Source: Gemmatimonadota bacterium
GTDB taxonomy: Bacteria > Gemmatimonadota > Gemmatimonadetes > Gemmatimonadales > GWC2-71-9
Direction: 5' to 3'
Length of the DNA stretch: 64,000 bases
NCBI GenBank assembly: GCA_016713785.1
Contig: JADJOM010000002.1
Span: 132,404 to 196,403, forward strand
Part shown: one piece after another, positions 1-64,000 of the stretch
Layout of the letters: every line of letters begins with the position of its first letter
How positions within the stretch are numbered: position 1 is the first letter of the stretch
Program-made: the position numbers and the translations under genes
Notes under the pieces: generated by a model
What the model was told of the DNA's origin: nothing
Database searches by the model: none
What the model saw: only the letters and a program-made list of their open reading frames with translations

Positions 1-2
1 CG

Positions 3-1226
3 GTCGGGGCCTACTACCACATCGGGTTCCGGAATGAACCGCGGGACCGCACCGGCTTCGCCCACCTGTTCGAGCACCTCATGTTCCAGGGCTCGACCAA
101 CCTCGGCAAGCTCGAGTTCATCAAGCTGGTGGAGTCGAACGGGGGCCTGCTCAACGGCTCCACCCGGTTCGACTTCACCAACTACTTCGAGGTGGTGCCC
201 GCGCACACCCTGGAGACCATCCTCTGGGCCGAGGCCGACCGGATGAAGGGGCTGGCCATCGACAGCGCCAACCTCAAGAACCAGCAGGAAGTGGTGAAGA
301 ACGAGGTGCGGGTGAACGTGCTCAACCAGCCCTACGGCTCGTTCCCGTGGATCGACCTGCCGATGACGGCCAACGAGAACTGGTACAACGCCCACAACTT
401 CTACGGTGACCTCGCCGACCTCGACGCCGCCACCCTCACCGACGCCGCCGCGTTCTTCCAGAAGTACTACGCGCCCAACAACGCGGTGCTCGCGGTGGTG
501 GGCGACTTCGAGCCGGGGCAGGCCCGGGCCTGGATCCAGAAGTACTTCGGCGGCATCCCCGCCGTGGAGCTGCCCGCCCCGCCCGACCTCACCGAGCCGC
601 GGCAGGTCACCGAGAAGCGCGCCAGCCGGGTCGACTCGCTCGCCACCCGGCCGGCGCTCGGCCTCGCGTACCACGTGCCGCCGCGCGGGACCCCGGAATG
701 GTTCGCCTTCGGGCTGATCGACCAGATCCTGGGCCAGGGCCGCGACGCCCGGCTGTTCGAGGCGCTGGTGCAGGAGAAGGGCTACACCGGCGACGTGAGC
801 GCCGGCATCAACTGGGGGCTGGGGCACCAGTTCAACTACCAGGGCCCGATGCTCTGGATGGTCTCCCTCTACCACGACGCGAACGTCAGCCCCGATGCGA
901 TCGTGGCCGCGGTGGACCGCGAGGTCCAGGCCCTGATGGACCGGCCGGTCGACGCCGCCACGCTGGCGCGGGCCCGCACCAAGATGCGCGCCGCGCTGTA
1001 CGACATCATGGAGAGCTTCTCCGGTTTCGGCACCCTCGACCTGCTGGCGTCCTTCGCGCTGTTCGACGACGACCCGGCGCTGGCCAACCGGCTCGAGGCG
1101 GGGTTCGCCCGGGTCACCCCGGCGCTCATCCAGCGCACCGCGCGCGAATACCTGCGGTCCGGCAACCGGACCGTGTACACCATCGTCCCCGGCGCCCGTG
1201 ACCAGGCCGCCGGCGGCGCCCAGTGA
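3..1226 (+). CDS. M16 (pitrilysin) family zinc metallopeptidase, 5' end outside window
   Basis: Frame 3 is open from the window edge. FAHLFEHLMFQGS carries the HxxEH zinc motif (HLFEH, nt 63-77). Track ORF 81..1226 is the ATG-truncated version. Confidence 0.9.
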   Translation, partial: VGAYYHIGFRNEPRDRTGFAHLFEHLMFQGSTNLGKLEFIKLVESNGGLLNGSTRFDFTNYFEVVPAHTLETILWAEADRMKGLAIDSANLKNQQEVVKNEVRVNVLNQPYGSFPWIDLPMTANENWYNAHNFYGDLADLDAATLTDAAAFFQKYYAPNNAVLAVVGDFEPGQARAWIQKYFGGIPAVELPAPPDLTEPRQVTEKRASRVDSLATRPALGLAYHVPPRGTPEWFAFGLIDQILGQGRDARLFEALVQEKGYTGDVSAGINWGLGHQFNYQGPMLWMVSLYHDANVSPDAIVAAVDREVQALMDRPVDAATLARARTKMRAALYDIMESFSGFGTLDLLASFALFDDDPALANRLEAGFARVTPALIQRTAREYLRSGNRTVYTIVPGARDQAAGGAQ

Positions 1227-1237
1227 GGAGCGGACCG

Positions 1238-2614
1238 ATGCGAACCACGCTGCTGGCCACGGCCCTCCTGCTGGGCGCGCTGCCGCTCGCCGCGCAGCAG
1301 GAGGCCCCCCCCGCGCCGGGCACGCCGAAGGACTTCCGGGTGCCGCCGCGGCGGAGCTTTACGCTGCCCAACGGGATGAAGGTGAGCTTCGTGCGCTACG
1401 GCACGGTGCCCAAGGTGGCGGTCCAGCTCGACCTCGCCACCGGCGGCATCGACGAGGCGGCCGACGAGGTGCAGCTGGCGGGCCTCACCGCCCAGATGCT
1501 GCTCGAGGGCTCCACCAGCCGGAGCGCGGGCCAGATCTCCCGCGAGGCGGCGGAGATGGGCGGCAGCCTCCGCGCCGGCGCCGGCGATGACGACCTCACC
1601 GTGGGCGGCGAGGTCCTGAGCGAATTCGGCGACCGCTTCATCGCCCTGCTCGCCGACGTGGTGCTCCGTCCCCGCTTCGCCGAGTCGGACCTGGCGCGGC
1701 TCCGCGCCAACCTGCAGCGGGACAACGCCATCGCCCAGAGCCAGCCGGGCCAGATCAGCCGCGCCCGCTTCCGCCAGATGCTCTTCGGCGACCACCCCTA
1801 CGGCCGGGTCTACGCCAGCGACTCGATGATCGCCGGCTACACCGCCGCGCGCATCGCCGCGTTCTACGACCACAACGTCGGCGGCCGCCGCGCCCACCTG
1901 TACGTGAGCGGCGTCTTCGACCAGCCGAAGCTGGAGCGCGCCATCCGCGCCGCCTTCAGCCGCTGGAAGGCCGGGAGCGCCGCCACGGTCCGCCCGCCGA
2001 CGCCGGTGGCCCACCGCCAGCTCGACCTCATCGACCGCCCCGACGCCGTGCAGAGTTCGCTCCGCGTGGGCCTTCCCGTGGCCGACCCCACCAGCCCCGA
2101 CTGGGTCCGCCTCACGGTCACCGACGCCCTGCTCGGCGGCGCCTTCGGCTCGCGGATCACCAGCAACATCCGCGAGGACAAGGGCTACACCTACAGCCCT
2201 TTCTCGTTCGTGGGCAGCTGGCCGAAGACCGGCCTGTGGGTGGAGGTGGCCGACGTGACCACCGCGGTCACCGGGCCGTCGCTCAAGGAGATCTTCGGCG
2301 AGGTGGACCGGCTCCGGCGCGAGGCGCCGCCCGAGGCGGAACTCACCGGCATCAAGAACAACCTGGCCGGCGTCTTCACGCTGCAGAACAGCTCGCGCTA
2401 CGGGCTCATCGGCCAGATGCAGTTCGTGGACCAGCACGGCCTGGGCGACGGCTACATCAGCGGCTACGTCAAGAACGTGCACGGGGTGAGCCCCGAGGAC
2501 GTGCGCCGCACCGCCGAGAAGTACCTCGACCCGGCGCGGATGACGATCACCGTGGTGGGAGACAGGAAGACCATCGAGCCCCAGCTCGAGCCGTACCGGG
2601 CCGGGGTGCCCTGA
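1238..2614 (+). CDS. M16 family peptidase, probably the non-catalytic partner subunit
   Basis: ATG 1238 follows GAGGAG (1225-1230). Signal peptide MRTTLLATALLLGALPLAAQQ. M16-like throughout, but the zinc-motif region reads AQMLLEG with no HxxEH. The gene abuts the upstream stop. Confidence 0.85.
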   Translation: MRTTLLATALLLGALPLAAQQEAPPAPGTPKDFRVPPRRSFTLPNGMKVSFVRYGTVPKVAVQLDLATGGIDEAADEVQLAGLTAQMLLEGSTSRSAGQISREAAEMGGSLRAGAGDDDLTVGGEVLSEFGDRFIALLADVVLRPRFAESDLARLRANLQRDNAIAQSQPGQISRARFRQMLFGDHPYGRVYASDSMIAGYTAARIAAFYDHNVGGRRAHLYVSGVFDQPKLERAIRAAFSRWKAGSAATVRPPTPVAHRQLDLIDRPDAVQSSLRVGLPVADPTSPDWVRLTVTDALLGGAFGSRITSNIREDKGYTYSPFSFVGSWPKTGLWVEVADVTTAVTGPSLKEIFGEVDRLRREAPPEAELTGIKNNLAGVFTLQNSSRYGLIGQMQFVDQHGLGDGYISGYVKNVHGVSPEDVRRTAEKYLDPARMTITVVGDRKTIEPQLEPYRAGVP

Positions 2615-2648
2615 CGCCGGACGCCACGCAGGCCGGCGGGCGGTAGGC

Positions 2649-2683
2649 GGGTGACGGTCCCGGGCAGCCCGGGGCCGTCACCC
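2649..2683. terminator. GC-rich hairpin between convergent genes
   Basis: gggtgacgg-t-cccggg-cag-cccggg-g-ccgtcaccc gives about 16 paired positions. It lies between the stop at 2614 (+) and the stop at 2692 (-). No U-tract. Confidence 0.5.
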
Positions 2684-2691
2684 GCGTCGCG

Positions 2692-2961
2692 TCAGGGTCC
2701 CGTCACCTCGAGGATCCGCCCCGTCCGCGCCACCTCCGCGGCCATGGCGTGTGCCACGAGGAGGGCGTCGGCCCGGGTCGCGGCCGCCACCCGGACGTCG
2801 TCCCCGCCGCTGCCCTCGAGGATCGCGGTGGCCACCCAGTTGTCGAGGTCACGCTCGGCGACATGGATCCGGCGGACCCGCGCCGCCTGGTACGGCGAGA
2901 GCCAGCGTCGGGGCCCGCGCGGAGTCCCGAGGAGATCGGAGAGGAAGTCGCGGAATCGCAT
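2692..2961 (-). CDS. hypothetical small protein (89 aa)
   Basis: ATG-initiated ORF in an otherwise empty 495-bp gap. Nearly every codon ends in G or C, matching the GC3 bias of real genes here. I recognise no family. Confidence 0.55.
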   Translation of the reverse strand: MRFRDFLSDLLGTPRGPRRWLSPYQAARVRRIHVAERDLDNWVATAILEGSGGDDVRVAAATRADALLVAHAMAAEVARTGRILEVTGP

Positions 2962-3109
2962 GGGTCGCGTGGAACATGCGCGGGCGCCACGGCCATGGCC
3001 AGCCGGGCGGTGCCCCCCGGGCGGCGCGGGCGCCCGCCGCCCTTACTGGGGCACCCCCCGGGGCCGTAGATTACGGGTTCCTCTCCCATGCACCAGGAGC
3101 AGTGACCAG

Positions 3110-4228
3110 ATGGCGAACCCGATGACCTGCGATGCCCCGGCCGCCGGGGCGCCGACGCCCGAAAGCCCGGACTGGATGGCGATGCTCGCGCCGTACCGCG
3201 TGCCGTCCAACCTCCGCAGCGCCTGGCAGCTGGCCAGCACCGCCACCCTGCTGGTGATCTTCTGGATCGCCGCGCTGTGGAGCCTCGAGATCGGCTACGG
3301 GCTCACCCTGATCGTCGCGGTGCCGGCGGCCATGATGGTGGTCCGGATGTTCATGCTGCAGCACGACTGCGGCCACGGGAGCTTCTTCCGCTCCCAGAAG
3401 GTCAACGACCTCATCGGCTCGGTGATCGGCGTGATCACGCTGGTCCCCTACACCTACTGGCGGAAGACCCACGCCATCCACCACGCCAGCTCCGGCAACC
3501 TCGACGGCCGGGACTTCGGCGACATCGACACCCTCACCGTCCGCGAGTACCTGAGCCGGCCCCGCCACAAGCGGATCCTGTACCGCCTCTACCGGCACCC
3601 CCTGGTGCTGCTGCTGGTGGGCCCGGCGTGGCAGTTCATCCTCAAGCACCGCCTGCCGCTCGACATCCCGCGCAGCTGGAAGCGCGAGTGGACCAGCGTG
3701 CACCTGACCAACCTGGGTCTCGGGCTCGCGGTGGCGCTGCTGTGGTGGACGGTGGGGCTGCGGGAGTTCCTGCTGGTGCAGGTGCCCATCACGCTCATCG
3801 CGGGCGCCATGGGCGTGTACCTCTTCTACGTGCAGCACCAGTACGAGGACACCTACTGGCGCTACCGCGAGGCGTGGAACTACTTCGCCTCCGGCCTCGA
3901 TGGGGCCAGCCACCTGGTCATGCCCCGGCTGCTGCAGTGGTGCACCGCCAGCATCGGCCTGCACCACATCCACCACGTCTCCGCCCGGATCCCGAACTAC
4001 CGGCTGCAGGAGGCGTTCGACCAGAACCCGGCGCTGCACCAGGTCACCCGGCTCACGCTCCCCCAGAGCGTGAAGACGCTGTGGCTCACCCTCTGGGACG
4101 AGGACGAGAAGCGGCTGGTGAGCTTCCGCGAGCTGCGGGCCATCCGGGACCGCATTGCCCGGGAAATCGGCGCCGGCGCCGCCATCCTCGCCACCAAGCC
4201 CGAGGCCGTGCCGCGCACCTGGCAGTAG
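3110..4228 (+). CDS. membrane fatty acid desaturase
   Basis: Three histidine boxes: HDCGH, HAIHH and HHIHH. Several hydrophobic segments. ATG 3110 (MANPMT) is in frame with track ORF 2651..4228. Confidence 0.9.
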   Translation: MANPMTCDAPAAGAPTPESPDWMAMLAPYRVPSNLRSAWQLASTATLLVIFWIAALWSLEIGYGLTLIVAVPAAMMVVRMFMLQHDCGHGSFFRSQKVNDLIGSVIGVITLVPYTYWRKTHAIHHASSGNLDGRDFGDIDTLTVREYLSRPRHKRILYRLYRHPLVLLLVGPAWQFILKHRLPLDIPRSWKREWTSVHLTNLGLGLAVALLWWTVGLREFLLVQVPITLIAGAMGVYLFYVQHQYEDTYWRYREAWNYFASGLDGASHLVMPRLLQWCTASIGLHHIHHVSARIPNYRLQEAFDQNPALHQVTRLTLPQSVKTLWLTLWDEDEKRLVSFRELRAIRDRIAREIGAGAAILATKPEAVPRTWQ

Positions 4229-4247
4229 GCCGCGCCGCCCGGATACG

Positions 4248-4281
4248 AACGGGAGCCGTGGCGATCGCCACGGCTCCCGTT
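4248..4281. terminator. bidirectional intrinsic-terminator-like hairpin
   Basis: Perfect 34-nt palindrome aacgggagccgtggcga/tcgccacggctcccgtt followed by TTTG. It lies between convergent stops at 4228 and 4325. Confidence 0.65.
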
Positions 4282-4324
4282 TGCGCGTGCGGACCCAGGC
4301 CGCCCGCGTGCCCGCGGTGGTCCC

Positions 4325-6418
4325 CTACCGCGGGAACGCCTCCGGCAGGCCGCCGTCCACGGTGAGGATGTCGCCGGTGGTGTAGCGGAAGCGGCTGCTG
4401 GCCAGCAGCACCGCCAGGTCGGCCACCACCTCCGCGGGGATGAGCGCCGCCCCCATCAGGTTCCGCTTGCGATAGACCTCGAGCTGCTCCTCGACGGTGA
4501 TGCCGCGGCTGGCCGCGCGCTCCTTCACGAACTGCAGGAACAGCGGCGTCTCGATCTGGTCGGCGTTAATGGCGTTGACCCGGATGCCGTCCCCGCCCAG
4601 CTCCACCGCGGCCACCCGGAGCGCCTGCAGCATGGCCGCCTTGCTCCCGCCGTAGGCCACCGCCTCCTTGCCCGGCACCACCGCCGCCTTCGAGACCGAC
4701 GCCACGATCGACCCGCCGAGCCCCTGGCGCCGCATGATGCGCGCGGCGCGGCCGATGGCCTGCACCGCGCCGATGTAGTGCACCTCGAGCTGCCGCTGCA
4801 GGTCCTCCCGGGTGATCTCGGTGATCGGCGCGAAGCGGGGCGGGGCGCCCGCGGTGTAGAACAGGCAGTCGAGCCCGCCGAACTCCAGCACCGCGCGGCG
4901 GAACAGCGCGTCGAGGCTGGCGTCGTCCCGCACGTCCACCGGGCCGCCGATCACCCGCCCCGGCGCCGCGGCCGCGATCTCGCAGGCCACCTTGCCCGCC
5001 ACGGCGCCGTCGAGGTCGGCCACCACCACGTGGGCCCCCTCCGCCGCGAACTTCTCCGCCGCCGCCTTGCCGATCCCGCTCCCGCCGCCGATCACCACCA
5101 CCACGTGCCGCGGCAGCAGCTTGGTGGCCCGCTCCTTCGCGAGCGCCTCCTCGGTCTTCCGGCGCTCCAGCGGCCAGTGCTCGAACGCGAAGACGTCGGC
5201 CTCAGGGAGGAACTCGAACCGCTCCACCGCCTCCGCATTCACCAGGCTCTCGAGCCCGGCGCGGTAGCAGAGGTTGGCGGTCACCGCGTTCTTCTTGTCG
5301 CTGAACGCCGTGATCATCCCGATCCCCGGCACCAGGACCACCTTGGCCCAGTCGTCGAGCGGCGGCTGGTCGGCCGCGGCGTGGCGCCGATGATACGCCT
5401 CGTATTCGGCCCGCTGCACCGCGATCTGCGCCGTGACCTGCGCGGCCAGCGCGTCGGGCGCGAGCGCCGGGTCGAGGTCGAGCCACAGCGGCAGCCGCCC
5501 CGCCCGCAGCAGGTGCTCCGGCGTGGTCATGCCGCGGCGCACCAGCTCCGGGGTGCGCTCCTGCGCCAGGGTCTCGAGCACGTCCTCGCCATCGTCGAAG
5601 TGCAGGATCACCCGCTCCGCCGCGCCCAGCGCGCCCCGCACCGCCGGGAGCACCGTGGCGGCCAGCTGCTGCCGCTCCGCCGCGGGCCGCGCCGGCCGGA
5701 CGGTGCCGCCGAGCACCCGCTTGCCCTTGCGGCAGGCGGCGAGATAGGCCTCGATCTTTGCCACCGCCGCAGTCATGCGCTGGTGGCACTGCCGCGGGTC
5801 GTCGCCGAAGATCACCAGCCCATGGTGCGCCAGCGTCATGCCGATGGCGCCCGCCGGGATGCTCCCGGCCATCGCGCTCACGGCGCGCGCCAGCGGGAAG
5901 CCGGGCCGGCTGTAGGGGACGTACACCACCTGCCCGTCGAAGATCTCGCGCACCAGCCGCTCCGCCGTGCCATCCGGCACGTTGGTCAGGCTCATGGTGG
6001 CGATGTCATGGGTGTGCGCGATGACCCGGTGCGGCAGCAGCGAGTGCAGCGGCGTCTCGACGCTCGGCGCGGGGCCCTCGGCCAGCATGCAGCCCGCCAT
6101 GAAGCGCATCATCTCGGCGTCGGTCATCTGGTCGATGACCCCAAGCGGCGCCAGCCGCGGCAGCGACAGCCGCGTGAAGCCACCACGCGTGATGCTGCGC
6201 AGGTCGGTGCCGCTCCCCTTCACCAGCAGCGCCTCGACGTCGGCGCCGTCGGGGCCCGGGACCTTCATCTTGATGGAGGTGTTGCCGCCCCCCGGCTGGA
6301 CCAGCCGGGTCTCCCGGCCCAGCAGGTTGGAGAGGTGCACCAGCCCGTCGAGCGGGTCGGTACCGGCGGGCAGGCTGGCCCAGGGATCGGCGGCGGACGT
6401 CTGGTCTGAAGGGGTCAT
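4325..6418 (-). CDS. bifunctional class II aldolase / short-chain dehydrogenase (rhamnulose-1-phosphate aldolase/alcohol dehydrogenase type)
   Basis: N-terminal aldolase/adducin-like half. C-terminal SDR with Rossmann GGGSGIGKAAA and catalytic YGGSKAA. ATG at 6418 (MTPSDQ) chosen over the longer upstream extension. Confidence 0.9.
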   Translation of the reverse strand: MTPSDQTSAADPWASLPAGTDPLDGLVHLSNLLGRETRLVQPGGGNTSIKMKVPGPDGADVEALLVKGSGTDLRSITRGGFTRLSLPRLAPLGVIDQMTDAEMMRFMAGCMLAEGPAPSVETPLHSLLPHRVIAHTHDIATMSLTNVPDGTAERLVREIFDGQVVYVPYSRPGFPLARAVSAMAGSIPAGAIGMTLAHHGLVIFGDDPRQCHQRMTAAVAKIEAYLAACRKGKRVLGGTVRPARPAAERQQLAATVLPAVRGALGAAERVILHFDDGEDVLETLAQERTPELVRRGMTTPEHLLRAGRLPLWLDLDPALAPDALAAQVTAQIAVQRAEYEAYHRRHAAADQPPLDDWAKVVLVPGIGMITAFSDKKNAVTANLCYRAGLESLVNAEAVERFEFLPEADVFAFEHWPLERRKTEEALAKERATKLLPRHVVVVIGGGSGIGKAAAEKFAAEGAHVVVADLDGAVAGKVACEIAAAAPGRVIGGPVDVRDDASLDALFRRAVLEFGGLDCLFYTAGAPPRFAPITEITREDLQRQLEVHYIGAVQAIGRAARIMRRQGLGGSIVASVSKAAVVPGKEAVAYGGSKAAMLQALRVAAVELGGDGIRVNAINADQIETPLFLQFVKERAASRGITVEEQLEVYRKRNLMGAALIPAEVVADLAVLLASSRFRYTTGDILTVDGGLPEAFPR

Positions 6419-6594
6419 GGGCTGGAATCTCGCCCGGAGACGCCCCGGACGGGAGCGGGACGTCTGGCCCCCTGCTCCTGCCGCCGGTAGTTTTCTGCTT
6501 CCCTCGGCCCGGACCACCCATCTCCCTCGCGCCCCTCCTGCAGGCCGCCCTCGGCGACACCTACCAGCTCGTCCGGGAACTGGGCGGCGGGGGC

Positions 6595-9500
6595 ATGAGC
6601 CGGGTGTACCTCGCCACCGAGGCGCGCCTCGGACGCCAGGTCGTCATCAAGGTGCTGCCGCCCGAGATGAGCGCCGCGGTGAACGTCGAGCGCTTCGAGC
6701 GCGAGATCAAGCTCGCGGCGCGGCTGCAGCACCCGCACATTGTCCCGCTGCTCACCGCCGCCGCCGCCGGCGACCTGCTCTACTACATCATGCCCTTCAT
6801 CGAGGGGGAGTCGCTCCGGGCCAAGCTGGCCCGCGAGGGCGAGCTGCCCGTCGCCGAAGCGGCCAAGATCATGCGCGAGGTGGTGGACGCCCTCTCGTAC
6901 GCGCACCGGAGCGGCGTGGTCCATCGCGACATCAAGCCGGACAACGTCCTCCTCTCAGACGGCCACGCGGTGGTCACCGACTTCGGCGTGGCCAAGGCGG
7001 TCACCGCCTCCAGCGGGAAGTCCTCGCTCACCTCCCTCGGCGTGGCGCTCGGCACCCCGGCCTACATGGCGCCGGAGCAGGCCGCCGCCGATCCCCACGT
7101 GGACCACCGCGCCGACATCTATGCCACGGGCATCCTGGCCTACGAGATGCTCACCGGCCAGCCCCCCTTCACGGCGCCCACCGCGCAGGGGCTGCTCGCG
7201 GCCCACATCACGCAAGTGCCGGAGCCCGTGAGTGCCCGCCGGCCGGCGGTGCCGGCGGTGCTCAACGGCCTCCTCATGCGCTGCCTGGAGAAGCGTCCCG
7301 CCGACCGGTGGCAGAGCGCCGCCGAGCTGCTGGGCCAGCTGGAGGCCGCGGCGACCCCATCCACCGGCGGGCTGACCCCCACCGGCACCACGCCGGCCAT
7401 CTCCAGCGGCACGGAGCAGGCCATCCGCCAGAGCCACCCGGTGCGGGTGGCGGTGCTGTTCGGGGTGGCGGCGGTGCTGGTGATCGGCCTGGCGTTTGTC
7501 CTGGTGCGCGCCCTGGGCCTCCCCGACTGGGTGCTCTACGGCGCCGTCGGACTGATGGCGGCTGGCCTCCCGATCATCGCGCTGACCGGCCACTTCGAGC
7601 GCCGCCGGGCGGAGGCCCGGGCCACCGGCCGCATCCTTCCGCCGTCGGCGGGAGGGATGCAGCACTGGTTCACGTGGCGGAAGGCCATCCGGGGCGGGCT
7701 GATCGCCTTCGGGGTGCTGGCCCTGGTGGCGGGTGGGTACACCGCCATGCGGCTGGCCGGCATCGGGCCCGCCGGCACGCTGGTCGCGTCGGGGCGGCTC
7801 AAGGCGAAGGACCGGATGATCGTCGCCGACTTCGAGAACCGCACCAGCGACCCCGGCCTGGCGGGCTCGATCACGGAGGCGTTCCGCATCGACCTGGGCC
7901 AGTCGCCGGTGGTGCGGCTCCTCAGCACGGCGGAACTCGCCGCCGCCCTGGGCCGCATGCAGCGCGACCCAGCCACCCCGCTCACCGCGGCGCTGGCCCG
8001 CGAGATCGCGGCCCGCGAGGGCGCCAAGGCGGTGGTGAGCGGCGAGATCAGTCCCATCGGGAAGGGCTTCGTCCTCTCCGCCCGCCTGGTCGATGTCGCC
8101 GACGGCAGCGAACTCGTGGCGCTGCGCGAGACCGCCGACGACGACGCCGGCATTGTGAGCGCCCTCGACCGGCTCTCCGGCCGCCTGCGGGAACGGATCG
8201 GCGAGTCGCTTAAGACCATTCGCGGCGGCGAGCCGCTGGACCAGGTCACCACCGGCTCCCTCGAGGCGCTGCGCCTCTACACCGAGGCCGCGCGGCGGAG
8301 CGACGCGGGCGACAGCCCCGGCGCCGTTCCGCTGCTGGAGCAGGCCCTGGCCCTCGACAGCGGCTTTGCCATGGCGTGGCGCAAGCTCGCGGTGGCGCTC
8401 TCCAACGCGGCGGCGAGCGAGGATCGCATCATCGACGCCACCACCCGTGCCTACCAGCACCGCGACCGGCTCCCCGAGATCGAGCGGCTGTTCACCATCG
8501 CCTTCTACCACAACAAGGTCGACGCGGACCCCGCGCGCGAGGAGGCGGCCTATCGCCGCGTGCTGCTGCTCCGCCCCGACGATGCCGTGGCCGTCAACAA
8601 TCTCGCCCTCCTGATGCTGAACCGGCTGCGCCCCGCCGTGGCCGAGTCGCTGGTCCGGCCCCTGGCCGCCTCCCGCGACTACCCCAACAACGCCGACCTG
8701 CAGCTCCTGGCCGCCGTGGGGGGGCAGGGACACTTCGACGAGGTCGACCGGATCCTCGGCGCCCGGCTCAAGGCCTTCCCCGATCACCCGCTGTACCTCT
8801 GGGCCCGGGGATTCACCAGCGGGGGAGCGCAGCGCTACCCCGAAGCCGAGCGTGCGTGGCTCGCCCTGGGCCTCAAGACGCGTGACAACGAGTGGCGCTT
8901 CCGGTCCGCGGTGGGCCTGGGCATGACGCTCCAGGTCCAGGGCAAGCTCGCCGATGCCGAGCGGCAGGCCCGCCAGGCCGCGACGACCGCGATGGCGCGG
9001 AGGCTCCCCGGAGCGGCACTGGAAGTCCAGGCGGGACTGGCCCGGGCGTACCTGCTGTTCCGCCAGGATACGGCCGGCGCCCTGCGCCTGCTCGAGGAGG
9101 GGCTGCGGGCCTACCCTCTTGATTCCATCCCGCGCTACGACCGCCCGCTCGCGGCCCTCTCCGTGGCCCACGCCGTCGCCGGCCAGACCGCGCGGGCCCG
9201 GGCGGCGCTGGAGCGGTACGAGGCCGAGGTGCCCATCGGCGTGCGTCGCGGGCGCTGGTCGTGGTACGAGGCGCGAGGCTGGCTGGCGCTGGCGGAGGGG
9301 CGGGCCCAGGATGCCGTCGCGGCCTTCACGGCCGGACGCCTGGTGGACGGCTGCCCCGATTGCGGCAACTGGGAGGAGGGGCTGGCCTTCGAGCGCGCCA
9401 ACCAGCCGGACTCCGCCCTCGCCGCCTACCAGCGGGCGGTGGCCATCGGCTCCACCTGGAAGCCCAACGGCGATATCTGGGGCCTCGGCCCGAGCCTCCA

Positions 9501-9660
9501 GCGCCTCGGCGAGCTGTACGAGAGCCGCGGCGACACGGCCCGTGCCCTCGAGGCCTACTCCCGGCTGCTGGAGCTCTGGAAGGACGCGGATCCGGTGCTG
9601 CAGCCCGCGGTGACCGCGGTGCGCGCCCGGATGGCACACCTGACCGGAGAAGCGAAGTGA
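6595..9660 (+). CDS. Ser/Thr protein kinase with transmembrane segments and C-terminal TPR repeats
   Basis: Motifs HRDIKPDN, DFG and TPAYMAPE, followed by hydrophobic helices and a TPR-like C-terminus. The first ATG lies inside the G-loop (see finding), so the true start is probably upstream. Confidence 0.85.
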   Translation: MSRVYLATEARLGRQVVIKVLPPEMSAAVNVERFEREIKLAARLQHPHIVPLLTAAAAGDLLYYIMPFIEGESLRAKLAREGELPVAEAAKIMREVVDALSYAHRSGVVHRDIKPDNVLLSDGHAVVTDFGVAKAVTASSGKSSLTSLGVALGTPAYMAPEQAAADPHVDHRADIYATGILAYEMLTGQPPFTAPTAQGLLAAHITQVPEPVSARRPAVPAVLNGLLMRCLEKRPADRWQSAAELLGQLEAAATPSTGGLTPTGTTPAISSGTEQAIRQSHPVRVAVLFGVAAVLVIGLAFVLVRALGLPDWVLYGAVGLMAAGLPIIALTGHFERRRAEARATGRILPPSAGGMQHWFTWRKAIRGGLIAFGVLALVAGGYTAMRLAGIGPAGTLVASGRLKAKDRMIVADFENRTSDPGLAGSITEAFRIDLGQSPVVRLLSTAELAAALGRMQRDPATPLTAALAREIAAREGAKAVVSGEISPIGKGFVLSARLVDVADGSELVALRETADDDAGIVSALDRLSGRLRERIGESLKTIRGGEPLDQVTTGSLEALRLYTEAARRSDAGDSPGAVPLLEQALALDSGFAMAWRKLAVALSNAAASEDRIIDATTRAYQHRDRLPEIERLFTIAFYHNKVDADPAREEAAYRRVLLLRPDDAVAVNNLALLMLNRLRPAVAESLVRPLAASRDYPNNADLQLLAAVGGQGHFDEVDRILGARLKAFPDHPLYLWARGFTSGGAQRYPEAERAWLALGLKTRDNEWRFRSAVGLGMTLQVQGKLADAERQARQAATTAMARRLPGAALEVQAGLARAYLLFRQDTAGALRLLEEGLRAYPLDSIPRYDRPLAALSVAHAVAGQTARARAALERYEAEVPIGVRRGRWSWYEARGWLALAEGRAQDAVAAFTAGRLVDGCPDCGNWEEGLAFERANQPDSALAAYQRAVAIGSTWKPNGDIWGLGPSLQRLGELYESRGDTARALEAYSRLLELWKDADPVLQPAVTAVRARMAHLTGEAK

Positions 9661-11021
9661 CCCTGCCCCGTCGCGACTTCCTCGCCACCGGCGCCGCCGG
9701 GCTCGGCGCCCTGGGGCTTGGCCGCGGGTGGCCCGCCCTCGAGGGAATGGTCCGCGTCCTGCCAAGCGCTCCAGGTGACATGCGCTGGTGGCGCGAGGCG
9801 CGCTTCGGGATGTTCGTCCACTGGGGGCTCTACGCCATCCTCGGCGGCGAGTACGGCGGCCGCACCGACTACGGCGAGTGGATCCGCAACAACGCGCACA
9901 TCCCCCTCGCCGAGTACGACCGGCTGGTGGCCCGGTTCAACCCGTCGGGCTTCGACGCCAACCAGTGGGCGGCGCTCGCGCACGAGGCGGGGATGGGCTA
10001 CCTCACCATCACCACCAAGCACCACGACGGCTTTGCCCTCTTCGACTCCGCCCTCACCGATTTCTGCGTGCGCTCCACCCCGTTCAAGCGCGACATCATG
10101 CACGAGGTGGCCGCCGCCTGCCGCCGCCACGGCGTCCGTCCCTGCTGGTACCACTCCATCATGGACTGGCACCACCCCGACTACCTCCCGCGCCGCGACT
10201 GGGAGGCCGAGACCCGCTCGGCGGAGGGGGCGCGGTACGCCCGCTACGAGGCGTACCTGCACGGGCAGGTCAGCGAGCTGCTCACCCGCTACGGCGACAT
10301 CGGCGTGATGTGGTTCGACGGCCAGTGGGAGGGCACCTGGACCCAGGCGATGGGCCGGCGGCTCTACGACAAGTGCCGCGCGCTGCAGCCGGCGGTCATC
10401 GTGAACAACCGGGTCAACGGCTGGTCGGCCACCCCGGTGCCGCCCGAGGCGCAACTGGGTGACTTCCGCACCCCGGAGCAGGAGATCCCGGCCACCGGCT
10501 GGCCGGGCGTGGACTGGGAGTCGTGCATCACGATGAACCGTAACTGGGGCTACAACAGCCACGACCACGACTTCAAGTCCGTGGAGCAGCTGGTCGGGAT
10601 GCTGGTGGAGACGGCGTCGAAGGGCGGCAACCTGCTGCTCAACGTGGGGCCGAAGCCGGACGGGAGCTTCCCGGAGGAGAGCGTGGAGCGGCTCCGCGCC
10701 ATGGGCCGCTGGATGGCGGTGAACGGCGAGGCGATCCGCGGCACCAGCGCCTCGCCGTTTGCCCGGGCGCCGTTCCGCGCCACCAGCAAGCCCAGCCGCC
10801 TCTACCTCTTCCTCGGTGAGTGGCCGGGGGCGGAGCTGCGGGTGCCGGGCCTGCGCACCCCCATCCACCGCGCCACGCTGCTCGGCGATCCGGCGCGCGG
10901 CCCGCTGGCCTGGACCGCGGGGCCGGAGGGGATGACCGTGCAGCTGCCGGGCGCGCCGCCCGATGGCCCCTGGCCGGTGGTCCGGCTGGAGTTCGACCGG
11001 ACCCCCGAGGTGACCGGCTAG
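9657..11021 (+). CDS. alpha-L-fucosidase (GH29), TAT-exported
   Basis: GTG 9657 overlaps the kinase stop (GTGA). Twin-arginine signal LPRRDFLATGAAGLGALG. FGMFVHWGLYA and the following sequence are typical of GH29. Confidence 0.8.
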   Translation: MTLPRRDFLATGAAGLGALGLGRGWPALEGMVRVLPSAPGDMRWWREARFGMFVHWGLYAILGGEYGGRTDYGEWIRNNAHIPLAEYDRLVARFNPSGFDANQWAALAHEAGMGYLTITTKHHDGFALFDSALTDFCVRSTPFKRDIMHEVAAACRRHGVRPCWYHSIMDWHHPDYLPRRDWEAETRSAEGARYARYEAYLHGQVSELLTRYGDIGVMWFDGQWEGTWTQAMGRRLYDKCRALQPAVIVNNRVNGWSATPVPPEAQLGDFRTPEQEIPATGWPGVDWESCITMNRNWGYNSHDHDFKSVEQLVGMLVETASKGGNLLLNVGPKPDGSFPEESVERLRAMGRWMAVNGEAIRGTSASPFARAPFRATSKPSRLYLFLGEWPGAELRVPGLRTPIHRATLLGDPARGPLAWTAGPEGMTVQLPGAPPDGPWPVVRLEFDRTPEVTG

Positions 11022-11025
11022 GCCG

Positions 11026-12015
11026 CTAGGCGTCCATCACGTCGGGGAAGAGCCGGGCCGCACAGACCGGGCAGAGCGAGTGGGAGCATTCGATCCCCGC
11101 CGTGTGCCAGAGGTACTCCTCGATCGGCCGCCACTCGCCCACCGCCGTGCGGGTCTTCTTGCACTGGGCGCAGATGGGCACCAGTCCCTGCAGCACACCG
11201 CCGGCCCCGGCGCGCTCCATGGCCTTCCGCCGCACCGCCGTCACGTCGCTGAACGACACCACCACCTGGGTGGCGCGCCCGTCGCCGCCGACCGCGGGGA
11301 TCGCGTTGACCACCAGCCAGGTGATGCCGCCGGCCGCGGAGGTCACCCCCACCACCCGGTCCCACACCGGGCGCGCGGTCTGCAGCGCCACCATGGCGGG
11401 GTGATCCGAGGGCGGCACCGGGCGTTCATCCTCGCCCAGCAGCAGCCAGTATGGATTGAAGGAGGTGAGCCCCTGGAGTTGCCCCTCGCTCGCGCCGAGC
11501 AGCTCGCGCGCCGCCCGGTTGGCGAGCACGATGCCGGCATCCGCCGCATGCACCACCACGCCCACGGCCAGGCCGTCGAGTACCGCGCGGTAGCGGGCCT
11601 CGCTCTCGCGCAGCCGCTCCTCCGCCAGCCGGCGCCGGGTCACGTCGCGGGTCACCGAGTGGATCTCCTGCACCTCGCCGGTGCCCGGGTCGCGGATGGC
11701 CCGCACCGAACACTCGAACCAGAGGTATGTGCCGTCCTTGGCCCGCAGCCGATGGGTGATGACGGTGGAGACGCCCGACTGGCGCAGCGCCTCGTGGGCC
11801 TGCTGCGCGAGCCCCAGCTCGTCGGGGTGGAACAGGTCGAAGACGGGCCGTCCCACCAGCTCAGCGGGTTCGTAGCCGAGCAGGCGCGCCGCGGCGGGAG
11901 AGGCGTACCGGTACACCCCGTCCGGCGCGTGGCAGGAGAGCAGGTCCCCGGCCGACTCGGCCAGGCTGCGCAGGCCGGCGTCGTCCGGAGTGTGGGCTGA
12001 CAATGCGGTCGTCAT
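11026..12015 (-). CDS. tandem PAS-domain sensor protein with C-terminal four-Cys module
   Basis: Two PAS-like repeats. C-terminus reads CAQCKK...W..IEEY...CSHSLCPVC. No kinase, GGDEF or HTH output domain. Confidence 0.85.
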   Translation of the reverse strand: MTTALSAHTPDDAGLRSLAESAGDLLSCHAPDGVYRYASPAAARLLGYEPAELVGRPVFDLFHPDELGLAQQAHEALRQSGVSTVITHRLRAKDGTYLWFECSVRAIRDPGTGEVQEIHSVTRDVTRRRLAEERLRESEARYRAVLDGLAVGVVVHAADAGIVLANRAARELLGASEGQLQGLTSFNPYWLLLGEDERPVPPSDHPAMVALQTARPVWDRVVGVTSAAGGITWLVVNAIPAVGGDGRATQVVVSFSDVTAVRRKAMERAGAGGVLQGLVPICAQCKKTRTAVGEWRPIEEYLWHTAGIECSHSLCPVCAARLFPDVMDA

Positions 12016-12199
12016 GGCGGGCGCCCTCAGGGGGAGAGGCCAGTCCGTGGTGGGAGAACCTACCGGACCAACGTAGGACCGCCTGACAGGCAGCGCAATA
12101 CGGCCCGCGACAGCGAGGGATCACCGTGAAGGGATCTTCGCCGACCGGGCCGATTCGATGAAGGCTCCTTGCCTGCGCTCGCGCTCGAACCCGCACGAC

Positions 12200-12440
12200 G
12201 GCCCCGGACACCCGCCCCGGCGTGCCGGTGCTGATGGGCACCACGGCTTGCCATCCGGGTCGTATGGGCTGACCTACGCCGCGTCGTGCCGCCGATGACG
12301 CTGCCGTTCTGGATCATGTCCACTTCGATCGAGAGGTCCTGCCCCGTGCCACCCTGCAGAAAGCCCACCGGGGGCGGATTCCAGATCCACGCACGGCGCA
12401 AGACGACATCAGGATGCTCCAGGCCGCAATAGGGGATGCG
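12200..12440 (-). pseudogene. possible relic of a phage-tail-collar (MdpB-like) domain gene
   Basis: One frame reads IPYCG..PPVGFLQGGTGQDLSI..VIGGTT..SAHTT..SRGA..HAGAGV. This parallels the remembered collar pattern PYIGEI..AP.GW..C.GQ.LSI..LlGTtYGGdG.TTF.LPDLRGR..H.GqGPG. Key residues are lost and there is no nearby start codon. Confidence 0.25.
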
Positions 12441-12637
12441 GTGGTGCGCTGACCCTGATGTTGGCACACAGCATGACGAATGAAGCACTGTCTCATAAAG
12501 CACTGCACAACAGTAAGTTAGCGAGCGCGCCAGAGCAGGCGGGAAACCTGAATTTCCGCGCCGGGCCCGGCACTTCTCCTGTTGGGCTGGCCCGGTCACC
12601 GGGCGGCGGTAGATTCGCTGCACCCCGAGGAGAGCCC

Positions 12638-14380
12638 ATGTCCCGATCCACCGCCCGCTGGCTGCTCGCGCTGCTCCTGCTTCCGACCATCCCGGCCGCG
12701 GGGCAGGCCCGCCTGGCGCCCGCCGGACCCCGCTTCGAGGTGACCTTTCCCGCCGCCCGCAGCGTCACGGCGCTCGACGGCCGCCTGCTCCTCATGCTGA
12801 GCACCGACAGCAGCACCGAGCCCCGCTTCCAGGTGGGCGACCAGGAAGACACCCAGCTGATCTTCGGCATCGACGTGGAGAGCTGGCTTCCGGGGAAGCC
12901 GCGCACCGTGGACGCGCGCGCGCCCGGCTACCCCGTGGCGCGGCTCACCGACCTCCCCGCCGGGCGGTACCGGGTGCAGGCGCTCCTCAACCGCTACGAG
13001 ACCTTCCGTCGCGCCGATGGCCACGTGGTGAAGCTCCCCCCCGATCGCGGCGAGGGGCAGCAGTGGAACAGCAAGCCCGGGAACCTCTACAGCGCGCCGC
13101 GCTGGATCACCCTCGATCCGCGCCGGCCCGAGACCTTCCGCGTGGCGCTGGCGGAGGAGATCCCGCCCGTCGCCCCGCCGGCCGACACGAAGTACGTACG
13201 CCACGAGCGCATCCAGTCGAAGCTGCTCTCCGACTTCTGGGGCAAGCCGATGTACCTCGGCGCCCACGTGCTGCTCCCCGCCGGGTTCGACGAGCACCCC
13301 GACGCCCGCTACCCGCTGTTCATCGATCACGGGCACTTCCCCGCCGACTTCGAGCCGTGGCGCGAGACCCCGCCCGACCCGAACCTCGCCCCCGACTACA
13401 GCGCGCGCTTCGACCTGCACGGCTACAACCGGATCCAGCAGGAGTACGCGCACCAGTTCTACAAGGACTGGACCGGCCCAGGCTTCCCCCGCGTGCTGCT
13501 GATCCAGATCCAGCACCCCACGCCGTACTACGACGACTCCTACGCCGTGAACTCCGCCGCCAACGGTCCCTACGGCGACGCGATCATGCGCGAGCTGGTG
13601 CCCTACCTGGAGCGGAAGTACCGCGGCCTCGGGCAGGGGTGGGCCCGCTTTGCCTACGGCGGTTCCACCGGCGGGTGGGAGGCGATGGCGGTGCAGATGT
13701 TCTATCCCGACGAGTTCAACGGGGCCTGGGCCGCCTGCCCCGACCCCATCGACTTCCGGCAGTACATGACGATCAACATCTACGCCGACAGCAACGCCTA
13801 CCGGAGCGGCGGGCCGTGGAAGTGGGTGGAGCGGCCCGGGCACCGGAACTACCTGGGGCACGTCCAGACCACCGTGCGGCAGATGAACCAGCTGGAACAC
13901 GTGCTGGCCAGCCGCGGGCGCTCCGGCGGGCAGTGGGACATCTGGCAGGCCGTCTACTCCCCCCTCGACGCCGCCGGCTACCCGGCGCCCATCTGGGACA
14001 AGGTCACCGGCCGCATCAACCCGTCGGTCGCGGACTACTGGCGCGAGCACTTCGACCTGGGCCACATCCTGGCCCGGGACTGGTCCACCCTGGGGCCGAA
14101 GATCAACGGCAAGCTCCACATCTATGTGGGCGAGGGCGACAACTACTTCCTCAACAACGCCGTCTACCTGGTGGAACGGCGGCTCCGCGACCTGGGCAGC
14201 CCGGCGCCCGACATCGAGGTGGACTACGAGCCGCGCGCCGAGCACTGCTGGAACGGCGACCATACCCGCCCCAACGCCTACAGCCGCCTGCGCTACGCCC
14301 AGATGTTCATCCCGCGGGCCATGGACCAGATCCGCAAGCGCCACCCGGCGTGGGCGGACACCCTGAGCTGGCGGTACTAG
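12638..14380 (+). CDS. secreted alpha/beta hydrolase, putative-esterase family
   Basis: ATG 12638 gives signal peptide MSRSTARWLLALLLLPTIPAAGQA. The segment GDAIMRELVPYLERKY..FAYGGSTGGWEAMAVQMFYPDEF matches the esterase pattern around the nucleophile elbow. Confidence 0.7.
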   Translation: MSRSTARWLLALLLLPTIPAAGQARLAPAGPRFEVTFPAARSVTALDGRLLLMLSTDSSTEPRFQVGDQEDTQLIFGIDVESWLPGKPRTVDARAPGYPVARLTDLPAGRYRVQALLNRYETFRRADGHVVKLPPDRGEGQQWNSKPGNLYSAPRWITLDPRRPETFRVALAEEIPPVAPPADTKYVRHERIQSKLLSDFWGKPMYLGAHVLLPAGFDEHPDARYPLFIDHGHFPADFEPWRETPPDPNLAPDYSARFDLHGYNRIQQEYAHQFYKDWTGPGFPRVLLIQIQHPTPYYDDSYAVNSAANGPYGDAIMRELVPYLERKYRGLGQGWARFAYGGSTGGWEAMAVQMFYPDEFNGAWAACPDPIDFRQYMTINIYADSNAYRSGGPWKWVERPGHRNYLGHVQTTVRQMNQLEHVLASRGRSGGQWDIWQAVYSPLDAAGYPAPIWDKVTGRINPSVADYWREHFDLGHILARDWSTLGPKINGKLHIYVGEGDNYFLNNAVYLVERRLRDLGSPAPDIEVDYEPRAEHCWNGDHTRPNAYSRLRYAQMFIPRAMDQIRKRHPAWADTLSWRY

Positions 14381-14382
14381 GC

Positions 14383-15270
14383 ATGTCCCTGGACGCGGAA
14401 TCCCTGATCCGGCAGCTCGAGGCCACCGGCGACTACCGGGTGCTGCGCCGCTTCGCGCCGCGCGAGCGCTACGGTGAGGCGGGGCCGGGCGGCGTGCGGC
14501 AGGGGCTGGTGGTCGATGTGGAGACCACCGGCCTCGACCCGGTGGCCGATGCGATCATCGAGCTCGCCGCGGTGCCGTTCACCTTCAGCCCCGCCGATGG
14601 CGTGGTGATCGCCGTGGAGCCGCCGGCCACCTGGCTCGAGGACCCGGGTCGCCCCATCCCCCGCGAGGTGGTGGAGCTGACGGGCATCACCCAGGAGATG
14701 GTGACGGGGCAGCGGATCGATGACGCCGCCGCCACCGCGCTGGTGGAGCGCGCCGACCTGGTCATCGCCCACAATGCCGCCTTCGACCGCAGGTTCCTCA
14801 ACCGGCGGCTGCCGGCGTGCGCCCAGAAGCCCTGGGCCTGCTCCCAGCGCGAGATCCCCTGGAAGCGGGAGGTCGGCGCGTCGGCGGCGCTCGAGTTCCT
14901 GCTGGTCAAGCACGCCGGGATGTTCTTCCAGGGCCACCGCGCCGCGGTGGACTGCCAGGCGCTGGTCCACCTGCTGGCCACCCCCCTCGCCTCGGGGGGC
15001 ACCCCGCTCCGCTGGCTGCTCGAGAGCGCCCGCCGCACCACCGCGCGCATCTGGGCGGTGGACGCGCCCTACGACGCCAAGGACGCCCTCAAGACCCGTG
15101 GCTACAGCTGGAACGGCGGTGGCGACGGCCGGCCCAAGGCCTGGTTCCGTGAGGTGCCCAAGGAGGATCTCGAGGCCGAGAAGGCCTGGCTGGCCGCCAA
15201 CGCCTACGGCGGCCGCCCCGGGAATCCCCGGGTGGACCCGCTCACCGCGAAGACCCGCTACTCCGAGTGA
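14383..15270 (+). CDS. DEDDh 3'-5' exonuclease (DnaQ-like) with extra C-terminal domain
   Basis: Exo motifs VVDVETTGLD, IAHNAAFDRRFL and HRAAVDCQAL. C-terminal segment AKDALKTRGYSWNGG..KAWFREV. Confidence 0.85.
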   Translation: MSLDAESLIRQLEATGDYRVLRRFAPRERYGEAGPGGVRQGLVVDVETTGLDPVADAIIELAAVPFTFSPADGVVIAVEPPATWLEDPGRPIPREVVELTGITQEMVTGQRIDDAAATALVERADLVIAHNAAFDRRFLNRRLPACAQKPWACSQREIPWKREVGASAALEFLLVKHAGMFFQGHRAAVDCQALVHLLATPLASGGTPLRWLLESARRTTARIWAVDAPYDAKDALKTRGYSWNGGGDGRPKAWFREVPKEDLEAEKAWLAANAYGGRPGNPRVDPLTAKTRYSE

Positions 15271-16532
15271 CCGCCGATCCCCTGGAGCAGGTCTTCGACC
15301 TGCTGGCCGACGGCCGCGAGGCCGAGGCGCACGCGCAGCTCGACCTCCTGATCCGGGAGGAGCCGTGGAACGGGCCGCTGCACGCCATCCGCGCCCTGCT
15401 GCGGGTGGACCAGGGCCGCCTGGACGACGCGGCGCGCGATGCCGCCACCGGCGTGGAGCTGGCGGAGGACAACGGCTTCAGCCACTACGCCGTGGCGGCG
15501 GTGGCGCTGGCCCGGGAGGAGTATCCCGCCGCCATCACCGCGGCGCGGGAAGCCCAGCGGCTCGCCGCGGGCTACCTCGAGGCCGCGCTCCTCGAGGCGC
15601 GCGCCCAGGCGGCGGCCGGGCGCTGGCCGGAGGCGGTGGAGCTCACCCGCCAGGTCCTCGAGCAGGAGCCGGACAACGACGAGGCGGCGCTGCTGCACAC
15701 GCTCGCCGCCGGCGCGGTGCGGGGCGGGGGCCTCGACCGCGAGGCCTGGCGCGCGCTCGCCGACCGGTTCCCGCTCAACCCGGTGGCGCGCGCCGGCGCC
15801 GGCTGGACCCGGCTCAGTGCGGGGCACTACAAGGACGCGCGGGTGGAGTTCGAGCAGGCCCTCGCCATCGACCCGTCGCTGCCGTGGGCGCGCGAGGGGC
15901 TGCTCGTCGCCCTCAAGGCCCGCAACCCCGTCTACGCCCTCCTGCTCCGCGCCTTCACCTGGCTGGGCCGCTTCCCGGTGCGCACCCGCCGGCTGCTGCT
16001 CCTCGCCGGCTTCCTCGGGTACAACCTGCTGCGCCGCGTGGTCGGCGATCACCCCGCCCTGGGCTGGGTCATCTGGCCGCTCCTTGCGGTGTACATCGCC
16101 TTCGTGGTGCTCAGCTGGCTGGCCGACCCGCTGCTCAACCTCGTCCTCCTCGCCGGGCGCGAGGGGCGGCAGCTGCTCGGCCGCGACGAGCGCCACGCCG
16201 CACTCCTCGTGGGCGGCTGCCTCGGCCTGGGTGTGGCACTCGGGATCGCGGCGGCGATCACCGGCTGGGACGGCGGCTACCTGAGCGCGCTGGGCGTCGG
16301 GTTCACCAGCTTTGCCGTGGCCGCCGCGTGGAACCGCGCCGGCCGCCGTCGCGCCTTCCTCCAGGGCGTCACCGCCGTGGCCTTCCTGGCGGCCATCGGC
16401 AGCGGCCTCGTCGCCTCACCATGGGCGGAGGGGCTCTTCCTGCTCACCATCCTCGGCATCGCCATCACCACCTGGACCAGCAGCCTCGCTGGTGAGGGCC
16501 CCGCCGAGGCCCACGAGCGTGCGGCACCCTGA
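15267..16532 (+). CDS. TPR-repeat protein with C-terminal multi-pass membrane domain
   Basis: GTG 15267 overlaps the exonuclease stop (GTGA). The N-terminal half is helical and TPR-like. The C-terminal half has about five hydrophobic helices. Confidence 0.7.
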   Translation: MTADPLEQVFDLLADGREAEAHAQLDLLIREEPWNGPLHAIRALLRVDQGRLDDAARDAATGVELAEDNGFSHYAVAAVALAREEYPAAITAAREAQRLAAGYLEAALLEARAQAAAGRWPEAVELTRQVLEQEPDNDEAALLHTLAAGAVRGGGLDREAWRALADRFPLNPVARAGAGWTRLSAGHYKDARVEFEQALAIDPSLPWAREGLLVALKARNPVYALLLRAFTWLGRFPVRTRRLLLLAGFLGYNLLRRVVGDHPALGWVIWPLLAVYIAFVVLSWLADPLLNLVLLAGREGRQLLGRDERHAALLVGGCLGLGVALGIAAAITGWDGGYLSALGVGFTSFAVAAAWNRAGRRRAFLQGVTAVAFLAAIGSGLVASPWAEGLFLLTILGIAITTWTSSLAGEGPAEAHERAAP

Positions 16533-16578
16533 GGCCCCACCCGTGCCGGCCGGCATCCCCAATCAGCTATCATTCGCC

Positions 16579-17676
16579 ATGCATCCCGATACCCGCATCC
16601 TCCACGCCGGGTACCCGTCCAACCGGACGCCCGGCCCGTACCTCCCCGGCCCCGCCTTCGCGGGTACCTACGTGGCGCCGGGCGATCCCGCCCAGCACCC
16701 GCTCACCTACGGCCGGTTCCACAACCCCACCTGGCTCGCGTGGGAAGCCGCACTGGCGGAGCTCGATGGCGGCGAGGCGATCGCCTTTGCCTCCGGGATG
16801 GCGGCGGTCTCCGCGGTGTTCGGCGTGGTGCTCCAGCCCGGTGACACGCTGGTGCTCCCCACCGACTGCTACTACACCACCCGCATCCTCGCCCGGGACT
16901 GGCTGCCGAAGCTCGGCATCACCGTGCGCACCGCCTCTACCCGCGCCGACGCCCTCGGCGCGCACCTGGCGGGCGCGCGGCTCCTCTGGCTCGAGACGCC
17001 CTCCAACCCCGAGCTCGAGGTCTGCGACATCGCGGCGCTGGCCACGGCCGCGCGGCGCGAGGGGTGCCTCGTGGCGGTGGACAACACCACCGCGACCGCC
17101 TTCCTGCAGGACCCGCTCGCGCTGGGCGCCGACATCACCATGGCCTCCGACACCAAGGCGCTCACCGGCCACGCCGACGTCACGCTGGGCCACCTGAGCA
17201 CCCGCGACGCCGAACTCGCGACGAGGCTCCGCACCTGGCGCACCCAGCACGGCGCCACCCCGGGACCGATGGAGGTGTGGCTGGCGCATCGCTCGCTGGC
17301 CACCCTGCCGCTCCGTCAGGCGCGCCAGTGCGCCACCGCGCTCGCGCTCGCGGAGCGGCTCGCGACGCGGCGGGACGTGGCGCGGGTCTGCTACCCCGGG
17401 CTGGCCTCGCACCCGGGGCACGAAGTGGCCAAGCGGCAGATGCGCGCCTACGGCTCGGTGCTGAGCTTCGACCTGGTCACCCAGGAGCGGGCCGAGCGGT
17501 TCCTCGGGAGCCTGACGCTGGTGCGGGAAGCCACCAGCTTCGGGAGCGTCCACTCGAGCGCCGAGCGCCGCGCCCGCTGGGGCGGCGACGCGGTGAGCGA
17601 GGGGTTCATCCGGTTCTCCTGCGGCACCGAGTACCCGGACGACCTGATCGCCGACGTCGAGCAGGCGCTGGGGTAG
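16579..17676 (+). CDS. Cys/Met-metabolism PLP-dependent enzyme (cystathionine gamma-synthase/lyase family)
   Basis: MHPDTRILHAG start. PLP-lysine motif SDTKALTGHAD. Family-typical C-terminus IRFSCGTE. Confidence 0.9.
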   Translation: MHPDTRILHAGYPSNRTPGPYLPGPAFAGTYVAPGDPAQHPLTYGRFHNPTWLAWEAALAELDGGEAIAFASGMAAVSAVFGVVLQPGDTLVLPTDCYYTTRILARDWLPKLGITVRTASTRADALGAHLAGARLLWLETPSNPELEVCDIAALATAARREGCLVAVDNTTATAFLQDPLALGADITMASDTKALTGHADVTLGHLSTRDAELATRLRTWRTQHGATPGPMEVWLAHRSLATLPLRQARQCATALALAERLATRRDVARVCYPGLASHPGHEVAKRQMRAYGSVLSFDLVTQERAERFLGSLTLVREATSFGSVHSSAERRARWGGDAVSEGFIRFSCGTEYPDDLIADVEQALG

Positions 17677-17785
17677 GGCGGTAGGGCGGTAGGGCGGTAG
17701 GGCGGTAGGGCGGTAGGGCGGTAGGGCGGTAGGGCGGTAGGGCGGTAGGGCGGTAGGGCGGTAGGGCGGTAGGGCGGTAGGGCGG
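17669..17785 (+). repeat. 8-bp microsatellite (GGCGGTAG)n, 13 perfect copies plus degenerate ends
   Basis: Read directly. The TAG at 17674-17676 that stops the PLP enzyme belongs to the first (degenerate) unit. Confidence 0.95.
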
Positions 17786-17980
17786 AACGAGCGACCTCCC
17801 CCGGCTCCCAGAAGTTCCCGCTTCCCGCCGCTCGCGGCTGAAGCCGCGGCTCGGCATCCATCGCTGAAGCGAGGCATGACGGGCCCCTGCCAGCGCCGGA
17901 ACCGCGAAGATCAGGCGCTTCAGCGCCTGCCGCCGAGCCGCGAGTTTACTCGCGAGCCCGCGGCACCGCACTCCCCTCGC

Positions 17981-18036
17981 CTTCCCTTTTCCCCCTTCCC
18001 GCTTCCCGCTTCCCGCTTCCCGCTTCCCGCTTCCCG
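17981..18036 (-). repeat. 7-bp microsatellite, (GCGGGAA)6 on the minus strand, plus degenerate copies
   Basis: Plus strand shows cttcccg x6 at 17995-18036. The array starts 5 nt after the stop of the minus-strand gene ending at 18042, in that gene's sense orientation. Confidence 0.9.
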
Positions 18037-18041
18037 CAACG

Positions 18042-18515
18042 CTAGTCACAGTCGAAGCACCGCTCCACCCGCGCCATGAAGCACCCCGCCTCCGCATTCC
18101 GCAGGTGCACGAACGCCGCGGTCGTCTCGCGGAACACCCCCTCGATCACCGCCTCGGCCGCACTCTCACCCACCCACTCCTGCGCCACGAGGCGCCCGCC
18201 GTCGGCGTATCCCTCGACCACCAGGGGCAGGCCGCGGAAGTCGGGCGGGAAGTCGAGCGCGTCGTAGCGCGCGCAGCCATCGGCGTGGATGAAGACCGGC
18301 CCGGGCGCGGGCAGGCTGCCCGGCGCGAACGGCTGGTAGGTGAACAGCAGCCGGTCTTCCTGCCCCACGTGGAAGGTGCGCAGGCAGTGACGGCAGGGGC
18401 CGTAGCCCCGCGCCGGCTCACGATGCGCGGGGTGGCCGTACTGGGGGGATCGGAGGGTGGCGCGGACGTCGTCCGCGATCTGGCTGGCGAGTCCTGCGTA
18501 CCGGAAGGCCGGCAT
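18042..18515 (-). CDS. DUF1203-like protein
   Basis: MPAFRYAGL...GYGPCRHCL...PGPVFIH matches my memory of DUF1203. ATG 18515 has GGGAG 5-6 nt upstream. Alternative ATG at 18548. Confidence 0.7.
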   Translation of the reverse strand: MPAFRYAGLASQIADDVRATLRSPQYGHPAHREPARGYGPCRHCLRTFHVGQEDRLLFTYQPFAPGSLPAPGPVFIHADGCARYDALDFPPDFRGLPLVVEGYADGGRLVAQEWVGESAAEAVIEGVFRETTAAFVHLRNAEAGCFMARVERCFDCD

Positions 18516-18604
18516 GTTTGCTCCCATCGAGGTGATGGGAGCGAACATAGGACCGTGACGTCGGGACGACTATCCGCCGCGTGCGGTCAAACTGGACCGC
18601 CGGG

Positions 18605-19507
18605 CTACCGCTGCCACACGATCAGGTTGTCCATGATCCCCACGCCCTCGAACGCCACGAACCGGGGCGTCGTGATCCGGGCCGTGAACGGACCGAAGGT
18701 CAGGTCGTTGAGCCGGGCGCTCACCTGCTGGGTCACCGGGTCGTAGCGCAGCGCCATCTCGTTCCAGGTCATGTCGTCGGTGTCGCCGCTGGCCAGCAGG
18801 GTGCCCGTGCTGCCGTTGAGCCGCACCTCGTAGTGCAGCGGCCCGCCGGTGGGGGTGGAGCGGAGCGCCATCCACAGGGCGCCCTTGTTCTCCAGGCCGC
18901 TGATCGTGTCGGGCGCCGCGGTGAACCCGATGGCGATGTAGTTGGGCCACACCACCGCCGGGTAGCCGTTCATCGTCAGCTCGTACGCCGTGGCCGGCGG
19001 CGAGAACGGCAGCCGCGCCGTGGGCGAGTACGGCACCGGGTCGAACCACTCCGAGGCCACGCACCCGTTGCCCTGGGACGCCTGCAGCGGCGACGGCATC
19101 TCGTTCCAGTTGTCGGTCGCCGAGCAGAACTTCCAGGTCTGGTCGCCGTTGGGGACGAGCCACTGGTTGTTCTTGGTGCCCGGCCACTCCACCCAGAACC
19201 CGCCGATCGAGGTGTGGATGAAAGAGGAGCGGAGCGCCCCCTTGCCGCCGTGCGGCCGGAGGATGCTGTCGCCGAGGCCGAACGACTCGCGGATCAGCAC
19301 CCCGGGCGCGGGGGCCGTGGTCGGGAGCACCGGGAAGCTCGGCACCGGAGTTCCCCCACCCCCCCCCCCGCCCCCACCACCACCGCCGCCGCCACCCTTG
19401 GCCCCGGAGACCGGGGTGGTTGATTCGCCGATCGGCGACGCCGTGCAGGCCAGGGACAGGGCCGCGACCAGCGCGACACCGGTCCCACGCAGGGTGGTGA
19501 GTTTCAT
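18605..19507 (-). CDS. lipoprotein with 15-residue poly-Gly linker, function unknown
   Basis: MKLTTLRGTGVALVAALSLAC contains a lipobox. The Gly15 linker is encoded by a C-rich tract. The remainder is beta-rich and ends FEGVGIMDNLIVWQR. Confidence 0.8.
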   Translation of the reverse strand: MKLTTLRGTGVALVAALSLACTASPIGESTTPVSGAKGGGGGGGGGGGGGGGTPVPSFPVLPTTAPAPGVLIRESFGLGDSILRPHGGKGALRSSFIHTSIGGFWVEWPGTKNNQWLVPNGDQTWKFCSATDNWNEMPSPLQASQGNGCVASEWFDPVPYSPTARLPFSPPATAYELTMNGYPAVVWPNYIAIGFTAAPDTISGLENKGALWMALRSTPTGGPLHYEVRLNGSTGTLLASGDTDDMTWNEMALRYDPVTQQVSARLNDLTFGPFTARITTPRFVAFEGVGIMDNLIVWQR

Positions 19508-19868
19508 CTGGGGAGTTCTCCGAGGGGATGATGCAGGGTGGCCACCAGGTGCGGCCGTGAACACCCCTCCGGAAGGCAAGTCAGGTTCCACCGGGCACCG
19601 CGAGCCAAGTCGGCGCTGTCCAATGATTTGTAAATTGTTGACTAGTCGACCACCTGCCCCGTTTTGGGACACCCTGTCCCGATCCGTGGCGCATGGCGCC
19701 ACTACCATTCCGAACACCGCTACCGAGATTGCAACCGCATCGCGGGCATCGCATCACGACGGACCCGGATTCCCTGACAGTTCATGCCCGCTTCATCGAC
19801 CACGGGCCAGTTTGGGCCCCCTCCCCGGCGGAGCGGCCGCCGGGCCCACCTTTCGCGCCGGACACGCC

Positions 19869-20480
19869 ATGCCCCAGCTCCTGCACCTCGACTGCAGCGC
19901 CCGCGAGGCGGGCTCGCTCACCCGCGGACTCTCCCGGCAGTTCGTGGAGCGCTGGGTGGCGGCACACCCCGGGACCACCGTGCGCTACCGCGACCTGGCC
20001 GCGCACCCGGTGCCCCAGGTGGACACGGCGTGGATCGCCGCCGCCTTCGATCGTACCAGCCCGCCCGGCACTCGGCACGCCGCGCTCGCGGTCTCGGATG
20101 AGCTGGTGGACGAGCTGCTGGCGTCGGAGGTGATCGTGGTGGGGAGCCCGGTCTACAACTTCACCGTGCCGGCGGTGCTCAAGGCGTGGATCGACCAGGT
20201 CATCCGGGTGGGGCGCACCTTCCTCCCGGGAGCCTTTCCCTCGCGCGGGCTGGCGGGCGGCCGCAAGGTGGTGGTGCTCTCCTCGAGCATGAACGACTAC
20301 CTCCCACCCTCGCCCCACGTGGCGCTCGATCACTTCGAGCCCTACCTGCGCACCGCCTTCGGGTTCATGGGCGTGGACGACCTGACCGTCATCCGGTGCT
20401 CGGGTGGCACCGAGGCGGACATCGCCGCCTCACTGGCGCGGGCGGAGGAACGGATGCAGCAGGTGATCGGCGGGCGGTAG
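19869..20480 (+). CDS. azoR: FMN-dependent NADH-azoreductase
   Basis: 203 aa. MPQLLHLDCSARE...SPVYNFTVPAVLKAWIDQV is typical of AzoR-type flavodoxin-like reductases. The stop TAG lies in the repeat array. Confidence 0.8.
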   Translation: MPQLLHLDCSAREAGSLTRGLSRQFVERWVAAHPGTTVRYRDLAAHPVPQVDTAWIAAAFDRTSPPGTRHAALAVSDELVDELLASEVIVVGSPVYNFTVPAVLKAWIDQVIRVGRTFLPGAFPSRGLAGGRKVVVLSSSMNDYLPPSPHVALDHFEPYLRTAFGFMGVDDLTVIRCSGGTEADIAASLARAEERMQQVIGGR

Positions 20481-20592
20481 GGCGGTAGGGCGGTAGGGCG
20501 GTAGGGCGGTAGGGCGGTAGGGCGGTAGGGCGGTAAGGCGGTAAGGCGGTAGGGCGGTAGGGCGGTAAGGCGGTAGGGCGGTAAGGCGGTAG
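20473..20592 (+). repeat. 8-bp microsatellite (GGCGGTAG/GGCGGTAA)n, 15 copies
   Basis: Read directly. The azoR stop TAG (20478-20480) is in the first unit. Five units carry TAA instead of TAG. Confidence 0.95.
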
Positions 20593-20640
20593 CGAGAGGC
20601 GAGCCTGGATGGGGTGCGGGCAGCCCGCCTCACGTTGAGT

Positions 20641-20673
20641 TTACCGCCCTACCGCCCTACCGCCTTACCGCTA
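20641..20673 (-). repeat. inverted short array of the same 8-mer (about 4 copies)
   Basis: Plus strand ttaccgcc ctaccgcc ctaccgcc ttaccgc. On the minus strand it follows the TAG stop (20673-20671) of the membrane-protein gene. Confidence 0.85.
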
Positions 20674-21039
20674 CGGTTTGTAGATCGCCGTCAGCGCCGC
20701 GGCGAGGCCCAGCACCGGATAGAGCAGGAACAGCGGCTTGGCCAGCGCGGGCTTCCGGTAGGGCAGCAGGACCGCGAAGGAGAGCACGATCCAGATCCCG
20801 AGCTTGATGAACACCCAGCTCGGGAAGGGCCACTGCACCTTGAGGCGGGCCAGCAGCCCGAAGCCGCCCAGCAGGACGAGGAACGCGGCGGTGCCGTGCA
20901 GGGCGGAGAGGAGCTTCCGGTGGGGATTGCTCTCCCGGGTGCCCCCCGCCGCGACGACCATCGCGACACCACCAAAGGACACAAACAGCAGCATGATCGC
21001 GGCCAGGTGAATGGCGCGGTAGAGTTCGGCGGGTATCAT
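20671..21039 (-). CDS. small integral membrane protein (4 predicted helices)
   Basis: 122 aa with four hydrophobic stretches. Good GC3 bias. Confidence 0.75.
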   Translation of the reverse strand: MIPAELYRAIHLAAIMLLFVSFGGVAMVVAAGGTRESNPHRKLLSALHGTAAFLVLLGGFGLLARLKVQWPFPSWVFIKLGIWIVLSFAVLLPYRKPALAKPLFLLYPVLGLAAALTAIYKP

Positions 21040-21184
21040 GGCCGGAGAAGCTAATCACGACTTCCGCTGCCGGGAATATCCCCACGCCGAACCTTCGACA
21101 GCCTCCCCACCGTAAAGAATCGACCCCGAAACGGGGAACAGTTGGGCAGGCCCCTCCCTCGCTACCCCACCCAGGAGACATTCG

Positions 21185-21757
21185 ATGGCGGATGCCATGG
21201 ATGCCGCGACCGCGTCGATGGTCCGGAACCTCGCAGAGAAGACTGGCAAGACGCTCGACCAGTGGGTCGCGGTCGTGCGGAAACTCGGCGACCGGAAGCA
21301 CGGCGAGCTGGTCGCCCACCTCAAGGAGCACCACGACCTGGGCCACGGCTACGCCAACCTGGTGGTCCACGCCGCCAAGGGTGGACTGGCCAAGCCCGCC
21401 GGCGAGGCCGCGGACGACCTCGTGGCGGCGCAGTTCGCCGGTGACAAGGCCGCGCTCCGGCCGATCTACGACCGGCTGGTCGCGGAGCTCCAGAGGTTCG
21501 GCGGTGACGTGGAGCTGGCGCCCAAGAAGGCATACGTCTCGGTCCGGCGCGCGAAGCAGTTCGCCATCCTGCAGCCGAGCACCAAGTCGCGGTTCGATGT
21601 GGGCATCAACCTGAAGGGCGTGGCACCCAAGGGCCGGCTCGAGGCCTCCGGCTCCTTCAACAGCATGTGCACGCACCGGGTGCGAGTGGAGCAACTGGCG
21701 CAGGTGGACAAGGAACTGGTGGGCTGGCTGCGGCAGGCGTATGATGCGGCGGGGTGA
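21185..21757 (+). CDS. DUF4287/DUF5655-like protein
   Basis: AGGAG lies 8 nt upstream of the ATG. N-terminus NLAEKTGKTLDQW..HGELVAHLKEHHDLGHGYAN. C-terminal half VELAPKKAYVSVRR. Confidence 0.7.
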   Translation: MADAMDAATASMVRNLAEKTGKTLDQWVAVVRKLGDRKHGELVAHLKEHHDLGHGYANLVVHAAKGGLAKPAGEAADDLVAAQFAGDKAALRPIYDRLVAELQRFGGDVELAPKKAYVSVRRAKQFAILQPSTKSRFDVGINLKGVAPKGRLEASGSFNSMCTHRVRVEQLAQVDKELVGWLRQAYDAAG

Positions 21758-21793
21758 GTTGCCCACCTTCCATGCTGGAGCCCGGAGGCACCC

Positions 21794-22084
21794 ATGCGCA
21801 GAGCCGCGCGGCGCCGCCCCACCGACGACCTCGAGACCCTCCCCTCGATCGGGCCGAGCCTCGCGCAGGACCTGCGCGACCTGGGCGTGACCTCCGTGGC
21901 CGCCCTGCGCCGCCGCAACCCCGAGCGGCTCTACACGGCCCTCATCGCGCTGCGGGGCCAGCACCAGGATCGCTGCGTCCTGTACAGCTTCCGCTGCGCC
22001 ACCTACGCGGCCCGCACCGCGCGACCGCGCCCCGAGTTGCTCCTGTGGTGGAACTGGAAGGGCCGCACCCTGGCCGGACGGTAG
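21794..22084 (+). CDS. small helix-hairpin-helix protein (pathogenicity-locus / Cdd1-like)
   Basis: 96 aa. LETLPSIGPSLAQDLRDLGVTSVAALR is an HhH motif. Confidence 0.6.
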   Translation: MRRAARRRPTDDLETLPSIGPSLAQDLRDLGVTSVAALRRRNPERLYTALIALRGQHQDRCVLYSFRCATYAARTARPRPELLLWWNWKGRTLAGR

Positions 22085-22102
22085 CGCCGCTTCGGCCGCC
22101 GC

Positions 22103-23732
22103 TCAGCGCAGCACCGTGGCGAGGATCGCCCGCGCCTCCGCGACGATCCGCCCCAGGTGCCCGGCGTCCACCAGGCTCTCCGCGTACAGCTTGTAGACGT
22201 TCTCGGTCCCGCTGGGCCGCGCCGCGAACCAGCCGTTGGCCGTGGCCACCTTGAGCCCGCCGATGGGCGCGTCGTTCCCCGGCGCGCGGGTGAGCCGCGC
22301 GGTGATCGGGTCGCCGGCGAGCGTCGCGGCGGTGACCGCCTCCGCGGTGAGTCGCTTGAACCCCGCCTTCTCCGCCGCGGTGCACGGGGTGTCGATCCGG
22401 GTGTAGACCGGGGCGCCGTAGTGCCCGGTGATCTCGCGATAGTGCTCCCCCGGATCGCGGCCGGTGACCGCGGTGATCTCCGCCGCCAGCAGGCCGAGCA
22501 GGATGCCGTCCTTGTCGGTGGTCCAGACCGTGCCGTCGCGGCGCAGGAAGCTGGCGCCCGCGCTCTCCTCCCCGCCGAAGCAGACCGTGCCGTCGAACAG
22601 CCCCGGCGTGAACCACTTGAAGCCGACGGGCACCTCCAGCAGCCGCCGCCCCATCCCTTCCACCACCCGGTCGATGATCATGCTCGACACCAGCGTCTTC
22701 CCCACCGCCGCGCTCCGCGGCCAGCCCGGGCGGTTGGCCAGCAGGTAGCGGATGGCCACCGCCAGGAAGTGGTTGGGGTTGAGCAGGCCGGCGGAGCGCG
22801 TCACGATGCCGTGCCGGTCGGCGTCGGGGTCATTGCCGCAGGCCACGTCGAAGCGGTCCTTGAGCCCGACCAGCCCCGCCATCGCGGCGGTGCTGGAGCA
22901 GTCCATGCGGATCTTGCCGTCGTGGTCCACGGTCATGAAGCCGAATCGGGGGTCGACCACCCGGTTGACGATGGTCAGGTCGAGGCCGTACCGCTCGCCG
23001 ATCAGCTCCCCACGCCGCGAGCGCGCTGCCGCCCATCGGGTCCACGCCGATCCGGAGCCTCGCCGCGCGGATGGCGTCGAGGTCGATCACGGCGGCGAGG
23101 TCCGCGACGTACGCCGCCACCAGGTCGGTGGGCCGCGCGTCGGGCCGCCCGCCCCGCAGCACGTCCGGCTCCGCCTTGGCGCCGGCGAGGATGGCGTTGG
23201 CGCGGTTCTGCACCCACCCCGTCACGTCGGTGTCGGCCGGGCCGCCGTTGGGCGGGTTGTACTTGAAGCCGCCATCCTCCGGGGGATTGTGCGAGGGGGT
23301 GATGACGATCCCGTCCGCCTCCGGTTCGCCGGGCCGGCGCCGCGCGTTGTGGCCCAGGATGGCGTGCGAGATCACCGGCGTCGGGGCGTAGCCATCGGCC
23401 GGCTGCACCACCACGTCCACCCCGTGCGCCAGCAGCACCTCGAGCGCGGTGCGTTCCGCCGCGCGCGACAGCGCGTGGGTGTCCTTCCCGAGGAACAGCG
23501 GGCCGGTGGTCCCCTGGGCCGCGCGATACTCGGCGATGGCTTGGCTGATGGCCCGGATGTGCGCCGCGGTGAAGGTGCCGTTGCCCGGCGTCCCGCGGTG
23601 CCCGCTGGTGCCGAAGCTCACGCGTTGCGCCGGGTCGGCGAGGTCGGGGAGGCGCTCCTGATAGTCGCGCTCCAGCTGCGCGACGTCGATCAGCAGCGCC
23701 TCGGGGGCGGGCTGGCCTGCGAGTGGGTGCAC
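22103..23732 (-). pseudogene. pgm: phosphoglucomutase (alpha-D-glucose phosphate-specific), interrupted by a +1 frameshift
   Basis: The N-terminal frame carries FGTSGHRGT. The C-terminal frame carries [10 protein letters not shown] and GGEESAG. The frames join at gcg tgg G gag ctg, a G4 where G3 is needed (plus-strand C-run 23008-23011). Start GTG 23732 (MHPLAGQPA) has GGAGAGGG upstream. Length is 1630 nt, which is 3n+1. Confidence 0.9.
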
Positions 23733-25070
23733 TACAGCGCCCACCCTCTCCGGGGAACCGGCCGCAGCCACTCCTCCGCCAGCTTCACGTTGGTCACGTT
23801 CCCGCTCTCCGGATCCACCGCCAGCGGCTGGCCGGCGCGCACCGCCAGGCAGCCGAAGAGCACCATCTCGGTGAGCGGACCCGCGTGGCCCGCGAACGTG
23901 GAGAGGTTGGGCGCGCCGCCCTTCATGGCGCGGATCCACTCCGCGTACACCCCGGGCGACCGCTCGTACTTCACCGCCGGCGGGTTGGCCTTGAGCTCGG
24001 CGTCCTTCGCCGGGTCGAGCAGCCGCGGGTTGTCGCCGTACATGCCGGCCAGGATCGCGCCGCTCGTGCCCACCCACATCTGGCCGCCGATCTCCTCGGG
24101 GGCCAGCTCAGGGTGTCGGGGAGTCCGGCGGGGCGGGGGGGCCAGAGCCCGCCGTCGCGCCAGTACACCGTCACCGGGCCGCGATCGCCGCGGGCGGGGA
24201 AGCTGTAGGTCACCCGCGAGGACTTGGGCGCGGTCTCCTCGTACAGCTTGGTGGTCTCCGGCTCCACGCGGGTCGGGTAGCGCAGGTCGAGGGCCCAGAA
24301 GGCGGCGTCCATCCCGTGGCAGGCCATGTCGCCCAGGGCGCCGGTGCCGAAGTCCCACCAGCCGCGCCAGTTGAAGGGCGCGTACGCCGGGCTGTAGGGC
24401 CGCTCCGGCGCGGGGCCGAGCCAGAGGTTCCAGTCCATCGTCGGGGGGACGTTGTGCGCCTGCGTGGGGCGGTCGATGCCCTGGGGCCAGATGGGGCGGT
24501 TGGTCCAGTAGTGGATCTCGCGCACCGGGCCGATCACGCCGGCCTCCACCCACTCGCGCAGCTGGCGGGTGCCCTCGTTGGTGTGGCCCTGGTTCCCCAT
24601 CTGGGTGCACTGCTTCGGGCGGCGCGCCGCCTCCGCCATCACCGCGCGCACCTCGCCCATGGTGCGGGCCAGCGGCTTCTGGCAGTAGACGTGCTTCCCG
24701 GCGCGCAGCGCCAGCAGCGTGGCGGCGGCGTGGCTGTGGTCGGGGGTGGAGACCGTCACCGCGTCGATGCTGCGGGCTTCCTTGTCGAGCATCTCGCGGT
24801 AGTCGCGGTAGCGGCGCGCCTTGGGGTAGCTCTTGAAGGCGTCGGCGGCGGCGTTCCAGTCCACGTCGCAGAGCGCCACCAGGTTCTCCCCTCCATGCCG
24901 CGCACGTCGTTGCGGCCCATGACGCCCACGCCGATGCAGGCCACGTTGAGCGTGTCGCTCGGCGCGCGGTAGCCGCGGCCCAGCACGTGGCGCGGGACGA
25001 TATGGAACAGGCCGGCGGCGCCGGCGGCGCTGTGGACGAACTCGCGGCGTGAGGGCTTCGCGCGACCCAT
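23732..25070 (-). pseudogene. TAT-signal Gfo/Idh/MocA family oxidoreductase, two -1 frameshifts
   Basis: MGRAKPSRREFVHSAAGAAGLF (TAT signal), Rossmann VACIGVGVMGRN and CQKPLA. Three frames must be spliced, at plus-strand C4 24888-24891 and G7 24135-24141. The stop TAG overlaps the pgm GTG by 1 nt. Confidence 0.85.
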
Positions 25071-25167
25071 GCAGGGGCTCCAGGGACGGGGCGGGGAGTG
25101 ACGGCGGACGTGGCAGGGGAAGATGCAGCGGAAACGGGCCCGGGGCGAGGGCCTGGGCCCCCCACCC

Positions 25168-26485
25168 GGGAGTGTCAGTTTCTCTGTGTATGAGCCTGGT
25201 TCACTGCCATGCCGGGACCCGGTCCCCGAAGAGGAGCCGGATGTGCCGCAGCGCCTCCACCCAGTGCTGCGGCGTGCCGAGCTTCGCCTGCGCGTTCCGC
25301 AGCGCCAGGTACAGCAGTTTGCTCGCCGCCTCCGCGGAGGGGAAGTGCCCCCGCACCTTGAGGCTCTTCCGCAGCGTCCGGTGCAGGCTCTCGATCGCGT
25401 TGGTCGAGTAGAGCAGCCGCCGGACCGGCACCGGGTACGCCAGCGCCGGGGCCAGCCGCTCCCAGTGCCGCTGCCACAGCGCCGTGATCTCCGAATGTGC
25501 CTGGCCCAAGGGACTCGCGGCCCAGGCGGCGAGGGCCTGCTGCGCGGCCGCCTCGCCTGGCGCCTGGTAGATCCCCGCAGGGCGCTCGCCACCGCCTTCC
25601 GCTCCCGCCAGTTCACCTGCGCCAGGCTCTGCCGCACCAGGTGCACCACGCACTGGTGCACCACCGTCTGGGGAAAGACCGCGTGGATGGCGTCCGGAAA
25701 GCCGGGCAGCCCATCCACCAGCGCGATCAGGATGTCCTGCACCCCGCGCCCCTGCAGGTCGCTCAGCACCCGCTGCCAGAAGGCCGCCCCCTCCGCCGCC
25801 GCGAGCCAGAAACCCAGCACCTCCTTCTCGCCGCTCGGCCGGATGCCCAGCGCCAGGTAGATCACCTGCTGCTGCACCAGCCCCTCGGTCCGGATCTTCA
25901 CGCGGAGCCCGTCGAGCACGACGGCGATGTACACCGGCTCCAGCGGCCGCTGCTGCCACGCCGCCGCCTCGGCCAGCACCGCGTCGGTCACCGCCGTGAT
26001 CACCGCCGGCGACACCTCCACCTGGTAGCACTCCTCCAGGTGCGCCTGCAGCTCCCGCACCGTCAGGCCCCGGGCGTAGAGCGACAGGACCTTCTGGTCG
26101 AAGCCCGGCAGCCGGCGCACCCCTTGGGCACGAAGGCCGGGGTGAAGCTCCCCTCCCGGTCCCGCGGGATCGCCAGCGGCAGCGCCCCCTCGTCGGTCAG
26201 CACCGTCTTGGGCGTGGTCCCGTTCCGGGCATTGCCGTCGGGCCCGCGGCCGGCCCCCGGGGCGTACCCCAGGTGCTCGGTCAGCTCCGCCTGCAGCACC
26301 CGCTCGACCATCCGCTGTTTCAGCCGCCGGAACACCGCCTCGAGCTGCTCCGGCGTCTGCACCTGGGCCAGCAGGGTCTCCAGGGCCGCCGCCTCCTGCG
26401 GGTCCGCGGCCGGGCGCTTCTTCCGTGCCATATCCCCTCCTCCCTCCCTAGGATATGGCTCATACACAAACTTTCAAACACTCCC
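25168..26485 (-). mobile_element. IS256-family insertion sequence
   Basis: Imperfect terminal inverted repeats: gggagtgtcagtttctctgtgtatgagcc on the left and ggctcatacacaaactttcaaacactccc on the right. Flanking direct repeat is CCCCACCC (8 bp), or CCACCC depending on where the ends are drawn. Confidence 0.85.
25201..26431 (-). pseudogene. IS256-family transposase, two -1 frameshifts
   Basis: MARKKRP...ELTEHLGY...RDREGSFTPAFVPKG | RRLPGFDQKVLSLYARG...VDGLPGFPDAI...ASALRG | IYQAP...YSTNAIESLH. Breaks lie at plus-strand C4 26120-26123 and C4 25573-25576. Confidence 0.85.
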
Positions 26486-26959
26486 CCACCCGGCCTGCCG
26501 GCGGCCTCCCGCCGCCGTTTCCCGGCACGCGGACGCGTATCACGGACCGCGGGCTCCGCTCCACTGCATGACGCAGGCGTTCAACGCACCCCCGTCTCCT
26601 TCCACGGGCCCTCCGGCGACATTTCCTGTCCGCTTTTATCGCACAACCCGGCACCTGGTACCCATCACGCACTTCCGCGGAAATTTTTTTGCATTGCGCG
26701 TGGCATACATTCACCGCACGGTTCCCTTCACGGGCCTCCCCGTGACCTTCACCGCACCGCGAAGGAGCAAAACACCGACGCTCGTGACATTCACTGGCCG
26801 GAGAATTCGTCCAACTCATCGCCTGTCCGCATTCACGCCCTGCAGCAGACGTTTTATGCACGACACCTTCCATTTATTCATTGCGAAAGCCCTCCCACGC
26901 CCTGCAGCCGCCATCCCTCGTACTTCTCACTGCCCACCTCCCCCTTCTGTTCACTCTCC

Positions 26960-27137
26960 TCCCTCTTCTCTCTTCCCTCTTCCCGCTTCCCTCGTCCCTC
27001 TTCCTTCTTCCCTCTTCCCTCTTCCCTCTTCCCTCTTCCCTCTTCCCTCTTCCCTCTTCCCTCTTCCCTCTTCCCTCTTCCCTCTTCCCTCTTCCCTCTT
27101 CCCTCTTCCCTCTTCCCTCTTCCCTCTTCCCTCTTCC
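26960..27137 (+). repeat. 7-bp polypyrimidine microsatellite (CTCTTCC)n, about 18 perfect plus about 7 degenerate copies
   Basis: Read directly. The plus strand is only C/T for about 180 nt. The array ends about 130 bp upstream of the peroxidase start codon. Confidence 0.95.
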
Positions 27138-27265
27138 CGCCCCCCACCCGGCCGTGCGCCCAAGGTTCCTTCACGATCTTCTCCCCGTCTCCTTCACCGC
27201 CCGCCGGTACGTTCGGTGGACAATCCCGACAATCCGTCCGGCGCCATCCCATGAAGGAGATCGCC

Positions 27266-28300
27266 ATGTCATTCCGTTCCCTGACCCTGGGCCTGTTCGC
27301 CGGCGTGGTGCTGGGCGGCGCGGGCCTGGCCGCGCAGGCCACCCCCGCCGCTCCCGCCCGAACCGCCCGGCCGGCCGAGCCGATCCAGCCCATCGTGGCG
27401 CCGCGGATCACCCACCCGGCCAAGGTGGAGCTGGGCAAGAAGCTCTTCTTCGACCCGCGGCTGTCGCGCTCCGGCTTCATCTCCTGCAACAGCTGCCACA
27501 ACCTCAGCATGGGCGGCAGCGACAACCTCGAGACCTCGATCGGCGACCACTGGCAGCGCGGCCCGATCAACGCCCCGACGGTGCTCAACTCGAGCATGAA
27601 CCTGGCGCAGTTCTGGGATGGCCGGGCGGCGAGCCTGCAGGAGCAGGCCGGCGGCCCGATCGCCAACCCGGGCGAGATGGCGCTGTCGCACGGGCTGGCG
27701 CTCGACGTGCTGCGCTCGATCCCGCAGTACGTGGTGGAGTTCAACGGGGTGTTCGGCAACCCGGACATCACCATCGCCCAGGTCACCGAGGCGATCGCGG
27801 CGTTCGAGGCCACCCTGGTGACGCCCGACAGCCGCTTCGACCAGTACCTGCGCGGCAACCGCCGGGCCATCAACCCGCAGGAGCGGGCGGGGTACGAGCT
27901 GTTCAAGTCGAGCGGCTGCGTGGCCTGCCACCATGGGCCGGCGGTGGGCGGGGCGTCGTTCCAGAAGATGGGGCTGTTCGGCACCTACGAGACCCAGAGC
28001 ACCGCCATCGGCCGTGCGGCGGTGACCGGCAAGGACGCCGACCGGATGACCTTCAAGGTGCCGACGCTCCGCAACGTGGAACTCACCTATCCGTACTTCC
28101 ATGACGGCGCCGCGCACACCATGGAAGACGCGGTGATGGTGATGGGGCGGCTGCAGGTGGGGCGGGAGTTCACGCCGCTCGAGGTGGCGCAGATCGTGGC
28201 GTTCCTGCGGACGCTGACGGGCAAGCAGCCGGCGATCACCATCCCGATCCTGCCGCCGTCGTCGAGCATCACCCCGCGGCCGACGCCGTTCGGGAACTAG
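27266..28300 (+). CDS. di-haem cytochrome c peroxidase (CcpA/MauG family)
   Basis: Two CxxCH motifs (CNSCH, CVACH). Signal peptide present. AAGGAGA lies 5 nt before ATG 27266. Alternative ATG at 27251. Confidence 0.9.
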   Translation: MSFRSLTLGLFAGVVLGGAGLAAQATPAAPARTARPAEPIQPIVAPRITHPAKVELGKKLFFDPRLSRSGFISCNSCHNLSMGGSDNLETSIGDHWQRGPINAPTVLNSSMNLAQFWDGRAASLQEQAGGPIANPGEMALSHGLALDVLRSIPQYVVEFNGVFGNPDITIAQVTEAIAAFEATLVTPDSRFDQYLRGNRRAINPQERAGYELFKSSGCVACHHGPAVGGASFQKMGLFGTYETQSTAIGRAAVTGKDADRMTFKVPTLRNVELTYPYFHDGAAHTMEDAVMVMGRLQVGREFTPLEVAQIVAFLRTLTGKQPAITIPILPPSSSITPRPTPFGN

Positions 28301-28392
28301 GCGGCTCGGCGGTCGGAGCACGGCTGATGGCGTGGCGGCCCGGGCCCACGTGCCCCCGCCGCGGCCTGCCAGTCATCAGCTTTGGCATGCCG

Positions 28393-28516
28393 CTCTGGGG
28401 GCACGTGGTCCCAGCCCTGGCACTGACGGCGGCGCTGCACTTGCCGCCGACCCTCTCTGGGGGCACGCGGTCCCGGGCCCGGCAGGGACGGCGGCGCTGC
28501 ATTGACCGCCGACCCT
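28393..28516 (+). repeat. two tandem copies of a 62-bp unit (about 85% identical)
   Basis: ctctgggggcacg(t/c)ggtccc...gacggcggcgctgca...ccgccgaccct starts at both 28393 and 28455. A partial inverted copy lies at 28342-28356. Confidence 0.8.
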
Positions 28517-28616
28517 CGGGTAGCCCCGTCGCCGCGTGCCAAAGCCGACGACTGGCACGCGCCAGAGGGGGTACCCGGGGGGAGGCCCCGGTCCCGCAGC
28601 GGCACGGCGGGACAGC

Positions 28617-28651
28617 GAACGGGGCGGGCCACTGGGTGGCCCGCCCCGTTC
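28617..28651. terminator. bidirectional terminator-like hairpin
   Basis: gaacggggcgggcca-ctggg-tggcccgccccgttc gives a 15-bp perfect stem and 5-nt loop. It lies between the convergent peroxidase and barrel-protein genes. Confidence 0.65.
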
Positions 28652-28676
28652 TGTCCTGCCGTCCAGCGCCTGGCGC

Positions 28677-29207
28677 TTACTTGCCGAGCGGGATCGCGAA
28701 CACCGCGGTGATCGGGATCAGGTTGGTCGAGGACGGATCGCTCTGGATCGAGATGTAGCGCGCCTCGATGGCGATCTTGAGCTTGCCACCGGTGCTGATC
28801 AGGATGCCGGCGCCGCCGCCGAAGCCCAGGTCGGCTTCGGAATCGAAGTCCGCGACCTTGAGGCTGAAGTAGCCCACCGAGCCGATGACGTACGGGGTGA
28901 TGCTCTTGCTGCCCTTGAACATGTAGGTCACGTTGCCCACGCCGCTGAACAGCTTGACCTTCTCGCTCGCGCCCTCGATGGGCAGCTGGGCGTAGATCAC
29001 GTCACCCCGGAAACCCAGGTTCGACGGGAGGATGTACCACAGCACGCCGGCGCCGTGCCAGCCGGTGTTCGTGATGTCCGCAGCATCCCCGGTGGGGAGG
29101 ACCGCGCCGCCGCCGGCGCCCACGACCAGGGTCTGCGCCTGCGCCGAGCTGGCGCCAACGACCAGCGCGAGGGCGGCCGCCGCGAGAACGGAAGTCACAC
29201 GCTTCAT
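28677..29207 (-). CDS. small outer-membrane beta-barrel protein (OmpW/OmpA-barrel-like)
   Basis: Signal peptide MKRVTSVLAAAALALVVGASSAQA. Alternating beta-strand pattern. AGGAG upstream of ATG 29207. Confidence 0.8.
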   Translation of the reverse strand: MKRVTSVLAAAALALVVGASSAQAQTLVVGAGGGAVLPTGDAADITNTGWHGAGVLWYILPSNLGFRGDVIYAQLPIEGASEKVKLFSGVGNVTYMFKGSKSITPYVIGSVGYFSLKVADFDSEADLGFGGGAGILISTGGKLKIAIEARYISIQSDPSSTNLIPITAVFAIPLGK

Positions 29208-29325
29208 AACCACTCCTGTTGGGAGAGCTCCGGAGGGTGACCGGACGGGGCGTCCGGACCCGGATTGCGCATAAGACTGGGCAGGAGGGTCTGAAGCGTT
29301 CAGGAAGGTGGTTTCCAGATGTGAT

Positions 29326-29360
29326 AAAGGAGTACCGGAGTCGGAATCCGGTACTCCTTT
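29326..29360. terminator. strong AT-containing hairpin
   Basis: aaaggagtaccgga-gtcggaa-tccggtactccttt gives a 14-bp perfect stem. T-rich on both sides (TTT / TTTAT on the complement). Confidence 0.45.
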
Positions 29361-30005
29361 CGGCGTCCGCCGGGGGGGGGGGCGGGAAGGCGATTCGGCG
29401 GTTCGTGATTCGTGGGGTGCGTGGGTCGCTCCCTAGGCACCTGCTCTGCCGCGGGCCAGTCGGCGGCGTTGGCACGAAGCGATGGGGGCATCCGGGGGGT
29501 CGGTCCCTGTGTATCACGGCGAGGGCTCCGACCTCCGCCCGAACCGGCGGCCTGTCGGCGTCTCCTGATAGTCCTACTTCGGGAGGTCCGCCACCGCTTG
29601 CCGGTCTGCGCTTCCTAGTGGTCCTACTTCGGGGAGGTCCGCCCTCAACCCTGATCCTCCGATCCTGAGCGGCCCTGAAACGGGGGAAGGGTCACGGTAG
29701 CCGCGAGGTGAGCCAGCGCCAACGCACAGAGGCCACCTGCCAGCCGCATGGAGTGGCCTGACATCCTTCCGGAAGCGGCCTGACATCTAGGGCACCTTGC
29801 CAACTACGGGCCTCGGGCCGCCTATCTGCGGATCCTGTAGCTCACCGGCCGTTGCCCTGCCGCATACGCATACGCATACGCATTCCATGGCAGCCGCCAT
29901 AGTGCGCGCATGCCGCAAGGGCGAGCGCCGTGGACGCCATGGTGCGGCCGGCCTCGACACCGCGACCGCGCGGGCATGGCCACTCCTGCGAGCTGGCATG
30001 CCGAG

Positions 30006-30407
30006 CTAGTAGTGCTCTACTCCATCCTGCCGGACGATCGCTCTCGTAGCTGGATCAAAGTAGAGCTGATACCGGAACATGCCACGGGAATCATAGATGT
30101 TGAGGTAGACCACATCCGTTTCCCTTAGCGCCTGCCCATCGAGGAAGAACAGCGTGAAGAGGTGCCGGGCTAGAGGCTCATCGATCTCATCTTCCCCCAC
30201 GCTGCGTGCGGACAGATACAGCTGATCATCGATGGCCACCTCGACACGCGATCCCCACTGCGCGCGGATTGCATCGAGGCGCATCTCATCTCCTGGTGCA
30301 GCACTGCTGCAGCCCGCCAGGACCAGCAACAAGTGGGCGCCACCCAGCCAGCTCCGCCCACGACTCACCCACTGGCTCCGCCTCATCCTCCGGTCTCCTC
30401 GTGACAA
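30006..30407 (-). CDS. lipoprotein, candidate immunity protein for orphan toxin 2
   Basis: The gene starts 30 nt downstream of the toxin stop. Lipobox LLLVLAGCSS. Lower GC than the background. Confidence 0.6.
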   Translation of the reverse strand: MSRGDRRMRRSQWVSRGRSWLGGAHLLLVLAGCSSAAPGDEMRLDAIRAQWGSRVEVAIDDQLYLSARSVGEDEIDEPLARHLFTLFFLDGQALRETDVVYLNIYDSRGMFRYQLYFDPATRAIVRQDGVEHY

Positions 30408-30437
30408 CGCAAGTGTGCGTGGTGCGACACCACGATC

Positions 30438-31433
30438 CTACCTGCATGACCTTCCTGTGATGGCCGCAGCGATCCCCCGTGCGTTGTTGAACACATCCCT
30501 GGCACTGAACGCCCAGGCAGTCTTCCCGGTGAGGCGGCTGCCCAAGTTCGGCAGGTCATGCCTCACTAAACCTTCCAGTTCATTCAGCAGCCCGAACTGC
30601 CACGCGAGGAATGGCCCGAACTGTCGGGTCGCCTCGTACGAGCCATGGAAATGCCTCTCGGACGACAGTGCCTCTCCCCGAAAGAGGTGGTGCATCACTG
30701 GCCTCATGCTATGAAACCACTCGTAGGTGTCAACGGGGTTGAACACAGCTACTACTAAAGGGGTGGGCGCAAGAGGTTCGGCGGGGCACCCAGTGTGCGA
30801 CCGACTCTTTGTCGGAGAACCTCCAGCGGGGCTCCTACGCCGACTCCGTGTCGTGTCCCCTGGCGCGAGTGGGTTCCAGTATGGTTGCTCGGGAGCGGAG
30901 AACGTTCCCTCTTTGTCTTCTTCCGATCGACAAGTCCAATTCTCGTCGTAGCCCTCCAGATGGACGTCGGTGCAACGAGGCTCCAGCCCGGAGGGGTCGG
31001 TCAGGTTCACCGGATCATTCCCTGCATACGCGTACACATTCAGGCCGCCCGCGATCCCGATCGGGTCCTCGCTGATCCACCGCCCCAGGGCGGGGTCGTA
31101 GTAGCGCGCCCGCATGTAGTAGAGCCCGCTCTCGCCGTCATACTCCCGCCCGGCAAAGTGATAGCGGACCACGATGCCGGTATCGGCCACGGCGTCGCCC
31201 CAGGGCGCCTCGGCAAATTCCTTGACCTTGGCCCCGGTGCGGAACCGGGCCAGGCCGCGCACGGTGCCGTTGATCGGGTCGAGGATCGCCGCAAGGGTGT
31301 CGACGACCGGGGTCGTGGCCCGGAGGGCCAGGAGCCGGTCCACCCCGCCGGGGTACCAGTTGAATTGGTGGTGGTGCAAGCCAAGGTCAAGGCCGCTGCG
31401 GAGTACTCGACTGTGCCCAGCAGGGGTGGTCAA
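30438..31433 (-). CDS. orphan RHS core-end plus C-terminal toxin cassette 2 (has its own ATG)
   Basis: YPGGVDRLLALR...YAYAGNDPVNLTDPSGLEP repeats the RHS core end. A unique ~190-aa tail follows, with ERHFHGSYEATRQFG...DVFNNARG. Confidence 0.8.
   Translation of the reverse strand: MTTPAGHSRVLRSGLDLGLHHHQFNWYPGGVDRLLALRATTPVVDTLAAILDPINGTVRGLARFRTGAKVKEFAEAPWGDAVADTGIVVRYHFAGREYDGESGLYYMRARYYDPALGRWISEDPIGIAGGLNVYAYAGNDPVNLTDPSGLEPRCTDVHLEGYDENWTCRSEEDKEGTFSAPEQPYWNPLAPGDTTRSRRRSPAGGSPTKSRSHTGCPAEPLAPTPLVVAVFNPVDTYEWFHSMRPVMHHLFRGEALSSERHFHGSYEATRQFGPFLAWQFGLLNELEGLVRHDLPNLGSRLTGKTAWAFSARDVFNNARGIAAAITGRSCR
31010..31358 (-). repeat. ~350-bp direct repeat, copy 3 (RHS core end)
   Basis: Near-identical at nucleotide level to 32978-33320 and 34542-34888. 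Confidence 0.9.
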
Positions 31434-31436
31434 CAG

Positions 31437-31667
31437 CTAGCGGACGTCCGGGGGCGCAGACTTGACCGACTCCGGCTCCCCGCGCGATCGATGCTCGAAC
31501 CACATGGCCAAGCCGAAGCACGCCAGAAAGTAGATGACCATTCCCACCGCGGCTCGAGTCCAGGCCAACCGCTGCCAGCCAGCGATCATTCCCAGCGCCC
31601 CGGAGAGCAGGCCTACGAGCAGTGCGGGCCACCTTGCTCTGACCGTCGCAGCGATCAGTGTTCTCAC
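31437..31667 (-). CDS. small two-helix membrane protein (possible stray immunity gene)
   Basis: GTG start, 76 aa with two hydrophobic helices. Acceptable GC3 bias. Weak RBS. Confidence 0.4.
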   Translation of the reverse strand: MRTLIAATVRARWPALLVGLLSGALGMIAGWQRLAWTRAAVGMVIYFLACFGLAMWFEHRSRGEPESVKSAPPDVR

Positions 31668-31794
31668 TGCGAGGGTCCTTCAGGGCGCGAGTGCGTGTCG
31701 CTGAGATTGGTGGAATGCCGCCACCAGGTTGGAAAACAGGCAACCCGTCTACGACAGCCCTGGCCGACCTGAACCCGTGAGGCGCAGTGATGCC

Positions 31795-32397
31795 CTATTC
31801 CAGGATGACCACCAAGGTGGCCACGGCGAACTCCGATGGGTCGCTTGGCCGCCGCCCACTGATGCTTATCCCGGTTGGGAGTACATAGTTCAGGAGCCAT
31901 TCATGCAGTGCGGGTACAGGCACCACGCGGGCCCATTCTCTGGCGTTGAGGAGTACGGCCTGCTCAGAATGTTCCCGCGCGGGTTCAGCAATGAGGGCCC
32001 CGATCGTTGAGCCTGGGCCGAGGAGGGCCCTCGCCTCCCCAAGGTGGCGAGCGATGGCACCTTGCTCTGTAAGTGACTCACACTCTAGGGTTAGAAGAAG
32101 TGCGTGACCTGTTGCAGTGCAACGCACTGGCTTAGCGGCACTCACGAGGGCATGCAGTGCTGCGCCGAAGCCAGGTGCTACGCTGTTGTTGACCCGAATC
32201 TCTGCCGCCTGCGTGTCAATGGAGCTACCTGCCGCAAGTGCGGCCGCTACCAAAGCCACCTCAGCGGCAAGTTCGCGATGACTGTTCTGGTCCGCTCCGG
32301 GCGAGAATGGCATGCTAGGCGTCCCGGCAGGAATGAGCGCGATCCAGAAAAGGAAGTTGGAAATCTGGAGCATGGGCGCTGTGGCGTTTCTGGACAT
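31795..32397 (-). CDS. candidate immunity protein for orphan toxin 1
   Basis: ATG 32397 lies 8 nt after the toxin stop (32406). 200 aa, mainly helical, with no signal peptide. GC falls to roughly 50-65% by eye. Confidence 0.55.
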   Translation of the reverse strand: MSRNATAPMLQISNFLFWIALIPAGTPSMPFSPGADQNSHRELAAEVALVAAALAAGSSIDTQAAEIRVNNSVAPGFGAALHALVSAAKPVRCTATGHALLLTLECESLTEQGAIARHLGEARALLGPGSTIGALIAEPAREHSEQAVLLNAREWARVVPVPALHEWLLNYVLPTGISISGRRPSDPSEFAVATLVVILE

Positions 32398-32405
32398 TCT
32401 GGCCC

Positions 32406-33330
32406 TCAGGGTGTAGGGGCGTATCCCTCGAAGACGGCATGCCCACTTGCACAATGGACAAAAGCCTGTGCCCTGAGGCTCATGAGCAGCGCCTGAGGAC
32501 CGACCGGACCAAAGTACGTTCCTCGATATACCCCAACCCCGCCGAGCACCTTCACTCGAAGAGGACCGATCTTGAAATAGTCGTTGATCGCAACCCGCTG
32601 GACCGAGAACACCCCCCGCTGGGAAGGCGGGGGGACATCGATCACTGCCACATACTCGATGCTTCCAACCGCACATCCCTTCCAGGCATTCTTCCGCCCG
32701 GTCGCAATAACGATCGGTGGTGCGCCGCCCGCGCCCGTGCTGCGATATGGGTTCCACGGTGGATTGTCCTTCCACGCATCCGGGATTTCCCCGCCACATC
32801 GCAGTCGGTACCAAGGATCTGTGGACAGGATCCAACCGCTGTCGCAAGCCCCCTTGTTCTGGCCGGTATCCCCGAACACCTCAAGAGTGTCCATGGGCAA
32901 CGGGCAGCCACCCGGTGTGCCCGGAGGCTTTCTCAGGTCGCACCGTGGATCCAGTCCTGAAGGGTCCCTCCCATTGACCGGATCATTCCCCGCATACGCG
33001 TACACATTGAGCCCGCCCGCGATCCCGATCGGGTCCTCGCTGATCCACCGCCCCAGGGCGGGTTCGTAGTACCGCGCCCGCATGTAGTAGAGCCCGCTCT
33101 CGCTGTCGTACTCCCGCCCGGCGAAGTGATACCGGACCACGAGGCCGGTATCGGCCACCGCGTCGCCCCAGGGCGCCTCGGCAAATTCCTTGACCTTGGC
33201 CCCGGTGCGGAACCGGGCCAGGCCGCGCACGGTGCCGTTGATCGGGTCGAGGATCGCCGCCAGGGTGTCGACGACCGGGGTGGTGGCCCGGAGGGCCAGG
33301 AGCCGGTCCACGCCGCCGGGATGACGGGCG
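32406..33330 (-). CDS. orphan RHS core-end plus C-terminal toxin cassette 1 (no credible own start)
   Basis: HPGGVDRLLALR...NDPVNGRDPSGLDP followed by a unique ~190-aa tail. The track ORF extension up to 33743 runs antisense-frame through the immunity gene and is not credible. Confidence 0.75.
32978..33320 (-). repeat. ~350-bp direct repeat, copy 2 (RHS core end)
   Basis: See copies at 31010 and 34542. Confidence 0.9.
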
Positions 33331-33445
33331 CATTCGGGGCGGCGCAGGCCAAGCTCAAGGCCGCTGCGGGATGTTCGTGCGGCTGGGGGAATGGTCCTGA
33401 GGCGGGCGGCGCTGCCTGCGACGGCTCCTATCAGCGGCTTGCTAG

Positions 33446-33916
33446 TCACGGTTCCGGGCGATACTGCTCCAGAAACTCCCGCGACAGGCGCTGGTACGCT
33501 GGGTAGAGCGCCAACGCCATAAAGGATCCCGTGACGATGGCACAGAACGCTGCCGCGAGCAACTGGGCCTTCACGGGCTCTTCCGGATACAACAACACGC
33601 TCAAGACCACGGCAAGCGGGCTGGCAATGGCGACGCCTACCGGCACAAGGCGGCGGCGCGATAATGTGTGCGGATCCAGGAAGCCGACCACCGCCCCGGT
33701 GAATCCCGAGAAGGCGTAGTACAGCAGCATCGCCGCCCACCATGTGAGCCCGAGGCGCCGGAGATTCTCGCCTCCCGTGAACACGGCGAGTGCGGCGACG
33801 TAGACGACGACGATGCTGGCATACCGGAGGCTCTTCCCCACGAAGAACCGCACTCGGGGCCGAGTCAGGTCCTTCGCTGCCTCCCGAGCTAGTTCAACAG
33901 GGGTTTGATGATGCAT
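33446..33916 (-). CDS. four-helix membrane protein, candidate immunity for the main RHS toxin
   Basis: ATG 33916 overlaps the RHS 3' end by 28 nt. 156 aa with four hydrophobic helices. Confidence 0.65.
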   Translation of the reverse strand: MHHQTPVELAREAAKDLTRPRVRFFVGKSLRYASIVVVYVAALAVFTGGENLRRLGLTWWAAMLLYYAFSGFTGAVVGFLDPHTLSRRRLVPVGVAIASPLAVVLSVLLYPEEPVKAQLLAAAFCAIVTGSFMALALYPAYQRLSREFLEQYRPEP

Positions 33917-36900
33917 TCCATCCCCGTCTGCAAGGACGATACAGCGGTCCCTCCCCAGGGAACCCAACTTGCCGCCGCCCCTCCAACCGCCCAGAGGAAA
34001 TCGCTTGTCGACTGATCGGCCGACAACGCAGCTGTTGCCGCCCCACGTGCCCTCCAAATCCCAGCTCGGAGTGCGCGCTCCGCCGCAGCCGCCCTGCCCG
34101 CTCGCGCCCCTGCAAATGTCGACTTGCCGAACAGCCTCCAGTCGGCATGTGCCATTGCCCCGGCGAACTCGGTCTGGCTGCGTGCCCAGCTACCCAGCAC
34201 CTTTGCACGTTCGAGCCACCTGGCCTGGGTGAAGTCCAATGTGCCATTGATGACCAAGTTTGAGAATGCCGCGGCGCATCTCTGCCCCTGTGTCGGCTCG
34301 CCAGGACCCTCGCTTTCCTCCCCACCACCCGGGAGGTTCCGCCAGCGGTCGGGAATCTGGCCGCCAGAGCGCAGACGGACCCACTCGTCGGTGGACGAGG
34401 TCCAGCCGCTGTTGCATGGCTCCCCATTCGTGCCGTACCACGTCGGTATCCACTCCGGCTCATCATGCCTCTCCAGCGGTGGCAGGCACACCACGCCTGG
34501 ATCGCAGTCCGGATCCAGCCCAGAAGGATCCCGCCCATTGACCGGATCATTCCCCGCGTACGCGTAGACGTTCAGCCCGCCCGCGATCCCGATCGGGTCC
34601 TCGCTGATCCACCGCCCCAGGGCGGGGTCGTAGTACCGCGCCCGCATGTAGTAGAGCCCGGTCTCGCTGTCGTACTCCCGCCCCGCGAAGCGGTACCGCA
34701 CCACGATCCCCGTGTCGGCAACCGCGTCGCCCCAGGGCGCCTCGGTGAATTCCTTGACCTTGGCCCCGGTGCGGAACCGGGCCAGGCCGCGCACGGTGCC
34801 GTTGATCGGGTCGAGGATCGCCGCCAGGGTGTCGACTACCGGGGTGGTGGCCCGGAGGGCCAGGAGCCGGTCCACGCCCCCCGGATACCAAGCGTATTCC
34901 CGCAGCACGGTCCCCGCGGCGTTGAGGTCGAAGATGACCTGGTCGCCCTCGTATACGTAGTACTCGTCCGCGGCGGCCATCTGCTTCCGCACCCGGCGCC
35001 CGAGGGCATCATAGAACATGCTGTCCACGAGGGCGCCTGTCGAGCCGTTCCGGATGCCCCGGAGCCGGCCAAGAGCATCCCAGGAGTACTTGTACCCGGA
35101 GCCCGTCCCGCCCGGGCAGGCTCCCACCAGCCGGCAGACGATGCTCCCGATCGCATCGTAGGAGAGGTTGGTGGTGCCGAACGCGGCCAGCCGGTTCCCC
35201 GCCCCGTAGGTCGTCGTGGTACCAAGCTGGCCGCGGTTGCCGGTCGAATCGTAGGTCCAGGCGGAGTCGGTCGTGCCATTGATCACGTTCTGGCACTGGC
35301 TCCCGGTGGAGTCGCAGGCGTTGGTAAGCCGGCCCAGCCGGTCATAGCGGAATAGCCGCCGGGTGAAGGCGCCCCCCTTGGGCGACGTGCGGGTCTTGTT
35401 GCGCCCCACGGAGTCGTAGGTCATGATCGGCAATTCGAGCGCGGCAAGGTTGGTCCCGCCGGTGAAGGTCTGGCTGGTGATTCGGTGGTTGGCATCGAAC
35501 CCCTGGAGCAGGCGCCAGGCATTGGCGGTGCCGCGATTGAACACCAGCGTGTCCGCGACCCAGTCGGCCGTGGTCTTGAACGTCAGGCAGCGCTTGGGAT
35601 TGGCGAAGACGCAGAGGGAATCCCGGAGGCCGTTGCCCGTGGTGTACGCGAACTGGAGCAGGGAAGAGTCGGCCGCAGGGGTACTCGGTCGAAGAACGCG
35701 CCTCGTGACCCGGTCATAGGTGTCGTAGCTCAGGCTGCCGCTGTAAGTGCGGCCGTTCATGGTCTGTCGCCATGCGTCGAGGCGCCCCCGGGTATCGAGG
35801 TGGAAGCTGTCGCGGGCTACGCTGTTGTAGGCCACGTTCCACCGGCCCGCGAGGGTGTCGTACAGGAAGTAGTCGGTCGGGAAGCCCGGTCCCGCGCGCG
35901 ACAGCAGCCGACCAACCTTGTCGTAGCTGAGGTCGATCACGTCACCCCGGCGGGTCCGGAACTTCCGAAGGTTGCCGCCAAGGTCGTACTTGAGGGTGTC
36001 GGCCTTGGTGGTGTCCGTGGCATCGTAGCGGGCCACGAGGGCCCCGAGGGCGTTGTAGCCGAACTTGTAGACCACCGGCGCCGCCGCCCCGCCCGGCCGG
36101 GGTGTCTCCACCCGGATCAGCGCCAGGGTCGCCGGATCGTAGGTATTGGTGACCCGATACCCCGGCGCCGCCCAGGTTGTGGTCAGGACCTGGTTCATGA
36201 CGCCGTAGGCGGTGCGCGACGTCGCCGCGAGTGGCGTGATCGAACTGTCGGGCCGTCCAACCGAGTCGAGCGTGACGCGGGTTTCGATGCCTGAGGGATC
36301 CCTGACCTTGACCAGGTTGCCCCAGGAGGCGTGATAGGTGTAGCGGGTCTTGTGATTGAGGGGATCGACGACGGCGGTGTCCCGGCCGAGCGGGTCGGCG
36401 ATGTGCCGCTCCACGAGCTGCCCGGTGGTGGTGTCCGGCCACGCCCCGGTCACGCCCACGTAGATGTCCTTGAGCGCCCCCTTCGGCCCACCCGCCTGTC
36501 CGGTGCCGTAGTAGTGGAAGTCGGTCCGCACCCGGTCGCCCTCGATCCAGGTGAGGTCGCTGGTCAGGGTATCGAGGTAGTGATAGTAGGTGTTCCGGCC
36601 GCCCGGACCGTCGCCGGCATAGGTCAGCTGCCCATGCCCGTTGTAGGTGAACACGGCGTAGGCCCCATTGGCCTCATCGACCCGGGTGACCCGGCCGTCA
36701 CCATCCCGGGTGATCAGGGAGCGGACCCCGAACGGATCGACCACGACCGTCGGAGTGCCGTACGCGTCCTGGCTGTAGCGGACGATGGCACCCAGCGGGT
36801 CGGTCACCGATGACTTGAGCGAGGTGTCCGCCTTCACCCCGGCCTTGGGTGCGTTCAGCGCATTGCCCGGCGTCGTAGGCTGCCAGACCGTGCGCTCGGC

Positions 36901-38469
36901 GGGCTGAAAGGTCACCCGGGGCCGGCCGGTCGAGCCATCGAACAGGGTGACGCTCGGCGCTCGAAGGCTGTCCAGGCGATTGAGGCCGTCGTAGTACAAC
37001 TCACTCACGTTGCCCCCGCGATCGGTCACGCTTGCGAGCAGGCTATTGGCCCCGTACGCCAGGCTTTCCCCGTAACCATCCGGATCCTGGATCTGGGTGA
37101 TCTTGCCGCCGACGGTGGTGTACGTCACGGTCCGGAGGGCACTCGAGCCGTACTGGACTTCCACGTGATGGAGTTTGCCTGCCGTGGCGGAGCAACTCGC
37201 ATTGTAGCACAGCCGCAGCACGCGGCTGGTGGGGTCGGTGATGGTGCTCAGCAGCGAGTCGTAGGGCGCCGCCAGGTAGGCGAAGAGCGTCGCGTTGCCG
37301 AAGCGATCCGACGCCCTGGTCATGAATCCGTTGGCGTTGAACTCCACCGACGATCCGTCGAGGTAGGTGCGGGTGTACTTGCCCGACTGGTACGCCAGCC
37401 GCACGCCCGGCGCACCGGCGGGCCGGGCGTAACCCGCGGCCACGCTGTCGTAGAACGCGATCGAGCCGTCACCCTCGGTGATCACGACGTCACCCGTGGC
37501 ACTCCCCCGCTTGTAGAGCCGTTGATACCCCGCCAGGTCGAAGCCGGCCCCGAACGCGCTTCGGCTCTGGGCAGCGATGAGCACCTGGGTAGATACCGTA
37601 TCTCCCAGGGTCACATTGCCGGGATAGTACGCCATGATCGACAGTTCCAGGGGGAAAGCCCCGGTCGAGTCGAGACTGTTCGTCGCGGCGTCGAATGCAG
37701 CGGCGATGCGGGTCTGGCCCGAGGCATGGGCCGCGAAGTACGCGATGGTGGCGCCGTTGAGCAGCGTGAACCAGCTTCCCACCCCGCTGCGCCGGACCTG
37801 GATCGAATAGGCGGTGGGAAGGGTGGCGCCAGCGGACAGGGTCAGGTCAATCGGAATGACGGGCGTGGGCTTGTGCGTCTGGCTGTTGTAGGCCAGGGTC
37901 AGCGCCCGCGGGGCACCGAGGGAGAAGTACGCGGGGGTGGCGTGCGCGTACACGGCATCGAAGCAGCTCGCCACGCACTTCGCCACATCGCGGTAAGTCG
38001 CGTTGTGCGGCGTCAGCGCGATGACCGGAGGCGCCGGGCCCGTCGAGAGCACCGTGTACCATCCGTCGTCGCTGGCCGTCCCGGTGGCGCTCAGGGTCAG
38101 GGTGCCGCTGCCCACCGCGCCGGTGCTGTAGGTGGCCGTGACGGTGATCTCCTCGAGATCATCGAAGGAGTAGGAGGGAATGCTCAGGCCGGTGCAGGTC
38201 AAGGGCCCGGTCGTTGCGCAGGAAAAGGTGACTGCCCTGGAGCCCGGAGCGGTGTTGGCCACGGTAAAGGCAAGCGTCTGGCCGCTGCTCCCCGAGGGGG
38301 CAGAGGCGCTGCCGTTGTCCGGCGTCACCACGATGGCTCCGCCACCACCGCCCCCGCCCGCGAGCGGCGCCTCGATCTGGGCGCGGAGTGGGGCGGCGCT
38401 GGCGCCGACGAGGACCAGGGCGGCCGCGAGGGTCCAACAGGAGAACGCGACGTTCGCGGGACGATGCAC
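33889..38469 (-). CDS. RHS/YD-repeat polymorphic toxin with Sec signal peptide
   Basis: Many YD repeats. RHS core end is ...YAYAGNDPVNGRDPSGLDP, followed by a ~200-aa unique tail. Preferred start GTG 38469 has GGAG 8 nt upstream and gives MHRPANVAFSCWTLAAALVLVGASAAPLRAQ. The longest ORF starts at GTG 38556. Confidence 0.9.
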   Translation of the reverse strand: MHRPANVAFSCWTLAAALVLVGASAAPLRAQIEAPLAGGGGGGGAIVVTPDNGSASAPSGSSGQTLAFTVANTAPGSRAVTFSCATTGPLTCTGLSIPSYSFDDLEEITVTATYSTGAVGSGTLTLSATGTASDDGWYTVLSTGPAPPVIALTPHNATYRDVAKCVASCFDAVYAHATPAYFSLGAPRALTLAYNSQTHKPTPVIPIDLTLSAGATLPTAYSIQVRRSGVGSWFTLLNGATIAYFAAHASGQTRIAAAFDAATNSLDSTGAFPLELSIMAYYPGNVTLGDTVSTQVLIAAQSRSAFGAGFDLAGYQRLYKRGSATGDVVITEGDGSIAFYDSVAAGYARPAGAPGVRLAYQSGKYTRTYLDGSSVEFNANGFMTRASDRFGNATLFAYLAAPYDSLLSTITDPTSRVLRLCYNASCSATAGKLHHVEVQYGSSALRTVTYTTVGGKITQIQDPDGYGESLAYGANSLLASVTDRGGNVSELYYDGLNRLDSLRAPSVTLFDGSTGRPRVTFQPAERTVWQPTTPGNALNAPKAGVKADTSLKSSVTDPLGAIVRYSQDAYGTPTVVVDPFGVRSLITRDGDGRVTRVDEANGAYAVFTYNGHGQLTYAGDGPGGRNTYYHYLDTLTSDLTWIEGDRVRTDFHYYGTGQAGGPKGALKDIYVGVTGAWPDTTTGQLVERHIADPLGRDTAVVDPLNHKTRYTYHASWGNLVKVRDPSGIETRVTLDSVGRPDSSITPLAATSRTAYGVMNQVLTTTWAAPGYRVTNTYDPATLALIRVETPRPGGAAAPVVYKFGYNALGALVARYDATDTTKADTLKYDLGGNLRKFRTRRGDVIDLSYDKVGRLLSRAGPGFPTDYFLYDTLAGRWNVAYNSVARDSFHLDTRGRLDAWRQTMNGRTYSGSLSYDTYDRVTRRVLRPSTPAADSSLLQFAYTTGNGLRDSLCVFANPKRCLTFKTTADWVADTLVFNRGTANAWRLLQGFDANHRITSQTFTGGTNLAALELPIMTYDSVGRNKTRTSPKGGAFTRRLFRYDRLGRLTNACDSTGSQCQNVINGTTDSAWTYDSTGNRGQLGTTTTYGAGNRLAAFGTTNLSYDAIGSIVCRLVGACPGGTGSGYKYSWDALGRLRGIRNGSTGALVDSMFYDALGRRVRKQMAAADEYYVYEGDQVIFDLNAAGTVLREYAWYPGGVDRLLALRATTPVVDTLAAILDPINGTVRGLARFRTGAKVKEFTEAPWGDAVADTGIVVRYRFAGREYDSETGLYYMRARYYDPALGRWISEDPIGIAGGLNVYAYAGNDPVNGRDPSGLDPDCDPGVVCLPPLERHDEPEWIPTWYGTNGEPCNSGWTSSTDEWVRLRSGGQIPDRWRNLPGGGEESEGPGEPTQGQRCAAAFSNLVINGTLDFTQARWLERAKVLGSWARSQTEFAGAMAHADWRLFGKSTFAGARAGRAAAAERALRAGIWRARGAATAALSADQSTSDFLWAVGGAAASWVPWGGTAVSSLQTGMECIIKPLLN
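34542..34888 (-). repeat. ~350-bp direct repeat, copy 1 (inside the main RHS gene)
   Basis: See copies at 31010 and 32978. Confidence 0.9.
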
Positions 38470-38505
38470 CGGGAAGCTCCGGAGTGGGGATGCCTCCCTG
38501 ACAAG

Positions 38506-38520
38506 ACAAGCAACGTGCCA
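38506..38520 (-). promoter_or_regulatory. sigma-54 -24/-12-like element upstream of the RHS gene
   Basis: Minus strand reads TGGCACgttgcTTGTc, with GG-N10-GT (consensus TGGCAC-N5-TTGC). A second candidate cGGCGGcgcgaTTGCc lies at 38574-38559. Confidence 0.4.
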
Positions 38521-38575
38521 CCGTCGTGCGGCCCCAAGTCGTTTCCGTGGCGGCACTTGGCAATCGCGCCGCCGG

Positions 38576-38630
38576 TTTGTCGCAGCGACAGCGGCCCGCC
38601 GTGCGACAAACGGTGCGACACCGTGCGACT
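38576..38630. promoter_or_regulatory. cluster of TGTCGCA/TGCGACA heptamers (enhancer-like sites)
   Basis: TTTGTCGCA-N17-TGCGACAAA inverted pair. Palindrome TGTCGC-A-GCGACA. Three direct GTGCGAC(A/T) copies at 38601, 38613 and 38623. Confidence 0.35.
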
Positions 38631-39645
38631 AGTTCAGTCCTGTACCACCCGCGGGGCTCACCGGCGGCTGGATGCCCAGGCGCTTGAGGCGGCGGTACAA
38701 TGTGGCCCGGTGCACCCCGAGCAGCACCGCGACCCGGTCCACGTTCCAATCCTGCTCCTCGCAACAGGCCACCAGTTCCGCCCGCTGGTACTGCAGCCCG
38801 GGATCCTCGGGGCAACGCATGCGGTCCTGGCGGGCCCCCTCATCCGCCATATCGAGCGCTTCGCACAACGTGGCCGGCGTGAGGGGGCCCACCGGCTGCA
38901 GGGTGGCGGCCCGGGCCACCACATGGCGAAGCTCCCGGACATTCCCGGGCCAGGGGTAGCGCTCGAGCACGGTCCGGGTGCCAGGCTCCAGCACGGCGCC
39001 AAGCCGGCGCGCAAAGTGCTCGGCCAGCGGCCACACATCCTCGGGCCGCTCCCGTAGCGCCTGCAGCCGGATCACCACCCCGCCCAGCCGGTGCACGAGG
39101 TCAGCCCGGATGGGCAGGCCACCGGAGGCGCCCTCCAGGTCCTGGACCGCGGCGAGCAGCCGCACCGACACCCGGTGCACGGCGGTCTCCCCGACGCGCG
39201 AGAACTGGCCGGTCTCCGCCACGCGCAGCAGGGCCCGCTGGCCGGCGATCGGCAGGCTGGCGAGTTCGTCGAGAAACAGGGTCCCGCGATCGGCGGCCTC
39301 GAAGTACCCAGGGACGGTGTCGACCGCGCTCGTGAAGGCGCCGCGCCGATGGCCGAACAGCTCGCGGATCACCATGTCGGCCGGCAGCGCCCCACAATTG
39401 ACCTCGACCATCCGCCCGTCCCGGGCACTCCAGGCGTGAATCGCCTGCGCCAGCACCTCCTTGCCGGTGCCGGTGGGACCGACGAGCAGAATCGGGAGGC
39501 TGGTGCCCGCGAAGGCCCGTGCCCGCTCCACCGCCCGGCGCATGGAGGGCGACACGGCGATGATAGGTGAGTCCTCGGGAACGGAAGGGCGGAGGGCCGG
39601 CGCCCTGCCTTCCGTCGGTCCCCCGGGCTTTCCGACGACGGTCAT
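38629..39645 (-). CDS. sigma-54-dependent transcriptional activator (AAA+ plus Fis-type HTH) without a sensory domain
   Basis: Walker A GPTGTGKE, GAFTSA loop, Walker [17 protein letters not shown] and a C-terminal HTH. Only about 35 aa precede the AAA+ core. ATG 39645. Confidence 0.85.
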   Translation of the reverse strand: MTVVGKPGGPTEGRAPALRPSVPEDSPIIAVSPSMRRAVERARAFAGTSLPILLVGPTGTGKEVLAQAIHAWSARDGRMVEVNCGALPADMVIRELFGHRRGAFTSAVDTVPGYFEAADRGTLFLDELASLPIAGQRALLRVAETGQFSRVGETAVHRVSVRLLAAVQDLEGASGGLPIRADLVHRLGGVVIRLQALRERPEDVWPLAEHFARRLGAVLEPGTRTVLERYPWPGNVRELRHVVARAATLQPVGPLTPATLCEALDMADEGARQDRMRCPEDPGLQYQRAELVACCEEQDWNVDRVAVLLGVHRATLYRRLKRLGIQPPVSPAGGTGLN

Positions 39646-39931
39646 GGCGCGCCTACCGCCGGCAGAGTGAGCGCCATCAGGCGGCTTGCTCCTGCGTTCC
39701 CGGAGTCGAGGAGGGATGGACGGGGGCGTGCGGCGGGGCGGAACGACGGATGGGCGGACGGCGGGAGGGGCGGGCAAAGAGACATCAGGAGGACGGACCA
39801 CCAACGCAGGCAGAGGCGCACCGGGGCTCCGGATTCGGGATGCCCATTCCTTATGTCAGGAGATGTGCCGCGCGCGTCAAACCACGGAGTTGTTGTGGCG
39901 GAATGACTTGGGCGCCGACCCGGGCCGGGGC

Positions 39932-39974
39932 AACTGTCTCAGTGAGACAGTTCACCGCCCAGATGAGACAGTTC
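39932..39974. promoter_or_regulatory. operator-like palindrome plus a phased third half-site
   Basis: AACTGTCTCA-G-TGAGACAGTT (39932-39952). TGAGACAGTTC is repeated exactly 21 bp later (39964-39974). Confidence 0.35.
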
Positions 39975-40001
39975 GGGCGTCCGGCCGCCGAGCCGCCTAT
40001 C

Positions 40002-41195
40002 CTACGCCGTCTTTCCCTCACCCTCCCCGCGGAACACCAGTGCAAAGATGATGAGGATCACGGCCGCGCCCACGGCGGGCCGGAGCCAGATGGCGTGCCA
40101 GTCGTGGCCCGTTCCCGCCGAGTTGACGAACTGCTGCACCACCAGCCCCGAGGCGAAGCTGCCGATCAGGTAGCCCACGCCCTGGGTAATGAAGGTGAGG
40201 AACCCCTGCGCCGCGGCCCGGACCTTGAGCCCCGCCTGCTGGTCCACGTAGATCTGCCCGGTGACGAAGAAGAAGTCGTAGCAGACCCCGTGCAGCAGGA
40301 TGCCGAGGTACAGCATCCACGCCCCGCCGCCGGTGTCGCCGTTGGCGAACAGCAGGTAGCGCGCGCCCCACGCCGCCATGCCCACCAGCAGGATGACCTT
40401 GGTGCCGAACCGCGCCAGCACCACCGGCAGCAGCACCATGAACAGGATCTCCGACACCTGGCCCAGCGTCATCTTGCTGGCCGGCGCCACCATGCCGATC
40501 TCGTTCAGGAAGAGGTTGGTGAAGGCGTAGTAGAACTGCAGCGGGATGCACAGCAGGAAGCTCCCCAGCACGAACGCCGCGAACGACCGGTTCTTCATGA
40601 GCGCCAGGGCGTCGAGCCCGAGCACGTCGCGCACGCCGAGGGGCTTGCCGGCGGCGTGCGGCGGGGTGTCCGGCAGCGCCAGCGAGAACAGCCCCAGCAA
40701 CACCGACGCGCCGGCCGCCAGCTGCATGGGCACCGCGCTGGCCTCGAGCCCCAGCTGCCCCACCACCTGCCCCGCCACGATCCACCCGATGGTGCCGAGC
40801 ACCCGCACCAGGGGGAACTCCTTGGCCGGGTCCTGCATGTTGTCGAAGGCGAGGCTGTTGGTGAGCGCCAGCGTCGGCGCGTAGCACAGCGCGTAGCCGA
40901 TCAAGAGCGGGTAGAACCGCCCGAAGCTCGGCTCCTGCGAGGCCCAGAAGATGATCCCCGCGCCCGCCAGGTGCAGGATGGCCAGGATCTTCTGGGTGGC
41001 GAAGAAGCGGTCGGCGATCATCCCCACGAAGAACGGGGCGATGATCGCCCCGATGGCCATGGTGCCGTACGCCGCGCCGATCTGCGGCCCGTCGAAGTTG
41101 AGGGTCTGGCCCAGGTAGGTGCCCAGCGTGACGAACCACGCCCCCCAGATGAAGTACTGGAGGAACATCATGAGGGAAAGCTTGGCTCGGATCAT
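40002..41195 (-). CDS. MFS transporter, NupG/XapB nucleoside-permease-like family
   Basis: [36 protein letters not shown] closely parallels the E. coli NupG N-terminus. 12 helices. ATGA overlap with the upstream gene. Confidence 0.85.
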
Positions 41196-41902
41196 GGGAG
41201 CTCGCGGAGGCGGATGTGCCGGAACGCCACGCGGTCGCCGTGGTCCTGCAGCGCGATGTGGCCCCGCGCCGCCCGGCCGTAGCCGGGCCACTGGGCGAAC
41301 TTGCTCGCCGCCACCTTGGCGGTCCAGTCGGCGCTGCCCAGCTCGTAGCTCACCACCCGCTGGCCGTTCAACCAGTGCTCCACCTGGCTGCCGCGCACCA
41401 CGATCCGCGCGGTGTTCCACTCGCCCGCCGGCTTCACCACCCCCGCCGGCCCGGCGTAGAGGCCGTAGCAGGCGCCGGCGGCGGTGAGGCGGTTGAGGCC
41501 ATCGGCGTGGGCCGCGTCGTCGAGGATCTGCATCTCGGGCCCGGTGTGGTAGCTGTACTCCCCCTCCTCGGTGACCCGGTACATCACGCCGCTGTTGCCC
41601 CCGGGCGCCACCTGCCACTCGAGCTCCAGCTCGAAGCTGCCGTACTCCCCGACCGTGATGATGTCCCCGCCCTCGCCGGTGCGGGTGAGCGCGCCGTCGA
41701 CGACGGTCCACCCCGCGGGCACGGTGGCCTGGTGATAGCCGCGCCAGCCGGCGGTGCTCCGGCCATCGAACAGGCTGGTCCAGCCCCCGGCGCGCAGGGC
41801 AATGGAGGCCTCGCCACCCATGGCGGGGGTGCCGGCGCCGGCACAGGAGCAGAGGAGGAACAGCGGGACGACACACAACCAGGGTGCGCGCGGAAGGCGC
41901 AT
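41192..41902 (-). CDS. DUF1080 (3-keto-disaccharide hydrolase family) secreted protein
   Basis: Signal/lipobox LFLLCSC. Motifs [46 protein letters not shown]. Confidence 0.85.
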
Positions 41903-41930
41903 GCAGGGCTCGGCGGGGTGGAGACGGTCG

Positions 41931-43832
<1,902 letters not shown>

Positions 43833-43922
43833 CCAGCCCAGTATCGGCGGCGGGCCCCGCCCGGCTGAGGCGCCGGCGCCATCCTACTGGCGCTGCCCCC
43901 GCGCGGGGGGTAACCTCCGCCC

Positions 43923-44456
43923 ATGGACCGGCGCGAACTCCTCCAGCTCCTTTCCGCGACCAGCGCGCTCGCCTTTCTCCCGCCGGACCTCCTCCCGGCG
44001 GCCCGGAGGCTCCACGCCGCCGCGGGCCCGCGGCGGGCGCTCGACGCCGAGCAGGCCGCCCTGGTGACCCTGATCGGCGACATGATCCTCCCCCGCACCG
44101 ACACCCCGTCGGCCTCCGACGTGGACTGCACCGGCTTCGTGGACCGGCTGCTCGACGCCTGGTACCCGGATGACGAGCGGGCCCGCTTCCTGGCGGGCCT
44201 GGCCCACCTCGAGGCGCGGGCGACGGACCTGCACGGCGGCCGCTTCGTGACCCTGCCGGAGCCGGCGCGGGTGGAGCTGCTCACCGCCCTCGACACCGGC
44301 GGCGGCGAGCTCGACACCGCGCCCGGGGCCTTCCGCCGGCTCAAGGGGCTGGTGATCTACGGCTGGTTCACCTCCGAGGCGGTGATGACCGCCGACATGG
44401 CGCACCCGATGATCCCCGGCCGCTTCGACGGCTGCATCCCCCTCCGGCCGCACTGA
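43923..44456 (+). CDS. gluconate 2-dehydrogenase subunit 3-like small subunit (TAT signal)
   Basis: MDRRELLQLLSATSALAFL twin-arginine signal. The gene lies immediately upstream of the GMC flavoprotein. Confidence 0.75.
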   Translation: MDRRELLQLLSATSALAFLPPDLLPAARRLHAAAGPRRALDAEQAALVTLIGDMILPRTDTPSASDVDCTGFVDRLLDAWYPDDERARFLAGLAHLEARATDLHGGRFVTLPEPARVELLTALDTGGGELDTAPGAFRRLKGLVIYGWFTSEAVMTADMAHPMIPGRFDGCIPLRPH

Positions 44457-44466
44457 GCCGCCCCGC

Positions 44467-46179
44467 ATGACGTCCACTCCCCGCCAGTACGACGCGATCG
44501 TGGTCGGCTCCGGCATCACCGGGGGCTGGGCCGCCAAGGAGCTGTGCGAGCGTGGCCTCCGGGTGCTGGTGCTGGAGGCGGGCCGCGAGATCGTGCCGGA
44601 GCGGGACTACGCCGAGCACATCCAGGCGTGGGAGCTGCCGTTCCGCGGCTGGGGCGACCGCCGCACCCTGGAGCGCGAACAGCCGATCCAGAAGAACTGC
44701 TACGCCTGCGACGAGTGGGGCGCGAAGTTCTTCGTGAACGACCTCGAGAATCCCTACACCTTCGACCCCGCGCAGCCCTTCCACTGGATCCGCGGCCGCC
44801 ACCTCGGCGGGCGCTCGATCATGTGGGGCCGCCAGGTGTACCGCTGGAGCGACCTCGACTTCGAGGCCAACGCCCGCGAGGGCATCGGCGCCGACTGGCC
44901 CATCCGCTACCGCGACATCGCGCCCTGGTACAGCCACGTGGAGCGGTTCATCGGCGTCTCGGGGATGGCGGAGGGGCTGGACCAGCTCCCCGACGGCGAG
45001 TTCCTCCCGCCGATGGCGTTCCGCTGCGCCGAGACGGCACTGCGCGAGGCCACCGAGCGCACCTGGGGCCGCGACCGGGTGGTGACCATGGGCCGCTGCG
45101 CCATCCTCACGGTGCCGCACCAGGGGCGGAAGGCCTGCCACTACTGCGGCCCCTGTGAACGTGGCTGCATCACCCACTCCTACTTCAGCAGCCTCGGCTC
45201 CACGCTGCCGGCGGCGCGGCAGACCGGCCGGCTCACCATCCGCCCCGACAGCGTGGTGGAGCGGGTGCTGTACGAGCCGTCGCAGCGCCGCACCGCGACC
45301 ACCGGCGCCATGCGCGCGACGGGGGTGCGGGTGATCGACGGCAACACCTTCGAGGTGCTCGAGTTCCGCGCCCGGCTGGTGTTCGTCTGCGCCGGCGCGC
45401 TCGAGTCCACCCGGCTGCTGCTCAACTCCACCAGCCGGGATTATCCCGGCGGCCTGGGCAGCAGCAGCGGCGAGCTGGGCCACAACCTGATGGACCATCC
45501 CTTCGGCGCGGGCGCCGGCGGGGTGCTGCCGGGGTTCGAGGACCGGACCTCCTTCGGCAACCGGCCCAATGGGATCTACGTGCCGCGCTTCCGCAACGTG
45601 AAGGACCGGCAGCCGGACTTCGTGCGGGGCTACGGCTTCCAGGGGGGCGGGTGGCGAGGCGGGTTCGACCGCTCGAGCCCCGGCTTCGGCGCCGAGTTCA
45701 AGCACAAGCTGGTCGCGGCGAAGGGGCCGTGGCGGCTGGGCCTCGGCGGCTGGGGCGAGTGCCTGCCGCGGCACGACAACCTCGTGGCGATCGATCCCGA
45801 GGTGAAGGACAAGTGGGGCATCCCCGCGCTGCGGGTGCAGTGCACCTGGGGCCCCAACGAGCTGGCCATCCTCAAGGACATCCAGGTCACCGCGGCCGAG
45901 ATGCTCGAGGCCGCCGGCGCCACCGACATCACCACCCACGACGACAAGCTCCCCCCAGGCCTCTGCATCCACGAGATGGGCACCGCCCGCATGGGCCGCG
46001 ACCCGAAGACCTCGGTGCTCAACGGCTGGAACCAGGTCTGGGACGCGCCCAACGTCTTCGTGACCGATGGCGCCTGCATGGCCAGCTCGGCCAACCAGAA
46101 TCCGTCGATCACCTACATGGCCCTGACGGCCCGTGCCGCGCATCACGCGGTGGAGCTGATGAAGAGGAATGAACTATGA
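44467..46179 (+). CDS. GMC family FAD-dependent oxidoreductase
   Basis: YDAIVVGSGITGGWAAKEL FAD fold. GMC-typical C-terminus. No signal peptide of its own. Confidence 0.9.
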   Translation: MTSTPRQYDAIVVGSGITGGWAAKELCERGLRVLVLEAGREIVPERDYAEHIQAWELPFRGWGDRRTLEREQPIQKNCYACDEWGAKFFVNDLENPYTFDPAQPFHWIRGRHLGGRSIMWGRQVYRWSDLDFEANAREGIGADWPIRYRDIAPWYSHVERFIGVSGMAEGLDQLPDGEFLPPMAFRCAETALREATERTWGRDRVVTMGRCAILTVPHQGRKACHYCGPCERGCITHSYFSSLGSTLPAARQTGRLTIRPDSVVERVLYEPSQRRTATTGAMRATGVRVIDGNTFEVLEFRARLVFVCAGALESTRLLLNSTSRDYPGGLGSSSGELGHNLMDHPFGAGAGGVLPGFEDRTSFGNRPNGIYVPRFRNVKDRQPDFVRGYGFQGGGWRGGFDRSSPGFGAEFKHKLVAAKGPWRLGLGGWGECLPRHDNLVAIDPEVKDKWGIPALRVQCTWGPNELAILKDIQVTAAEMLEAAGATDITTHDDKLPPGLCIHEMGTARMGRDPKTSVLNGWNQVWDAPNVFVTDGACMASSANQNPSITYMALTARAAHHAVELMKRNEL

Positions 46180-47072
46180 GCGACGGCTCGGCGGCTCGGC
46201 GGCTTGGCGGCGCGTGTGATCGTCGGGACTTCCTCGGCACCCTGGCCGCAGGCCTCCTGCTGCCCGGACTCACCCCCGCGGCCGAGCCGCCGAACCGCCG
46301 AGCCGCCGAACCGCCGAGCCGCCCCTTCGGCCTTCAGCTCTACGCCGTGCGCGACGCCGCCCAGCGGGACCTCGCCGGCACCCTGAAGGCACTGGCGGCG
46401 ATGGGCTACCACGAGGTGGAGCTGGCGGGGCTGTACGGGAAGACGGCGGCGGAGTTCCGCGCGGCGCTCGACACCGCCGGTCTCCAGGCCCCGGCGGGCC
46501 ACGTGGGCATCCCGGCGCTCACCGACCAGCTGGAGCAGACCATCGCCGACGCGAAGGTCCTGGGCCACCGCTACCTGATCCTGCCGTGGGTGGGGGAGGA
46601 GTACCGGACCGCCGACGGCTGGCAGCGCGCCGCCGACCTGCTCAATCATGCGGGTGAACGCTGCCGCCAGGCCGGGCTCACGGTGGGGTACCACAACCAC
46701 GGCTTCGAGTTTGCCCCCCTGCCGGAGGGCGCCGACGCACCGTTCACCTCCGGCTACACCGCGCTGCTCCGGCTCACCGACCCGGCGCTGGTGGTGTTCG
46801 AGCTGGACCTCTTCTGGGCCCGGCAGGGCGGCGCCGACGCGCTGGCCTTCTTCAGCGGCTTCCCCGGCCGCTTCCGCGCGGTGCACGTGAAGGACATGGC
46901 CGCCGACGGGACGATGGTGGACGTGGGTGCCGGGGTGATGGACTGGCCGGTGCTGCTGGGCGCGGCCCGGAGCGCCGGCGTCACCCACTTCTTCGCCGAG
47001 CACGACGAGGCGAAGGACCAGCTGGCCTTTGCCCGGGCGAGCGCGGCCTACATGCAGACGCTTCGGTACTGA
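46176..47072 (+). CDS. xylose-isomerase-like TIM-barrel protein (sugar phosphate isomerase/epimerase family), TAT signal
   Basis: ATGA overlap with the GMC gene. TAT signal DRRDFLGTLAAGLLLPG. LQLYAVRD...GYHNHGFEF is typical of the family. Confidence 0.85.
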   Translation: MSDGSAARRLGGACDRRDFLGTLAAGLLLPGLTPAAEPPNRRAAEPPSRPFGLQLYAVRDAAQRDLAGTLKALAAMGYHEVELAGLYGKTAAEFRAALDTAGLQAPAGHVGIPALTDQLEQTIADAKVLGHRYLILPWVGEEYRTADGWQRAADLLNHAGERCRQAGLTVGYHNHGFEFAPLPEGADAPFTSGYTALLRLTDPALVVFELDLFWARQGGADALAFFSGFPGRFRAVHVKDMAADGTMVDVGAGVMDWPVLLGAARSAGVTHFFAEHDEAKDQLAFARASAAYMQTLRY

Positions 47073-47076
47073 GGAT

Positions 47077-47108
47077 CGGTTCGGCGGTTCGTCCGAGCCG
47101 CCGAGCCG
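47077..47108 (+). terminator. hairpin built from inverted GGCGG-type 8-mers
   Basis: cggttcggcggttcg-tc-cgagccgccgagccg gives 13-15 pairs including two G-T wobbles. It starts 5 nt after the stop at 47072. Confidence 0.5.
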
Positions 47109-47121
47109 CCAAGCCACGACC

Positions 47122-48360
47122 ATGCCCCGCTTCAATCCCACGCGGTTCCCCCCCGGGTTCTTCGACCTCCCGCCCGATGCCGGCCAGCGGCTGCCGCTGG
47201 ACGTCATCGCCGCGTGGACCCGCAGCGAGCAGACCCACGCGCGCGCCTGCGCGCTGCTGGCGCCGTGCACGCTGCGCGGGCTGGTGGTCTGCACCGACAC
47301 CGCGGGGCTCACCCGGCTCTCGGCGGAGCGGTCGCTCATCGAGATCCTGGCGATGGTGAGCCGGCCCAAGGAGCTGGTGCACGCCTATGGGCGGGCCATC
47401 GGCGGGCAGCCCATCGGCGTCTGGGCGGCGGACAACACCCAGATGTTCTTCCCTGAGGGCGTGGCGCCGGACCACGTGGTGGGCATGCTGCTGACCTTGA
47501 TGGACCGGATCCGCGCCGAGTGCGAGGTGGGGATCGGCGTCTGTGTGCACGAGGGGGTGTTCTACGAGCTGGGCCAGAGCCTCTACGGCCCCGACGCCGA
47601 CCGGGTGGAGGCGATCGCGGAGGACTTCACCGCGGCCCACGAGCTGGTGGTCACCGGCGAGGCGGCCCGCCGGCTGGGCGAGACGGCGCACTTCCTTTAC
47701 GAGCCACGCGCGGACCTGGCGGAGCGCTTCGGCGAGGTGCGGCGGGTGGTGGATGGGCCGCGGCTCGGCGGGATCGCCGCGAGCGACTTCCGCTACCCGC
47801 TCCCCTTCACGGAGGAGTTCTTCGGCGGGCTCGGGGAGTTCCAGCGCACCCGGCGGACCTCCGTGGTGCCGCGCCCGGCCTACCGCGACCTGGCGGTGGT
47901 GGTCATCGACGTGGAGCGGGAGGACCGCGAGGTGCCGGAGCTGGCCGCGCTCAACGACCTGGCGCTCGCCGCGGCGGTGACGCGGCTGGGCAACTCGCTG
48001 GTCGAGGACCTGGCCGGGGCGGAGGTCAAGTCCACCACCGGCACCAGCATCTATCACTTTGACGGGGCGCGGCAGGCGCTGGCCTTTGCGCGGAAGCTGC
48101 GCGATACCCTCGCCGCGCAGGGGGTGCAGCTGCGGGTGGGGATCGACGTGGGCCGGGTGCTGCTGTTCGAGCTCGGCCCCGGCCTGCGCGACGTGGCCGG
48201 CTCCCCGGTCAACGTGGCCGCCAAGCTGGCGCAGGACGCCGGCGTCTTCGGCGTGATCCACCTCACCGCCGCCGCCGCGCGGCAGGCCGGCCTCCCCGAC
48301 GTGACCGCGGCGCGCGCGGTGCGGGTCGGGGGCGTGACGATCGAGGCGGTGGCCGTCTAG
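47122..48360 (+). CDS. protein with two class III nucleotidyl-cyclase-like domains (tentative)
   Basis: Two halves each show the cyclase-homology pattern: VVCTDTAGLT..WAADN..GVCVHEGVFYE..GPDADRVEAIAED and VVIDVE..KSTTGTS..RVGIDVGRVLL..GSPVNVAAKLAQDAG. Confidence 0.55.
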   Translation: MPRFNPTRFPPGFFDLPPDAGQRLPLDVIAAWTRSEQTHARACALLAPCTLRGLVVCTDTAGLTRLSAERSLIEILAMVSRPKELVHAYGRAIGGQPIGVWAADNTQMFFPEGVAPDHVVGMLLTLMDRIRAECEVGIGVCVHEGVFYELGQSLYGPDADRVEAIAEDFTAAHELVVTGEAARRLGETAHFLYEPRADLAERFGEVRRVVDGPRLGGIAASDFRYPLPFTEEFFGGLGEFQRTRRTSVVPRPAYRDLAVVVIDVEREDREVPELAALNDLALAAAVTRLGNSLVEDLAGAEVKSTTGTSIYHFDGARQALAFARKLRDTLAAQGVQLRVGIDVGRVLLFELGPGLRDVAGSPVNVAAKLAQDAGVFGVIHLTAAAARQAGLPDVTAARAVRVGGVTIEAVAV

Positions 48361-48398
48361 CCCCCGGCACGGGCGCGCTCCGGTTACCATTCCACCCC

Positions 48399-49823
48399 AT
48401 GCGTACCCGATCGCTCCTCGCCCTGCTGGCGCTGCTGCTCGCGCCCCGCGCCCTGGCAGCCCAGCAGCCGGCCTTCGACTGGCCCGCCCTGCGGGATGAG
48501 GCCAGCCGGCTCCTCTCCGAGTACCTCCGGATCAACTCCACCAATCCACCGGGCAACGAGCTGGCCACCGCCCGCTGGCTCCAGGAGGTGCTGGCGCGCG
48601 AGGGGATCGAGGGGCAGATCCTCGATACCGCCGAGCTCGGGCCCGGCCGCGCCAACTTCTACGCGCGGCTGCGGGGCAGCGGCGGAGGGCGGGCCATCGC
48701 GCTGGTGCATCACATGGACGTGGTGCCGGTGACTCCCTCGCAGTGGACCCGCGACGCTTTCGGCGGGGAGATCGTGAACGGCGAGGTCTGGGGCCGGGGC
48801 GCCATCGACATGAAGGGCCACGGCATCATCCAGCTCATGGCGCTGATCGCCCTCAAGCGCGCCGGGGTGACGCTCGATCGCGACCTCGTCTACATCGCCA
48901 ACGCGGACGAGGAGACCGACGGCCGCGGGGCGATCGTGTTCGTCGAACGGCACCGCGACCTGCTGGCCGGGGTGGAGTACCTGCTCACCGAGGGCGCCGA
49001 CACCCGCGTCGAGGGTGGCGCGGTGCGCTGGTTCGGAATCGACGTGGGTGAGAAGCGGCCGCTGTGGACCCGGCTGGTGGTGCGGGGCACCACCAGCCAC
49101 GGCTCGGTGCCCATCGGCGACCAGAACCCGGTGCCGGTGCTGGCGCGGGCGGTGGCCCGGGTGGCGGCGTGGCAGACCCCGCTGACCCTCTCCCCGGCTG
49201 TGGAACGCTTCCTCAAGGCGCAGGCGGCGGTGGAGACGGGGCCGGGCCGGCGCTGGCTCGCCGAGCCCGCCGCGGCGTTGCGCTCGCCGGCGGGCCGCGC
49301 CTGGCTCACCAGCGAGCCGGAGCGGAACGCGCTGCTCCGCAATACCATTTCGCCCACGGTGCTGGTCGGCTCCAACAAGACCAACACCATTCCCCAGGTG
49401 GCCACCGCCGACCTCGACATCCGCCTGCTCCCCGACCAGGACCCGGCGGCCTTCCTCGCGGAGCTCCGCCGCGTCATCGCCGACCCGCGCGTGACGCTGG
49501 AGGAGATCGCGCCCCTCCCGCCCCGCTACAGCGCGCCGCTCGGCACCGAGCTGTTCCGTGCCATCGAGGCCACCGCCGCGGAGCTGCTGCCCGGCGTGCC
49601 CGTGGCCACGCCCATCAGCCCCGGCGCCTCCGACCGGCCCAGCTATGCCGCCGCGGGCATCGTCACCTACGGCCTCGATCCCTACCTGATCCCCATCGAC
49701 GAGAACCGCTACCAGGTGCATGGCAACGACGAGCGAATCTCGGTCGAGAATGTTGGCTTTGGTGTCCGATTCTACGTCCTGCTGCTGCAGCGGTTTGCGC
49801 GGGCGCCGGCGAAAGCGTCGTGA
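48399..49823 (+). CDS. M20/M25/M40 family metallo-hydrolase (secreted)
   Basis: Signal peptide present. Motifs LVHHMDVVP, GRGAIDMKG, ADEETDG. Confidence 0.9.
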   Translation: MRTRSLLALLALLLAPRALAAQQPAFDWPALRDEASRLLSEYLRINSTNPPGNELATARWLQEVLAREGIEGQILDTAELGPGRANFYARLRGSGGGRAIALVHHMDVVPVTPSQWTRDAFGGEIVNGEVWGRGAIDMKGHGIIQLMALIALKRAGVTLDRDLVYIANADEETDGRGAIVFVERHRDLLAGVEYLLTEGADTRVEGGAVRWFGIDVGEKRPLWTRLVVRGTTSHGSVPIGDQNPVPVLARAVARVAAWQTPLTLSPAVERFLKAQAAVETGPGRRWLAEPAAALRSPAGRAWLTSEPERNALLRNTISPTVLVGSNKTNTIPQVATADLDIRLLPDQDPAAFLAELRRVIADPRVTLEEIAPLPPRYSAPLGTELFRAIEATAAELLPGVPVATPISPGASDRPSYAAAGIVTYGLDPYLIPIDENRYQVHGNDERISVENVGFGVRFYVLLLQRFARAPAKAS

Positions 49824-49945
49824 AATCACCGTACGCCGGAGTATGAAGATGCGGGATGCTCTTCCATTCGGTGCCATGAATCGCCATTTTAGCACTCCCG
49901 TCAGATTCACCCGCCCCGACCGAGGGCGACACGGAGACCCCATAC

Positions 49946-50263
49946 ATGGCAAAGAAGCAGCCCGCGATGCGCCGCGCGGCCTCACGGACCTCGAAGCCCG
50001 CCCCGAAGGTGACGCTGCCGGCCGCCCGGGCGCGCCGGGTCAACTCCAAGCTGCCGCCCGGCATCTGTCGCGTGGACCAGGCCAGCACCCGCACCTTCGG
50101 GTTCGTGGTCCGGGTCGGTCACCGGCGCTCGGCGAAGGGCTGGCGCCCCAAGTTCACCGCCTACTTCGGCGACTTCTCCAACGGTGGCAAGAAGCAGGCG
50201 CTCGCCGCGGCGGTGAAGTGGCTCAAGACGCTCGAGCGCACCGGCAAGGCGCCCGCGAAGTAA
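49946..50263 (+). CDS. small basic protein, AP2-like DNA-binding fold (tentative)
   Basis: 105 aa, Lys/Arg-rich. GICRVDQ..FGFVVRV...FTAYFGDFSNGGKKQALAAAVKWL resembles the AP2 strand-strand-strand-helix layout. The upstream region has lower GC. Confidence 0.55.
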   Translation: MAKKQPAMRRAASRTSKPAPKVTLPAARARRVNSKLPPGICRVDQASTRTFGFVVRVGHRRSAKGWRPKFTAYFGDFSNGGKKQALAAAVKWLKTLERTGKAPAK

Positions 50264-50676
50264 CCGCCGGCCGGGCGGCCCGCCTGGCCGTCCTCCTGCT
50301 CGCCGGTACGGCGGTGGCGTCTCCGCCACCGCTCCACGCCCAGACGTCCACGCTCGTCCATCCCGGGGCCCGGGTGCAGGTCACGGCCCCGGTGCTGGGC
50401 GCCGGCTGGCTTCGCGGCGCCTTCGCCAGCGCCCGGGTGCGCGACCGGCTCTGCCTCGGCGTGGCGGTCGAGCCGAAGGACGCCAGCACCGGCCCGCTCT
50501 TCGTCCTGCTGCGCGGCATCACCGCCCTCAAGGTGGACCGCCGGACCAACGCCGACGTCCGGATCGCGATCGCACTCCCGGAGGCCGCGGACAGCGACTG
50601 GGAGGTGATCAGCCTCGACCGGCTGGCCGCGCAGGACACGGCCTGCCGCACGCCCGCTCCCGCCACGCCCCGATAA
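50218..50676 (+). CDS. secreted hypothetical protein (start uncertain)
   Basis: Hydrophobic LAVLLLAGTAVASPPPLHAQ followed by a ~110-aa domain. The only in-frame canonical start is GTG 50218, inside the upstream gene. Confidence 0.4.
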   Translation: MAQDARAHRQGAREVTAGRAARLAVLLLAGTAVASPPPLHAQTSTLVHPGARVQVTAPVLGAGWLRGAFASARVRDRLCLGVAVEPKDASTGPLFVLLRGITALKVDRRTNADVRIAIALPEAADSDWEVISLDRLAAQDTACRTPAPATPR

Positions 50677-50781
50677 TCCCCCGCCCCGGCCCCCGGCGCC
50701 GGCCGGGGGCCGCTCTTGCGCCGCCCCCGCCCCGCCCGCATCATGTCGTCATCTCCTCCCCCTCCCTTCTCTGGAGTATCC

Positions 50782-51267
50782 ATGCGCATGATGTCCCGCC
50801 TGCTGAACGGCCTCGCCCTCGGCGCCGTGCTCGCCTGCAGCCCAGCTCCCACGCACGACGTCGCGGCCGATGCCCAGGCCATCCGGGATATCGATGCCAG
50901 GTGGAACGAATACATCGTGGCGAAGAACGACTCGGCCATCGCCGCGATCTACGACAGCAACGCGGTCCTGATGCCGCCGAACATGCCGGCCCTGAACGGC
51001 GCGGGCCCGATCCGCGCCTTCTGGGCCGGGCTGTGGGGGATCAACGTCAGCCTGACGCTCGCGGTGGACGAGGTGATCGTGGATGGCGACCTGGCGCTGG
51101 ACCGGGGCCGGTACACCTTCAGCGTCCCCCAGCCCGATGGCAGCCAGGCCAGCGAGACCGGCAAGTACCTCGTGGGGTGGCGCCGCATCGGCGGCCAGTG
51201 GAAGGCCGTGAGCGACATCTACAACAGCGACACCCCGCCGGCGCCCGCCCCAGCGCCCGCCAAGTAG
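50782..51267 (+). CDS. SnoaL/DUF4440-like (NTF2 fold) lipoprotein
   Basis: GGAG lies before ATG 50782. Lipobox GAVLAC. AIRDIDARWNEY...GKYLVGWRRIGGQWKAVSDIYN. Confidence 0.75.
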   Translation: MRMMSRLLNGLALGAVLACSPAPTHDVAADAQAIRDIDARWNEYIVAKNDSAIAAIYDSNAVLMPPNMPALNGAGPIRAFWAGLWGINVSLTLAVDEVIVDGDLALDRGRYTFSVPQPDGSQASETGKYLVGWRRIGGQWKAVSDIYNSDTPPAPAPAPAK

Positions 51268-51293
51268 GGCCACCGGGGGACAGCGGGAGCGCC

Positions 51294-51809
51294 ATGACGG
51301 TGCCGGAGTTCCTCCGGAGCGAGCCGGACCTCTCGGGGTCGCTGCACGCCTTCCGCGAACGCCTCGCGGAGACCGTCTCGTGGTGTGGCCGCAAGGCGGG
51401 GCAGCCGGACCTCGGGGGGGTGCTGCGCACCGCGGACCTCTCGCCGCCCCCCGCCACCCCGTGGCCCGAGACCGTCCGCGCGGTGGCAGACCAGCGCCTG
51501 CTGCTGCTGGGGCGGAGCTGGCGGCGGTCCCTCGATCCGCTGGGTGGCGGGATGCTGCTGGTGTATTTCCCGACGCCGCCGCATTCGGGGGGAGCAGCGC
51601 GGGCGGCCAGCCATGGCTACTTTGATGACCGGGACGCGCCACCCTGGGACACCTGGGTGGCGTACCTGGAGGAACCTGGGCGCAGCTACGTGGTAGCATG
51701 GGTACCGCCCCAGGGGCTCGAGTCGGCCACCGCCGGCATCGAGGCCGCCCGTTCCTTGGCCTGGCTCGAAACCTCCGGTGTGGGCTTCCGGCTCCCACCG
51801 CGCGTCTGA
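51294..51809 (+). CDS. hypothetical protein
   Basis: 171-aa ORF with good GC3 bias. I recognise no family. Confidence 0.55.
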   Translation: MTVPEFLRSEPDLSGSLHAFRERLAETVSWCGRKAGQPDLGGVLRTADLSPPPATPWPETVRAVADQRLLLLGRSWRRSLDPLGGGMLLVYFPTPPHSGGAARAASHGYFDDRDAPPWDTWVAYLEEPGRSYVVAWVPPQGLESATAGIEAARSLAWLETSGVGFRLPPRV

Positions 51810-51829
51810 GCAGGAGGAAAGCAGATTCC

Positions 51830-52087
51830 ATGACCACCGACCGCACCCTCCGTCGGCACGAGATCGCCGTCCGGGCCCGGGCCTACCTCCAGGGGCTGGT
51901 GCCCCGGAGCACCGTGCTCGAAGGGCTCGAGGCCAGCGACTGGGAGGACCCCGTCCTCCGCCCGCTGCTCGAGACCATCCAGAACGCGCCCAAGAAGTCC
52001 CGCTTTTCCGGCCTCTGGGGCCGGGCCTACGACGCGTTCGTGGCCCAGACCGAGGCCCTCATCGACGCCGCCGACCGCACGCCGTAG
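51830..52087 (+). CDS. hypothetical small protein
   Basis: AGGAGG lies 12 nt upstream of the ATG. 85 aa. Confidence 0.5.
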   Translation: MTTDRTLRRHEIAVRARAYLQGLVPRSTVLEGLEASDWEDPVLRPLLETIQNAPKKSRFSGLWGRAYDAFVAQTEALIDAADRTP

Positions 52088-52132
52088 CGCGGCGGTCCGC
52101 TCCCCGTTCACCCCGGTTCCCGAGGACCTTCC

Positions 52133-52543
52133 ATGCGTCGTGCCGTCCTGCTCCTGATCGCCGGTGCCGTCGCCGCCTGCGGTGGCGGGACCGACTCCAA
52201 CGGCCCGCCGGCCTCCCCGTACACCGTCACGGTGGTCTCCCAGTCGCAGAGCGGGGGCAACGGCGCCGTCTGGAGCGACGTCATCACCTTCGAGGTGAAG
52301 GACAAGTCCAGCAGCGCGCCCATCCAGGGCGCCACGGTGGTGACCCAGACCACGGCCGGCACCGTCACCACGCTCCCGCTGGTGACCGCCGCCAACGGCC
52401 GGGTCACCGGCACCTGGACCATCGACATCGTGGACCAGACCTCCGGCATCATCCACGCCCTCGCCATGTGCGCGCCCGAGGTGGGCAGCAGCATCTGCAA
52501 GACCAAGTTCGGCGACGACAACACCATCAAGATCACGTTCTAG
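52133..52543 (+). CDS. lipoprotein with Ig-like beta domain
   Basis: Lipobox LIAGAVAAC. The remainder is beta-rich. Confidence 0.7.
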   Translation: MRRAVLLLIAGAVAACGGGTDSNGPPASPYTVTVVSQSQSGGNGAVWSDVITFEVKDKSSSAPIQGATVVTQTTAGTVTTLPLVTAANGRVTGTWTIDIVDQTSGIIHALAMCAPEVGSSICKTKFGDDNTIKITF

Positions 52544-52890
52544 TGCCGCTGGCCCCGCTCGACACGGCAAGCGCCGCCCAGTGGCTGGCGGCGCTTCCCG
52601 AGACCTCGCTCACCCTCCTCTACAAGCACAGCACCCGCTGCGGCGTCTCCCTGGACGCCAGCATGGAGCTGGGCGGGTTCGTGGCCGCCCATCCGGAGGT
52701 GATGGCGTGGCAGGTGGACGTCCTCCGGCAGCGGGCGCTGTCGCAGGACTTCGCCCGGCTGCTCGACATCCCCCACCAGTCGCCGCAGGTCATCCTGCTG
52801 CGCGGCGGCCGGCCCATCTGGCACACCTCCCACCAGCGCATCACCAGCGGCGCGCTGGCCGAACGGCTCGCGGCCGCCCGCGCGGGCTGA
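52543..52890 (+). CDS. ytxJ: YtxJ-like monothiol thioredoxin-fold protein (bacillithiol system)
   Basis: LLYKHSTRCGVS motif. 115 aa. The GTG overlaps the upstream TAG. Confidence 0.65.
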   Translation: MPLAPLDTASAAQWLAALPETSLTLLYKHSTRCGVSLDASMELGGFVAAHPEVMAWQVDVLRQRALSQDFARLLDIPHQSPQVILLRGGRPIWHTSHQRITSGALAERLAAARAG

Positions 52891-53298
52891 TCACCCCGCG
52901 CCCTCCGCGGCGCGGGCCTCCCGTTCAAACCGGTTGTCACGATAGAGATCGCCGCCCCCGCACCGGGCGGCCACGCTGGCGCCCAGGTAGAGCAGCGGGA
53001 AGAGCGGCCCGTAGCGCTCGAACTGCCGCACGTGGACGCGCTCGTGTGCGCGGGTGCGCTCGAGGTCGTCCTGGCCCTGCGCCAGCACCACGTGACCCAG
53101 CGTGATCGCGGCGATCGCCATCGGGGGATAGCCGCGCCGGAGCAGCGGGGCCAGCGGGCCGCCAGCCGCCTCGAGGACCCCATCGCGCCACGAAAGCCGG
53201 GCGCCGCCCAGGCGCCCGACGAGCGCCGCGAGCACGCCGACCAGCGTCACCGGCAGGGCCCAGAGATACGCCACGGCGCGCGCCGCGGGAGCGGGCAT
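52891..53298 (-). CDS. membrane protein with HExxH motif
   Basis: Two or three hydrophobic helices followed by RAHERVHVRQFERYG. Confidence 0.55.
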   Translation of the reverse strand: MPAPAARAVAYLWALPVTLVGVLAALVGRLGGARLSWRDGVLEAAGGPLAPLLRRGYPPMAIAAITLGHVVLAQGQDDLERTRAHERVHVRQFERYGPLFPLLYLGASVAARCGGGDLYRDNRFEREARAAEGAG

Positions 53299-53309
53299 GC
53301 GGCGGGATC

Positions 53310-53696
53310 CTAGCGCCGGCGCTCGCACATCAGCGCGAGCGTGTTCCCCTCGCTGTCGGCGAGGAAGGCCATCCACAGGTCGTGCTCAGGCATCCGGACC
53401 ACCAGGTGCGGCTCGGCGGCGAAGGCGGCGCCCGCCGCGGCCAGCCGGTCGGCGGCGGCGTGGATGTCGGTCACCCGGTAGTACAGGATGGACGCGGGAT
53501 GGTCGTACGTCGGGTCGGTGGGGACCGCGAGCATCAGCCGCACGCCGCCGGCGTCGAAGAACGCCATGCCCGGGACCTCGAAGAGCAGCGGCAGGCCCAG
53601 CACGTCGCGGTAGAAGGCGGTGGCGCGCGCCACGTCGTGCACCGTCACCGCGATCTGGCCGATGGCCGTCAGCGCCGTCCCGTCGGCGGGCGTCAC
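53310..53696 (-). CDS. VOC (glyoxalase/bleomycin-resistance) family protein
   Basis: IGQIAVTVHDVARATAFYRDVLGL...FLADSEGNTLALM. GTGA overlap with the upstream gene. Confidence 0.8.
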   Translation of the reverse strand: MTPADGTALTAIGQIAVTVHDVARATAFYRDVLGLPLLFEVPGMAFFDAGGVRLMLAVPTDPTYDHPASILYYRVTDIHAAADRLAAAGAAFAAEPHLVVRMPEHDLWMAFLADSEGNTLALMCERRR

Positions 53697-54070
53697 GGCA
53701 GCCGGCGCAGCGCCAGGAGCGAGAGCGCCACCCCCGCCAGCTCGATCAGCAGGAAGGGCACCAGGCGCGGGCTCACGCTCCGTTCCGCCGCGAAGCCGAG
53801 CAGGCGCCCCGCGGCGAAGCCGCCGAGCGCGAGCGCGTTGGCCACCAGGCCGGGGGCCACCCAGTCGGCCCGCCGGGCGGCCAGCAGCAGGAAGATCCCG
53901 AACGCCAGGTCGAAGCCGCCGTAGGTGGCGCGCAGGTCGGTCCGCGCCATGGCCGTGGGCAGCGCGATCTCGAGCCACGCGGCCCAGCTCACCGGCCGGA
54001 ACAGGAACCCCACCCCGATGGCCACGAAGGTCACGCCGATCACGCCGAGGATCCAGCGCGCCAGGGTCAT
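53693..54070 (-). CDS. DUF4345-like membrane protein
   Basis: 125 aa with four helices. RATYGGFDLAFG motif. Confidence 0.6.
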   Translation of the reverse strand: MTLARWILGVIGVTFVAIGVGFLFRPVSWAAWLEIALPTAMARTDLRATYGGFDLAFGIFLLLAARRADWVAPGLVANALALGGFAAGRLLGFAAERSVSPRLVPFLLIELAGVALSLLALRRLP

Positions 54071-54080
54071 CGCGCCGGCC

Positions 54081-55790
54081 TCACCGCAGGGTGGGCGCGA
54101 AGGTGGAGTCGCGCCACACCGGCCGCCCCTCGAGCAGTGTGAGGAGCACCCGGGCCGTGTGCAGCTCGGTGGCCGGCAGCGCAAAGAGGTCGCGGTCGAG
54201 CACGATCAGGTCGGCCAGCTTGCCGGCCACCAGGCTGCCGGTCTCGCGCTCGGCGTGCTGGGCCCAGGCGGCGTTGATGGTGTAGGCGGCGAGCATCCGC
54301 GGCAGGTCGGCGCGCTCCTCGGGGAGCCACGCCGCGCCGTCGGGCCGGTTGAGCTCGTGCCGGGTGACGGCCACCTCGATCGCGTCGAGCGGATTGAGGG
54401 TCGAGACGGTCCAGTCGCTGCCGCCCGCTACCACCGCCCCGCTCGCGAGCATGCTGCCGATCGGGTAGAGCCAGCGCGAGCGGGCCGGCCCGAGCGCCGG
54501 CTCGGTGAGGTCGGCGATGTACTCGTCACGCTGGGCCCAGAAGGGCTGGAAGCTGGCCACCACGCCCAGGGCGCGGAAGCGGGGCAGGTCGGCGGGATCG
54601 AACAGCTCGATGTGCGCCAGCACCGGCCGCGCGTCGCGCGAGGGATGCGCCTCGCGGGCCCGGGCCAGCGCGTCGAGGGTCACCCGGATGGCGCGGTCGC
54701 CGATCGCGTGGACGTGGACCTGGAACCCCTCGCGATCGAAGCGGAGGATCCGTTCCTCCAGGGCCTCCGGCGCATACACCAGTGGGCCGGCGTCGCCGGG
54801 CCGGTCGAGGTACGGCGCCAGCAGCGCCGCGGTGCGCGCCTCGAGGACGCCGTCGGCGTAGAGCTTCACCGTGCCGGCCCGCACCCGCGAGGCGAACCGC
54901 GCACGGTCACGCAGGGCGCGCAGCCTGGGCACCATGCTGTCGAGCGGGACGTCCTCGTGGTCCCGGAGCGCGGCGGTGACCCGCGCGGTGAGCTCGTTGC
55001 GCTCGTCCACCGCGAGGTAGGCATCGAGGTAGTCCTCGCCCACGTCGGCGTCGGTGATGCTGGTGATCCCGAACCGGTTGGCCTCCGCCAGGGCCCGGCG
55101 CACCGCGCCGATCCGTTCCTCCCGCGAGTACGGGGGGAGCAGGCGGCTCACCAGCCCGATCGCCGACTCGCGCAGGGTGCCGCTCGGCTCGCGGGTGCGC
55201 GGATCGCGCTCGATCCGGCCGCCCGGCGGGTCCGGCGTCTCCCGGGTGACGCCGGCGAGCGCCAGCGCGCGGGAGTTGACCCACGCGGAGTGCCCGTCCG
55301 CGGCATAGAAGAAAGCCGGGCGGTCGGGCACCACGCGGTCGAGGAGAGCGCGGCCGGGATTCGCGCCCGGGAAGACCGGCAGCTGCCAGCCGTTGCCGCG
55401 CACCCACGGCAGGTCGGGATGGGCGTCAGCGTAGGCGTGGATCACGCCCTCGATCTCCGCCGCGGTCCGCGCCTCGTACAGGTTGCACTCGCGCAGCTCG
55501 AGCCCGCCGGACAGCGGGTGGGCGTGGGTGTCGCCGAAGCCCGGCAGCACCATCTTCCCCTCCAGCTCGATCACCTGCGTCCCGCCACCCACGAAGCGCT
55601 CGGCGCCGGCCACGTCGCCCACGTACACCAGGCGCCCCTCGCGGATGGCCACCGCCTCGGCCCAGGGGCGCTCCGGCTCCGCCGTCCACACCACGCCGTC
55701 ACGCAGCACCAGGTCGGCCGGCGTGGCCGGCGGCCGACGCTCCAGGTGGCAGCTGGTGAGGAGGGCAAGGAAGAGCAGGGATCCGGCCAT
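54081..55790 (-). CDS. amidohydrolase-3 family metal-dependent hydrolase (lipoprotein)
   Basis: Lipobox LALLTSC. Metal site PGFGDTHAHP. Family-typical length. Confidence 0.85.
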   Translation of the reverse strand: MAGSLLFLALLTSCHLERRPPATPADLVLRDGVVWTAEPERPWAEAVAIREGRLVYVGDVAGAERFVGGGTQVIELEGKMVLPGFGDTHAHPLSGGLELRECNLYEARTAAEIEGVIHAYADAHPDLPWVRGNGWQLPVFPGANPGRALLDRVVPDRPAFFYAADGHSAWVNSRALALAGVTRETPDPPGGRIERDPRTREPSGTLRESAIGLVSRLLPPYSREERIGAVRRALAEANRFGITSITDADVGEDYLDAYLAVDERNELTARVTAALRDHEDVPLDSMVPRLRALRDRARFASRVRAGTVKLYADGVLEARTAALLAPYLDRPGDAGPLVYAPEALEERILRFDREGFQVHVHAIGDRAIRVTLDALARAREAHPSRDARPVLAHIELFDPADLPRFRALGVVASFQPFWAQRDEYIADLTEPALGPARSRWLYPIGSMLASGAVVAGGSDWTVSTLNPLDAIEVAVTRHELNRPDGAAWLPEERADLPRMLAAYTINAAWAQHAERETGSLVAGKLADLIVLDRDLFALPATELHTARVLLTLLEGRPVWRDSTFAPTLR

Positions 55791-55914
55791 CGACCCTGGC
55801 CGGCGGGGCCGCGTCGCGCAGGCACGACCGCAGGGGTGCGGGGAGGGGAGGCATCGGTGCTGCCGGAGCGACGCGGCCCCGCGGCCGCGGAAGCCGTTGA
55901 GGCCGCTGAGGCCG

Positions 55915-57525
55915 CTACTCACGCGGCCCCGCCGTCACCGTGCCGATGCCGCTCAGCCAGCTGTAGGGGTCGATCGTGAATCCCTCCACCCGCCGCGACA
56001 CCGCGGCCACGTTCACCGGGGCGTACAGGAAGAGCGCGGGCGCGTCGGCGTTGAGGGTGTCGAGGGCGGCGCGCCACGCGCGGCGTGCGGCCAGGAGGTC
56101 GGCGGCACCGAGCGCCTCGTGGAACAGCCGGTCGAAGGCCGGATTGGCGTAGCGGCCGTAATTGAGGATGCCGATCCCGGCCGCGGTCCACTGGTCGGCC
56201 AGGCCGCGCGGGCTCGGTTCGTCGAGCCACGCCCCGATGTAGCTGTCGAACTCGCCCTTCCCCAGCCGCTCCTGGAAGACCGGGAAGTCCACCGCGGTGA
56301 CCGTCACCTCCGCGCCGACCAGCCGCCACCGTTCCTGCAGCAGCTCCGCCAGCCGGCGGCGGCCCAGGCTGGTGGCGGGCACCAGGATGTCGAAGCCGAG
56401 CCGCGTCCCGGCGCGGGCGCGCACCCCGCCGGCGCCGCGGGGCCAGCCGGCGGCATCGAGGGCCTGCGCCGCGGCGGCGGTGTCGGAGGGGAGCGTGGCC
56501 ACGCTGTCGTCCCACACCCAGAGCAGCTGCGACATGGGGCCGGGTGGCGCCTTGGCGCCCTCGCCGAAGACCGTGCGGGCGATCGCCGGCCGGTCCACCG
56601 CCATGGTGAGCGCGCGCCGCACGGCGCGGTCGGCGAGGGGGCCGCCGCCGGGCCGCCGCATGGCCGCACCGCCCAGGTTGAAGCCGAGGAACCCGTAGGC
56701 CGCGGCGGGATAGGAAACGGTGCGGAGCCCGGAGTCGGCCGCGACGCGGGCCACCCGCTCCGGCGCGCCCACCGCCTCCAGGAGGTCCGCCTCGTGCGAC
56801 AGCACCAGGTTGAGCGCCGCGTCGGGGTCGGCGGCAAAGCGCCAGGTGAGCGTCCCCACGCCGGCGCGCCGCCCGCCCGCGGTGTCGGCCACCAGCGTGA
56901 GCGACTGCCCCCGCGCCCACGCCCCCATCCGGTAGGGCCCGCTGCCGATCACGTGCGCCACCGCGGTATCGCTGCCCCAGGTGCTGCGTTCCTGCCAGCG
57001 CCAGACATGCGCCGGGATCACCCGCACGTGCCAGGTGGCGTCGTACAGCTGCTCGGGATAGGCGCGCGCAAACTGCACCAGCACCGTGCTCGAGTCCTCC
57101 GCGCTGGCCGAGAGCTGGCCGGCGAGGGAGCCGCGGGCGGGGGTGTCGAGCACCGAGTCGGCGTACGACTCGAACGAGAAGACCACGTCGCCGGCGGTGA
57201 CCGGCTCGCCGTCGTGCCACCGGGCGCCGGGCCGGAGGTGGAACCGCAGGGTGAGGCTGTCCACCCGCTCCCATCGCGCGGCCAGCGCCGGCCGGTAGGC
57301 GCCGGTGTCGATCGGCGCGCCACCCGGGACCAGGTCGGCCAGCCGCTCGTACACCCGGTCGCCGATGTCGCGGCCCACCGTCTCGTAGACCAGCGGCGGC
57401 AGCAGCGCCTCCGGCTCGCCGGTGGCCGCGATCACCAGCTGGTCGCAGGTGGGGCAGGGACGGGCGTCGCGGCAGGCGAGCAGGGCGGCGAGGCCCAGGA
57501 GGACGAGACGGGAACGCGGGGGCAC
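55915..57525 (-). CDS. ABC transporter substrate-binding protein, family 5 (peptide/nickel type)
   Basis: Signal/lipobox LAALLAC. Family 5 pattern throughout. Confidence 0.8.
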   Translation of the reverse strand: MPPRSRLVLLGLAALLACRDARPCPTCDQLVIAATGEPEALLPPLVYETVGRDIGDRVYERLADLVPGGAPIDTGAYRPALAARWERVDSLTLRFHLRPGARWHDGEPVTAGDVVFSFESYADSVLDTPARGSLAGQLSASAEDSSTVLVQFARAYPEQLYDATWHVRVIPAHVWRWQERSTWGSDTAVAHVIGSGPYRMGAWARGQSLTLVADTAGGRRAGVGTLTWRFAADPDAALNLVLSHEADLLEAVGAPERVARVAADSGLRTVSYPAAAYGFLGFNLGGAAMRRPGGGPLADRAVRRALTMAVDRPAIARTVFGEGAKAPPGPMSQLLWVWDDSVATLPSDTAAAAQALDAAGWPRGAGGVRARAGTRLGFDILVPATSLGRRRLAELLQERWRLVGAEVTVTAVDFPVFQERLGKGEFDSYIGAWLDEPSPRGLADQWTAAGIGILNYGRYANPAFDRLFHEALGAADLLAARRAWRAALDTLNADAPALFLYAPVNVAAVSRRVEGFTIDPYSWLSGIGTVTAGPRE

Positions 57526-57565
57526 GCGGGCTCCTGGGAGCTGGGCGGGTTGGCGGATCGCGCGG

Positions 57566-58483
57566 CTACTGTGCCACGTACCGGATGGTGTCCGTGGCCA
57601 GCAGCGGGAATGAAGGCGCGATGGAGTACGGTCCGGCGGAGAAGGACGGCACCCAGGTGGTATCCCCGACCGTCACCGGCGCCCACGATGCGTAGACGGT
57701 GCCGCTCTCGTAGAACGCCAGGTCGTAGGGACCGGCGGGGATCCGCGGATCCTCCCGCCACAGGCCGTTCGCCTCCACGAAGCTCCCCTGGGCATGTATC
57801 GAGGGTGGTAGCCCCTCGATCACCAGCCGGACGAACCCCTCATAGGGGAGCAGAAGCACCGTGTCACGCGCCAGCACCGGACTGGCGACGGCCTCGATGA
57901 CCAGCGTGTCGAGCGAATAGACCTGCCGGATGAAGCCATCGACCACGGAGGTGCCGCGGAAGAAGGTGAGGGTGTACTGGCCCGGCCGGAGATTGGAGAA
58001 ACGGGCCGGCTGGCCCACCACGGCCACGCCGTGCAGCACCGTGTCGCTGCCGAGCCGGCTGCCGGTGAACCCCACCGCGGCGCCGGCTGGACCGCCGATG
58101 GCGATCACGAGAAAGCCCGCCGATGTCACCGCGTACTCCCCGGTGACCAGATACGGTGGATCGGCCGCGGCCACCACCGTGGTGTCGGCCGCGGCGGCAT
58201 AGGTGAAGCGGTCACCGCTGTCGGAGACGGTGCGTGGGTCCCACCGCACCACGTAGTCGCCGTAGGGGAGGCCGGGATGGCTTCGGGTCTCGGCGGCGGT
58301 CAGCGCCCCGGACAGCACCGGGGCGCCGTCACGCAGCACCGTGTACGGCGCGGTGTAGCCCGCCGGGATCCCGCTGGCAGCCACCGTAAGGACGCCGGTC
58401 TGGGCCCCACCGGATTCGCCCGTCCCTCCCCCGCCGCAGGCCGCGAGGAGCGCGGCCCCCGCGAGGCTCAGGCGCTTGGACAT
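57566..58483 (-). CDS. lipoprotein, function unknown
   Basis: Lipobox ALLAAC followed by a Gly-rich linker and repeated beta-rich modules. Confidence 0.7.
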   Translation of the reverse strand: MSKRLSLAGAALLAACGGGGTGESGGAQTGVLTVAASGIPAGYTAPYTVLRDGAPVLSGALTAAETRSHPGLPYGDYVVRWDPRTVSDSGDRFTYAAAADTTVVAAADPPYLVTGEYAVTSAGFLVIAIGGPAGAAVGFTGSRLGSDTVLHGVAVVGQPARFSNLRPGQYTLTFFRGTSVVDGFIRQVYSLDTLVIEAVASPVLARDTVLLLPYEGFVRLVIEGLPPSIHAQGSFVEANGLWREDPRIPAGPYDLAFYESGTVYASWAPVTVGDTTWVPSFSAGPYSIAPSFPLLATDTIRYVAQ

Positions 58484-58499
58484 GCGTCCTCCCAGGTGG

Positions 58500-59018
58500 T
58501 CAGGTGAGATACCGCTCGCGGATCACGGCCAGGTGGTGGATCTCGTGCCCCGCGATGATCCAGGCCAGCGCCCGGGCGCTCACCGGCTTCTGGCTGGCCG
58601 TGCCCATGCGCGCCAGCGCCTCGGCGTCCATGCCGTGGACGAGCGAAAGGGTGGCGTCGCGCACCGTGGCGAACTCCGCCGCCATGTCGGCGAGGCTGCG
58701 GCGCTCGAACTGGCCGTTGGGCACGTAGAGGTTCTCGTCGAAGCTCGCCAGCGGCGTGGCGTCCCCCCGCGCGATCCGCAGCAGCCGGTAGGCGAAGATC
58801 CGCTCGGCATCGGCCAGGTGACCGATCACCTCGCGCACGCTCCACTTCCCCGCGGCATAGCGGAACCCCGCCTTCGCCTCCGGAATCGCCGCGAGGAAGG
58901 CGGCGGTGCCGTGCCGCTGGGCCACGAGGACCGGCCGCGCGTCCTCGCCCGGGACCTTGCCGACATAGGTGCCGTAGTAGGGCGCAAACTCGTCGGCGGT
59001 GGGGCGGGCGATGGTCAT
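58500..59018 (-). CDS. DinB-family protein
   Basis: EVIGHLADAERIF and IAGHEIHH histidine motifs. ATG 59018. Confidence 0.8.
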   Translation of the reverse strand: MTIARPTADEFAPYYGTYVGKVPGEDARPVLVAQRHGTAAFLAAIPEAKAGFRYAAGKWSVREVIGHLADAERIFAYRLLRIARGDATPLASFDENLYVPNGQFERRSLADMAAEFATVRDATLSLVHGMDAEALARMGTASQKPVSARALAWIIAGHEIHHLAVIRERYLT

Positions 59019-59290
59019 GGCGACGATCCGCGTGAGGGGGTCAGCGGCCGGGTCCTGAGGGGTCGCCAGAGAGGATAGTCCACAGGAACGAAATGGCAAC
59101 TCTCCGGCGGCCAGGTACGATACCAGCCCAGGGCGTCCGGCCCAGGAACGGCCGCCCTGGCCTCCGGGTCACCCGGCGCGCAACGAATCATTACACCTGC
59201 CTCGTTCTATAGTGTTTCTTGAGCAGTGTGCTGGCTCACACCGCGTCCATAATTCAATTGTTTGCAAGAGTTTGGCTTACATGCCTGAAA

Positions 59291-59306
59291 TGGCCTGTCC
59301 ATTGCT
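59291..59306 (+). promoter_or_regulatory. sigma-54 -24/-12 promoter
   Basis: TGGCCTgtccaTTGCT with exact GG-N10-GC spacing. It lies 53 nt upstream of ATG 59359. Confidence 0.55.
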
Positions 59307-59358
59307 TTGTCAGGGGCCAGGAAGCAGAAGACACCGGACCACTCACAGGAGCCTGACA

Positions 59359-60129
59359 ATGACCCCGATCAAGTTCGGCCCGGCCGCCCTCGCCGCCGTG
59401 GCCCTCCTCACCGCCTGCGGCAGCGATGCCAGCGGGCCCGCCGTCTCCGGCCGGAAGGTGGCCTTCCAGCTGGCCACCAAGCCCGCCGGCGCCGCCCCGG
59501 CCCAGGCCGCCCTGGCGGGCCAGGAAGTGATTGCGGTCGGCAGCGACACGATCGTCCTGACCAGCGTGCAGCTGGTGCTGCGGGAGATCGAGCTCGACCG
59601 CGTCAGCGGCGCCGTCTGCGACAGCGGCGCGGCCGACGATGACTGCGAGGAGCTCGAGCTCGGCCCCGTCCTGCTCGACCTGCCCCTCGGCGCCGGCGCC
59701 GAGCGCCAGTTCTCCGTGGCCATCGACACCGGGTCGTACGACAAGATCGAGTTCGAGGTCCACAAGCCCTCCGGCGATGACGACTCGGCCTTCGTGGCCC
59801 AGCACCCCGGCTTCGACGGCGTGAGCGTCATGGTGACCGGCACCTGGAACGGCGTCGCGTTCACCTACACCTCCGACCTGGACGTGGAGCAGGAGTACAG
59901 CTTCAACCCGCCGCTGCTCGTCACCGAGACCACCGGCGCCAACGTGACCCTGTTCGTGGACCTGACCAGCTGGTTCATGAACCAGGCGGCCGACGGCCTC
60001 CTCGACCCCGCCCAGGCCAACAAGGGCGGCACCTACGAGGGCGAGGTCAAGAGCAACATCGAATCGTCGCTCAACGCCTTCGAGGACGACGACCGCGACG
60101 GCGAGGATGATCACGGCAGCGACAGCTGA
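59359..60129 (+). CDS. acidic lipoprotein A (possibly DUF4382-like), C-terminal DxDxDG calcium-loop motif
   Basis: AGGAG lies 8 nt upstream of the ATG. Lipobox LLTAC. Paralogue of 61256..62104. Ends FEDDDRDGEDDHGSDS. Confidence 0.8.
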   Translation: MTPIKFGPAALAAVALLTACGSDASGPAVSGRKVAFQLATKPAGAAPAQAALAGQEVIAVGSDTIVLTSVQLVLREIELDRVSGAVCDSGAADDDCEELELGPVLLDLPLGAGAERQFSVAIDTGSYDKIEFEVHKPSGDDDSAFVAQHPGFDGVSVMVTGTWNGVAFTYTSDLDVEQEYSFNPPLLVTETTGANVTLFVDLTSWFMNQAADGLLDPAQANKGGTYEGEVKSNIESSLNAFEDDDRDGEDDHGSDS

Positions 60130-60153
60130 CCGCGCGGGAGGGGGAAACCGGAG

Positions 60154-60185
60154 ACGGGAAGCGGGAGATCACCCCCGCTTCCCGT
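60154..60185 (+). terminator. intrinsic-terminator-like hairpin
   Basis: acgggaagcggg-(8 nt)-cccgcttcccgt followed by ttcccttttcccgttt. Confidence 0.6.
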
Positions 60186-60218
60186 TTCCCTTTTCCCGTT
60201 TCCCGGTAGCTTCCGGGC

Positions 60219-61094
60219 ATGCCCACCCGCGCCGCCCGCGGCATCCGCAGCGCCCAGCTCGGCCTCGTGGTGAACACGCTCCTCGCGATCACCAAGCTGG
60301 TCGCGGGCATCCTCGGCAACGCCTACGCGCTGGTGGCCGACGCCGTCGAGTCCACCGCGGACATCTTCTCCTCGCTGATCGTCTGGGGCGGGCTGCAGAT
60401 CGCCACCCGCCAGGCCGACGACGAATACCCCTTCGGCTACGGCAAGGCCGAGCCACTCGCGGCCACCGTCGTGTCGCTCCTGCTCATCGGGGCGGCGGCG
60501 GGCATCTCCGTCGAGGCGCTGCGCGAGATCCGCACCCCCCATCACACGCCGGCGCCGTTCACGCTCATCGTGCTGGTGGCGGTCATCGTGGTGAAGGAGG
60601 TGCTGTTCCGCCGGGTGCTCAAGGTGAGCGACGAGGTGAGCAGCACCGCGGTCAAGGCCGACGCCTGGCATCACCGCAGCGACGCCATCACTTCGGCCGC
60701 GGCCTTCCTCGGCATCAGCGTCGCGCTGCTGGGTGGGCCGGGGTGGGAATCGGCCGACGACTGGGCGGCCCTCGCCGCCGCGGGCGTGATCGTGGTCAAC
60801 GCCATCCGGCTGCTGCGACCCGCCATCGGTGACCTCATGGACAAGAGCCCCGGCGCGCACCTGCTGGAGCGCATCGGCGAGGCCGCGCGCGCCACGACCG
60901 ACGTCCGCCACATCGAGAAACTCAAGGTCCGCAAGGCCGGGCTGCAGTACTACGTGGACCTCCACGTGCAGGCCGACCCCGCCCTCTCCCTCCACGACGC
61001 CCACATTCTGAGTGGCCGGGTGAAGACCGCCATCCGGGCCGCCGTGCCCGAGGTGGCCGGGGTCCTGATTCACATGGAGCCCCATGAGGTGTAA
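60219..61094 (+). CDS. cation diffusion facilitator (CDF) family metal efflux transporter
   Basis: Six helices. ADAVESTAD in TM2, HHRSD (HxxxD) in TM5, and a C-terminal cytoplasmic domain ending LIHMEPHEV. Confidence 0.9.
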   Translation: MPTRAARGIRSAQLGLVVNTLLAITKLVAGILGNAYALVADAVESTADIFSSLIVWGGLQIATRQADDEYPFGYGKAEPLAATVVSLLLIGAAAGISVEALREIRTPHHTPAPFTLIVLVAVIVVKEVLFRRVLKVSDEVSSTAVKADAWHHRSDAITSAAAFLGISVALLGGPGWESADDWAALAAAGVIVVNAIRLLRPAIGDLMDKSPGAHLLERIGEAARATTDVRHIEKLKVRKAGLQYYVDLHVQADPALSLHDAHILSGRVKTAIRAAVPEVAGVLIHMEPHEV

Positions 61095-61188
61095 CATTCT
61101 GTTCCAGCTTGATCGTTTCGATCGGCGGGACGGACGCCACAACACGGCGCAAGTCATTGCAGGGTGATGCTTTATCGGTGCAGCCTCA

Positions 61189-61205
61189 GGGGCACTTGAG
61201 TTGCT
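61189..61205 (+). promoter_or_regulatory. sigma-54 -24/-12 promoter
   Basis: gGGCACttgagTTGCT with exact GG-N10-GC spacing. It lies 51 nt upstream of ATG 61256. Confidence 0.6.
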
Positions 61206-61255
61206 CCTTTCTCCGGCAGATGCGGTCCCCCTCACTCTGCCCGGAGACAGTTCCC

Positions 61256-62104
61256 ATGCCGAAGTCACTTCCGCGCCTGGCGGCGCTCTGCGGGATGGCC
61301 GGTGTGCTGACGGCCTGCAGCGGCGATGGCGCTGGTCCGACCACCGGTGCCCAGGTCACGTTCAACCTTGCGGTCGGCTCGACCGGTCCCGCGGTGCGCG
61401 GGTTGGTGAGCGACACCCTGACCGACGCCACCAACACGCTGGTGCTCGACAGCGTGCAGCTGGTGCTGCGGGACATCCGGTTCAAGCGGGTCGAGGACAG
61501 CGCGTGCGATGGCGATGACGACGAATCGGGGTCGCTCTTCGCGCTGGGCCAGCACGACGACAGCACGGACGACGATGATGGCGACGGCCACGACGGGCAC
61601 GCCGATGGCTGCGAGGCCTTCAACGCCGGGCCGTACCTGCTCGACCTGCCGCTCGACTCCACCGTGGAGAAGGCCTTCGCGGTGGCGGTGGACACCGGCA
61701 CCTACGACCAGGTGCGGATCAAGGTCCACAAGCCGTCCCACAGTGGGGGCGACCCGAAGGACGCGCAGTTCCTGGCCGACCATCCCGCGTTCGACGGCGT
61801 GAGCGTCCGGGTGGTGGGGAGCTTCAACGGCACGCCGTTCGTGTTCACCCAGGACATCGAGGCCGAGCAGCGGATGGACTTCGTGCCGGCGCTGGTGGTG
61901 GCCGATACGGTGTCGAACATCAATGTGACGCTGAAGGTGGACCTGGCGGGCTGGTTCAGCGACGGCGCCGGATCGCTGGTCGACCCGGCGACCGCCAGCA
62001 AGGGCGGGGCGAACGACCACCTTGTCCGGGACAACATCAAGGACTCCTTCCGCGCCTTCCGCGACGACGATCGCGACGGCGAGGACGAGTCCGGCGACGA
62101 TTAA
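61256..62104 (+). CDS. acidic lipoprotein B, paralogue of A with an expanded Asp/His-rich loop
   Basis: Lipobox VLTAC. Shares SVQLVLR.I, LLDLPL, VHKPS, HP.FDGVSV, NVTL.VDL..WF and F.DDDRDGED with protein A. Confidence 0.8.
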   Translation: MPKSLPRLAALCGMAGVLTACSGDGAGPTTGAQVTFNLAVGSTGPAVRGLVSDTLTDATNTLVLDSVQLVLRDIRFKRVEDSACDGDDDESGSLFALGQHDDSTDDDDGDGHDGHADGCEAFNAGPYLLDLPLDSTVEKAFAVAVDTGTYDQVRIKVHKPSHSGGDPKDAQFLADHPAFDGVSVRVVGSFNGTPFVFTQDIEAEQRMDFVPALVVADTVSNINVTLKVDLAGWFSDGAGSLVDPATASKGGANDHLVRDNIKDSFRAFRDDDRDGEDESGDD

Positions 62105-62109
62105 CCGGT

Positions 62110-62151
62110 CCCCCGGGGCCGGCCGGCGTGGGCGCCGGCCGGTTCCGGGGG
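62110..62151 (+). terminator. long GC hairpin after lipoprotein B
   Basis: 19-bp stem (two G-T wobbles) with a 4-nt loop. It starts 6 nt after the stop. No U-tract. Confidence 0.5.
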
Positions 62152-62197
62152 CCGCAGGAGAGAGCCGCTGCCCACAACGACCTGGACCCTCGCCGCG

Positions 62198-63511
62198 GTG
62201 CGGCTCTCCGACAGCTTCCGGACCACCCTCATCGACCTCGCGGCCGATGTGGGCGCGGCGCTGACCGAGTGGACGCCGGGCACCGGCGAGGCGCTGCCGG
62301 CGGGGAGCACCTGCCTCCTGGTGCTCGCGGGCGGGGCCGAGGGACCGGCCGCGGACCTGCTGCCCAGTCTCCCCGCGACGCTGCCCCGCTACGTGGTGGG
62401 GGCGGCGCCGGACCACCGGCTGGCGGCGGCGATGTTCCAGGGGGGCGCGCGGGACTATTTCGCCTTGCCCGAAGACCTGGGGCTGCTCCGCCGGACGCTG
62501 GAGCGGGAGCGGGGAGCGGCAACGGGCCGGGCCGACGCGGCGCAGTTCGCCGCCGGCGAACGCCGGCTCTCGGGGTTCGACGCGATCGTGGGCCGGAGCG
62601 CCACGCTCGCCCGGACGCTGGACCAGGCCCGGCGGGTGGCGCGGCACCGCGACGTGACGGTGCTGATCGGGGGCGAGACCGGCACGGGCAAGGAGCTGCT
62701 GGCCCGCGCCCTGCACTACGACAGCCCGCGGGCCGAGGCGCCGTTCGTCGAGATCAACTGCGCGGCGATCCCGGCCAACCTGCTCGAGAGTGAGCTGTTC
62801 GGGCACGAGAAGGGCGCCTTCACCGGCGCGGTGGGCGCCAAGCCGGGGCTGATGGAGCAGGCGCACGGCGGGACGGTCTTCCTCGACGAGATCGGGAACC
62901 TCCCGCTCGACCTGCAGCCCAAGCTGCTGCGGGCACTGGAGAGCCGGGAGATCCGGCGCGTGGGCGGGCAGCAGACCCGCAAGGTGGATGTGCGGGTGAT
63001 CGGCGCGAGCCACATCGACCTGGCGGCCGCCGTCGCCCGGGGGGAGTTCCGCGAGGACCTCTTCTACCGGCTCAACGTGGTGGCGCTGGTGCTGCCGCCG
63101 CTGCGCGACCGGGGCGAGGACGTCCTGGTGCTGGCGGAGGCGTTCGCGGCGCGGCTGGCCGCCCAGTACGGCCTGCCGGTGCCGGCCCTCGGTCCGGAGG
63201 CGCGCGAGGCGATCCGGGCCCACCCGTGGCCCGGCAACGTGCGCGAGTTGCGCAACGCCATCGAACGGGCGCTGGTGCTCTCGACCCCGGGCACCCTGGA
63301 GCTGGGCGAGCTCACGGCGCAGCGGGGCGCGGCGCCGGCACGGGACGGGGCGCTGCCCTTCCCCGCCACCCTGCGGCAGATCACCCAGGCGGCGGTACAG
63401 GGCATGCTGGAGCTGGTCAGTGGCAACAAGAGTGAGGCGGCGCGGCGGCTCGGGATCTCCCGCCCCCGCCTGCAGCGGATTCTCGATGGGCAGGGCGACG
63501 ACGACACCTAG
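62198..63511 (+). CDS. sigma-54-dependent Fis-family activator with degenerate receiver-like N-terminus
   Basis: [30 protein letters not shown] and a C-terminal HTH ([13 protein letters not shown]). GTG start. Confidence 0.9.
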
Positions 63512-63554
63512 CGGGAGGGGCGCGGATGCCCGTCCCATGGCAGAGGAGCACCCA

Positions 63555-64000
63555 ATGCGATATCCCCTCCGTTCCCTCACCCTGGCCACGGCGCTGCTCG
63601 CCGCGGCCGGCGCCTGCGCCGACTCCACCGGCGGCGGCGGCGGCACGCCGCCCGACCAGCTCACCTACCTCACGCTGCCGGACACCGCGCCGGCACTCTG
63701 CGCCGACAGCACCGGCGGGTGGGCGGTGAAGGATCCCAATGCCCAGGACTTCGAGATCGCGCTCGAGTTCCCCGAGTCCGGGGACCCGGCCGACTGCCTC
63801 GGCGGCCAGACCGAGGACTTCATCCGCCTCAAGATCGAGAAGCTGGCCCTGCTGCGCCGGCCCGACGGCACGCTGATCTCCAACGGCGACTCGGTCTTCA
63901 TCAGCGTGAAGTGGGTGGGCAGCGACTCGATCCTCTTCGACCTCGAGCCCTCCGGCCTGACCTTTGACCCGGCCAAGCCCGCGGACCTCAAGATCGAATA
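63555..64000 (+). CDS. lipoprotein, 3' end outside window
   Basis: GAGGAG lies 6 nt before ATG 63555. MRYPLRSLTLATALLAAAGAC lipobox. Frame 3 is open to the window end. The ORF is absent from the track because no stop falls in the window. Confidence 0.65.
   Translation, partial: MRYPLRSLTLATALLAAAGACADSTGGGGGTPPDQLTYLTLPDTAPALCADSTGGWAVKDPNAQDFEIALEFPESGDPADCLGGQTEDFIRLKIEKLALLRRPDGTLISNGDSVFISVKWVGSDSILFDLEPSGLTFDPAKPADLKIE

What the first reader, a model, noticed from the sequence alone, without database searches (positions are those of the whole stretch)
17669..17785. (GGCGGTAG)13 array begins at the stop codon of the PLP enzyme gene, on its sense strand
The TAG that ends the gene belongs to the first unit of a 13-copy perfect 8-bp array. 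Because 8 is not a multiple of 3, the array places TAG in all three frames within 24 nt on this strand. The complementary strand has no stops and reads PTALPPYR repeats. The transcript would carry GGG tracts every 8 nt with 5-nt loops (GGGCGGUAGGG...), which meets the standard G3-N1-7 quadruplex rule. The same arrangement recurs at 20473, 20673 and, in short form, at 28298. Possible roles are a 3' UTR structure or terminator, a translational safety stop, or simply an expansion-prone sequence.
Basis: partly seen in the sequence, partly recalled or inferred. Interest (0 to 1): 0.6.

Follow-up and report, generated by a model that had tools for sequence, protein, structure and literature searches.

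The report
G-rich repeat arrays abutting stop codons
The 13-copy GGCGGTAG run after the PLP-enzyme gene is real and is one of about 190 fast-changing, G-rich 7- or 8-base repeat arrays that sit right against gene ends in this Gemmatimonadales genome, a repeat class already described in Xanthomonas and Nostoc whose purpose is still unknown.

Summary
Thirteen perfect GGCGGTAG units (17677-17780), plus partial units, start at the TAG stop of a Pfam-supported PLP gene.

The pattern is genome-wide. The 4.4-Mb genome holds 191 intergenic arrays of 7- or 8-nt units (GGGAAGC, GGGCGGTA, GGCGGCTC types). The 5' end of the G-rich strand abuts the neighbouring ORF in 153 of 191 (p=1.5e-17). [quoted passage not shown] The rule also holds for heptamers that contain no stop codon, for arrays without a partner, and in a genome of another family, where most arrays have exactly four units.

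The arrays are hypervariable. Two strains with 100% identical flanks differ by four units. They are not conserved at orthologous genes (0 of 20).

This matches the quadruplex-forming heptamer repeats of Xanthomonas and Nostoc (Rehm 2015), so I file it as a new member of a known kind.

The focal array is not a hairpin arm, a canonical terminator or Shine-Dalgarno-like. TAG in all three frames looks like a by-product.

My best guess (about 40%) is a G-quadruplex element at the cistron end. A functionless, self-renewing repeat is nearly as likely. RNA and read data were unavailable.

The parts
16579..17676 (+). Cys/Met-metabolism PLP-dependent enzyme gene. Its TAG stop is at 17674-17676.
   Evidence: My own codon-position gene caller. 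Pfam PF01053, E=2e-83, with the match reaching profile 380/381 at residue 364/365.
17669..17785 (+). Focal array: imperfect unit TGGGGTAG (holds the stop), 13 perfect GGCGGTAG units (17677-17780), then partial GGCGG.
   Evidence: The predicted RNA fold uses G-quadruplexes (-35.2 versus -26.1 kcal/mol without G4). The antisense RNA is unstructured (-4.4).
17822..17980 (.). Hairpin-rich dispersed repeat of about 135-155 nt that fills the spacer between the two arrays. It is REP-like and not part of the array family.
   Evidence: blastn against the genome: at least 14 copies at 85-93% identity, clustered at C2 333.8-336.2 kb and 374-378 kb, plus partial copies next to other arrays.
17981..18037 (-). 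(CGGGAAG)x8 heptamer array on the sense strand of the facing gene. It starts 4 nt after that gene's TAG.
   Evidence: TRF; junction listing.
18042..18548 (-). DUF1203 gene, convergent with the PLP gene.
   Evidence: Pfam PF06718, E=2e-24, profile 3-116/116 ending at residue 163/168.
19869..20480 (+). Flavodoxin-like-fold (FMN reductase type) gene. Its last codons and TAG lie inside the next array.
   Evidence: Pfam PF02525, E=1e-43, profile 196/198 at residue 198/203.
20472..20592 (+). (GGGCGGTA)x15 array with TAG and TAA unit variants.
20642..20671 (-). (GGCGGTAR)x3.8 array directly after the TAG (20673-20671) of minus-strand gene 20671-21039. It is complementary to the array at 20472-20592.
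   Evidence: The pair folds into a stem of about 35 bp, z=-5.8. Rfam gives only sub-threshold miRNA-hairpin hits.
28298..28320 (+). Short form: TAG followed by two degenerate GGCGGCTC-type units after the di-haem peroxidase gene (27251-28300).
26956..27138 (-). (GGAAGAG)x26, the largest array in the window. The 5' end of its G strand faces the peroxidase start 112 nt away.
   Evidence: TRF; predicted G4 fold of -41.8 kcal/mol against 0 without G4.
60174..60205 (-). Example of the start-adjacent class: (CCCGTTT)x4.6 on the sense strand, 13 nt upstream of an ATG start.
   Evidence: (C2 192577-192608).

Best explanation
**What it is**
The array is an expanded member of a genome-wide, order-wide (Gemmatimonadales) population of G-rich 7-8-nt simple-sequence repeats. 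They are the same kind of element as the quadruplex-forming GGGNATC repeats of Xanthomonas and Nostoc.

**Shown here**
- The arrays lie between genes.
- They change copy number and unit sequence between near-identical strains.
- They are not tied to particular genes.
- In a second family the copy number clusters at four, the minimum for one quadruplex.

**Inferred**
- The array is transcribed as the first ~115 nt of the PLP mRNA's 3' UTR.
- There its G3-N5 tracts fold into G-quadruplexes. The same can happen in the displaced non-template DNA strand.
- This would form a structured, exonuclease- and Rho-refractory block directly at the cistron end. It could pause or end transcription and protect the 3' end.
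- Any transcript entering the gene from outside carries the C-rich, unstructured complement.
- The first G-tracts lie inside the footprint of a ribosome sitting on the stop codon, so folding would be coupled to translation.

**By-product**
TAG in all three frames is a by-product of this unit. It lets octamer arrays overlap the last codons of a gene without harm.
For: **Position and orientation in this genome**
- 121 flanks are of the type 'gene 3' end with the G strand as sense'; 98 of them lie within 20 nt (median 1). For the antisense orientation it is 15 of 105.
- 101 arrays start within 30 nt after a stop. Stop-free heptamers start 0-12 nt after it.
- The 5' gap is smaller than the 3' gap in 153 of 191 arrays (p=1.5e-17), and in 52 of 58 arrays in convergent spacers.
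- The rule holds for arrays that are alone in their spacer: 96 of 119, and 74 of 97 when no complementary partner is present.

**Independent replicate**
- In G029 (another family, 64% GC) the 5' side is within 12 nt of an ORF for 36 of 78 arrays, against 4 of 78 for the 3' side.

**Four-unit preference**
- G029: 15 of 18 arrays in an unbiased 400-kb block have exactly four units.
- This genome: heptamers show a local peak at four units (counts for 2, 3, 4 and 5 units are 56, 34, 46 and 16).

**Predicted structure**
- G4 is in the minimum-energy fold of the sense RNA. The antisense RNA is unstructured.

**Context**
- Canonical hairpin-plus-T terminators are rare (87 of 1650 post-stop regions), and none lies near these arrays.
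- Pfam domains of three array-adjacent genes end 1-5 residues before the stop.

**Literature**
- Rehm 2015 reports the same positional rule, a four-unit peak, G4 formation by CD, transcription of the repeats, and excess transcript starts and stops at G4-capable repeats.
Against: - There are no RNA data.
- Loci turn over fast. The PLP-stop array exists only in relatives with at least 96% protein identity, plus a contig break in one at 80%. It is absent at 78-79%.
- None of 20 array-bearing genes of G029 has an array at the stop of its best homolog in this genome.
- The units are patchy among species, and the arrays cluster regionally; none lie in C3 0.7-1.3 Mb.
- An RNA-level 3' UTR role does not explain the 24 arrays that sit as C-rich sequence just upstream of start codons.
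- In co-directional spacers the orientation itself is only mildly biased, 63 to 47.
- GGCGGCTC-type units have only GG tracts.
- The focal array has 13-14 units, far more than one G4 needs.
- Rehm et al. found no regulatory role.
Confidence: 0.4

Rival explanations
1. The array has no cellular function. It is a self-renewing, slippage-prone repeat, and a polar mutational process plus purifying selection set its position.
- G-rich structures stall DNA synthesis on the G-rich template.
- The resulting deletions run toward the 5' side of the G strand and erode the spacer until an essential ORF boundary stops them.
- Octamers with TAG in every frame can even replace the last codons.
- Stop-free heptamers must halt after the native stop.
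For: - One rule covers both stop-adjacent and start-adjacent arrays, whatever the ORF orientation (Rehm 2015, section read).
- The arrays are hypervariable: 10 versus 14 units with 825 nt of 100% identical flank.
- There is no locus conservation, and the arrays are patchy in phylogeny and in the genome.
- They co-occur with other junk-like repeats.
- Octamer arrays overlap gene ends by up to 32 nt, whereas heptamers sit at about 0 or later, with two 1-nt overlaps.
- Array-bearing PLP genes end ...ALG*, while array-less homologs carry 4-8 more residues.
- Polar deletions 5' of G-tracts are known from C. elegans dog-1/FANCJ mutants. This is from memory and was not checked here.
Against: - The strong preference for exactly four units in G029 looks like selection for one G4, not a slippage equilibrium.
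- The same few units occur at some 100 loci, and GGGAAGC occurs in two families without any shared loci. That needs a copying mechanism or a common constraint.
- Polar G4-dependent deletion has not been shown in bacteria.
- G-strand orientation does not follow GC skew (p=0.10).
Confidence: 0.33
2. The arrays are antisense insulators. The complement of each array is C-rich, G-poor and unstructured, which makes it an ideal Rho loading site. Any transcript running into the gene from its 3' side would be terminated by Rho.
For: - The antisense RNA of the focal array is predicted to be unstructured (-4.4 kcal/mol for 116 nt) and is 62% C and 12% G.
- Rho is encoded in the genome (PF07497, 122.7 bits, at C3:1844348).
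- Arrays are three-fold enriched at convergent gene ends (5.8% against 1.9%, p=3e-8).
- Canonical terminators are rare.
- Rho is known to suppress antisense transcription in E. coli (from memory).
Against: - Half of the arrays lie between co-directional genes.
- C-rich arrays directly upstream of start codons would then terminate sense transcripts.
- This idea does not explain the four-unit preference or why the array must touch the stop codon.
- There are no RNA data.
Confidence: 0.1
3. The arrays are binding-site arrays for a sequence-specific protein or RNA that is conserved in Gemmatimonadales and recognises motifs such as GGGAAGC(G).
For: - The same heptamer occurs in two families, in 21 of 106 sampled genera, and only within this order.
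- In G029 degenerate GGGAAGCG motifs recur at 10-12-nt spacing in the 3' flank of the arrays: 1.8 per 60 nt against 0.06 background.
Against: - Many unrelated units coexist and replace each other at a single locus: GGCGGTAG, GGCGGTTG, GGCGGCTC, and 9-mers.
- The only shared feature is G-tracts with short loops.
- No candidate factor was identified.
Confidence: 0.07
4. The array is one arm of a long hairpin formed with an inverted array. The hairpin acts as a (bidirectional) factor-independent terminator.
For: - 31 of 101 stop-adjacent arrays have a complementary partner within 200 nt.
- Pairs within one spacer are G-first 30 times and C-first 3 times.
- The pair 20472-20592 / 20642-20671 folds with z=-5.8.
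- Relatives carry repeat-armed hairpins at the PLP stop, one of them with a T-tract.
Against: - The focal array's neighbour is a non-complementary heptamer array, and the whole spacer folds no better than shuffles (z=0.13).
- 70 of 101 arrays lack a partner, yet unpartnered singletons keep the positional rule.
- No T-tract follows.
Confidence: 0.05
5. The array is a translational safety stop. TAG in all three frames catches read-through or frameshifted ribosomes.
For: - TAG occurs in each frame within 24 nt.
- 55 of 61 stop-adjacent octamer arrays supply or follow a TAG or TAA stop.
- TAG is also enriched before heptamer arrays (22 of 40 against 32% genome-wide, p=0.002).
Against: - The most abundant families (GGGAAGC, GGGAAAC, GGGAAGA, GGCGGCTC) contain no stop codon and follow the same rule.
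- Three units would be enough, but the array has 13.
- The arrays are lost and gained freely.
Confidence: 0.03

Closest known systems
Quadruplex-forming G-rich heptamer repeats GGGAATC (Xanthomonas) and GGGGA(C/T)T (Nostoc PCC 7120); Rehm et al. 2015, PLoS One, PMC4692102
   Same: - Tandem G-rich units of 6-9 nt with one G3 tract per unit.
- Hundreds of copies per genome, mostly intergenic.
[quoted passage not shown]
- They are rare between divergent genes.
- Copy number peaks at four units.
- Inverted pairs occur.
- Length and sequence vary between close relatives.
- Function is unknown.
   Different: - A new phylum (Gemmatimonadota).
- Several coexisting unit families, including octamers whose unit carries TAG or TAA, so the array itself supplies the stop codon and can overlap the gene end.
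- Much longer arrays (up to 26 units).
- G4 formation and transcription were not measured here.
TAACTGA heptamer direct repeats of Beggiatoaceae, cyanobacteria and Bacteroidetes (MacGregor 2015, PMC4679880)
   Same: - Abundant intergenic heptamer arrays with a patchy phylogenetic spread.
- Many lie within a few nucleotides upstream of start codons, like the C-rich start-adjacent class seen here.
   Different: - AT-rich unit containing two stop codons, with no G4 potential.
- Mainly 5' of genes.
- Two to six copies.
REP/BIME extragenic palindromes of enterobacteria and pseudomonads (from memory)
   Same: - Non-coding repeats that accumulate just after stop codons and between convergent genes.
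- They are gained and lost between strains.
- They can stabilise upstream mRNA.
- When within about 15 nt of a stop codon they interfere with translation termination (Liang and Deutscher 2015, from memory).
   Different: - REPs are single imperfect palindromes mobilised by RAYT transposases, not tandem arrays.
- The focal array has no palindromic partner.
- RAYT was not looked for.
G-quadruplex-dependent transcription termination at mitochondrial CSBII, and G-rich pause elements downstream of eukaryotic poly(A) sites (from memory)
   Same: G-rich non-template strand directly downstream of a transcription unit, so nascent-RNA G4 or R-loop formation could pause or release the polymerase.
   Different: - Single conserved elements with demonstrated function in eukaryotic or organellar systems.
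- Nothing comparable has been shown for bacterial RNA polymerase or for these arrays.

Membership tests
G-rich quadruplex-capable 6-9-nt simple-sequence repeats (Rehm et al. 2015 class) | Head-to-tail tandem repeats of a 6-9-nt unit with a G-tract of at least 3 in each unit | tested here: met
   GGGCGGTA period 8, 14.2 copies, 100% matches. Heptamers GGGAAGC, GGGAAAC and GGGAAGA occur elsewhere.
G-rich quadruplex-capable 6-9-nt simple-sequence repeats (Rehm et al. 2015 class) | Many copies per genome, over-represented in non-coding DNA and under-represented between divergent genes | tested here: met
   159 arrays of period 7 or 8 with at least 4 copies stand out from all other periods. There are 191 intergenic arrays, against 46 'inside' calls that are mostly GGCGGCTC-type or over-extended starts. 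58 lie in 423 convergent spacers and 23 in 422 divergent spacers.
G-rich quadruplex-capable 6-9-nt simple-sequence repeats (Rehm et al. 2015 class) | [quoted passage not shown] | tested here: met
   Replicated in G029.
G-rich quadruplex-capable 6-9-nt simple-sequence repeats (Rehm et al. 2015 class) | Preference for four units (one intramolecular G4) | tested here: inconclusive
   Strong in G029 (15 of 18 in an unbiased block). In this genome there is only a local peak for heptamers. The focal array has 13-14 units.
G-rich quadruplex-capable 6-9-nt simple-sequence repeats (Rehm et al. 2015 class) | Copy number and unit sequence vary between close relatives at the same locus | tested here: met
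   At the PLP stop: GGCGGTAG x13 here, GGCGGTTG/GGCGATTG x10 in L001, GGCGGCTC x9 in L002. L176 versus L001: 14 versus 10 units with identical flanks.
G-rich quadruplex-capable 6-9-nt simple-sequence repeats (Rehm et al. 2015 class) | Oligonucleotides form G-quadruplexes in vitro (K+-dependent CD signature) | not testable with these tools
   Prediction only: ViennaRNA with G4 energies gives -35.2 against -26.1 kcal/mol.
G-rich quadruplex-capable 6-9-nt simple-sequence repeats (Rehm et al. 2015 class) | Repeats are transcribed | not testable with these tools
Intrinsic (Rho-independent) terminator | GC-rich hairpin followed by a U-tract | tested here: not met
   No terminator-like site lies near 17669-18041 or 20472-20671. 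The focal spacer folds no better than shuffles.
REP/BIME elements | Imperfect palindrome able to form a stem-loop on its own | tested here: not met
   The focal array is a pure direct repeat and its neighbour array is not complementary. The associated RAYT gene was not searched for.
Known RNA families (Rfam 15) | Match at or above a family's gathering score | tested here: not met
   Only sub-threshold miRNA-precursor hits on the inverted arrays at 20560-20673.

The most novel reading that the evidence does not exclude
Gemmatimonadales, and by extension the other phyla with such repeats, may use a single G-quadruplex placed 0-12 nt past the stop codon as a factor-independent cistron-end element.
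- The four-tract unit would be under selection.
- Its first tracts lie inside the footprint of the terminating ribosome, so folding would report whether the message is being translated.
- A dedicated polar process, either G4-dependent deletion or unit addition at the ORF-proximal end, would keep the arrays pressed against ORF boundaries and spread the same unit to new loci.
- Long arrays such as this 13-mer would be runaway expansions of that module.
Probability: 0.15. Interest if true: 0.75.

Novelty: new member of a known kind. Interest (0 to 1): 0.4.

Why it matters
- **A strict rule without a mechanism.** The rule is strict enough to demand an explanation, and none has been shown. G-rich 7-8-nt arrays touch ORF boundaries with a fixed polarity, in at least two bacterial families here and in Xanthomonas and Nostoc in the literature.
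- **RNA quadruplexes in bacteria.** If the quadruplex reading is right, a bacterium tolerates or uses more than 100 transcribed RNA G4 motifs. This would run against the view that bacteria avoid them (Guo and Bartel 2016, from memory). It would also point to a non-canonical 3'-end signal in high-GC phyla, where hairpin-plus-U terminators are rare (about 5% of post-stop regions here).
- **Strain typing and assembly.** The arrays are hypervariable markers that differ between strains with identical flanks, so they are useful for strain typing. They also cause contig breaks in short-read MAGs; the 80% relative's contig ends at the array.
- **Annotation.** ORFs running through the stop-free C-rich strand are spurious. 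Octamer arrays can supply the true stop codon.

Tried and rejected
1. **Hairpin arm.** The focal array plus spacer plus heptamer array folds no better than shuffles (z=0.13).
2. **Known RNA family.** Rfam gives nothing above threshold.
3. **Canonical terminator or promoter near the arrays.** None found.
4. **Coding on the minus strand (PTALPPYR).** The ORF 16570-17877(-) is antisense to a Pfam-supported gene and fails the codon-position model.
5. **Shine-Dalgarno-like ribosome trap.** Array units pair with the 16S tail GAUCACCUCCUUUCU worse than composition-matched shuffles (-8.4 and -8.9 against means of -12.8 and -12.1 kcal/mol).
6. **Mobile cassette flanked by arrays.** Five genes have both a 5' and a 3' array, against 1.0 expected. 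They are ordinary genes in array-dense regions.
7. **Replication-strand effect.** G strand against local GC skew gives OR 1.65, p=0.10.
8. **Polarity inside arrays.** In-register unit purity is about equal in the first and last thirds.
9. **More structure downstream of arrays.** The excess over shuffles is no greater than at other gene ends.
10. **Locus conservation across families.** 0 of 20.
12. **Metagenome scans.** The first scan with the exact gene end found nothing. The second found one contig of a sister strain.
13. **Guessing contig numbers from accession order.** This failed.
Full report
**1. The observation**

The sequence at 17669-17785 is as described.
- Tandem Repeats Finder reports one array at 17672-17785: period 8, 14.2 copies, 100% matches.
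- In detail there is an imperfect unit TGGGGTAG (17669-17676), then 13 perfect GGCGGTAG units (17677-17780), then GGCGG.
- The TAG at 17674-17676 ends a gene (16579-17676, +). Pfam calls it a Cys/Met-metabolism PLP enzyme (E=2e-83).
- The Pfam match runs to profile position 380 of 381 at residue 364 of 365, so the array does not truncate the protein.
- The two-unit pattern occurs 27 times in the window against 0 in 100 shuffles.
- TAG falls in each of the three + frames. The - strand is stop-free and reads PTALPPYR.

- 20472-20592 has 15 units and overlaps the TAG of a flavodoxin-fold gene.
- 20642-20671 lies on the minus strand, right after the TAG of gene 20671-21039.
- The site at 28298 is only two degenerate units of another subfamily.

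**2. The organism**

- The window is C2:132404-196403 of a 4.41-Mb, three-contig genome with 72% G+C.
- The closest public relatives of the PLP gene are Gemmatimonadales MAGs at 97% and 96% protein identity.

**3. Genome-wide survey**

Method. No gene caller is installed, so I called genes with a codon-position composition model: 3612 genes, 86% coding. In the window its stop positions agree with Pfam domain ends for three array-adjacent genes. I ran TRF on the whole genome.

Abundance. Periods 7 and 8 stand out, with 82 and 77 arrays of at least 4 copies. Every other period has 12 or fewer. The unit families are:

| Unit | Arrays |
|---|---|
| GGGAAGC | 46 |
| AGGGCGGT | 42 |
| CGGCGGCT | 26 |
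| GGGAAAC | 22 |
| AAGGCGGT | 14 |
| GGGAAGA | 12 |

Position relative to gene ends.
- Flanks of the type 'gene 3' end, G-rich strand is the sense strand' are within 5 nt of the stop in 71 of 121 cases and within 20 nt in 98 (median 1 nt).
- For the antisense orientation the figures are 5 and 15 of 105.
- For octamers this is partly automatic, because a TAG-bearing unit ends any frame that enters it.
- Heptamers contain no stop codon, yet they start about 0-12 nt after the native stop. That part is not circular.

**4. The rule is broader than 'after stop codons'**

Taken per array, the gap on the 5' side of the G-rich strand is smaller than the gap on the 3' side in 153 of 191 intergenic arrays (p=1.5e-17; medians 10 and 79 nt).
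- In convergent spacers, where both neighbours are stop codons, the figure is 52 of 58.
- It holds for arrays that are alone in their spacer (96 of 119).
- It holds for those with no complementary sequence nearby (74 of 97).
- Where two arrays share a spacer, they are G-first 30 times and C-first 3 times.

The neighbour on the 5' side can also be a start codon. Twenty-four arrays lie 0-20 nt upstream of clean ATG starts as C-rich sense sequence with no visible Shine-Dalgarno. An example in the window is 60174-60205.

In co-directional spacers orientation as such is only mildly biased (63 sense, 47 antisense). The strong effect is adjacency with a fixed polarity.

G-strand orientation does not follow local GC skew (p=0.10).

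**5. Independent replicate**

Distribution.
- The heptamer pattern (GGGAARM)x4 occurs in 29 of 251 sampled genomes of the phylum.
- All 29 are in two families of this order, across 21 genera. There are none in the other classes.
- The exact units are patchy even within the genus.

G029, a genome of the other family (64% G+C). I fetched 570 kb.
- Of 78 arrays, 58 have exactly four units.
- In an unbiased 400-kb block, 15 of 18 have exactly four units.
- The 5' side of the G strand is within 12 nt of a stop in 27 cases and of a start in 9. The 3' side is that close to a neighbouring ORF in only 4 (Fisher p=2e-9).

In this genome heptamer runs show a local peak at four units: counts for 2, 3, 4 and 5 units are 56, 34, 46 and 16.

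**6. Turnover**

At the PLP stop, relatives carry the following:

| Relative (protein identity) | What follows the PLP stop |
|---|---|
| 97% | (GGCGGTTG/GGCGATTG/GGGGATTG)x10, then (CTTCCCT/G)x9 |
| 96% | (GGCGGCTC)x9, a hairpin, then (TAACCGCC)x7 |
| 80% | Contig ends at the stop |
| 79% | Hairpin with 9-mer-repeat arms and a T-tract |
| 78% | No array |
| More distant | No array |

- A metagenome contig of a sister strain (L176) is 100% identical to L001 over 825 nt upstream. It nevertheless has 14 instead of 10 octamer units, in a different order, and 8 instead of 9 heptamer units.
- None of 20 array-bearing genes of G029 has an array at the stop of its best homolog here (base rate 2.8%).
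- Arrays cluster regionally and are absent from C3 0.7-1.3 Mb.
- They share spacers with other repeats. The 196-nt spacer after the focal array is mostly a 135-155-nt hairpin-rich element with at least 14 copies.

**7. Structure**

- With G-quadruplex energies switched on, ViennaRNA places G4s in the minimum-energy fold of the sense RNA (-35.2 against -26.1 kcal/mol).
- The antisense RNA is essentially unstructured (-4.4 kcal/mol for 116 nt).
- The focal array is not a hairpin arm. The whole spacer, including the facing heptamer array, folds no better than shuffles (z=0.13).
- The pair 20472-20592 / 20642-20671 does form a stem of about 35 bp (z=-5.8). Overall, 31 of 101 stop-adjacent arrays have such a partner.
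- No canonical terminator lies nearby. Genome-wide, only 87 of 1650 post-stop regions have a hairpin plus T-tract (39 on the reverse complement, 8 in shuffles).
- Rfam finds nothing.
- The units pair with the anti-Shine-Dalgarno tail worse than shuffled sequences of the same composition.
- Rho is present.

**8. What is known**

Rehm et al. 2015 (PMC4692102) describe GGGAATC repeats in Xanthomonas and GGGGA(C/T)T repeats in Nostoc with the same properties:
- they are intergenic;
- they lie 0-50 bp from the stop on the coding strand, or just upstream of ORFs on the non-coding strand;
- they are 'almost exclusively' nearer the 5' neighbouring ORF, whatever its orientation;
- they are rare between divergent genes;
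- copy number peaks at four units;
- G4 formation was shown by CD;
- most repeats are transcribed;
- they vary between Xcc and Xac;
- their function is unknown.

MacGregor 2015 (PMC4679880) describes TAACTGA heptamer arrays just upstream of start codons.

I found no paper on such repeats in Gemmatimonadota.

Earlier notes of this scan report the same class in several phyla. I read them after reaching the same assignment, and they are not independent evidence.

**9. Interpretation**

High confidence: the focal array is an expanded, hypervariable member of this repeat class. TAG in all frames is a by-product that lets octamers overlap gene ends. Overlaps reach 32 nt, whereas heptamers begin at or just after the native stop.

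Uncertain: how it works.
- I put about 40% on a G-quadruplex element at the cistron end. The supports are the four-unit preference, the tight spacing within the footprint of a terminating ribosome (footprint size from established knowledge), the structural asymmetry of the two strands, and the scarcity of canonical terminators.
- I put about 33% on a functionless, self-renewing repeat positioned by a polar mutational process and filtered by selection. This explains the stop-adjacent and start-adjacent classes with one rule, and it fits the turnover data. It does not explain the four-unit preference.
- Rho-based antisense insulation, a binding-site array, a hairpin terminator and a safety stop share the remainder.

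Noticed in passing
window 17822-17980: The spacer between the two arrays is a hairpin-rich dispersed repeat of about 135-155 nt. It has at least 14 copies at 85-93% identity, many in tandem clusters at C2 333.8-336.2 kb and 374-378 kb. A 41-nt core (GCCGCTCGCGGCTGAAGCCGCGGCTCGGCATCCATCGCTGA) lies next to arrays on all three contigs. It is REP-like, and there is no Rfam match.
   Followed up: partly
window 60174-60205 (and 23 other loci genome-wide): C-rich arrays such as (CCCGTTT)n, (GCTTCCC)n and (CTACCGCC)n sit 0-20 nt upstream of clean ATG starts on the sense strand, with no Shine-Dalgarno motif. Only 33% of well-scored genes have an SD-like core at -20..-4, against 15% in a control window.
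   Followed up: partly
window 26956-27138: (CTCTTCC)x26 is the largest array in the window. It lies 112 nt upstream of the di-haem cytochrome c peroxidase gene. Its G-rich strand is predicted to fold only as G4s (-41.8 against 0 kcal/mol).
   Followed up: partly
genome C3:1845945-1845976: A (GGGAAGC)-type array starts 11 nt after a TGA that is probably the stop of the rho gene (Rho_RNA_bind hit at C3:1844348 in a 451-aa frame). A second, weaker Rho_RNA_bind hit lies at C3:2623815.
   Followed up: no
genome C3 0.7-1.3 Mb: No 7/8-mer arrays at all lie in this 0.6-Mb stretch, which has strongly strand-biased genes. In contrast there are 27 arrays in C2 300-400 kb and 22 in C3 2.2-2.3 Mb. In G029 the homologs of several genes from this array-free region do carry arrays.
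   Followed up: partly
L004 4096-4210; L125 (G016) 2587-2690: More distant relatives have hairpins at the PLP stop whose two arms are tandem 9-mers (GAGGTCGTC-type and GAAGGGCAC-type). The G016 hairpin is followed by a T-tract.
   Followed up: no
window 28393-28517: A 62-nt unit is repeated twice (87% matches), about 90 nt after the peroxidase stop.
   Followed up: no
window 23000-27000: My composition-based gene caller found only short, low-scoring genes here. The coding status of this stretch is unclear.
   Followed up: no
genome-wide: Canonical hairpin-plus-T-tract terminators are rare: 87 of 1650 post-stop regions of at least 40 nt. That is about as many as there are stop-adjacent arrays (101).
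   Followed up: partly

What the first reader, a model, noticed from the sequence alone, without database searches (positions are those of the whole stretch)
30006..38556. RHS polymorphic-toxin array: one full-length gene plus two orphan toxin/immunity cassettes joined by ~350-bp direct repeats
The last ~115 codons of the RHS core (GGVDRLLALR ... YAYAGNDPVN.(R/T)DPSGL(D/E)P) occur three times in the same orientation. The copies lie at 34542-34888, 32978-33320 and 31010-31358 and are near-identical at nucleotide level. Each copy is followed by a different ~190-200-aa tail and a different small downstream gene. This is the known orphan-module layout of Rhs loci. Homologous recombination between the repeats would delete about 1.56 or 3.53 kb and fuse a new toxin tip onto the expressed gene. 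All three tips and all immunity candidates look unlike families I can name. GC drops visibly in the tips and immunity genes.
Basis: partly seen in the sequence, partly recalled or inferred. Interest (0 to 1): 0.65.

Follow-up and report, generated by a model that had tools for sequence, protein, structure and literature searches.

The report
Rhs toxin gene with spare tips
A Gemmatimonadota bacterium carries one full-length Rhs toxin gene followed by two spare toxin-tip/immunity cassettes, and related public assemblies contain the rearranged versions expected from recombination between the shared 380-bp repeats; this is a clear but textbook kind of locus.

Summary
A minus-strand rhs gene (33889-38471, 1526 aa) has a Sec-type signal peptide, YD repeats and an Rhs core ending in DPSGL. 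It is followed by two orphan fragments that repeat its last 380 nt at 90-94% identity. Each copy carries a different ~180-206-aa tail and its own downstream gene.

The interpretation as an Rhs main-plus-orphan array is supported. Four other MAG assemblies are colinear with the window here (99.3-99.8%). Other haplotypes carry an extra ~3-kb cassette X. The window's first orphan repeat is a chimera of the two repeats that flank X. One MAG contig (L165) is the predicted 3.53-kb deletion that fuses the main core to the CT3 tip. Its crossover lies inside a 77-nt identical run. Mosaic gene-conversion tracts are also present.

The tails have no Pfam, NCBIfam or PDB relatives and almost no homologues among billions of proteins. 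A CT2-type domain and an imm2-type gene do occur together on a full-length Rhs in a related organism. All three immunity candidates look membrane-bound or exported.

The window holds no PAAR or T6SS genes. A sigma-54 activator gene and a conserved -24/-12-like promoter lie directly upstream. Verdict: a new member of a known kind, of moderate interest.

The parts
38629..39804 (-). Sigma-54 enhancer-binding protein gene directly upstream of rhs. The coordinates are the longest ORF. Relatives annotate 308 aa, about 38629-39555, which is an AAA+ domain plus HTH with no N-terminal sensory domain.
   Evidence: Pfam Sigma54_activat E=8e-47, AAA_lid_14 and HTH_8. The same gene sits upstream of orthologous rhs genes in L004, L009, L011 and L167-L169.
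38578..38628 (-). Candidate activator-binding sites: three (T)GTCGCAC motifs and the palindrome TGTCGCTGCGACA.
   Evidence: Read directly from the sequence. Orthologous loci carry their own repeated or palindromic motifs at the same place. The function is inferred.
38506..38520 (-). Sigma-54-type -24/-12-like promoter element TGGCACGTTGCTTGT.
   Evidence: It is not significant alone (4 matches in the window against 4.2 expected). The same element, a GGAG ribosome-binding site and the start codon are conserved upstream of rhs in L011 and L086.
33889..38471 (-). Full-length rhs gene ('main'), 1526 aa from GTG 38469-38471. The longest ORF starts at 38556.
   Evidence: RHS_repeat E=3e-18, TIGR01643 and TIGR03696. 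PDB Rhs cores match at E down to 1e-23. The 1526-aa annotation in L167-L169 and start-region conservation support the shorter start.
38379..38471 (-). Sec-type signal peptide (M)HRPANVAFSCWTLAAALVLVGASAAPLRAQ.
   Evidence: Hydrophobic segment found. Orthologues in L011 and L086 also begin with signal-peptide-like sequences. No PAAR domain was found.
34511..34890 (-). Repeat copy 1: the end of the Rhs core, including RARYYDPALGRW...DPSGL (DPSGL at 34516-34530).
33892..34509 (-). CT1, the 206-aa tail of the expressed gene. It has an N-terminal Cys pair, a 35-aa module shared with CT2, and a helical Ala/Gly-rich C-terminal part.
   Evidence: No Pfam, NCBIfam or PDB hit. Among 5.8e9 and 1.84e9 proteins the only real match is the same locus. 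The shared module is shown.
33446..33916 (-). imm1, the immunity candidate for CT1. It is an integral membrane protein of 156 aa from ATG 33916, or 135 aa from GTG 33853.
   Evidence: Third-position GC supports the reading frame. The hydropathy scan flagged three hydrophobic regions; four candidate TM segments by eye. It is 100% conserved in L003, L005 and L008.
32406..33410 (-). Orphan 1. It comprises a diverged core remnant (33327-33410), repeat copy 2 (32947-33326), the CT2 tail (32409-32945, 179 aa) and the stop codon.
   Evidence: The repeat is a chimera of the cassette-X copy (5' part) and the CT2 copy (3' part) of other haplotypes. The CT2 C-terminal domain is 39% identical (E=8e-16) to the tail of a full-length Rhs in L011.
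31795..32397 (-). imm2, the immunity candidate for CT2 (200 aa). Its ATG lies 8 nt after the CT2 stop and it has a hydrophobic N-terminus.
   Evidence: Start position. It is 27% identical over 157 aa (E=1e-9) to the gene directly downstream of the CT2-like tail in L011, which has a signal-peptide-like N-terminus. An IS interrupts it in L003.
31437..31667 (-). Small ORF of 76 aa with two hydrophobic segments, between imm2 and orphan 2. It may be a stray immunity gene.
   Evidence: Third-position GC is high in this frame. Translation; the hydropathy scan flagged one segment, the second was judged by eye. It is conserved in L001, L003 and L006. No homologue was found, so its function is unknown.
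30438..31401 (-). Orphan 2. It comprises a diverged core remnant (31359-31401), repeat copy 3 (30979-31358), the CT3 tail (30441-30977, 179 aa) and the stop codon.
   Evidence: CT3 has no family hit. CT3 is found fused to the main core in L165 and L166.
30006..30386 (-). imm3, the immunity candidate for CT3 (126 aa). It has a lipoprotein-type signal with the lipobox LAGC.
   Evidence: Translation. The ATG has a GAGGAG ribosome-binding site upstream. It follows CT3 in L001, L005, L012 and L165.

Best explanation
This is an Rhs polymorphic-toxin locus of a Gemmatimonadota (probably Gemmatimonadaceae) bacterium.

**Expressed gene.** One gene is expressed and encodes a Sec-exported Rhs shell protein. 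Its C-terminal tip, CT1, begins just after the DPSGL self-cleavage motif and is the toxin. The membrane protein imm1, encoded just downstream, protects the producer.

**Silent cassettes.** Two silent cassettes follow: CT2 with imm2, and CT3 with imm3. Each is headed by a 380-nt copy of the end of the rhs core but lacks the shell, the signal peptide and a convincing start codon.

**Switching.** RecA-type homologous recombination between the repeats reshuffles the array.
- A crossover between the main copy and an orphan copy deletes the DNA in between and puts a new tip on the expressed gene.
- Crossovers between orphan copies remove or add cassettes.
- Short conversion tracts homogenise the repeats.

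**Other inferences.** Transcription of the main gene is probably driven by a sigma-54 promoter under the adjacent activator. The toxins probably act on the cell envelope, because all three immunity candidates are membrane-bound or exported.

**Shown versus inferred.** The anatomy, the family membership of the core and the rearranged forms in other assemblies are shown. Toxicity, immunity, the export route, regulation and the cellular targets are inferred.
For: **Core family.** RHS_repeat, TIGR01643 and TIGR03696 hit the main gene. TIGR03696 hits both orphans. PDB Rhs cores match at E about 1e-23.

**Repeats.** Three copies at 90-94% identity with identical runs of 77-101 nt.

**Arrangement is real.** The array is colinear at 99.3-99.8% in L005, L167, L168 and L169.

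**Recombination products.**
- The window's orphan-1 repeat matches the cassette-X copy over its 5' flank and first ~100 nt. It matches the CT2 copy at its 3' end. Cassette X (~3 kb) is present in L002, L003 and L006 and absent here.
- L165 is identical to the main copy at positions 1-382 and to orphan 2 from position 306 on. It is followed by imm3, the OMP gene and CCP_MauG.
- The main copy in L002 and L003 carries a central tract of ~120 nt identical to the CT3 orphan copy.

**Orphan tips are usable.** A CT2-type domain sits on a full-length Rhs in L011 with an imm2-type gene next to it.

**Envelope location.** imm1 has hydrophobic TM-like segments, imm3 has the lipobox LAGC, and imm2 and its L011 homologue have hydrophobic N-termini. 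Every tail in this clade starts with a Cys pair just after DPxGL.

**Regulation.** The sigma-54 activator gene is adjacent. A -24/-12-like element is conserved in orthologous loci.

Against: - No toxicity or immunity data exist for any tail or downstream gene.
- No fold or enzymatic family could be assigned. AlphaFold2 models had pLDDT 40-43.
- L165 and L166 are short metagenome contigs. A chimeric join through the shared tract cannot be excluded, especially for L166. It starts with an Illumina adapter, and its background has a shared run of ~240 nt.
- The exact fusion pattern was not found in the JGI metagenome collection or the species-representative genomes.
- An IS interrupts imm2 in one haplotype. 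That cassette may therefore be dispensable there.
- The sigma-54 match has one mismatch and is not significant on its own.
- The route by which a Sec-exported Rhs would reach a target cell in a two-membrane bacterium is unknown.
Confidence: 0.85

Rival explanations
1. The orphan cassettes are decaying leftovers of past tip replacements. Only the immunity genes matter, as protection against neighbours' toxins. The toxin fragments are never re-used.
For: - The orphans lack the shell, an export signal and a convincing start codon.
- Related haplotypes contain obvious relics, such as a CT1-like 62-aa remnant without a repeat inside cassette X.
- Gene callers often skip imm2.
Against: - The CT2 and CT3 reading frames are intact and 100% identical across independent assemblies.
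- CT3 is found joined to the main core in L165.
- A CT2-type domain heads a full-length Rhs in L011.
- The IS in imm2 in L003 argues against strong selection on that immunity gene.
- Differences between the repeat copies are mostly synonymous.
Confidence: 0.1
2. The repeats, or the variant arrangements, are assembly artefacts. They could be duplicated or collapsed repeats, or chimeric joins through the shared tract.
For: - The related sequences are all metagenome-assembled.
- Shared identical tracts of 77-240 nt could mislead short-read assemblers.
- L166 begins with an adapter sequence.
- The contigs of GCA_016702955.1 carry many frameshifts.
Against: - The three copies differ at 6-10% of sites and have unrelated tails.
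- The three-copy array recurs in four other MAGs on contigs of 36-368 kb.
- Cassette X occurs in three separate assemblies.
- The L165 crossover lies in a run of only 77 nt.
Confidence: 0.03
3. The orphan fragments are translated on their own from internal starts. They would then act inside the producer as toxin-antitoxin-like modules, as reported for the Salmonella rhs orphan (PMC7043789), rather than serving as spare tips.
For: - Gene callers place TTG or ATG starts just upstream of the repeats, for example in P0002, P0020 and P0022.
- The three orphan copies share a ~45-90-nt upstream segment that is not shared with the main gene.
Against: - No good ribosome-binding site or promoter was found there. 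The only promoter-like hit in the array lies inside CT3.
- The immunity candidates look exported or membrane-bound, which does not fit a cytoplasmic toxin-antitoxin pair.
- The tails carry conserved Cys pairs, which suggests an oxidising compartment.
Confidence: 0.05

Closest known systems
Enterobacterial rhs loci with orphan rhs-CT/rhsI modules (Salmonella Typhimurium LT2 STM0291/STM0292; Jackson 2009 PMC2935791; Poole 2011 PMC3150448; Koskiniemi 2014 PMC3967940)
   Same: - A full-length rhs gene is followed by 5'-truncated fragments that keep the end of the core.
- Each fragment carries a different tail after DPxGL and its own small downstream gene.
- Homologous recombination between the main gene and an orphan yields a fusion that arms the cell with the orphan tip.
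- Orphan tips are also found on full-length genes in relatives.
   Different: - The phylum is Gemmatimonadota, not Enterobacteria.
- The repeat is shorter and more diverged: 380 nt at 90-94%, against 522 bp at 95%.
- The protein has a Sec signal peptide and no PAAR, VgrG or other T6SS context in the window.
- The toxin and immunity families are unrelated to any named family.
- The evidence for recombination here comes from natural haplotypes in metagenomes, not from experiments.
Sec-dependent RHS polymorphic toxins such as Bacillus subtilis WapA (class 'T2SS/Sec-dependent, signal peptide, RHS repeats' in Zhang et al. 2012, PMC3482391)
   Same: - An N-terminal signal peptide, then RHS repeats, then a variable C-terminal toxin with an adjacent immunity gene.
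- No dedicated secretion genes lie nearby.
   Different: - WapA belongs to a single-membrane bacterium and is wall-associated. How a Sec-exported Rhs crosses or sits in an outer membrane here is unknown.
- The WapA comparison rests on my own knowledge and was not tested here.
T6SS-associated Rhs effectors with solved cores (PDB 8qjc, 8h8a, 7q97, Tse15 8uy4, Tse5 8cp6)
   Same: - The last ~250 residues of the shell and the core-end motif align at E from 1e-23 to 1e-15.
- By homology the protein should form the same encapsulating shell and self-cleave at DPxGL.
   Different: - There is no PAAR or VgrG-binding N-terminus, no chaperone gene and no T6SS gene within 64 kb.
- The N-terminus is a signal peptide followed by an unassigned Gly-rich stretch.
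Effector/immunity arrays built by sequential displacement (Vibrio cholerae T6SS aux clusters, PMC5361080; T7SS immunity paralogue arrays, PMC9484751)
   Same: Old effector and immunity genes pile up downstream of the active gene, and homologous recombination between tandem related segments reshapes the array.
   Different: Here the recombining segment is the conserved end of the delivery gene itself, so a silent tip can be re-armed.

Membership tests
Rhs/YD-repeat polymorphic toxin | YD/RHS repeats that form the shell | tested here: met
   Pfam PF05593 at E=2.9e-18 with three stretches, and TIGR01643 at E=3.5e-15. PDB Rhs cores match at E down to 1.4e-23.
Rhs/YD-repeat polymorphic toxin | RHS-associated core domain ending in the PxxxxDPxGL demarcation motif | tested here: met
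   TIGR03696 at E about 1e-28 in the main gene and in both orphans. The sequence reads ...NDPVN(G/L)(R/T)DPSGL.
Rhs/YD-repeat polymorphic toxin | A variable C-terminal domain after DPxGL that is toxic | not testable with these tools
   Variability is shown: three unrelated C-terminal domains here, plus tails X and Y, an Ntox44 tail (L009, E=1.8e-11) and others at orthologous loci. Toxicity needs an experiment.
Rhs/YD-repeat polymorphic toxin | A cognate immunity gene immediately downstream | tested here: inconclusive
   A distinct ORF follows each tail. It starts 8 nt (imm2) or 51 nt (imm3) after the tail's stop codon; imm1 overlaps the stop by 28 nt or starts 36 nt after it, depending on the start codon. 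An imm2-type gene co-occurs with a CT2-type tail in L011. Protection was not tested.
Orphan rhs-CT/rhsI module | A 5'-truncated fragment that shares the end of the core with the main gene and lacks the shell, export signal and start signals | tested here: met
   Homology to the main gene begins at 33326 and 31358. Upstream there are only ~45-90 nt of diverged core-like sequence, then stop codons or other genes.
Orphan rhs-CT/rhsI module | Can be joined to the main gene by homologous recombination | tested here: met
   The L165 main::CT3 fusion has its crossover in the 77-nt identical run at 34824-34748. This is comparative evidence from an assembly, not an experiment.
T6SS-delivered Rhs effector | An N-terminal PAAR or VgrG-interacting domain, and/or neighbouring vgrG, chaperone or T6SS genes | tested here: not met
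   No PAAR hit at E<=0.1. Neighbours are a sigma-54 activator, a nucleoside symporter, a histidine kinase, an OMP, CCP_MauG and metabolic genes. A T6SS elsewhere in the genome was not examined.
ABC (Tc) toxin TcC subunit | A partner TcB/TcA (SpvB, beta-propeller) encoded alongside or fused | tested here: not met
   Only the core-end ~60-70 residues match TccC3 and YenC2. No TcB- or TcA-like gene is in the window.
Sec-dependent RHS polymorphic toxin (Zhang et al. 2012 class) | An N-terminal signal peptide followed by RHS repeats and a C-terminal toxin | tested here: met
   A hydrophobic h-region follows a basic n-region and ends in PLRAQ. Orthologues also start with signal-peptide-like sequences. 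Export itself was not tested.

The most novel reading that the evidence does not exclude
This may be a T6SS-independent Rhs weapon in a two-membrane phylum, the Gemmatimonadota.
- A Sec-exported shell would be switched on by a dedicated sigma-54 activator.
- It would deliver envelope-acting toxins of at least three folds with no known relatives. Each would be paired with an exported or membrane immunity protein.
- Tips would be swapped in natural wastewater-type populations by recombination at a 380-nt repeat.
- The tails would be built from two parts that shuffle independently: an N-terminal Cys-loop or linker module and a C-terminal toxin.
Probability: 0.35. Interest if true: 0.6.

Novelty: new member of a known kind. 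Interest (0 to 1): 0.4.

Why it matters
- **Natural haplotype series.** Tip switching at rhs loci has been shown experimentally mainly in Salmonella. Here public assemblies of closely related Gemmatimonadota MAGs hold several states of one locus. These are a four-copy array, a three-copy array with a chimeric junction, a main::CT3 fusion, conversion tracts and an IS insertion. The process could therefore be followed in the field with long reads.
- **New toxin and immunity candidates.** The locus offers three or four toxin/immunity pairs with essentially no relatives among billions of proteins. All are predicted to act on the envelope.
- **Unusual context.** It is also a case of an Rhs protein with a Sec signal and a dedicated sigma-54 activator in a poorly studied phylum.
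- **Limits.** None of this overturns current understanding. It extends a known mechanism to a new lineage.

Tried and rejected
- **Family searches on tails and immunity candidates.** Pfam at E<=10 and NCBIfam at E<=1 gave nothing meaningful. The only hits were weak, sub-threshold transporter-like matches to the hydrophobic proteins.
- **Sequence search of the three tails against PDB.** Only chance hits at E>0.3.
- **Homologue searches of CT1, CT2 and CT3 among 5.8e9 proteins.** Only copies of the same locus were found.
- **Full HMMER search of CT1 against 1.84e9 representatives.** Only the same locus, plus a spurious tandem-repeat protein, P0006.
- **AlphaFold2 single-sequence models.** CT1 and the CT3 C-terminal domain gave pLDDT 40 and 43. 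These are unusable, so no fold search was run.
- **Two-sequence CT2-domain profile against PDB and Pfam.** No hit.
- **Exact pattern for a main-flank + CT2/CT3 junction.** No match in JGI metagenome contigs or in the species-representative genomes. The fusion was found later through the protein cluster of CT3.
- **tRNA and Rfam scans of the window.** Nothing found.
- **Sigma-70 promoter and terminator scan of the array.** No more sites than in shuffled sequence.
- **All-against-all BLASTP of small membrane ORFs.** The ORFs of the window and of cassette X are unrelated. The only match was the CT1-like remnant.
- **A JAB/DUF4329-like reading of tail Y.** This rested on an HSHP...SPRD motif. Pfam gave no hit, so it was dropped.

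Full report
**1. What is in the sequence**

On the minus strand a long ORF (33889-38556, 1555 aa from the first GTG) hits Pfam RHS_repeat (E=2.9e-18). It also hits NCBIfam TIGR01643 and the RHS-associated core domain TIGR03696 (E=1e-28). Its last ~250 shell residues align to solved Rhs cores, with PDB 8qjc at E=1.4e-23.

The last ~125 codons of the core (GGVDRLLALR...RARYYDPALGRWISEDPIG...NDPVNGRDPSGL) recur twice downstream in the same orientation.
- The nucleotide repeat lies at 34511-34890, 32947-33326 and 30979-31358.
- Start-to-start spacing is 1564 and 1968 nt.
- Identity over the 366-nt coding core is 93.7% (main/orphan 1), 93.7% (orphan 1/orphan 2) and 89.9% (main/orphan 2).
- Perfectly identical runs reach 89, 101 and 77 nt.
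- Most differing codons are synonymous.
- Both downstream copies hit TIGR03696 at E about 1e-28.

Two corrections apply. The repeat ends about 30 nt further 3' than stated, and '90-94% identical' is more accurate than 'near-identical'.

**2. Anatomy of the cassettes**

After DPSGL each copy continues into a different tail.
- CT1 is 206 aa (33892-34509).
- CT2 is 179 aa (32409-32945).
- CT3 is 179 aa (30441-30977).

Third-codon-position GC falls from about 0.93 in the repeats to 0.6-0.8 in the tails and the following genes. Overall GC falls to 0.58-0.65.

A distinct small gene follows each tail.
- imm1 (33446-33916 or -33853) has hydrophobic transmembrane-like segments; the scan flagged three regions.
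- imm2 (31795-32397) has its ATG 8 nt after the CT2 stop and a hydrophobic N-terminus.
- imm3 (30006-30386) has a lipoprotein-type signal...LLLVLAGCSS.
- A further 76-aa ORF with two hydrophobic segments lies at 31437-31667.

The orphans have no shell, no signal peptide and no convincing start. Upstream of the shared repeat they keep only ~45-90 nt of a more diverged core-like sequence. This sequence (...SGLDLGLHHHQFNWYPGGVD) is similar among the orphan copies but not to the main gene.

CT1 and CT2 share a 35-aa module near their N-termini, C.SGW..STD.W.RLR.GG.IPD.W (57% identity, E=2e-11). Every tail in this clade begins with a Cys pair just after DPxGL.

**3. Is it an assembly artefact?**

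No.
- The copies differ at 6-10% of sites and have unrelated tails.
- Look-ups of the encoded proteins returned the same locus in several public assemblies.
- Contigs from GCA_016702955.1 (contig 14, L005), GCA_016716895.1 (L167), GCA_016706765.1 (L168) and GCA_016704795.1 (L169) are colinear with the window across the whole array. Identity is 99.3-99.8%.
- The records name these MAGs Gemmatimonadetes/Gemmatimonadota bacteria.
- The closest species-representative genomes are Gemmatimonadaceae and Gemmatimonadales MAGs, at 84% and 70% amino-acid identity in the repeat.

**4. Evidence that the repeats recombine**

(a) Loss of a cassette.
- Contigs 3 and 13 of GCA_016702955.1 (L003/L004 and L002) and the JGI contig L006 carry four repeat copies.
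- Between imm1 and the CT2 cassette they hold an extra ~3-kb cassette X. It contains a different tail, several small membrane ORFs and a 62-aa CT1-like remnant.
- A table of 130 informative sites was built. In it the orphan-1 repeat of the window and of L005 equals the X copy in its 5' flank and first ~100 nt. It equals the CT2 copy at its 3' end.
- The switch falls within a tract of ~200 nt where the two copies are identical.
- This is the footprint of an unequal crossover that removed cassette X.

(b) The predicted tip swap.
- The protein cluster of CT3 contains MBP9201683.1 (P0016). Its N-terminal part is the main-gene core (...YVYEGDQVIFDLNAAGTVLREYAWYPGGVD...) and its tail is CT3.
- Its contig (L165, GCA_018058145.1) is identical to the window's main copy at positions 1-382 apart from one SNP. 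It is identical to the orphan-2 copy from position 306 onward apart from one SNP.
- The crossover therefore lies in the 77-nt identical run at main coordinates 34824-34748.
- The contig continues through imm3, the OMP gene and CCP_MauG. This is the predicted 3.53-kb deletion.
- A second short contig (L166) joins the L003-type main 5' end to CT3. It is weaker evidence, because it starts with an adapter and that background has a shared run of ~240 nt.

(c) Gene conversion. The main copy in L002 and L003 carries a central tract of ~120 nt that matches the CT3 orphan copy at about 20 informative sites, where the window's main copy differs.

(d) Other variation.
- L006 starts with a core fragment 89% identical to the main gene. 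It extends at least 238 nt beyond the orphan boundary and carries yet another tail, Y. Tail Y shares its N-terminal module with X.
- L003 has an IS (rve) inserted in imm2.
- The tails and immunity genes themselves are 100% identical between the window and L001, L005, L006 and L012. The variation is concentrated in the repeats.

Caveat: all of this comes from metagenome assemblies. Read-level confirmation is needed, particularly for L165 and L166. An exact-pattern scan for the fusion found nothing in the JGI metagenome set or the species-representative genomes.

**5. What the tips and immunity genes are**

- None of the tails or immunity candidates matches Pfam, NCBIfam or PDB sequences.
- Searches of 5.8e9 proteins found only copies of this locus.
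- A full HMMER pass of CT1 over 1.84e9 representatives found only the same locus and a spurious repeat protein.
- Single-sequence AlphaFold2 models were unusable, at pLDDT 40 and 43.
- One informative relative exists. A full-length Rhs next to a sigma-54 activator gene in a more distant organism (L011, 73% identity in the repeat) ends in a domain 39% identical to the CT2 C-terminal domain (E=8e-16). Conserved motifs are WKGC, GG.G.Y.G.Y.GPVG and HCASG.
- The gene immediately downstream of that tail is 27% identical to imm2 over 157 aa (E=1e-9) and starts with a signal-peptide-like sequence.
- CT2/imm2 is therefore a genuine, mobile toxin/immunity-type pair that can sit on an expressed Rhs.
- The orthologous Rhs in L009 carries the known Ntox44 domain (E=1.8e-11).

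All three immunity candidates look membrane-bound or exported, and the tails carry conserved Cys pairs. I therefore infer, with moderate confidence, that these toxins act in the periplasm or on the membrane. CT1 is helical and Ala/Gly-rich and is paired with a membrane protein, which suggests membrane disruption. These functional assignments are not demonstrated.

**6. Export and regulation**

- The main protein has no PAAR domain, and no T6SS, Tc-toxin or two-partner secretion genes lie in the 64-kb window.
- The N-terminus is a Sec-type signal peptide. This places the protein in the 'Sec-dependent signal peptide + RHS' class of Zhang et al. 2012 (PMC3482391, Table 1).
- Directly upstream on the same strand is a sigma-54 enhancer-binding protein gene (Sigma54_activat E=8e-47). 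Relatives annotate it as 308 aa, which leaves no N-terminal sensory domain.
- The ~160-nt gap between the activator stop codon and the GTG start at 38469 contains three (T)GTCGCAC motifs, the palindrome TGTCGCTGCGACA and the -24/-12-like element TGGCACGTTGCTTGT at 38520-38506.
- That element is not significant alone, with 4 matches in the window against 4.2 expected.
- A similar GGCAC-N5-(T/A)TGT element is conserved upstream of the orthologous rhs genes in L011 and L086, and more weakly in L087 and L009. In L011 and L086 it is followed by a GGAG ribosome-binding site 8 nt before the start codon and by a signal peptide.
- This conservation also fixes the start at GTG 38469-38471. The resulting 1526 aa matches the annotation in L167-L169.
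- A text search found no paper linking a stand-alone Rhs toxin to a dedicated sigma-54 activator.

**7. Comparison with known systems and verdict**

- The architecture and switching mechanism match the enterobacterial rhs main/orphan paradigm. That paradigm includes C-terminal displacement (PMC2935791), functional orphan pairs (PMC3150448) and recombination over 522 bp at 95% identity that arms Salmonella with the orphan tip (PMC3967940).
- Membership in the Rhs family and in the orphan-module category is met on every sequence-testable criterion.
- Membership in the T6SS-Rhs and Tc-toxin subclasses is not met.
- The locus is therefore a new member of a known kind.
- Its value lies in four things: the natural series of rearranged haplotypes, the phylum, the Sec and sigma-54 context, and three or four toxin/immunity families with no relatives.
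- A specialist would find it tidy rather than surprising. I score interest at 0.4.

Noticed in passing
window 38506-38628 (minus strand), with the activator gene at 38629-39804: A sigma-54 activator gene with no sensory domain sits directly upstream of rhs. The gap holds three (T)GTCGCAC motifs, a palindrome and a -24/-12-like TGGCACGTTGCTTGT. A similar promoter element, ribosome-binding site and start are conserved in orthologous loci L011 and L086.
   Followed up: partly
L003 3003-6056, L002 2592-5640, L006 1727-5232: An extra cassette X is present in other haplotypes and absent from the window. It holds a Gly-rich tail, several small membrane ORFs and a 62-aa remnant 77% identical to the CT1 C-terminus without a repeat. 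An ORF with an ACP-like sequence motif follows.
   Followed up: partly
L003 7244-9280, corresponding to window ~32082-32086: An insertion of ~2 kb carrying an rve-type transposase interrupts imm2 in one haplotype of GCA_016702955.1.
   Followed up: partly
window 31437-31667 (minus strand): A 76-aa ORF with two hydrophobic segments and high third-position GC lies between imm2 and orphan 2. It is conserved in related assemblies, no homologue was found, and gene callers do not call it.
   Followed up: partly
window 28390-28513 and 28604-28662: A 62-nt unit occurs twice in tandem (84% identity), with a further copy in inverted orientation nearby. They lie in the gap between CCP_MauG and the OMP beta-barrel gene.
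   Followed up: no
window 29543-29633: Two 41-nt direct repeats (76% identity, 50-nt spacing) lie in the ~790-nt non-coding stretch between imm3 and the OMP gene.
   Followed up: no
window 24756-27100: A Mutator-family transposase gene (24756-26120) lies here, and the content around it varies between haplotypes. L165 ends in a 100-nt inverted match to 25168-25267. L167-L169 break colinearity at about 26800-27230.
   Followed up: no
tails in the window and in L006, L007, L009, L011, L086, L087: All tails of this Rhs clade begin with a Cys 2-4 residues after DPxGL and a second Cys 6-28 residues later. The tails look two-part: N-terminal modules are shared between CT1/CT2, X/Y and L007/L009 while the C-terminal domains differ.
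   Followed up: partly
L166 1-36: The ENA contig k119_316398 begins with an Illumina TruSeq adapter sequence, so its 5' end is not genomic.
   Followed up: yes
L002, L003, L004 (GCA_016702955.1): This MAG holds three contigs (3, 13 and 14) with the same flanking genes but different array states. Contigs 3 and 13 carry many frameshifts. This suggests strain haplotypes binned together and uncorrected long-read errors.
   Followed up: partly

What the first reader, a model, noticed from the sequence alone, without database searches (positions are those of the whole stretch)
38469..38630. RHS gene appears to be under sigma-54 control; the promoter position argues for a shorter ORF starting at GTG 38469
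The 160 nt upstream of the RHS coding region contain two -24/-12-like elements on the minus strand. They are TGGCACgttgcTTGTc (38520-38505, one mismatch in the -12 GC) and cGGCGGcgcgaTTGCc (38574-38559, exact GG-N10-GC). Just upstream lie five copies of the heptamer TGTCGCA/TGCGACA, arranged as inverted and direct repeats (38576-38630). A sigma-54 activator gene ends at 38629. Both promoters fall at or inside the longest ORF, which starts at GTG 38556 with no ribosome-binding site. GTG 38469 has GGAG 8 nt upstream and yields a textbook signal peptide. As far as I know, sigma-54 control of an Rhs toxin by an adjacent dedicated activator is not a described arrangement.
Basis: partly seen in the sequence, partly recalled or inferred. 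Interest (0 to 1): 0.65.

Follow-up and report, generated by a model that had tools for sequence, protein, structure and literature searches.

The report
Sigma-54 switch driving an Rhs toxin
A Gemmatimonadota toxin gene (Rhs) very probably has its own sigma-54 promoter, switched on by the small activator gene just upstream; in relatives this pair sits at the end of a type II secretion operon, a pairing I did not find described in the papers I searched.

Summary
Sequence alone gives no significance to the two promoter-like motifs. Comparison with related Gemmatimonadota loci does.

- **Promoter:** TGGCACGttgcTTGT (38520-38506) lies at the same place in 15 promoters, 34-37 nt before the start codon. 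These sit ahead of Rhs genes that follow a homologous activator (46-93% identical). More distant copies carry the canonical GG-N10-GC.
- **Model test:** a profile built only from non-window copies hits the window twice: 38521-38464 (E 1e-10) and 39870-39819 (E 2.6e-7).
- **Second candidate:** 38574-38559 is not conserved and is at chance level.
- **Enhancer:** the five GTCGCA heptamers are conserved in orthologues. Paralogous loci carry other short repeats at the same position.
- **Start codon:** GTG 38469 is the start. Six of 13 homologous loci have an in-frame stop 33-39 nt upstream of it.
- **Activator:** 338 aa, no sensory domain, GAFTSA loop.

Wider context: at all 11 family activators examined outside the window's lineage an Rhs gene follows the activator. 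Ten have the type II secretion secretin gene directly upstream; six of them show the rest of the cluster. The window's lineage lost that linkage recently. Its activator gene now sits behind a second copy of the promoter module.

All of this is computational, and the -12 GT is non-canonical. I rate it a new variant of a known kind, interest 0.6.

The parts
38629..39645 (-). Sigma-54 activator (bacterial enhancer-binding protein, bEBP) gene, 338 aa. It has an AAA+ sigma-54 interaction domain (Walker A GPTGTGKE, Walker B DEL, loop GAFTSA), an AAA lid and a Fis-type HTH. Only about 27 residues precede the AAA+ domain, so there is no sensory or receiver domain.
   Evidence: Pfam, translation and motif check. 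The exact 338-aa protein is called on 14 public contigs. The nearest solved structures are NtrC1, NifA and PspF. It scores below the cut-off of every named NCBIfam equivalog.
38578..38630 (-). Probable enhancer (upstream activating sequence, UAS): five (T)GTCGCA heptamers. Three are direct repeats with starts spaced 10 and 12 nt apart; the other two form the palindrome TGTCGC-T-GCGACA. The array lies about 60-110 nt upstream of the -24 element, and the first heptamer overlaps the activator's stop codon.
   Evidence: All heptamers are unchanged in the 79-93% orthologous loci, while the bases between them vary. The same motif family occurs in L057, whose activator is 57% identical. Other repeat motifs occupy the same position in paralogous loci.
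38535..38544 (-). IHF-like box AAACGACTTG, the reverse complement of CAAGTCGTTT, lying between the enhancer and the promoter.
   Evidence: A YAA-N4-TTG box sits 40-43 nt upstream of the -24 GG in 8 promoters. In the window's subclade it is inverted and sits 25 nt upstream. Reading it as an IHF site rests on remembered consensus only (WATCAANNNNTTR).
38505..38520 (-). Sigma-54-type promoter TGGCACG-ttgc-TTGT-c. The -24 GG is at 38519-38518 and the -12 position holds GT at 38507-38506 in place of GC.
   Evidence: It is the top hit in the window of a 17-nt position weight matrix built from non-window copies (19.6 bits). A profile HMM built from those copies scores it at E 1e-10. 15 homologous promoters are tabulated.
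38470..38495 (-). Predicted leader. Transcription is inferred to start near 38494 (+/-2), within GGAGGC. The Shine-Dalgarno GGAG is at 38480-38477.
   Evidence: The start site is inferred from the usual 11-13 nt between the -12 element and +1; it is not mapped. The block GGCATCCC..CCGGAGC-N5-6-GTG is conserved. The 11 nt after the -12 element average 52% GC in a roughly 72% GC genome.
33889..38469 (-). Rhs polymorphic toxin gene, 1526 aa from GTG 38469. It has a signal-peptide-like N-terminus, a YD-repeat shell, the Rhs-associated core ending PVNGRDPSGL, and a C-terminal domain of about 200 aa with no Pfam or NCBIfam match.
   Evidence: Pfam RHS_repeat. NCBIfam Rhs_assc_core at residues 1245-1318 and YD_repeat_2x, both above cut-off. 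Start codon evidence. Residues 46-1320 are 69-70% identical to the Rhs genes of L057 and L061, which lie next to type II secretion genes.
38559..38574 (-). Rejected.
   Evidence: The pattern is at chance level: 1 hit against 1.3 expected. In the L001 and L068 allele the spacing becomes GG-N9-GC. The TTGC is absent in L033 and L055.
39819..39974 (-). Second copy of the same module, upstream of the activator gene. Its parts are: GAACTGTCTCA x2 plus the inverted TGAGACAGTT (39974-39932); CAAGTCATTC (39910-39901); cGGCACA-tctc-CTGA (39870-39856); GGCATCCCgaatCCGGAGC; and GTG 39821.
   Evidence: The non-window HMM scores it at E 2.6e-7, the only other significant hit in the window. Repeats are shown. 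BLAST matches it to Rhs promoter regions of L001, L055 and L061. L067 carries a GTCTCA-type enhancer ahead of its Rhs gene.
39642..39821 (-). A 59-codon ORF (VRLCLRWWSVLLMSL...) whose TGA overlaps the activator's ATG (ATGA). It is probably the remnant of an Rhs 5' end and may couple translation to the activator gene.
   Evidence: Translation, weak frame-specific GC3 (0.77, 0.71, 0.68) and resemblance to Rhs N-termini such as VRVRLS and VIRLRS. No family match. The 93% relative L068 has the 3' end of the secretin gene here instead.
33446..33913 (-). Candidate immunity gene: a multi-pass membrane protein that begins at the Rhs stop codon.
   Evidence: Translation shows several hydrophobic segments. 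No family match. The role is inferred from position only.
30006..33330 (-). Two orphan Rhs C-terminal cassettes, each followed by a small ORF. The cassettes are in ORFs 32406-33743 and 30438-31433. Each restarts at ..YPGGVDRLLALRATTPVVDT.. and carries a different tip. The small ORFs lie within 31795-32405 and at 30006-30407; the latter has a lipoprotein signal.
   Evidence: Translations. Rhs_assc_core is above cut-off in both cassettes. A repeated 62-nt segment matches the end of the Rhs core in L001.

Best explanation
The 160-nt spacer between the two genes is a complete sigma-54 control region for the Rhs toxin gene.

**Proposed mechanism.**
1. The activator encoded just upstream (338 aa; AAA+ domain plus Fis-type HTH; no sensory domain) binds the array of five GTCGCA heptamers at 38630-38578.
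2. An IHF-like box at 38544-38535 may help bend the DNA.
3. The bound activator uses ATP hydrolysis to open the sigma-54 RNA polymerase complex at TGGCACG-N4-TTGT (38520-38506).
4. Transcription starts near 38494.
5. The 25-nt leader carries GGAG, and translation starts at GTG 38469.
6. The product is a precursor with a Sec-type signal peptide.

**Wider context.** Because the activator has no sensor, its amount, or an unknown partner acting in trans, probably sets the output. In relatives the activator is the last gene of a type II secretion operon, so toxin transcription would follow production of the secretion machine. In the window's lineage that linkage is lost. The activator gene instead sits behind a second promoter module of the same type, which suggests self-activation or control by a paralogous activator.

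**Shown here:** gene content, motifs, their conservation and their positions.
**Inferred:** binding, sigma-54 dependence, the transcription start, and secretion through the type II system.
For: **Activator**
- Pfam domains. Walker A, Walker B and GAFTSA are intact.
- Among 120 family members the loop is GAFTGA in 73 and GAFTSA in 7.

**Conserved pairing**
- At all 11 family activators examined outside the window's lineage (46-93% identical), the gene is followed by an Rhs gene; in L056 the contig ends before that gene, inside the promoter module.
- In 10 of the 11 (all but L061) the secretin gene abuts or overlaps the activator gene; six of these show the rest of the type II secretion cluster.
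- 46 control activator loci from other lineages (L007-L054 without L032 and L033) have neither an Rhs nor a secretin gene.

**Promoter**
- 15 positionally homologous elements, all GG-N10-G(T/A/C), lie 34-37 nt from the start codon.
- The canonical GC is present in L062, L064, L065 and L066.
- An HMM built from non-window copies finds only 38521-38464 (E 1e-10) and 39870-39819 (E 2.6e-7) in 128 kb of searched sequence.
- Across all 63 loci held at that point, an HMM built from all ten copies then known (so the source copies match by construction) hit only ahead of Rhs genes or the window-lineage activator.
- The stretch after the -12 element is AT-enriched: 52% GC against about 72%.

**Enhancer**
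- The heptamers are invariant in orthologues while the spacers vary.
- The repeat motif differs between paralogous loci. It is identical at both Rhs genes of L061 and of L064.

**Start codon**
-.

**Non-GC -12 elements**
- An in-vitro library for P. putida sigma-54 recovered both TTGCAT and TTGAAT as core -12 motifs (PMC11997794).

**No alternative promoter**
- No sigma-70-like promoter was found in 33500-40200.
Against: - There are no transcript, binding or genetic data at all.
- The window's -12 is GT, not the nearly invariant GC. 11 of the 15 promoters lack the C.
- Judged by sequence statistics within the window alone, the motif is not above chance.
- The rpoN gene of this organism was not seen. 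Its presence is inferred from the intact activators, including a second one at 62105-63511, and from the reported near-perfect co-occurrence of sigma-54 and its activators (PMC3162934).
- GAFTSA is a variant of the sigma-54 contact loop.
- No terminator separates the two genes, so read-through from the activator gene could contribute.
Confidence: 0.75

Rival explanations
1. The Rhs gene is transcribed mainly by read-through from the activator gene, or from an unrecognised sigma-70 or ECF promoter. The conserved GGCACG..TG block would then serve another purpose, such as a repressor site or a leader element.
For: No terminator lies between the two genes. The -12 element is non-canonical in most copies. 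The leader downstream of the motif is also conserved, so part of the conservation could be at the RNA level.
Against: The GG-N10-G spacing is exact in 15 of 15 copies, and canonical GC appears in the distant ones. An activator gene is always adjacent and a repeat array is always upstream. Second Rhs genes that do not follow an activator gene (L060b, L061b, L064b) carry the same module, so read-through cannot explain them. No sigma-70-like promoter was found. No Rfam family matches, and support for a leader hairpin is weak.
Confidence: 0.12
2. The window's copy is a decayed or deregulated promoter. With T at -12, the sigma-54 holoenzyme would either bind poorly (silent toxin gene) or fire without tight dependence on the activator.
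For: The -12 C is missing in the window and its close relatives. From my recollection of E. coli work on -12 mutants, not checked here, loss of the -12 consensus weakens the locked closed complex.
Against: The TG of the -12 element and everything else in the module are retained across loci whose activators are only 54-57% identical and that have the same GT or GA (L057, L060, L061, L067). That argues for selection on a working variant. TTGA-type -12 motifs supported transcription in vitro in P. putida (PMC11997794).
Confidence: 0.1
3. The upstream candidate cGGCGG-N5-TTGC (38574-38559) is the functional sigma-54 promoter, or a second one.
For: It has exact GG-N10-GC spacing in the window.
Against: The pattern occurs at chance frequency. 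Its -24 half is poor (GGCGG). The spacing or the TTGC is lost in L001, L068, L033 and L055. It abuts the enhancer, leaving no room for looping. The module HMM does not match it.
Confidence: 0.02

Closest known systems
VasH (Vibrio, Aeromonas) and Sfa2 (P. aeruginosa H2-T6SS): sigma-54 activators encoded inside a secretion-system cluster
   Same: The activator gene lies within the secretion-machine cluster. It works with RpoN to turn on effector and toxin loci, including loci elsewhere in the genome. Sfa2 with RpoN controls the H2-T6SS-linked vgrG toxin islands (PMC8855297).
   Different: Those systems are type VI, and their Rhs effectors lack Sec signals. Sfa2 has an N-terminal GAF domain; the activator here has no sensory domain. 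Here the cluster is type II secretion, the target is a Sec-signal Rhs gene immediately downstream, and the enhancer repeats differ from locus to locus.
PspF and HrpR/HrpS: activators without a regulatory domain
   Same: They consist only of an AAA+ domain and an HTH. By analogy, activity would be set by expression level or by a partner protein acting in trans. PspF is among the nearest solved structures (E 1e-44). HrpR/S also control a secretion system and its effectors; that point is from my own knowledge.
   Different: This protein is not a member of either family. It scores 192 bits against the NCBIfam PspF model, whose cut-off is 443. No PspA- or HrpV-like partner was identified. The loop is GAFTSA rather than GAFTGA.
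Rhs toxins linked to type II secretion, proposed for Xanthomonas and Ralstonia (bioRxiv 10.1101/2025.05.08.652813)
   Same: Rhs families are genetically linked to type II secretion genes and predicted to leave the cell by that route rather than by type VI.
   Different: In that study the link is to gspG, in proteobacteria, and secretion is unconfirmed. The text never mentions sigma, RpoN, regulator or promoter. Here a whole gsp cluster, an activator and an Rhs gene form one co-oriented unit in Gemmatimonadota.
Classical sigma-54 promoters with enhancer and IHF site (glnAp2, nifH, Pu)
   Same: The layout is the same: an activator-site array about 80-140 nt upstream of the predicted transcription start, a bend site in between, GG at -24, TG at -13/-14, and a short leader.
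   Different: The -12 position is T in the window, and C in only 4 of the 15 related promoters. The organism is from a phylum for which I know of no experimentally mapped sigma-54 promoter.

Membership tests
Sigma-54-dependent promoter | GG at -24 and GC at -12, separated by exactly 10 nt (TGGCAC-N5-TTGC) | tested here: inconclusive
   GG and the spacing are met, and TGGCACG is a perfect -24 half. The -12 position is GT, not GC. Homologous promoters in L062, L064, L065 and L066 have GC.
Sigma-54-dependent promoter | Lies upstream of a gene, at a conserved position, with a cognate activator and an upstream enhancer | tested here: met
   It is intergenic, 36 nt from the -12 element to the start codon. 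The activator gene is adjacent and the heptamer array lies 60-110 nt upstream. The same layout holds in 15 promoters.
Sigma-54-dependent promoter | Transcription requires RpoN and ATP hydrolysis by an activator, with the start about 12 nt downstream of the -12 element | not testable with these tools
   No expression data are available. rpoN is not in the window.
Bacterial enhancer-binding protein (bEBP) | AAA+ sigma-54 interaction domain with Walker A, Walker B and the GAFTGA loop | tested here: met
   PF00158 at E 8e-47. GPTGTGKE, DEL and GAFTSA are present, with the F and T of the loop kept and G replaced by S. The same variant occurs in 7 of 120 relatives.
Bacterial enhancer-binding protein (bEBP) | C-terminal DNA-binding HTH | tested here: met
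   PF02954 HTH_8 at E 1.5e-8, at residues 343-376 of the 391-codon ORF given to Pfam, i.e. about 290-323 of the 338-aa protein.
Activators lacking a regulatory domain (PspF, HrpR/S type) | No N-terminal receiver, GAF, PAS or V4R domain | tested here: met
   The AAA+ domain starts at about residue 28 of 338. No other Pfam domain is found.
PspF equivalog | Scores above the curated NCBIfam cut-off | tested here: not met
   TIGR02974 gives 192 bits against a cut-off of 443. No named equivalog is reached.
Rhs polymorphic toxin | YD/RHS repeats plus the Rhs-associated core ending in PxxxxDPxGL, followed by a variable C-terminal domain | tested here: met
   PF05593. TIGR03696 gives 99.8 bits against a cut-off of 32.5, and TIGR01643 is above cut-off. 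PVNGRDPSGL is followed by about 200 unmatched residues.
Rhs polymorphic toxin | Downstream immunity gene and orphan C-terminal cassettes; tips that vary between strains | tested here: met
   Two orphan cassettes carry Rhs_assc_core. In L001, which has a 100% identical activator, the whole Rhs island is replaced. Immunity function itself was not tested.
Type II secretion substrate | Sec or Tat signal peptide | tested here: inconclusive
   The N-terminus VHRPANVAFSCWTLAAALVLVGASAAPLRAQ has a charged start, a hydrophobic core of about 17 residues and an A-x-A-like end. Homologues show the same pattern. No signal-peptide predictor was run.
Type II secretion substrate | Secretion depends on a Gsp machine | not testable with these tools
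   Only genetic linkage in relatives is available: a gspE-G-F-pseudopilins-K-M-secretin cluster next to the activator-Rhs pair. The window contains no type II secretion genes.

The most novel reading that the evidence does not exclude
Gemmatimonadota carry a type II secretion system whose main cargo is Sec-signal Rhs polymorphic toxins. Its last gene encodes a sensor-less sigma-54 activator. That activator reads a locus-specific repeat 'barcode' placed ahead of every Rhs gene belonging to that machine, including distant cassettes. In this reading the window shows an activator-Rhs pair that recently broke away from its operon. The pair was rewired behind another barcode (TGTCTCA), creating either a two-step activator cascade or a positive feedback loop for toxin expression.
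Probability: 0.4. Interest if true: 0.75.

Novelty: new variant of a known kind. Interest (0 to 1): 0.6.

Why it matters
**Secretion route.** How Rhs toxins that lack type VI secretion signals are exported and controlled in two-membrane bacteria is largely unknown. A type II route has so far only been proposed from gene linkage in proteobacteria. This locus family offers a compact, testable unit of machine, activator and toxin in a poorly studied soil phylum.

**Promoter set.** It supplies 15 aligned promoters that show which -12 variants are tolerated outside the proteobacteria.

**Annotation.** The module predicts the correct start codon for these very long genes. It can also be used as a search model to find Rhs cassettes and assign them to their regulators in metagenomes.

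**Enhancer specificity.** The locus-specific enhancer repeats are a natural set of matched activator-site pairs.

Tried and rejected
- **Second promoter candidate (38574-38559).** Rejected as chance and not conserved.
- **Sequence statistics within the window.** They give no support for either promoter motif. I therefore did not rely on them.
- **Conserved leader hairpin (GGAGGC pairing with GCYTCC).** RNAalifold predicts no consensus structure. Pair counting gives 72.7% of cells paired, with 16 of 500 shuffles reaching that value, and sliding the partner by +1 still gives 63%. Not established.
- **Known RNA family in 38300-40100.** Only a sub-threshold PhotoRC-I match (16.8 bits against a gathering score of 45).
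- **Weak terminator-like site at 38526-38511.** It is the promoter sequence itself, with a 5-bp stem. Not credible as a terminator.
- **Second-best matrix hit at 52145-52129.** It is the reverse complement of the start of a plus-strand lipoprotein gene, so it is a chance match.
- **Matching HTH recognition helices to enhancer motifs.** The helix (R[AS]T[LV]YRRL) is nearly the same in activators whose loci carry different repeats, so nothing can be read from it.
- **Scan of genome contigs with the activator.** It found only generic activators at 32-45% identity in other phyla. These served as negative controls.
- **Type II secretion genes in the window.** None found.
- **The 59-codon ORF upstream of the activator gene.** No family match.
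Full report
**1. What is in the sequence**

The window is about 72% GC. Names attached to close homologues place it in Gemmatimonadota.

On the minus strand a 338-aa protein is encoded at 39645-38629. Pfam finds a sigma-54 interaction domain (E 8e-47), an AAA lid and a Fis-type HTH. Only about 27 residues precede the AAA+ domain, so there is no sensory domain. Walker A (GPTGTGKE) and Walker B (DEL) are intact. The sigma-54 contact loop reads GAFTSA.

After 160 nt comes a 1526-aa Rhs protein, at 38469-33889. It matches RHS_repeat. It also matches the Rhs-associated core and YD repeats above the NCBIfam cut-offs.

These are two -24/-12-like strings, five GTCGCA-type heptamers (three exact and two with one mismatch), the activator's stop codon at 38629, the long ORF from GTG 38556, and GGAG 7 nt before GTG 38469.

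**2. Is it more than chance?**

Within the window alone, the promoter strings are not.
- The canonical consensus with up to two mismatches occurs 15 times, against 22 expected.
- The family-derived degenerate pattern occurs 3 times, against 3.8 expected.
- The second candidate's pattern occurs once, against 1.3 expected.
- Only the heptamer cluster stands out: three exact copies in 43 bp where 0.007 are expected.

The decision therefore rests on comparison with other loci.

**3. Comparative evidence**

*Same lineage.* The exact activator protein is found on 14 public contigs. In six of them the gene callers start the Rhs gene 160 nt after the activator's stop codon. That position is window 38469.

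*Relatives.* A protein search found a family of 300-370-aa activators without sensory domains. Those with names are annotated as Gemmatimonadales or Gemmatimonadota. I examined the genomic context of 11 members outside the window's lineage, 46-93% identical to the window's activator:
- L068 (93%), L055 and L056 (80%) and L033 (79%);
- L057 and L067 (57%), L061 (55%) and L060 (54%);
- L064 (50%), L062 (49%), L065 (48%) and L066 (46%).

The results were uniform.
- In every case the activator gene is followed by an Rhs or YD-shell gene on the same strand.
- In 10 of the 11 (all but L061) the secretin gene abuts or overlaps the activator gene.
- Six loci also show the rest of the type II secretion cluster: gspE, G, F, pseudopilins, K and M.
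- 46 activator loci from other lineages, pulled in by the same searches, contain neither an Rhs nor a secretin gene.

**4. The promoter**

Ahead of every one of these Rhs genes lies GGCA(C/T)(G/A)-N4-NTG(T/A/C). It ends 34-37 nt before the start codon.
- The -24 half is GGCACG in 13 of the 15 copies.
- The G of the -12 dinucleotide is invariant.
- The next base is C in four loci (L062, L064, L065, L066), T in seven copies and A in four.
- So the window's TTGT is a lineage variant of a promoter that is canonical GG-N10-GC in the more distant members.
- An in-vitro library study of P. putida sigma-54 recovered both TTGCAT and TTGAAT as core -12 motifs (PMC11997794). This makes G(T/A) variants plausible.

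Two model tests agree.
- A profile HMM built only from the eight non-window copies finds two significant matches in the window. They are 38521-38464 (E 1e-10) and 39870-39819 (E 2.6e-7); every other match has E above 3.
- Across all 63 loci held at that point, an HMM built from all ten copies then known matches only ahead of Rhs genes or the window-lineage activator. The ten source copies match it by construction.

Other features fit a sigma-54 promoter.
- The 11 nt after the -12 element average 52% GC. That is consistent with a region that must melt.
- A box YAA-N4-TTG sits at a fixed 40-43 nt upstream of the GG in eight promoters. In the window's subclade it is inverted and lies 25 nt upstream, at window 38544-38535. 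It resembles the core of the IHF consensus. That comparison rests on memory and is a lead only.

I reject it.

**5. The enhancer**

In the 79-93% orthologues all five heptamers are unchanged, while the bases between them vary. L057 (57%) uses the same motif family. There the array overlaps the 3' end of the activator's coding sequence.

Other loci carry different short repeats at the same position:
- GTCTCA/TGAGAC in L062, L067 and the second Rhs gene of L060;
- GGGATT in L061;
- GAGAT/GAGAC in L064;
- GGGAC in L065;
- AGTCCG/CGGACT in L066.

L061 and L064 each have two Rhs genes. Both copies carry the same repeats and the same promoter. This is what a dedicated activator with locus-specific sites would produce. 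I could not read the specificity from the HTH sequences.

**6. The start codon**

GTG 38469 is supported by four lines of evidence.
- The public gene calls use it.
- The arrangement CCGGAGC-N5-6-start is conserved.
- Signal-peptide-like N-termini begin at the homologous codon in all loci.
- In 6 of 13 loci an in-frame stop lies 33-39 nt upstream with no alternative start. One of them is L001, from the same lineage.

The long ORF from GTG 38556 would have to be translated through the promoter.

**7. Most likely mechanism**

*Inferred steps.*
- The activator oligomerises on the heptamer array.
- It contacts sigma-54 RNA polymerase bound at 38520-38506, possibly across a bend.
- It drives open-complex formation.
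- Transcription starts near 38494.
- The 25-nt leader carries the Shine-Dalgarno sequence, and translation begins at 38469.
- The product is a Sec-signal Rhs precursor.

*How activity may be set.* With no sensory domain, the activator's activity is probably set by its abundance or by an unknown partner, as for PspF or HrpR/S. In relatives the activator gene overlaps the end of the secretin gene. The toxin promoter would therefore fire only once the secretion operon is expressed.

*Status of the evidence.* Gene content, motifs and their conservation are shown. Binding, RpoN dependence, the start site and the export route are inferred.

*Presence of sigma-54.* rpoN itself was not observed. Its presence is inferred from the intact activators, including a second one at 62105-63511. 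It is also inferred from the reported near-perfect co-occurrence of sigma-54 and its activators (PMC3162934).

**8. What is special about the window's copy**

The 93% relative L068 still has the 3' end of the secretin gene directly upstream of the activator gene. Homology with the window begins only about 30 nt before the ATG. The window has no type II secretion genes. A nucleoside symporter gene lies upstream instead.

Between the symporter gene and the activator gene sits the second HMM hit.
- Its parts are two GAACTGTCTCA repeats plus the inverted copy, CAAGTCATTC, GGCACA-N4-CTGA, GGCATCCC..CCGGAGC, and GTG 39821.
- A 59-codon ORF follows. It looks like a decayed Rhs signal peptide, and its TGA overlaps the activator's ATG.
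- The GTCTCA-type enhancer is the one found ahead of the Rhs gene of L067. The L067 activator is 57% identical overall to the window's activator; I counted about 80% over the first 60 residues by eye.

So a recent rearrangement placed the activator behind an Rhs-type sigma-54 promoter. Whether the activator binds TGTCTCA itself (the motif differs by one base from TGTCGCA) or a paralogue does so is open.

**9. The Rhs locus is otherwise typical**

The core ends with PVNGRDPSGL, followed by an unmatched tip of about 200 aa. A multi-pass membrane ORF starts at the stop codon and is a candidate immunity gene. Two orphan cassettes follow, each containing the Rhs-associated core and each with a small downstream ORF.

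Compared with L001, whose activator is identical, the window is 97% identical from 48000 down to 38348. The whole island from 38348 to 29592 is then replaced, and similarity resumes at 95.6%. The L001 Rhs protein is only 34% identical over its first 340 residues and is followed by an Imm21 gene. By contrast, the window's Rhs is 69-70% identical to the Rhs genes of L057 and L061, which lie next to type II secretion genes.

**10. Comparison with what is known**

The logic matches activators encoded inside secretion-system clusters that switch on toxin loci with RpoN. Examples are Sfa2 for the P. aeruginosa H2-T6SS and its vgrG islands (PMC8855297) and VasH in Vibrio and Aeromonas (cited in PMC12396204). 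Those are type VI systems. Sfa2 has a GAF domain.

Rhs families linked to type II secretion genes have been proposed for Xanthomonas and Ralstonia in a 2025 preprint. That text contains none of the words sigma, RpoN, regulator or promoter.

Literature searches combining Rhs, sigma-54, type II secretion and Gemmatimonadota found no description of this arrangement.

The activator is a bona fide enhancer-binding protein but not a member of any named equivalog.

**11. Verdict**

- One of the two promoter candidates is wrong.
- The interpretation, sigma-54 control by the adjacent activator and a start at GTG 38469, is well supported by phylogenetic footprinting but untested experimentally.
- I rate it a new variant of a known kind, with interest 0.6.
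- Most of that interest comes from the conserved unit of type II secretion cluster, activator and Rhs gene, and from the rewired copy in this window.

Noticed in passing
L060, L061, L062, L064, L065, L066 (whole loci); L033, L055-L059, L063, L067, L068 (partial): In relatives the activator-Rhs pair is the end of a co-oriented type II secretion cluster (gspE, G, F, pseudopilins, K, M, secretin). The activator gene usually overlaps the secretin's stop codon. This suggests a type II system dedicated to Sec-signal Rhs toxins.
   Followed up: partly
window 39819-39974 and 39642-39821 (minus strand): A second copy of the sigma-54 promoter and leader module, with TGTCTCA repeats, sits upstream of the activator gene. 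A 59-codon remnant ORF follows it and ends in an ATGA overlap with the activator's start. In the 93% relative L068 this position holds the 3' end of the secretin gene.
   Followed up: yes
window 29592-38348 compared with L001 11298-18269: The entire Rhs island is replaced between two assemblies that share a 100% identical activator and 96-97% identical flanks. The breakpoint lies about 120 nt inside the Rhs gene, just after the signal peptide. The L001 version is a 1701-aa Rhs followed by Imm21 and transposase genes.
   Followed up: partly
window 30006-33913 (minus strand): Candidate multi-pass membrane immunity gene (33913-33446). Two orphan Rhs C-terminal cassettes (in ORFs 32406-33743 and 30438-31433) have different tips. 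Small downstream ORFs include a lipoprotein at 30006-30407. The region is 63-64% GC, against about 72% elsewhere.
   Followed up: partly
window 38470-38497 and homologous leaders: A possible 5'-terminal hairpin pairs GGAGGC with GCYTCC just before the start codon, with some compensatory changes (GAAGGGC/GCCCUUC, CGACAG/CUGUCG). Statistical support is weak.
   Followed up: yes
window 38535-38544; 40-43 nt upstream of the -24 GG in L057, L060, L061, L064, L065, L067: A conserved box YAAGTCGTTG (YAA-N4-TTG) lies between enhancer and promoter and is inverted in the window's subclade. In the window it is also one arm of the inverted repeat CCAAGT-N15-ACTTGG. It may be an IHF site or the site of another dimeric regulator.
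   Followed up: partly
window 62105-63511 (+): A second sigma-54 activator gene with a longer N-terminal region (the AAA+ domain starts at residue 161). This indicates that the organism uses sigma-54 more widely.
   Followed up: no
window 41931-43832, 41192-41902, 40002-41195 (minus strand): A hybrid histidine kinase, a 3-keto-disaccharide hydrolase-like gene and a nucleoside:H+ symporter lie directly upstream of the activator module. In L001 the kinase is split into two calls (310 and 191 aa). No link to Rhs regulation was examined.
   Followed up: no
L061 7890-7970; L057 1960-2069: In some loci the enhancer repeats lie inside the 3' coding end of the activator gene. The same DNA therefore encodes the activator's C-terminal tail and its probable binding sites.
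   Followed up: no
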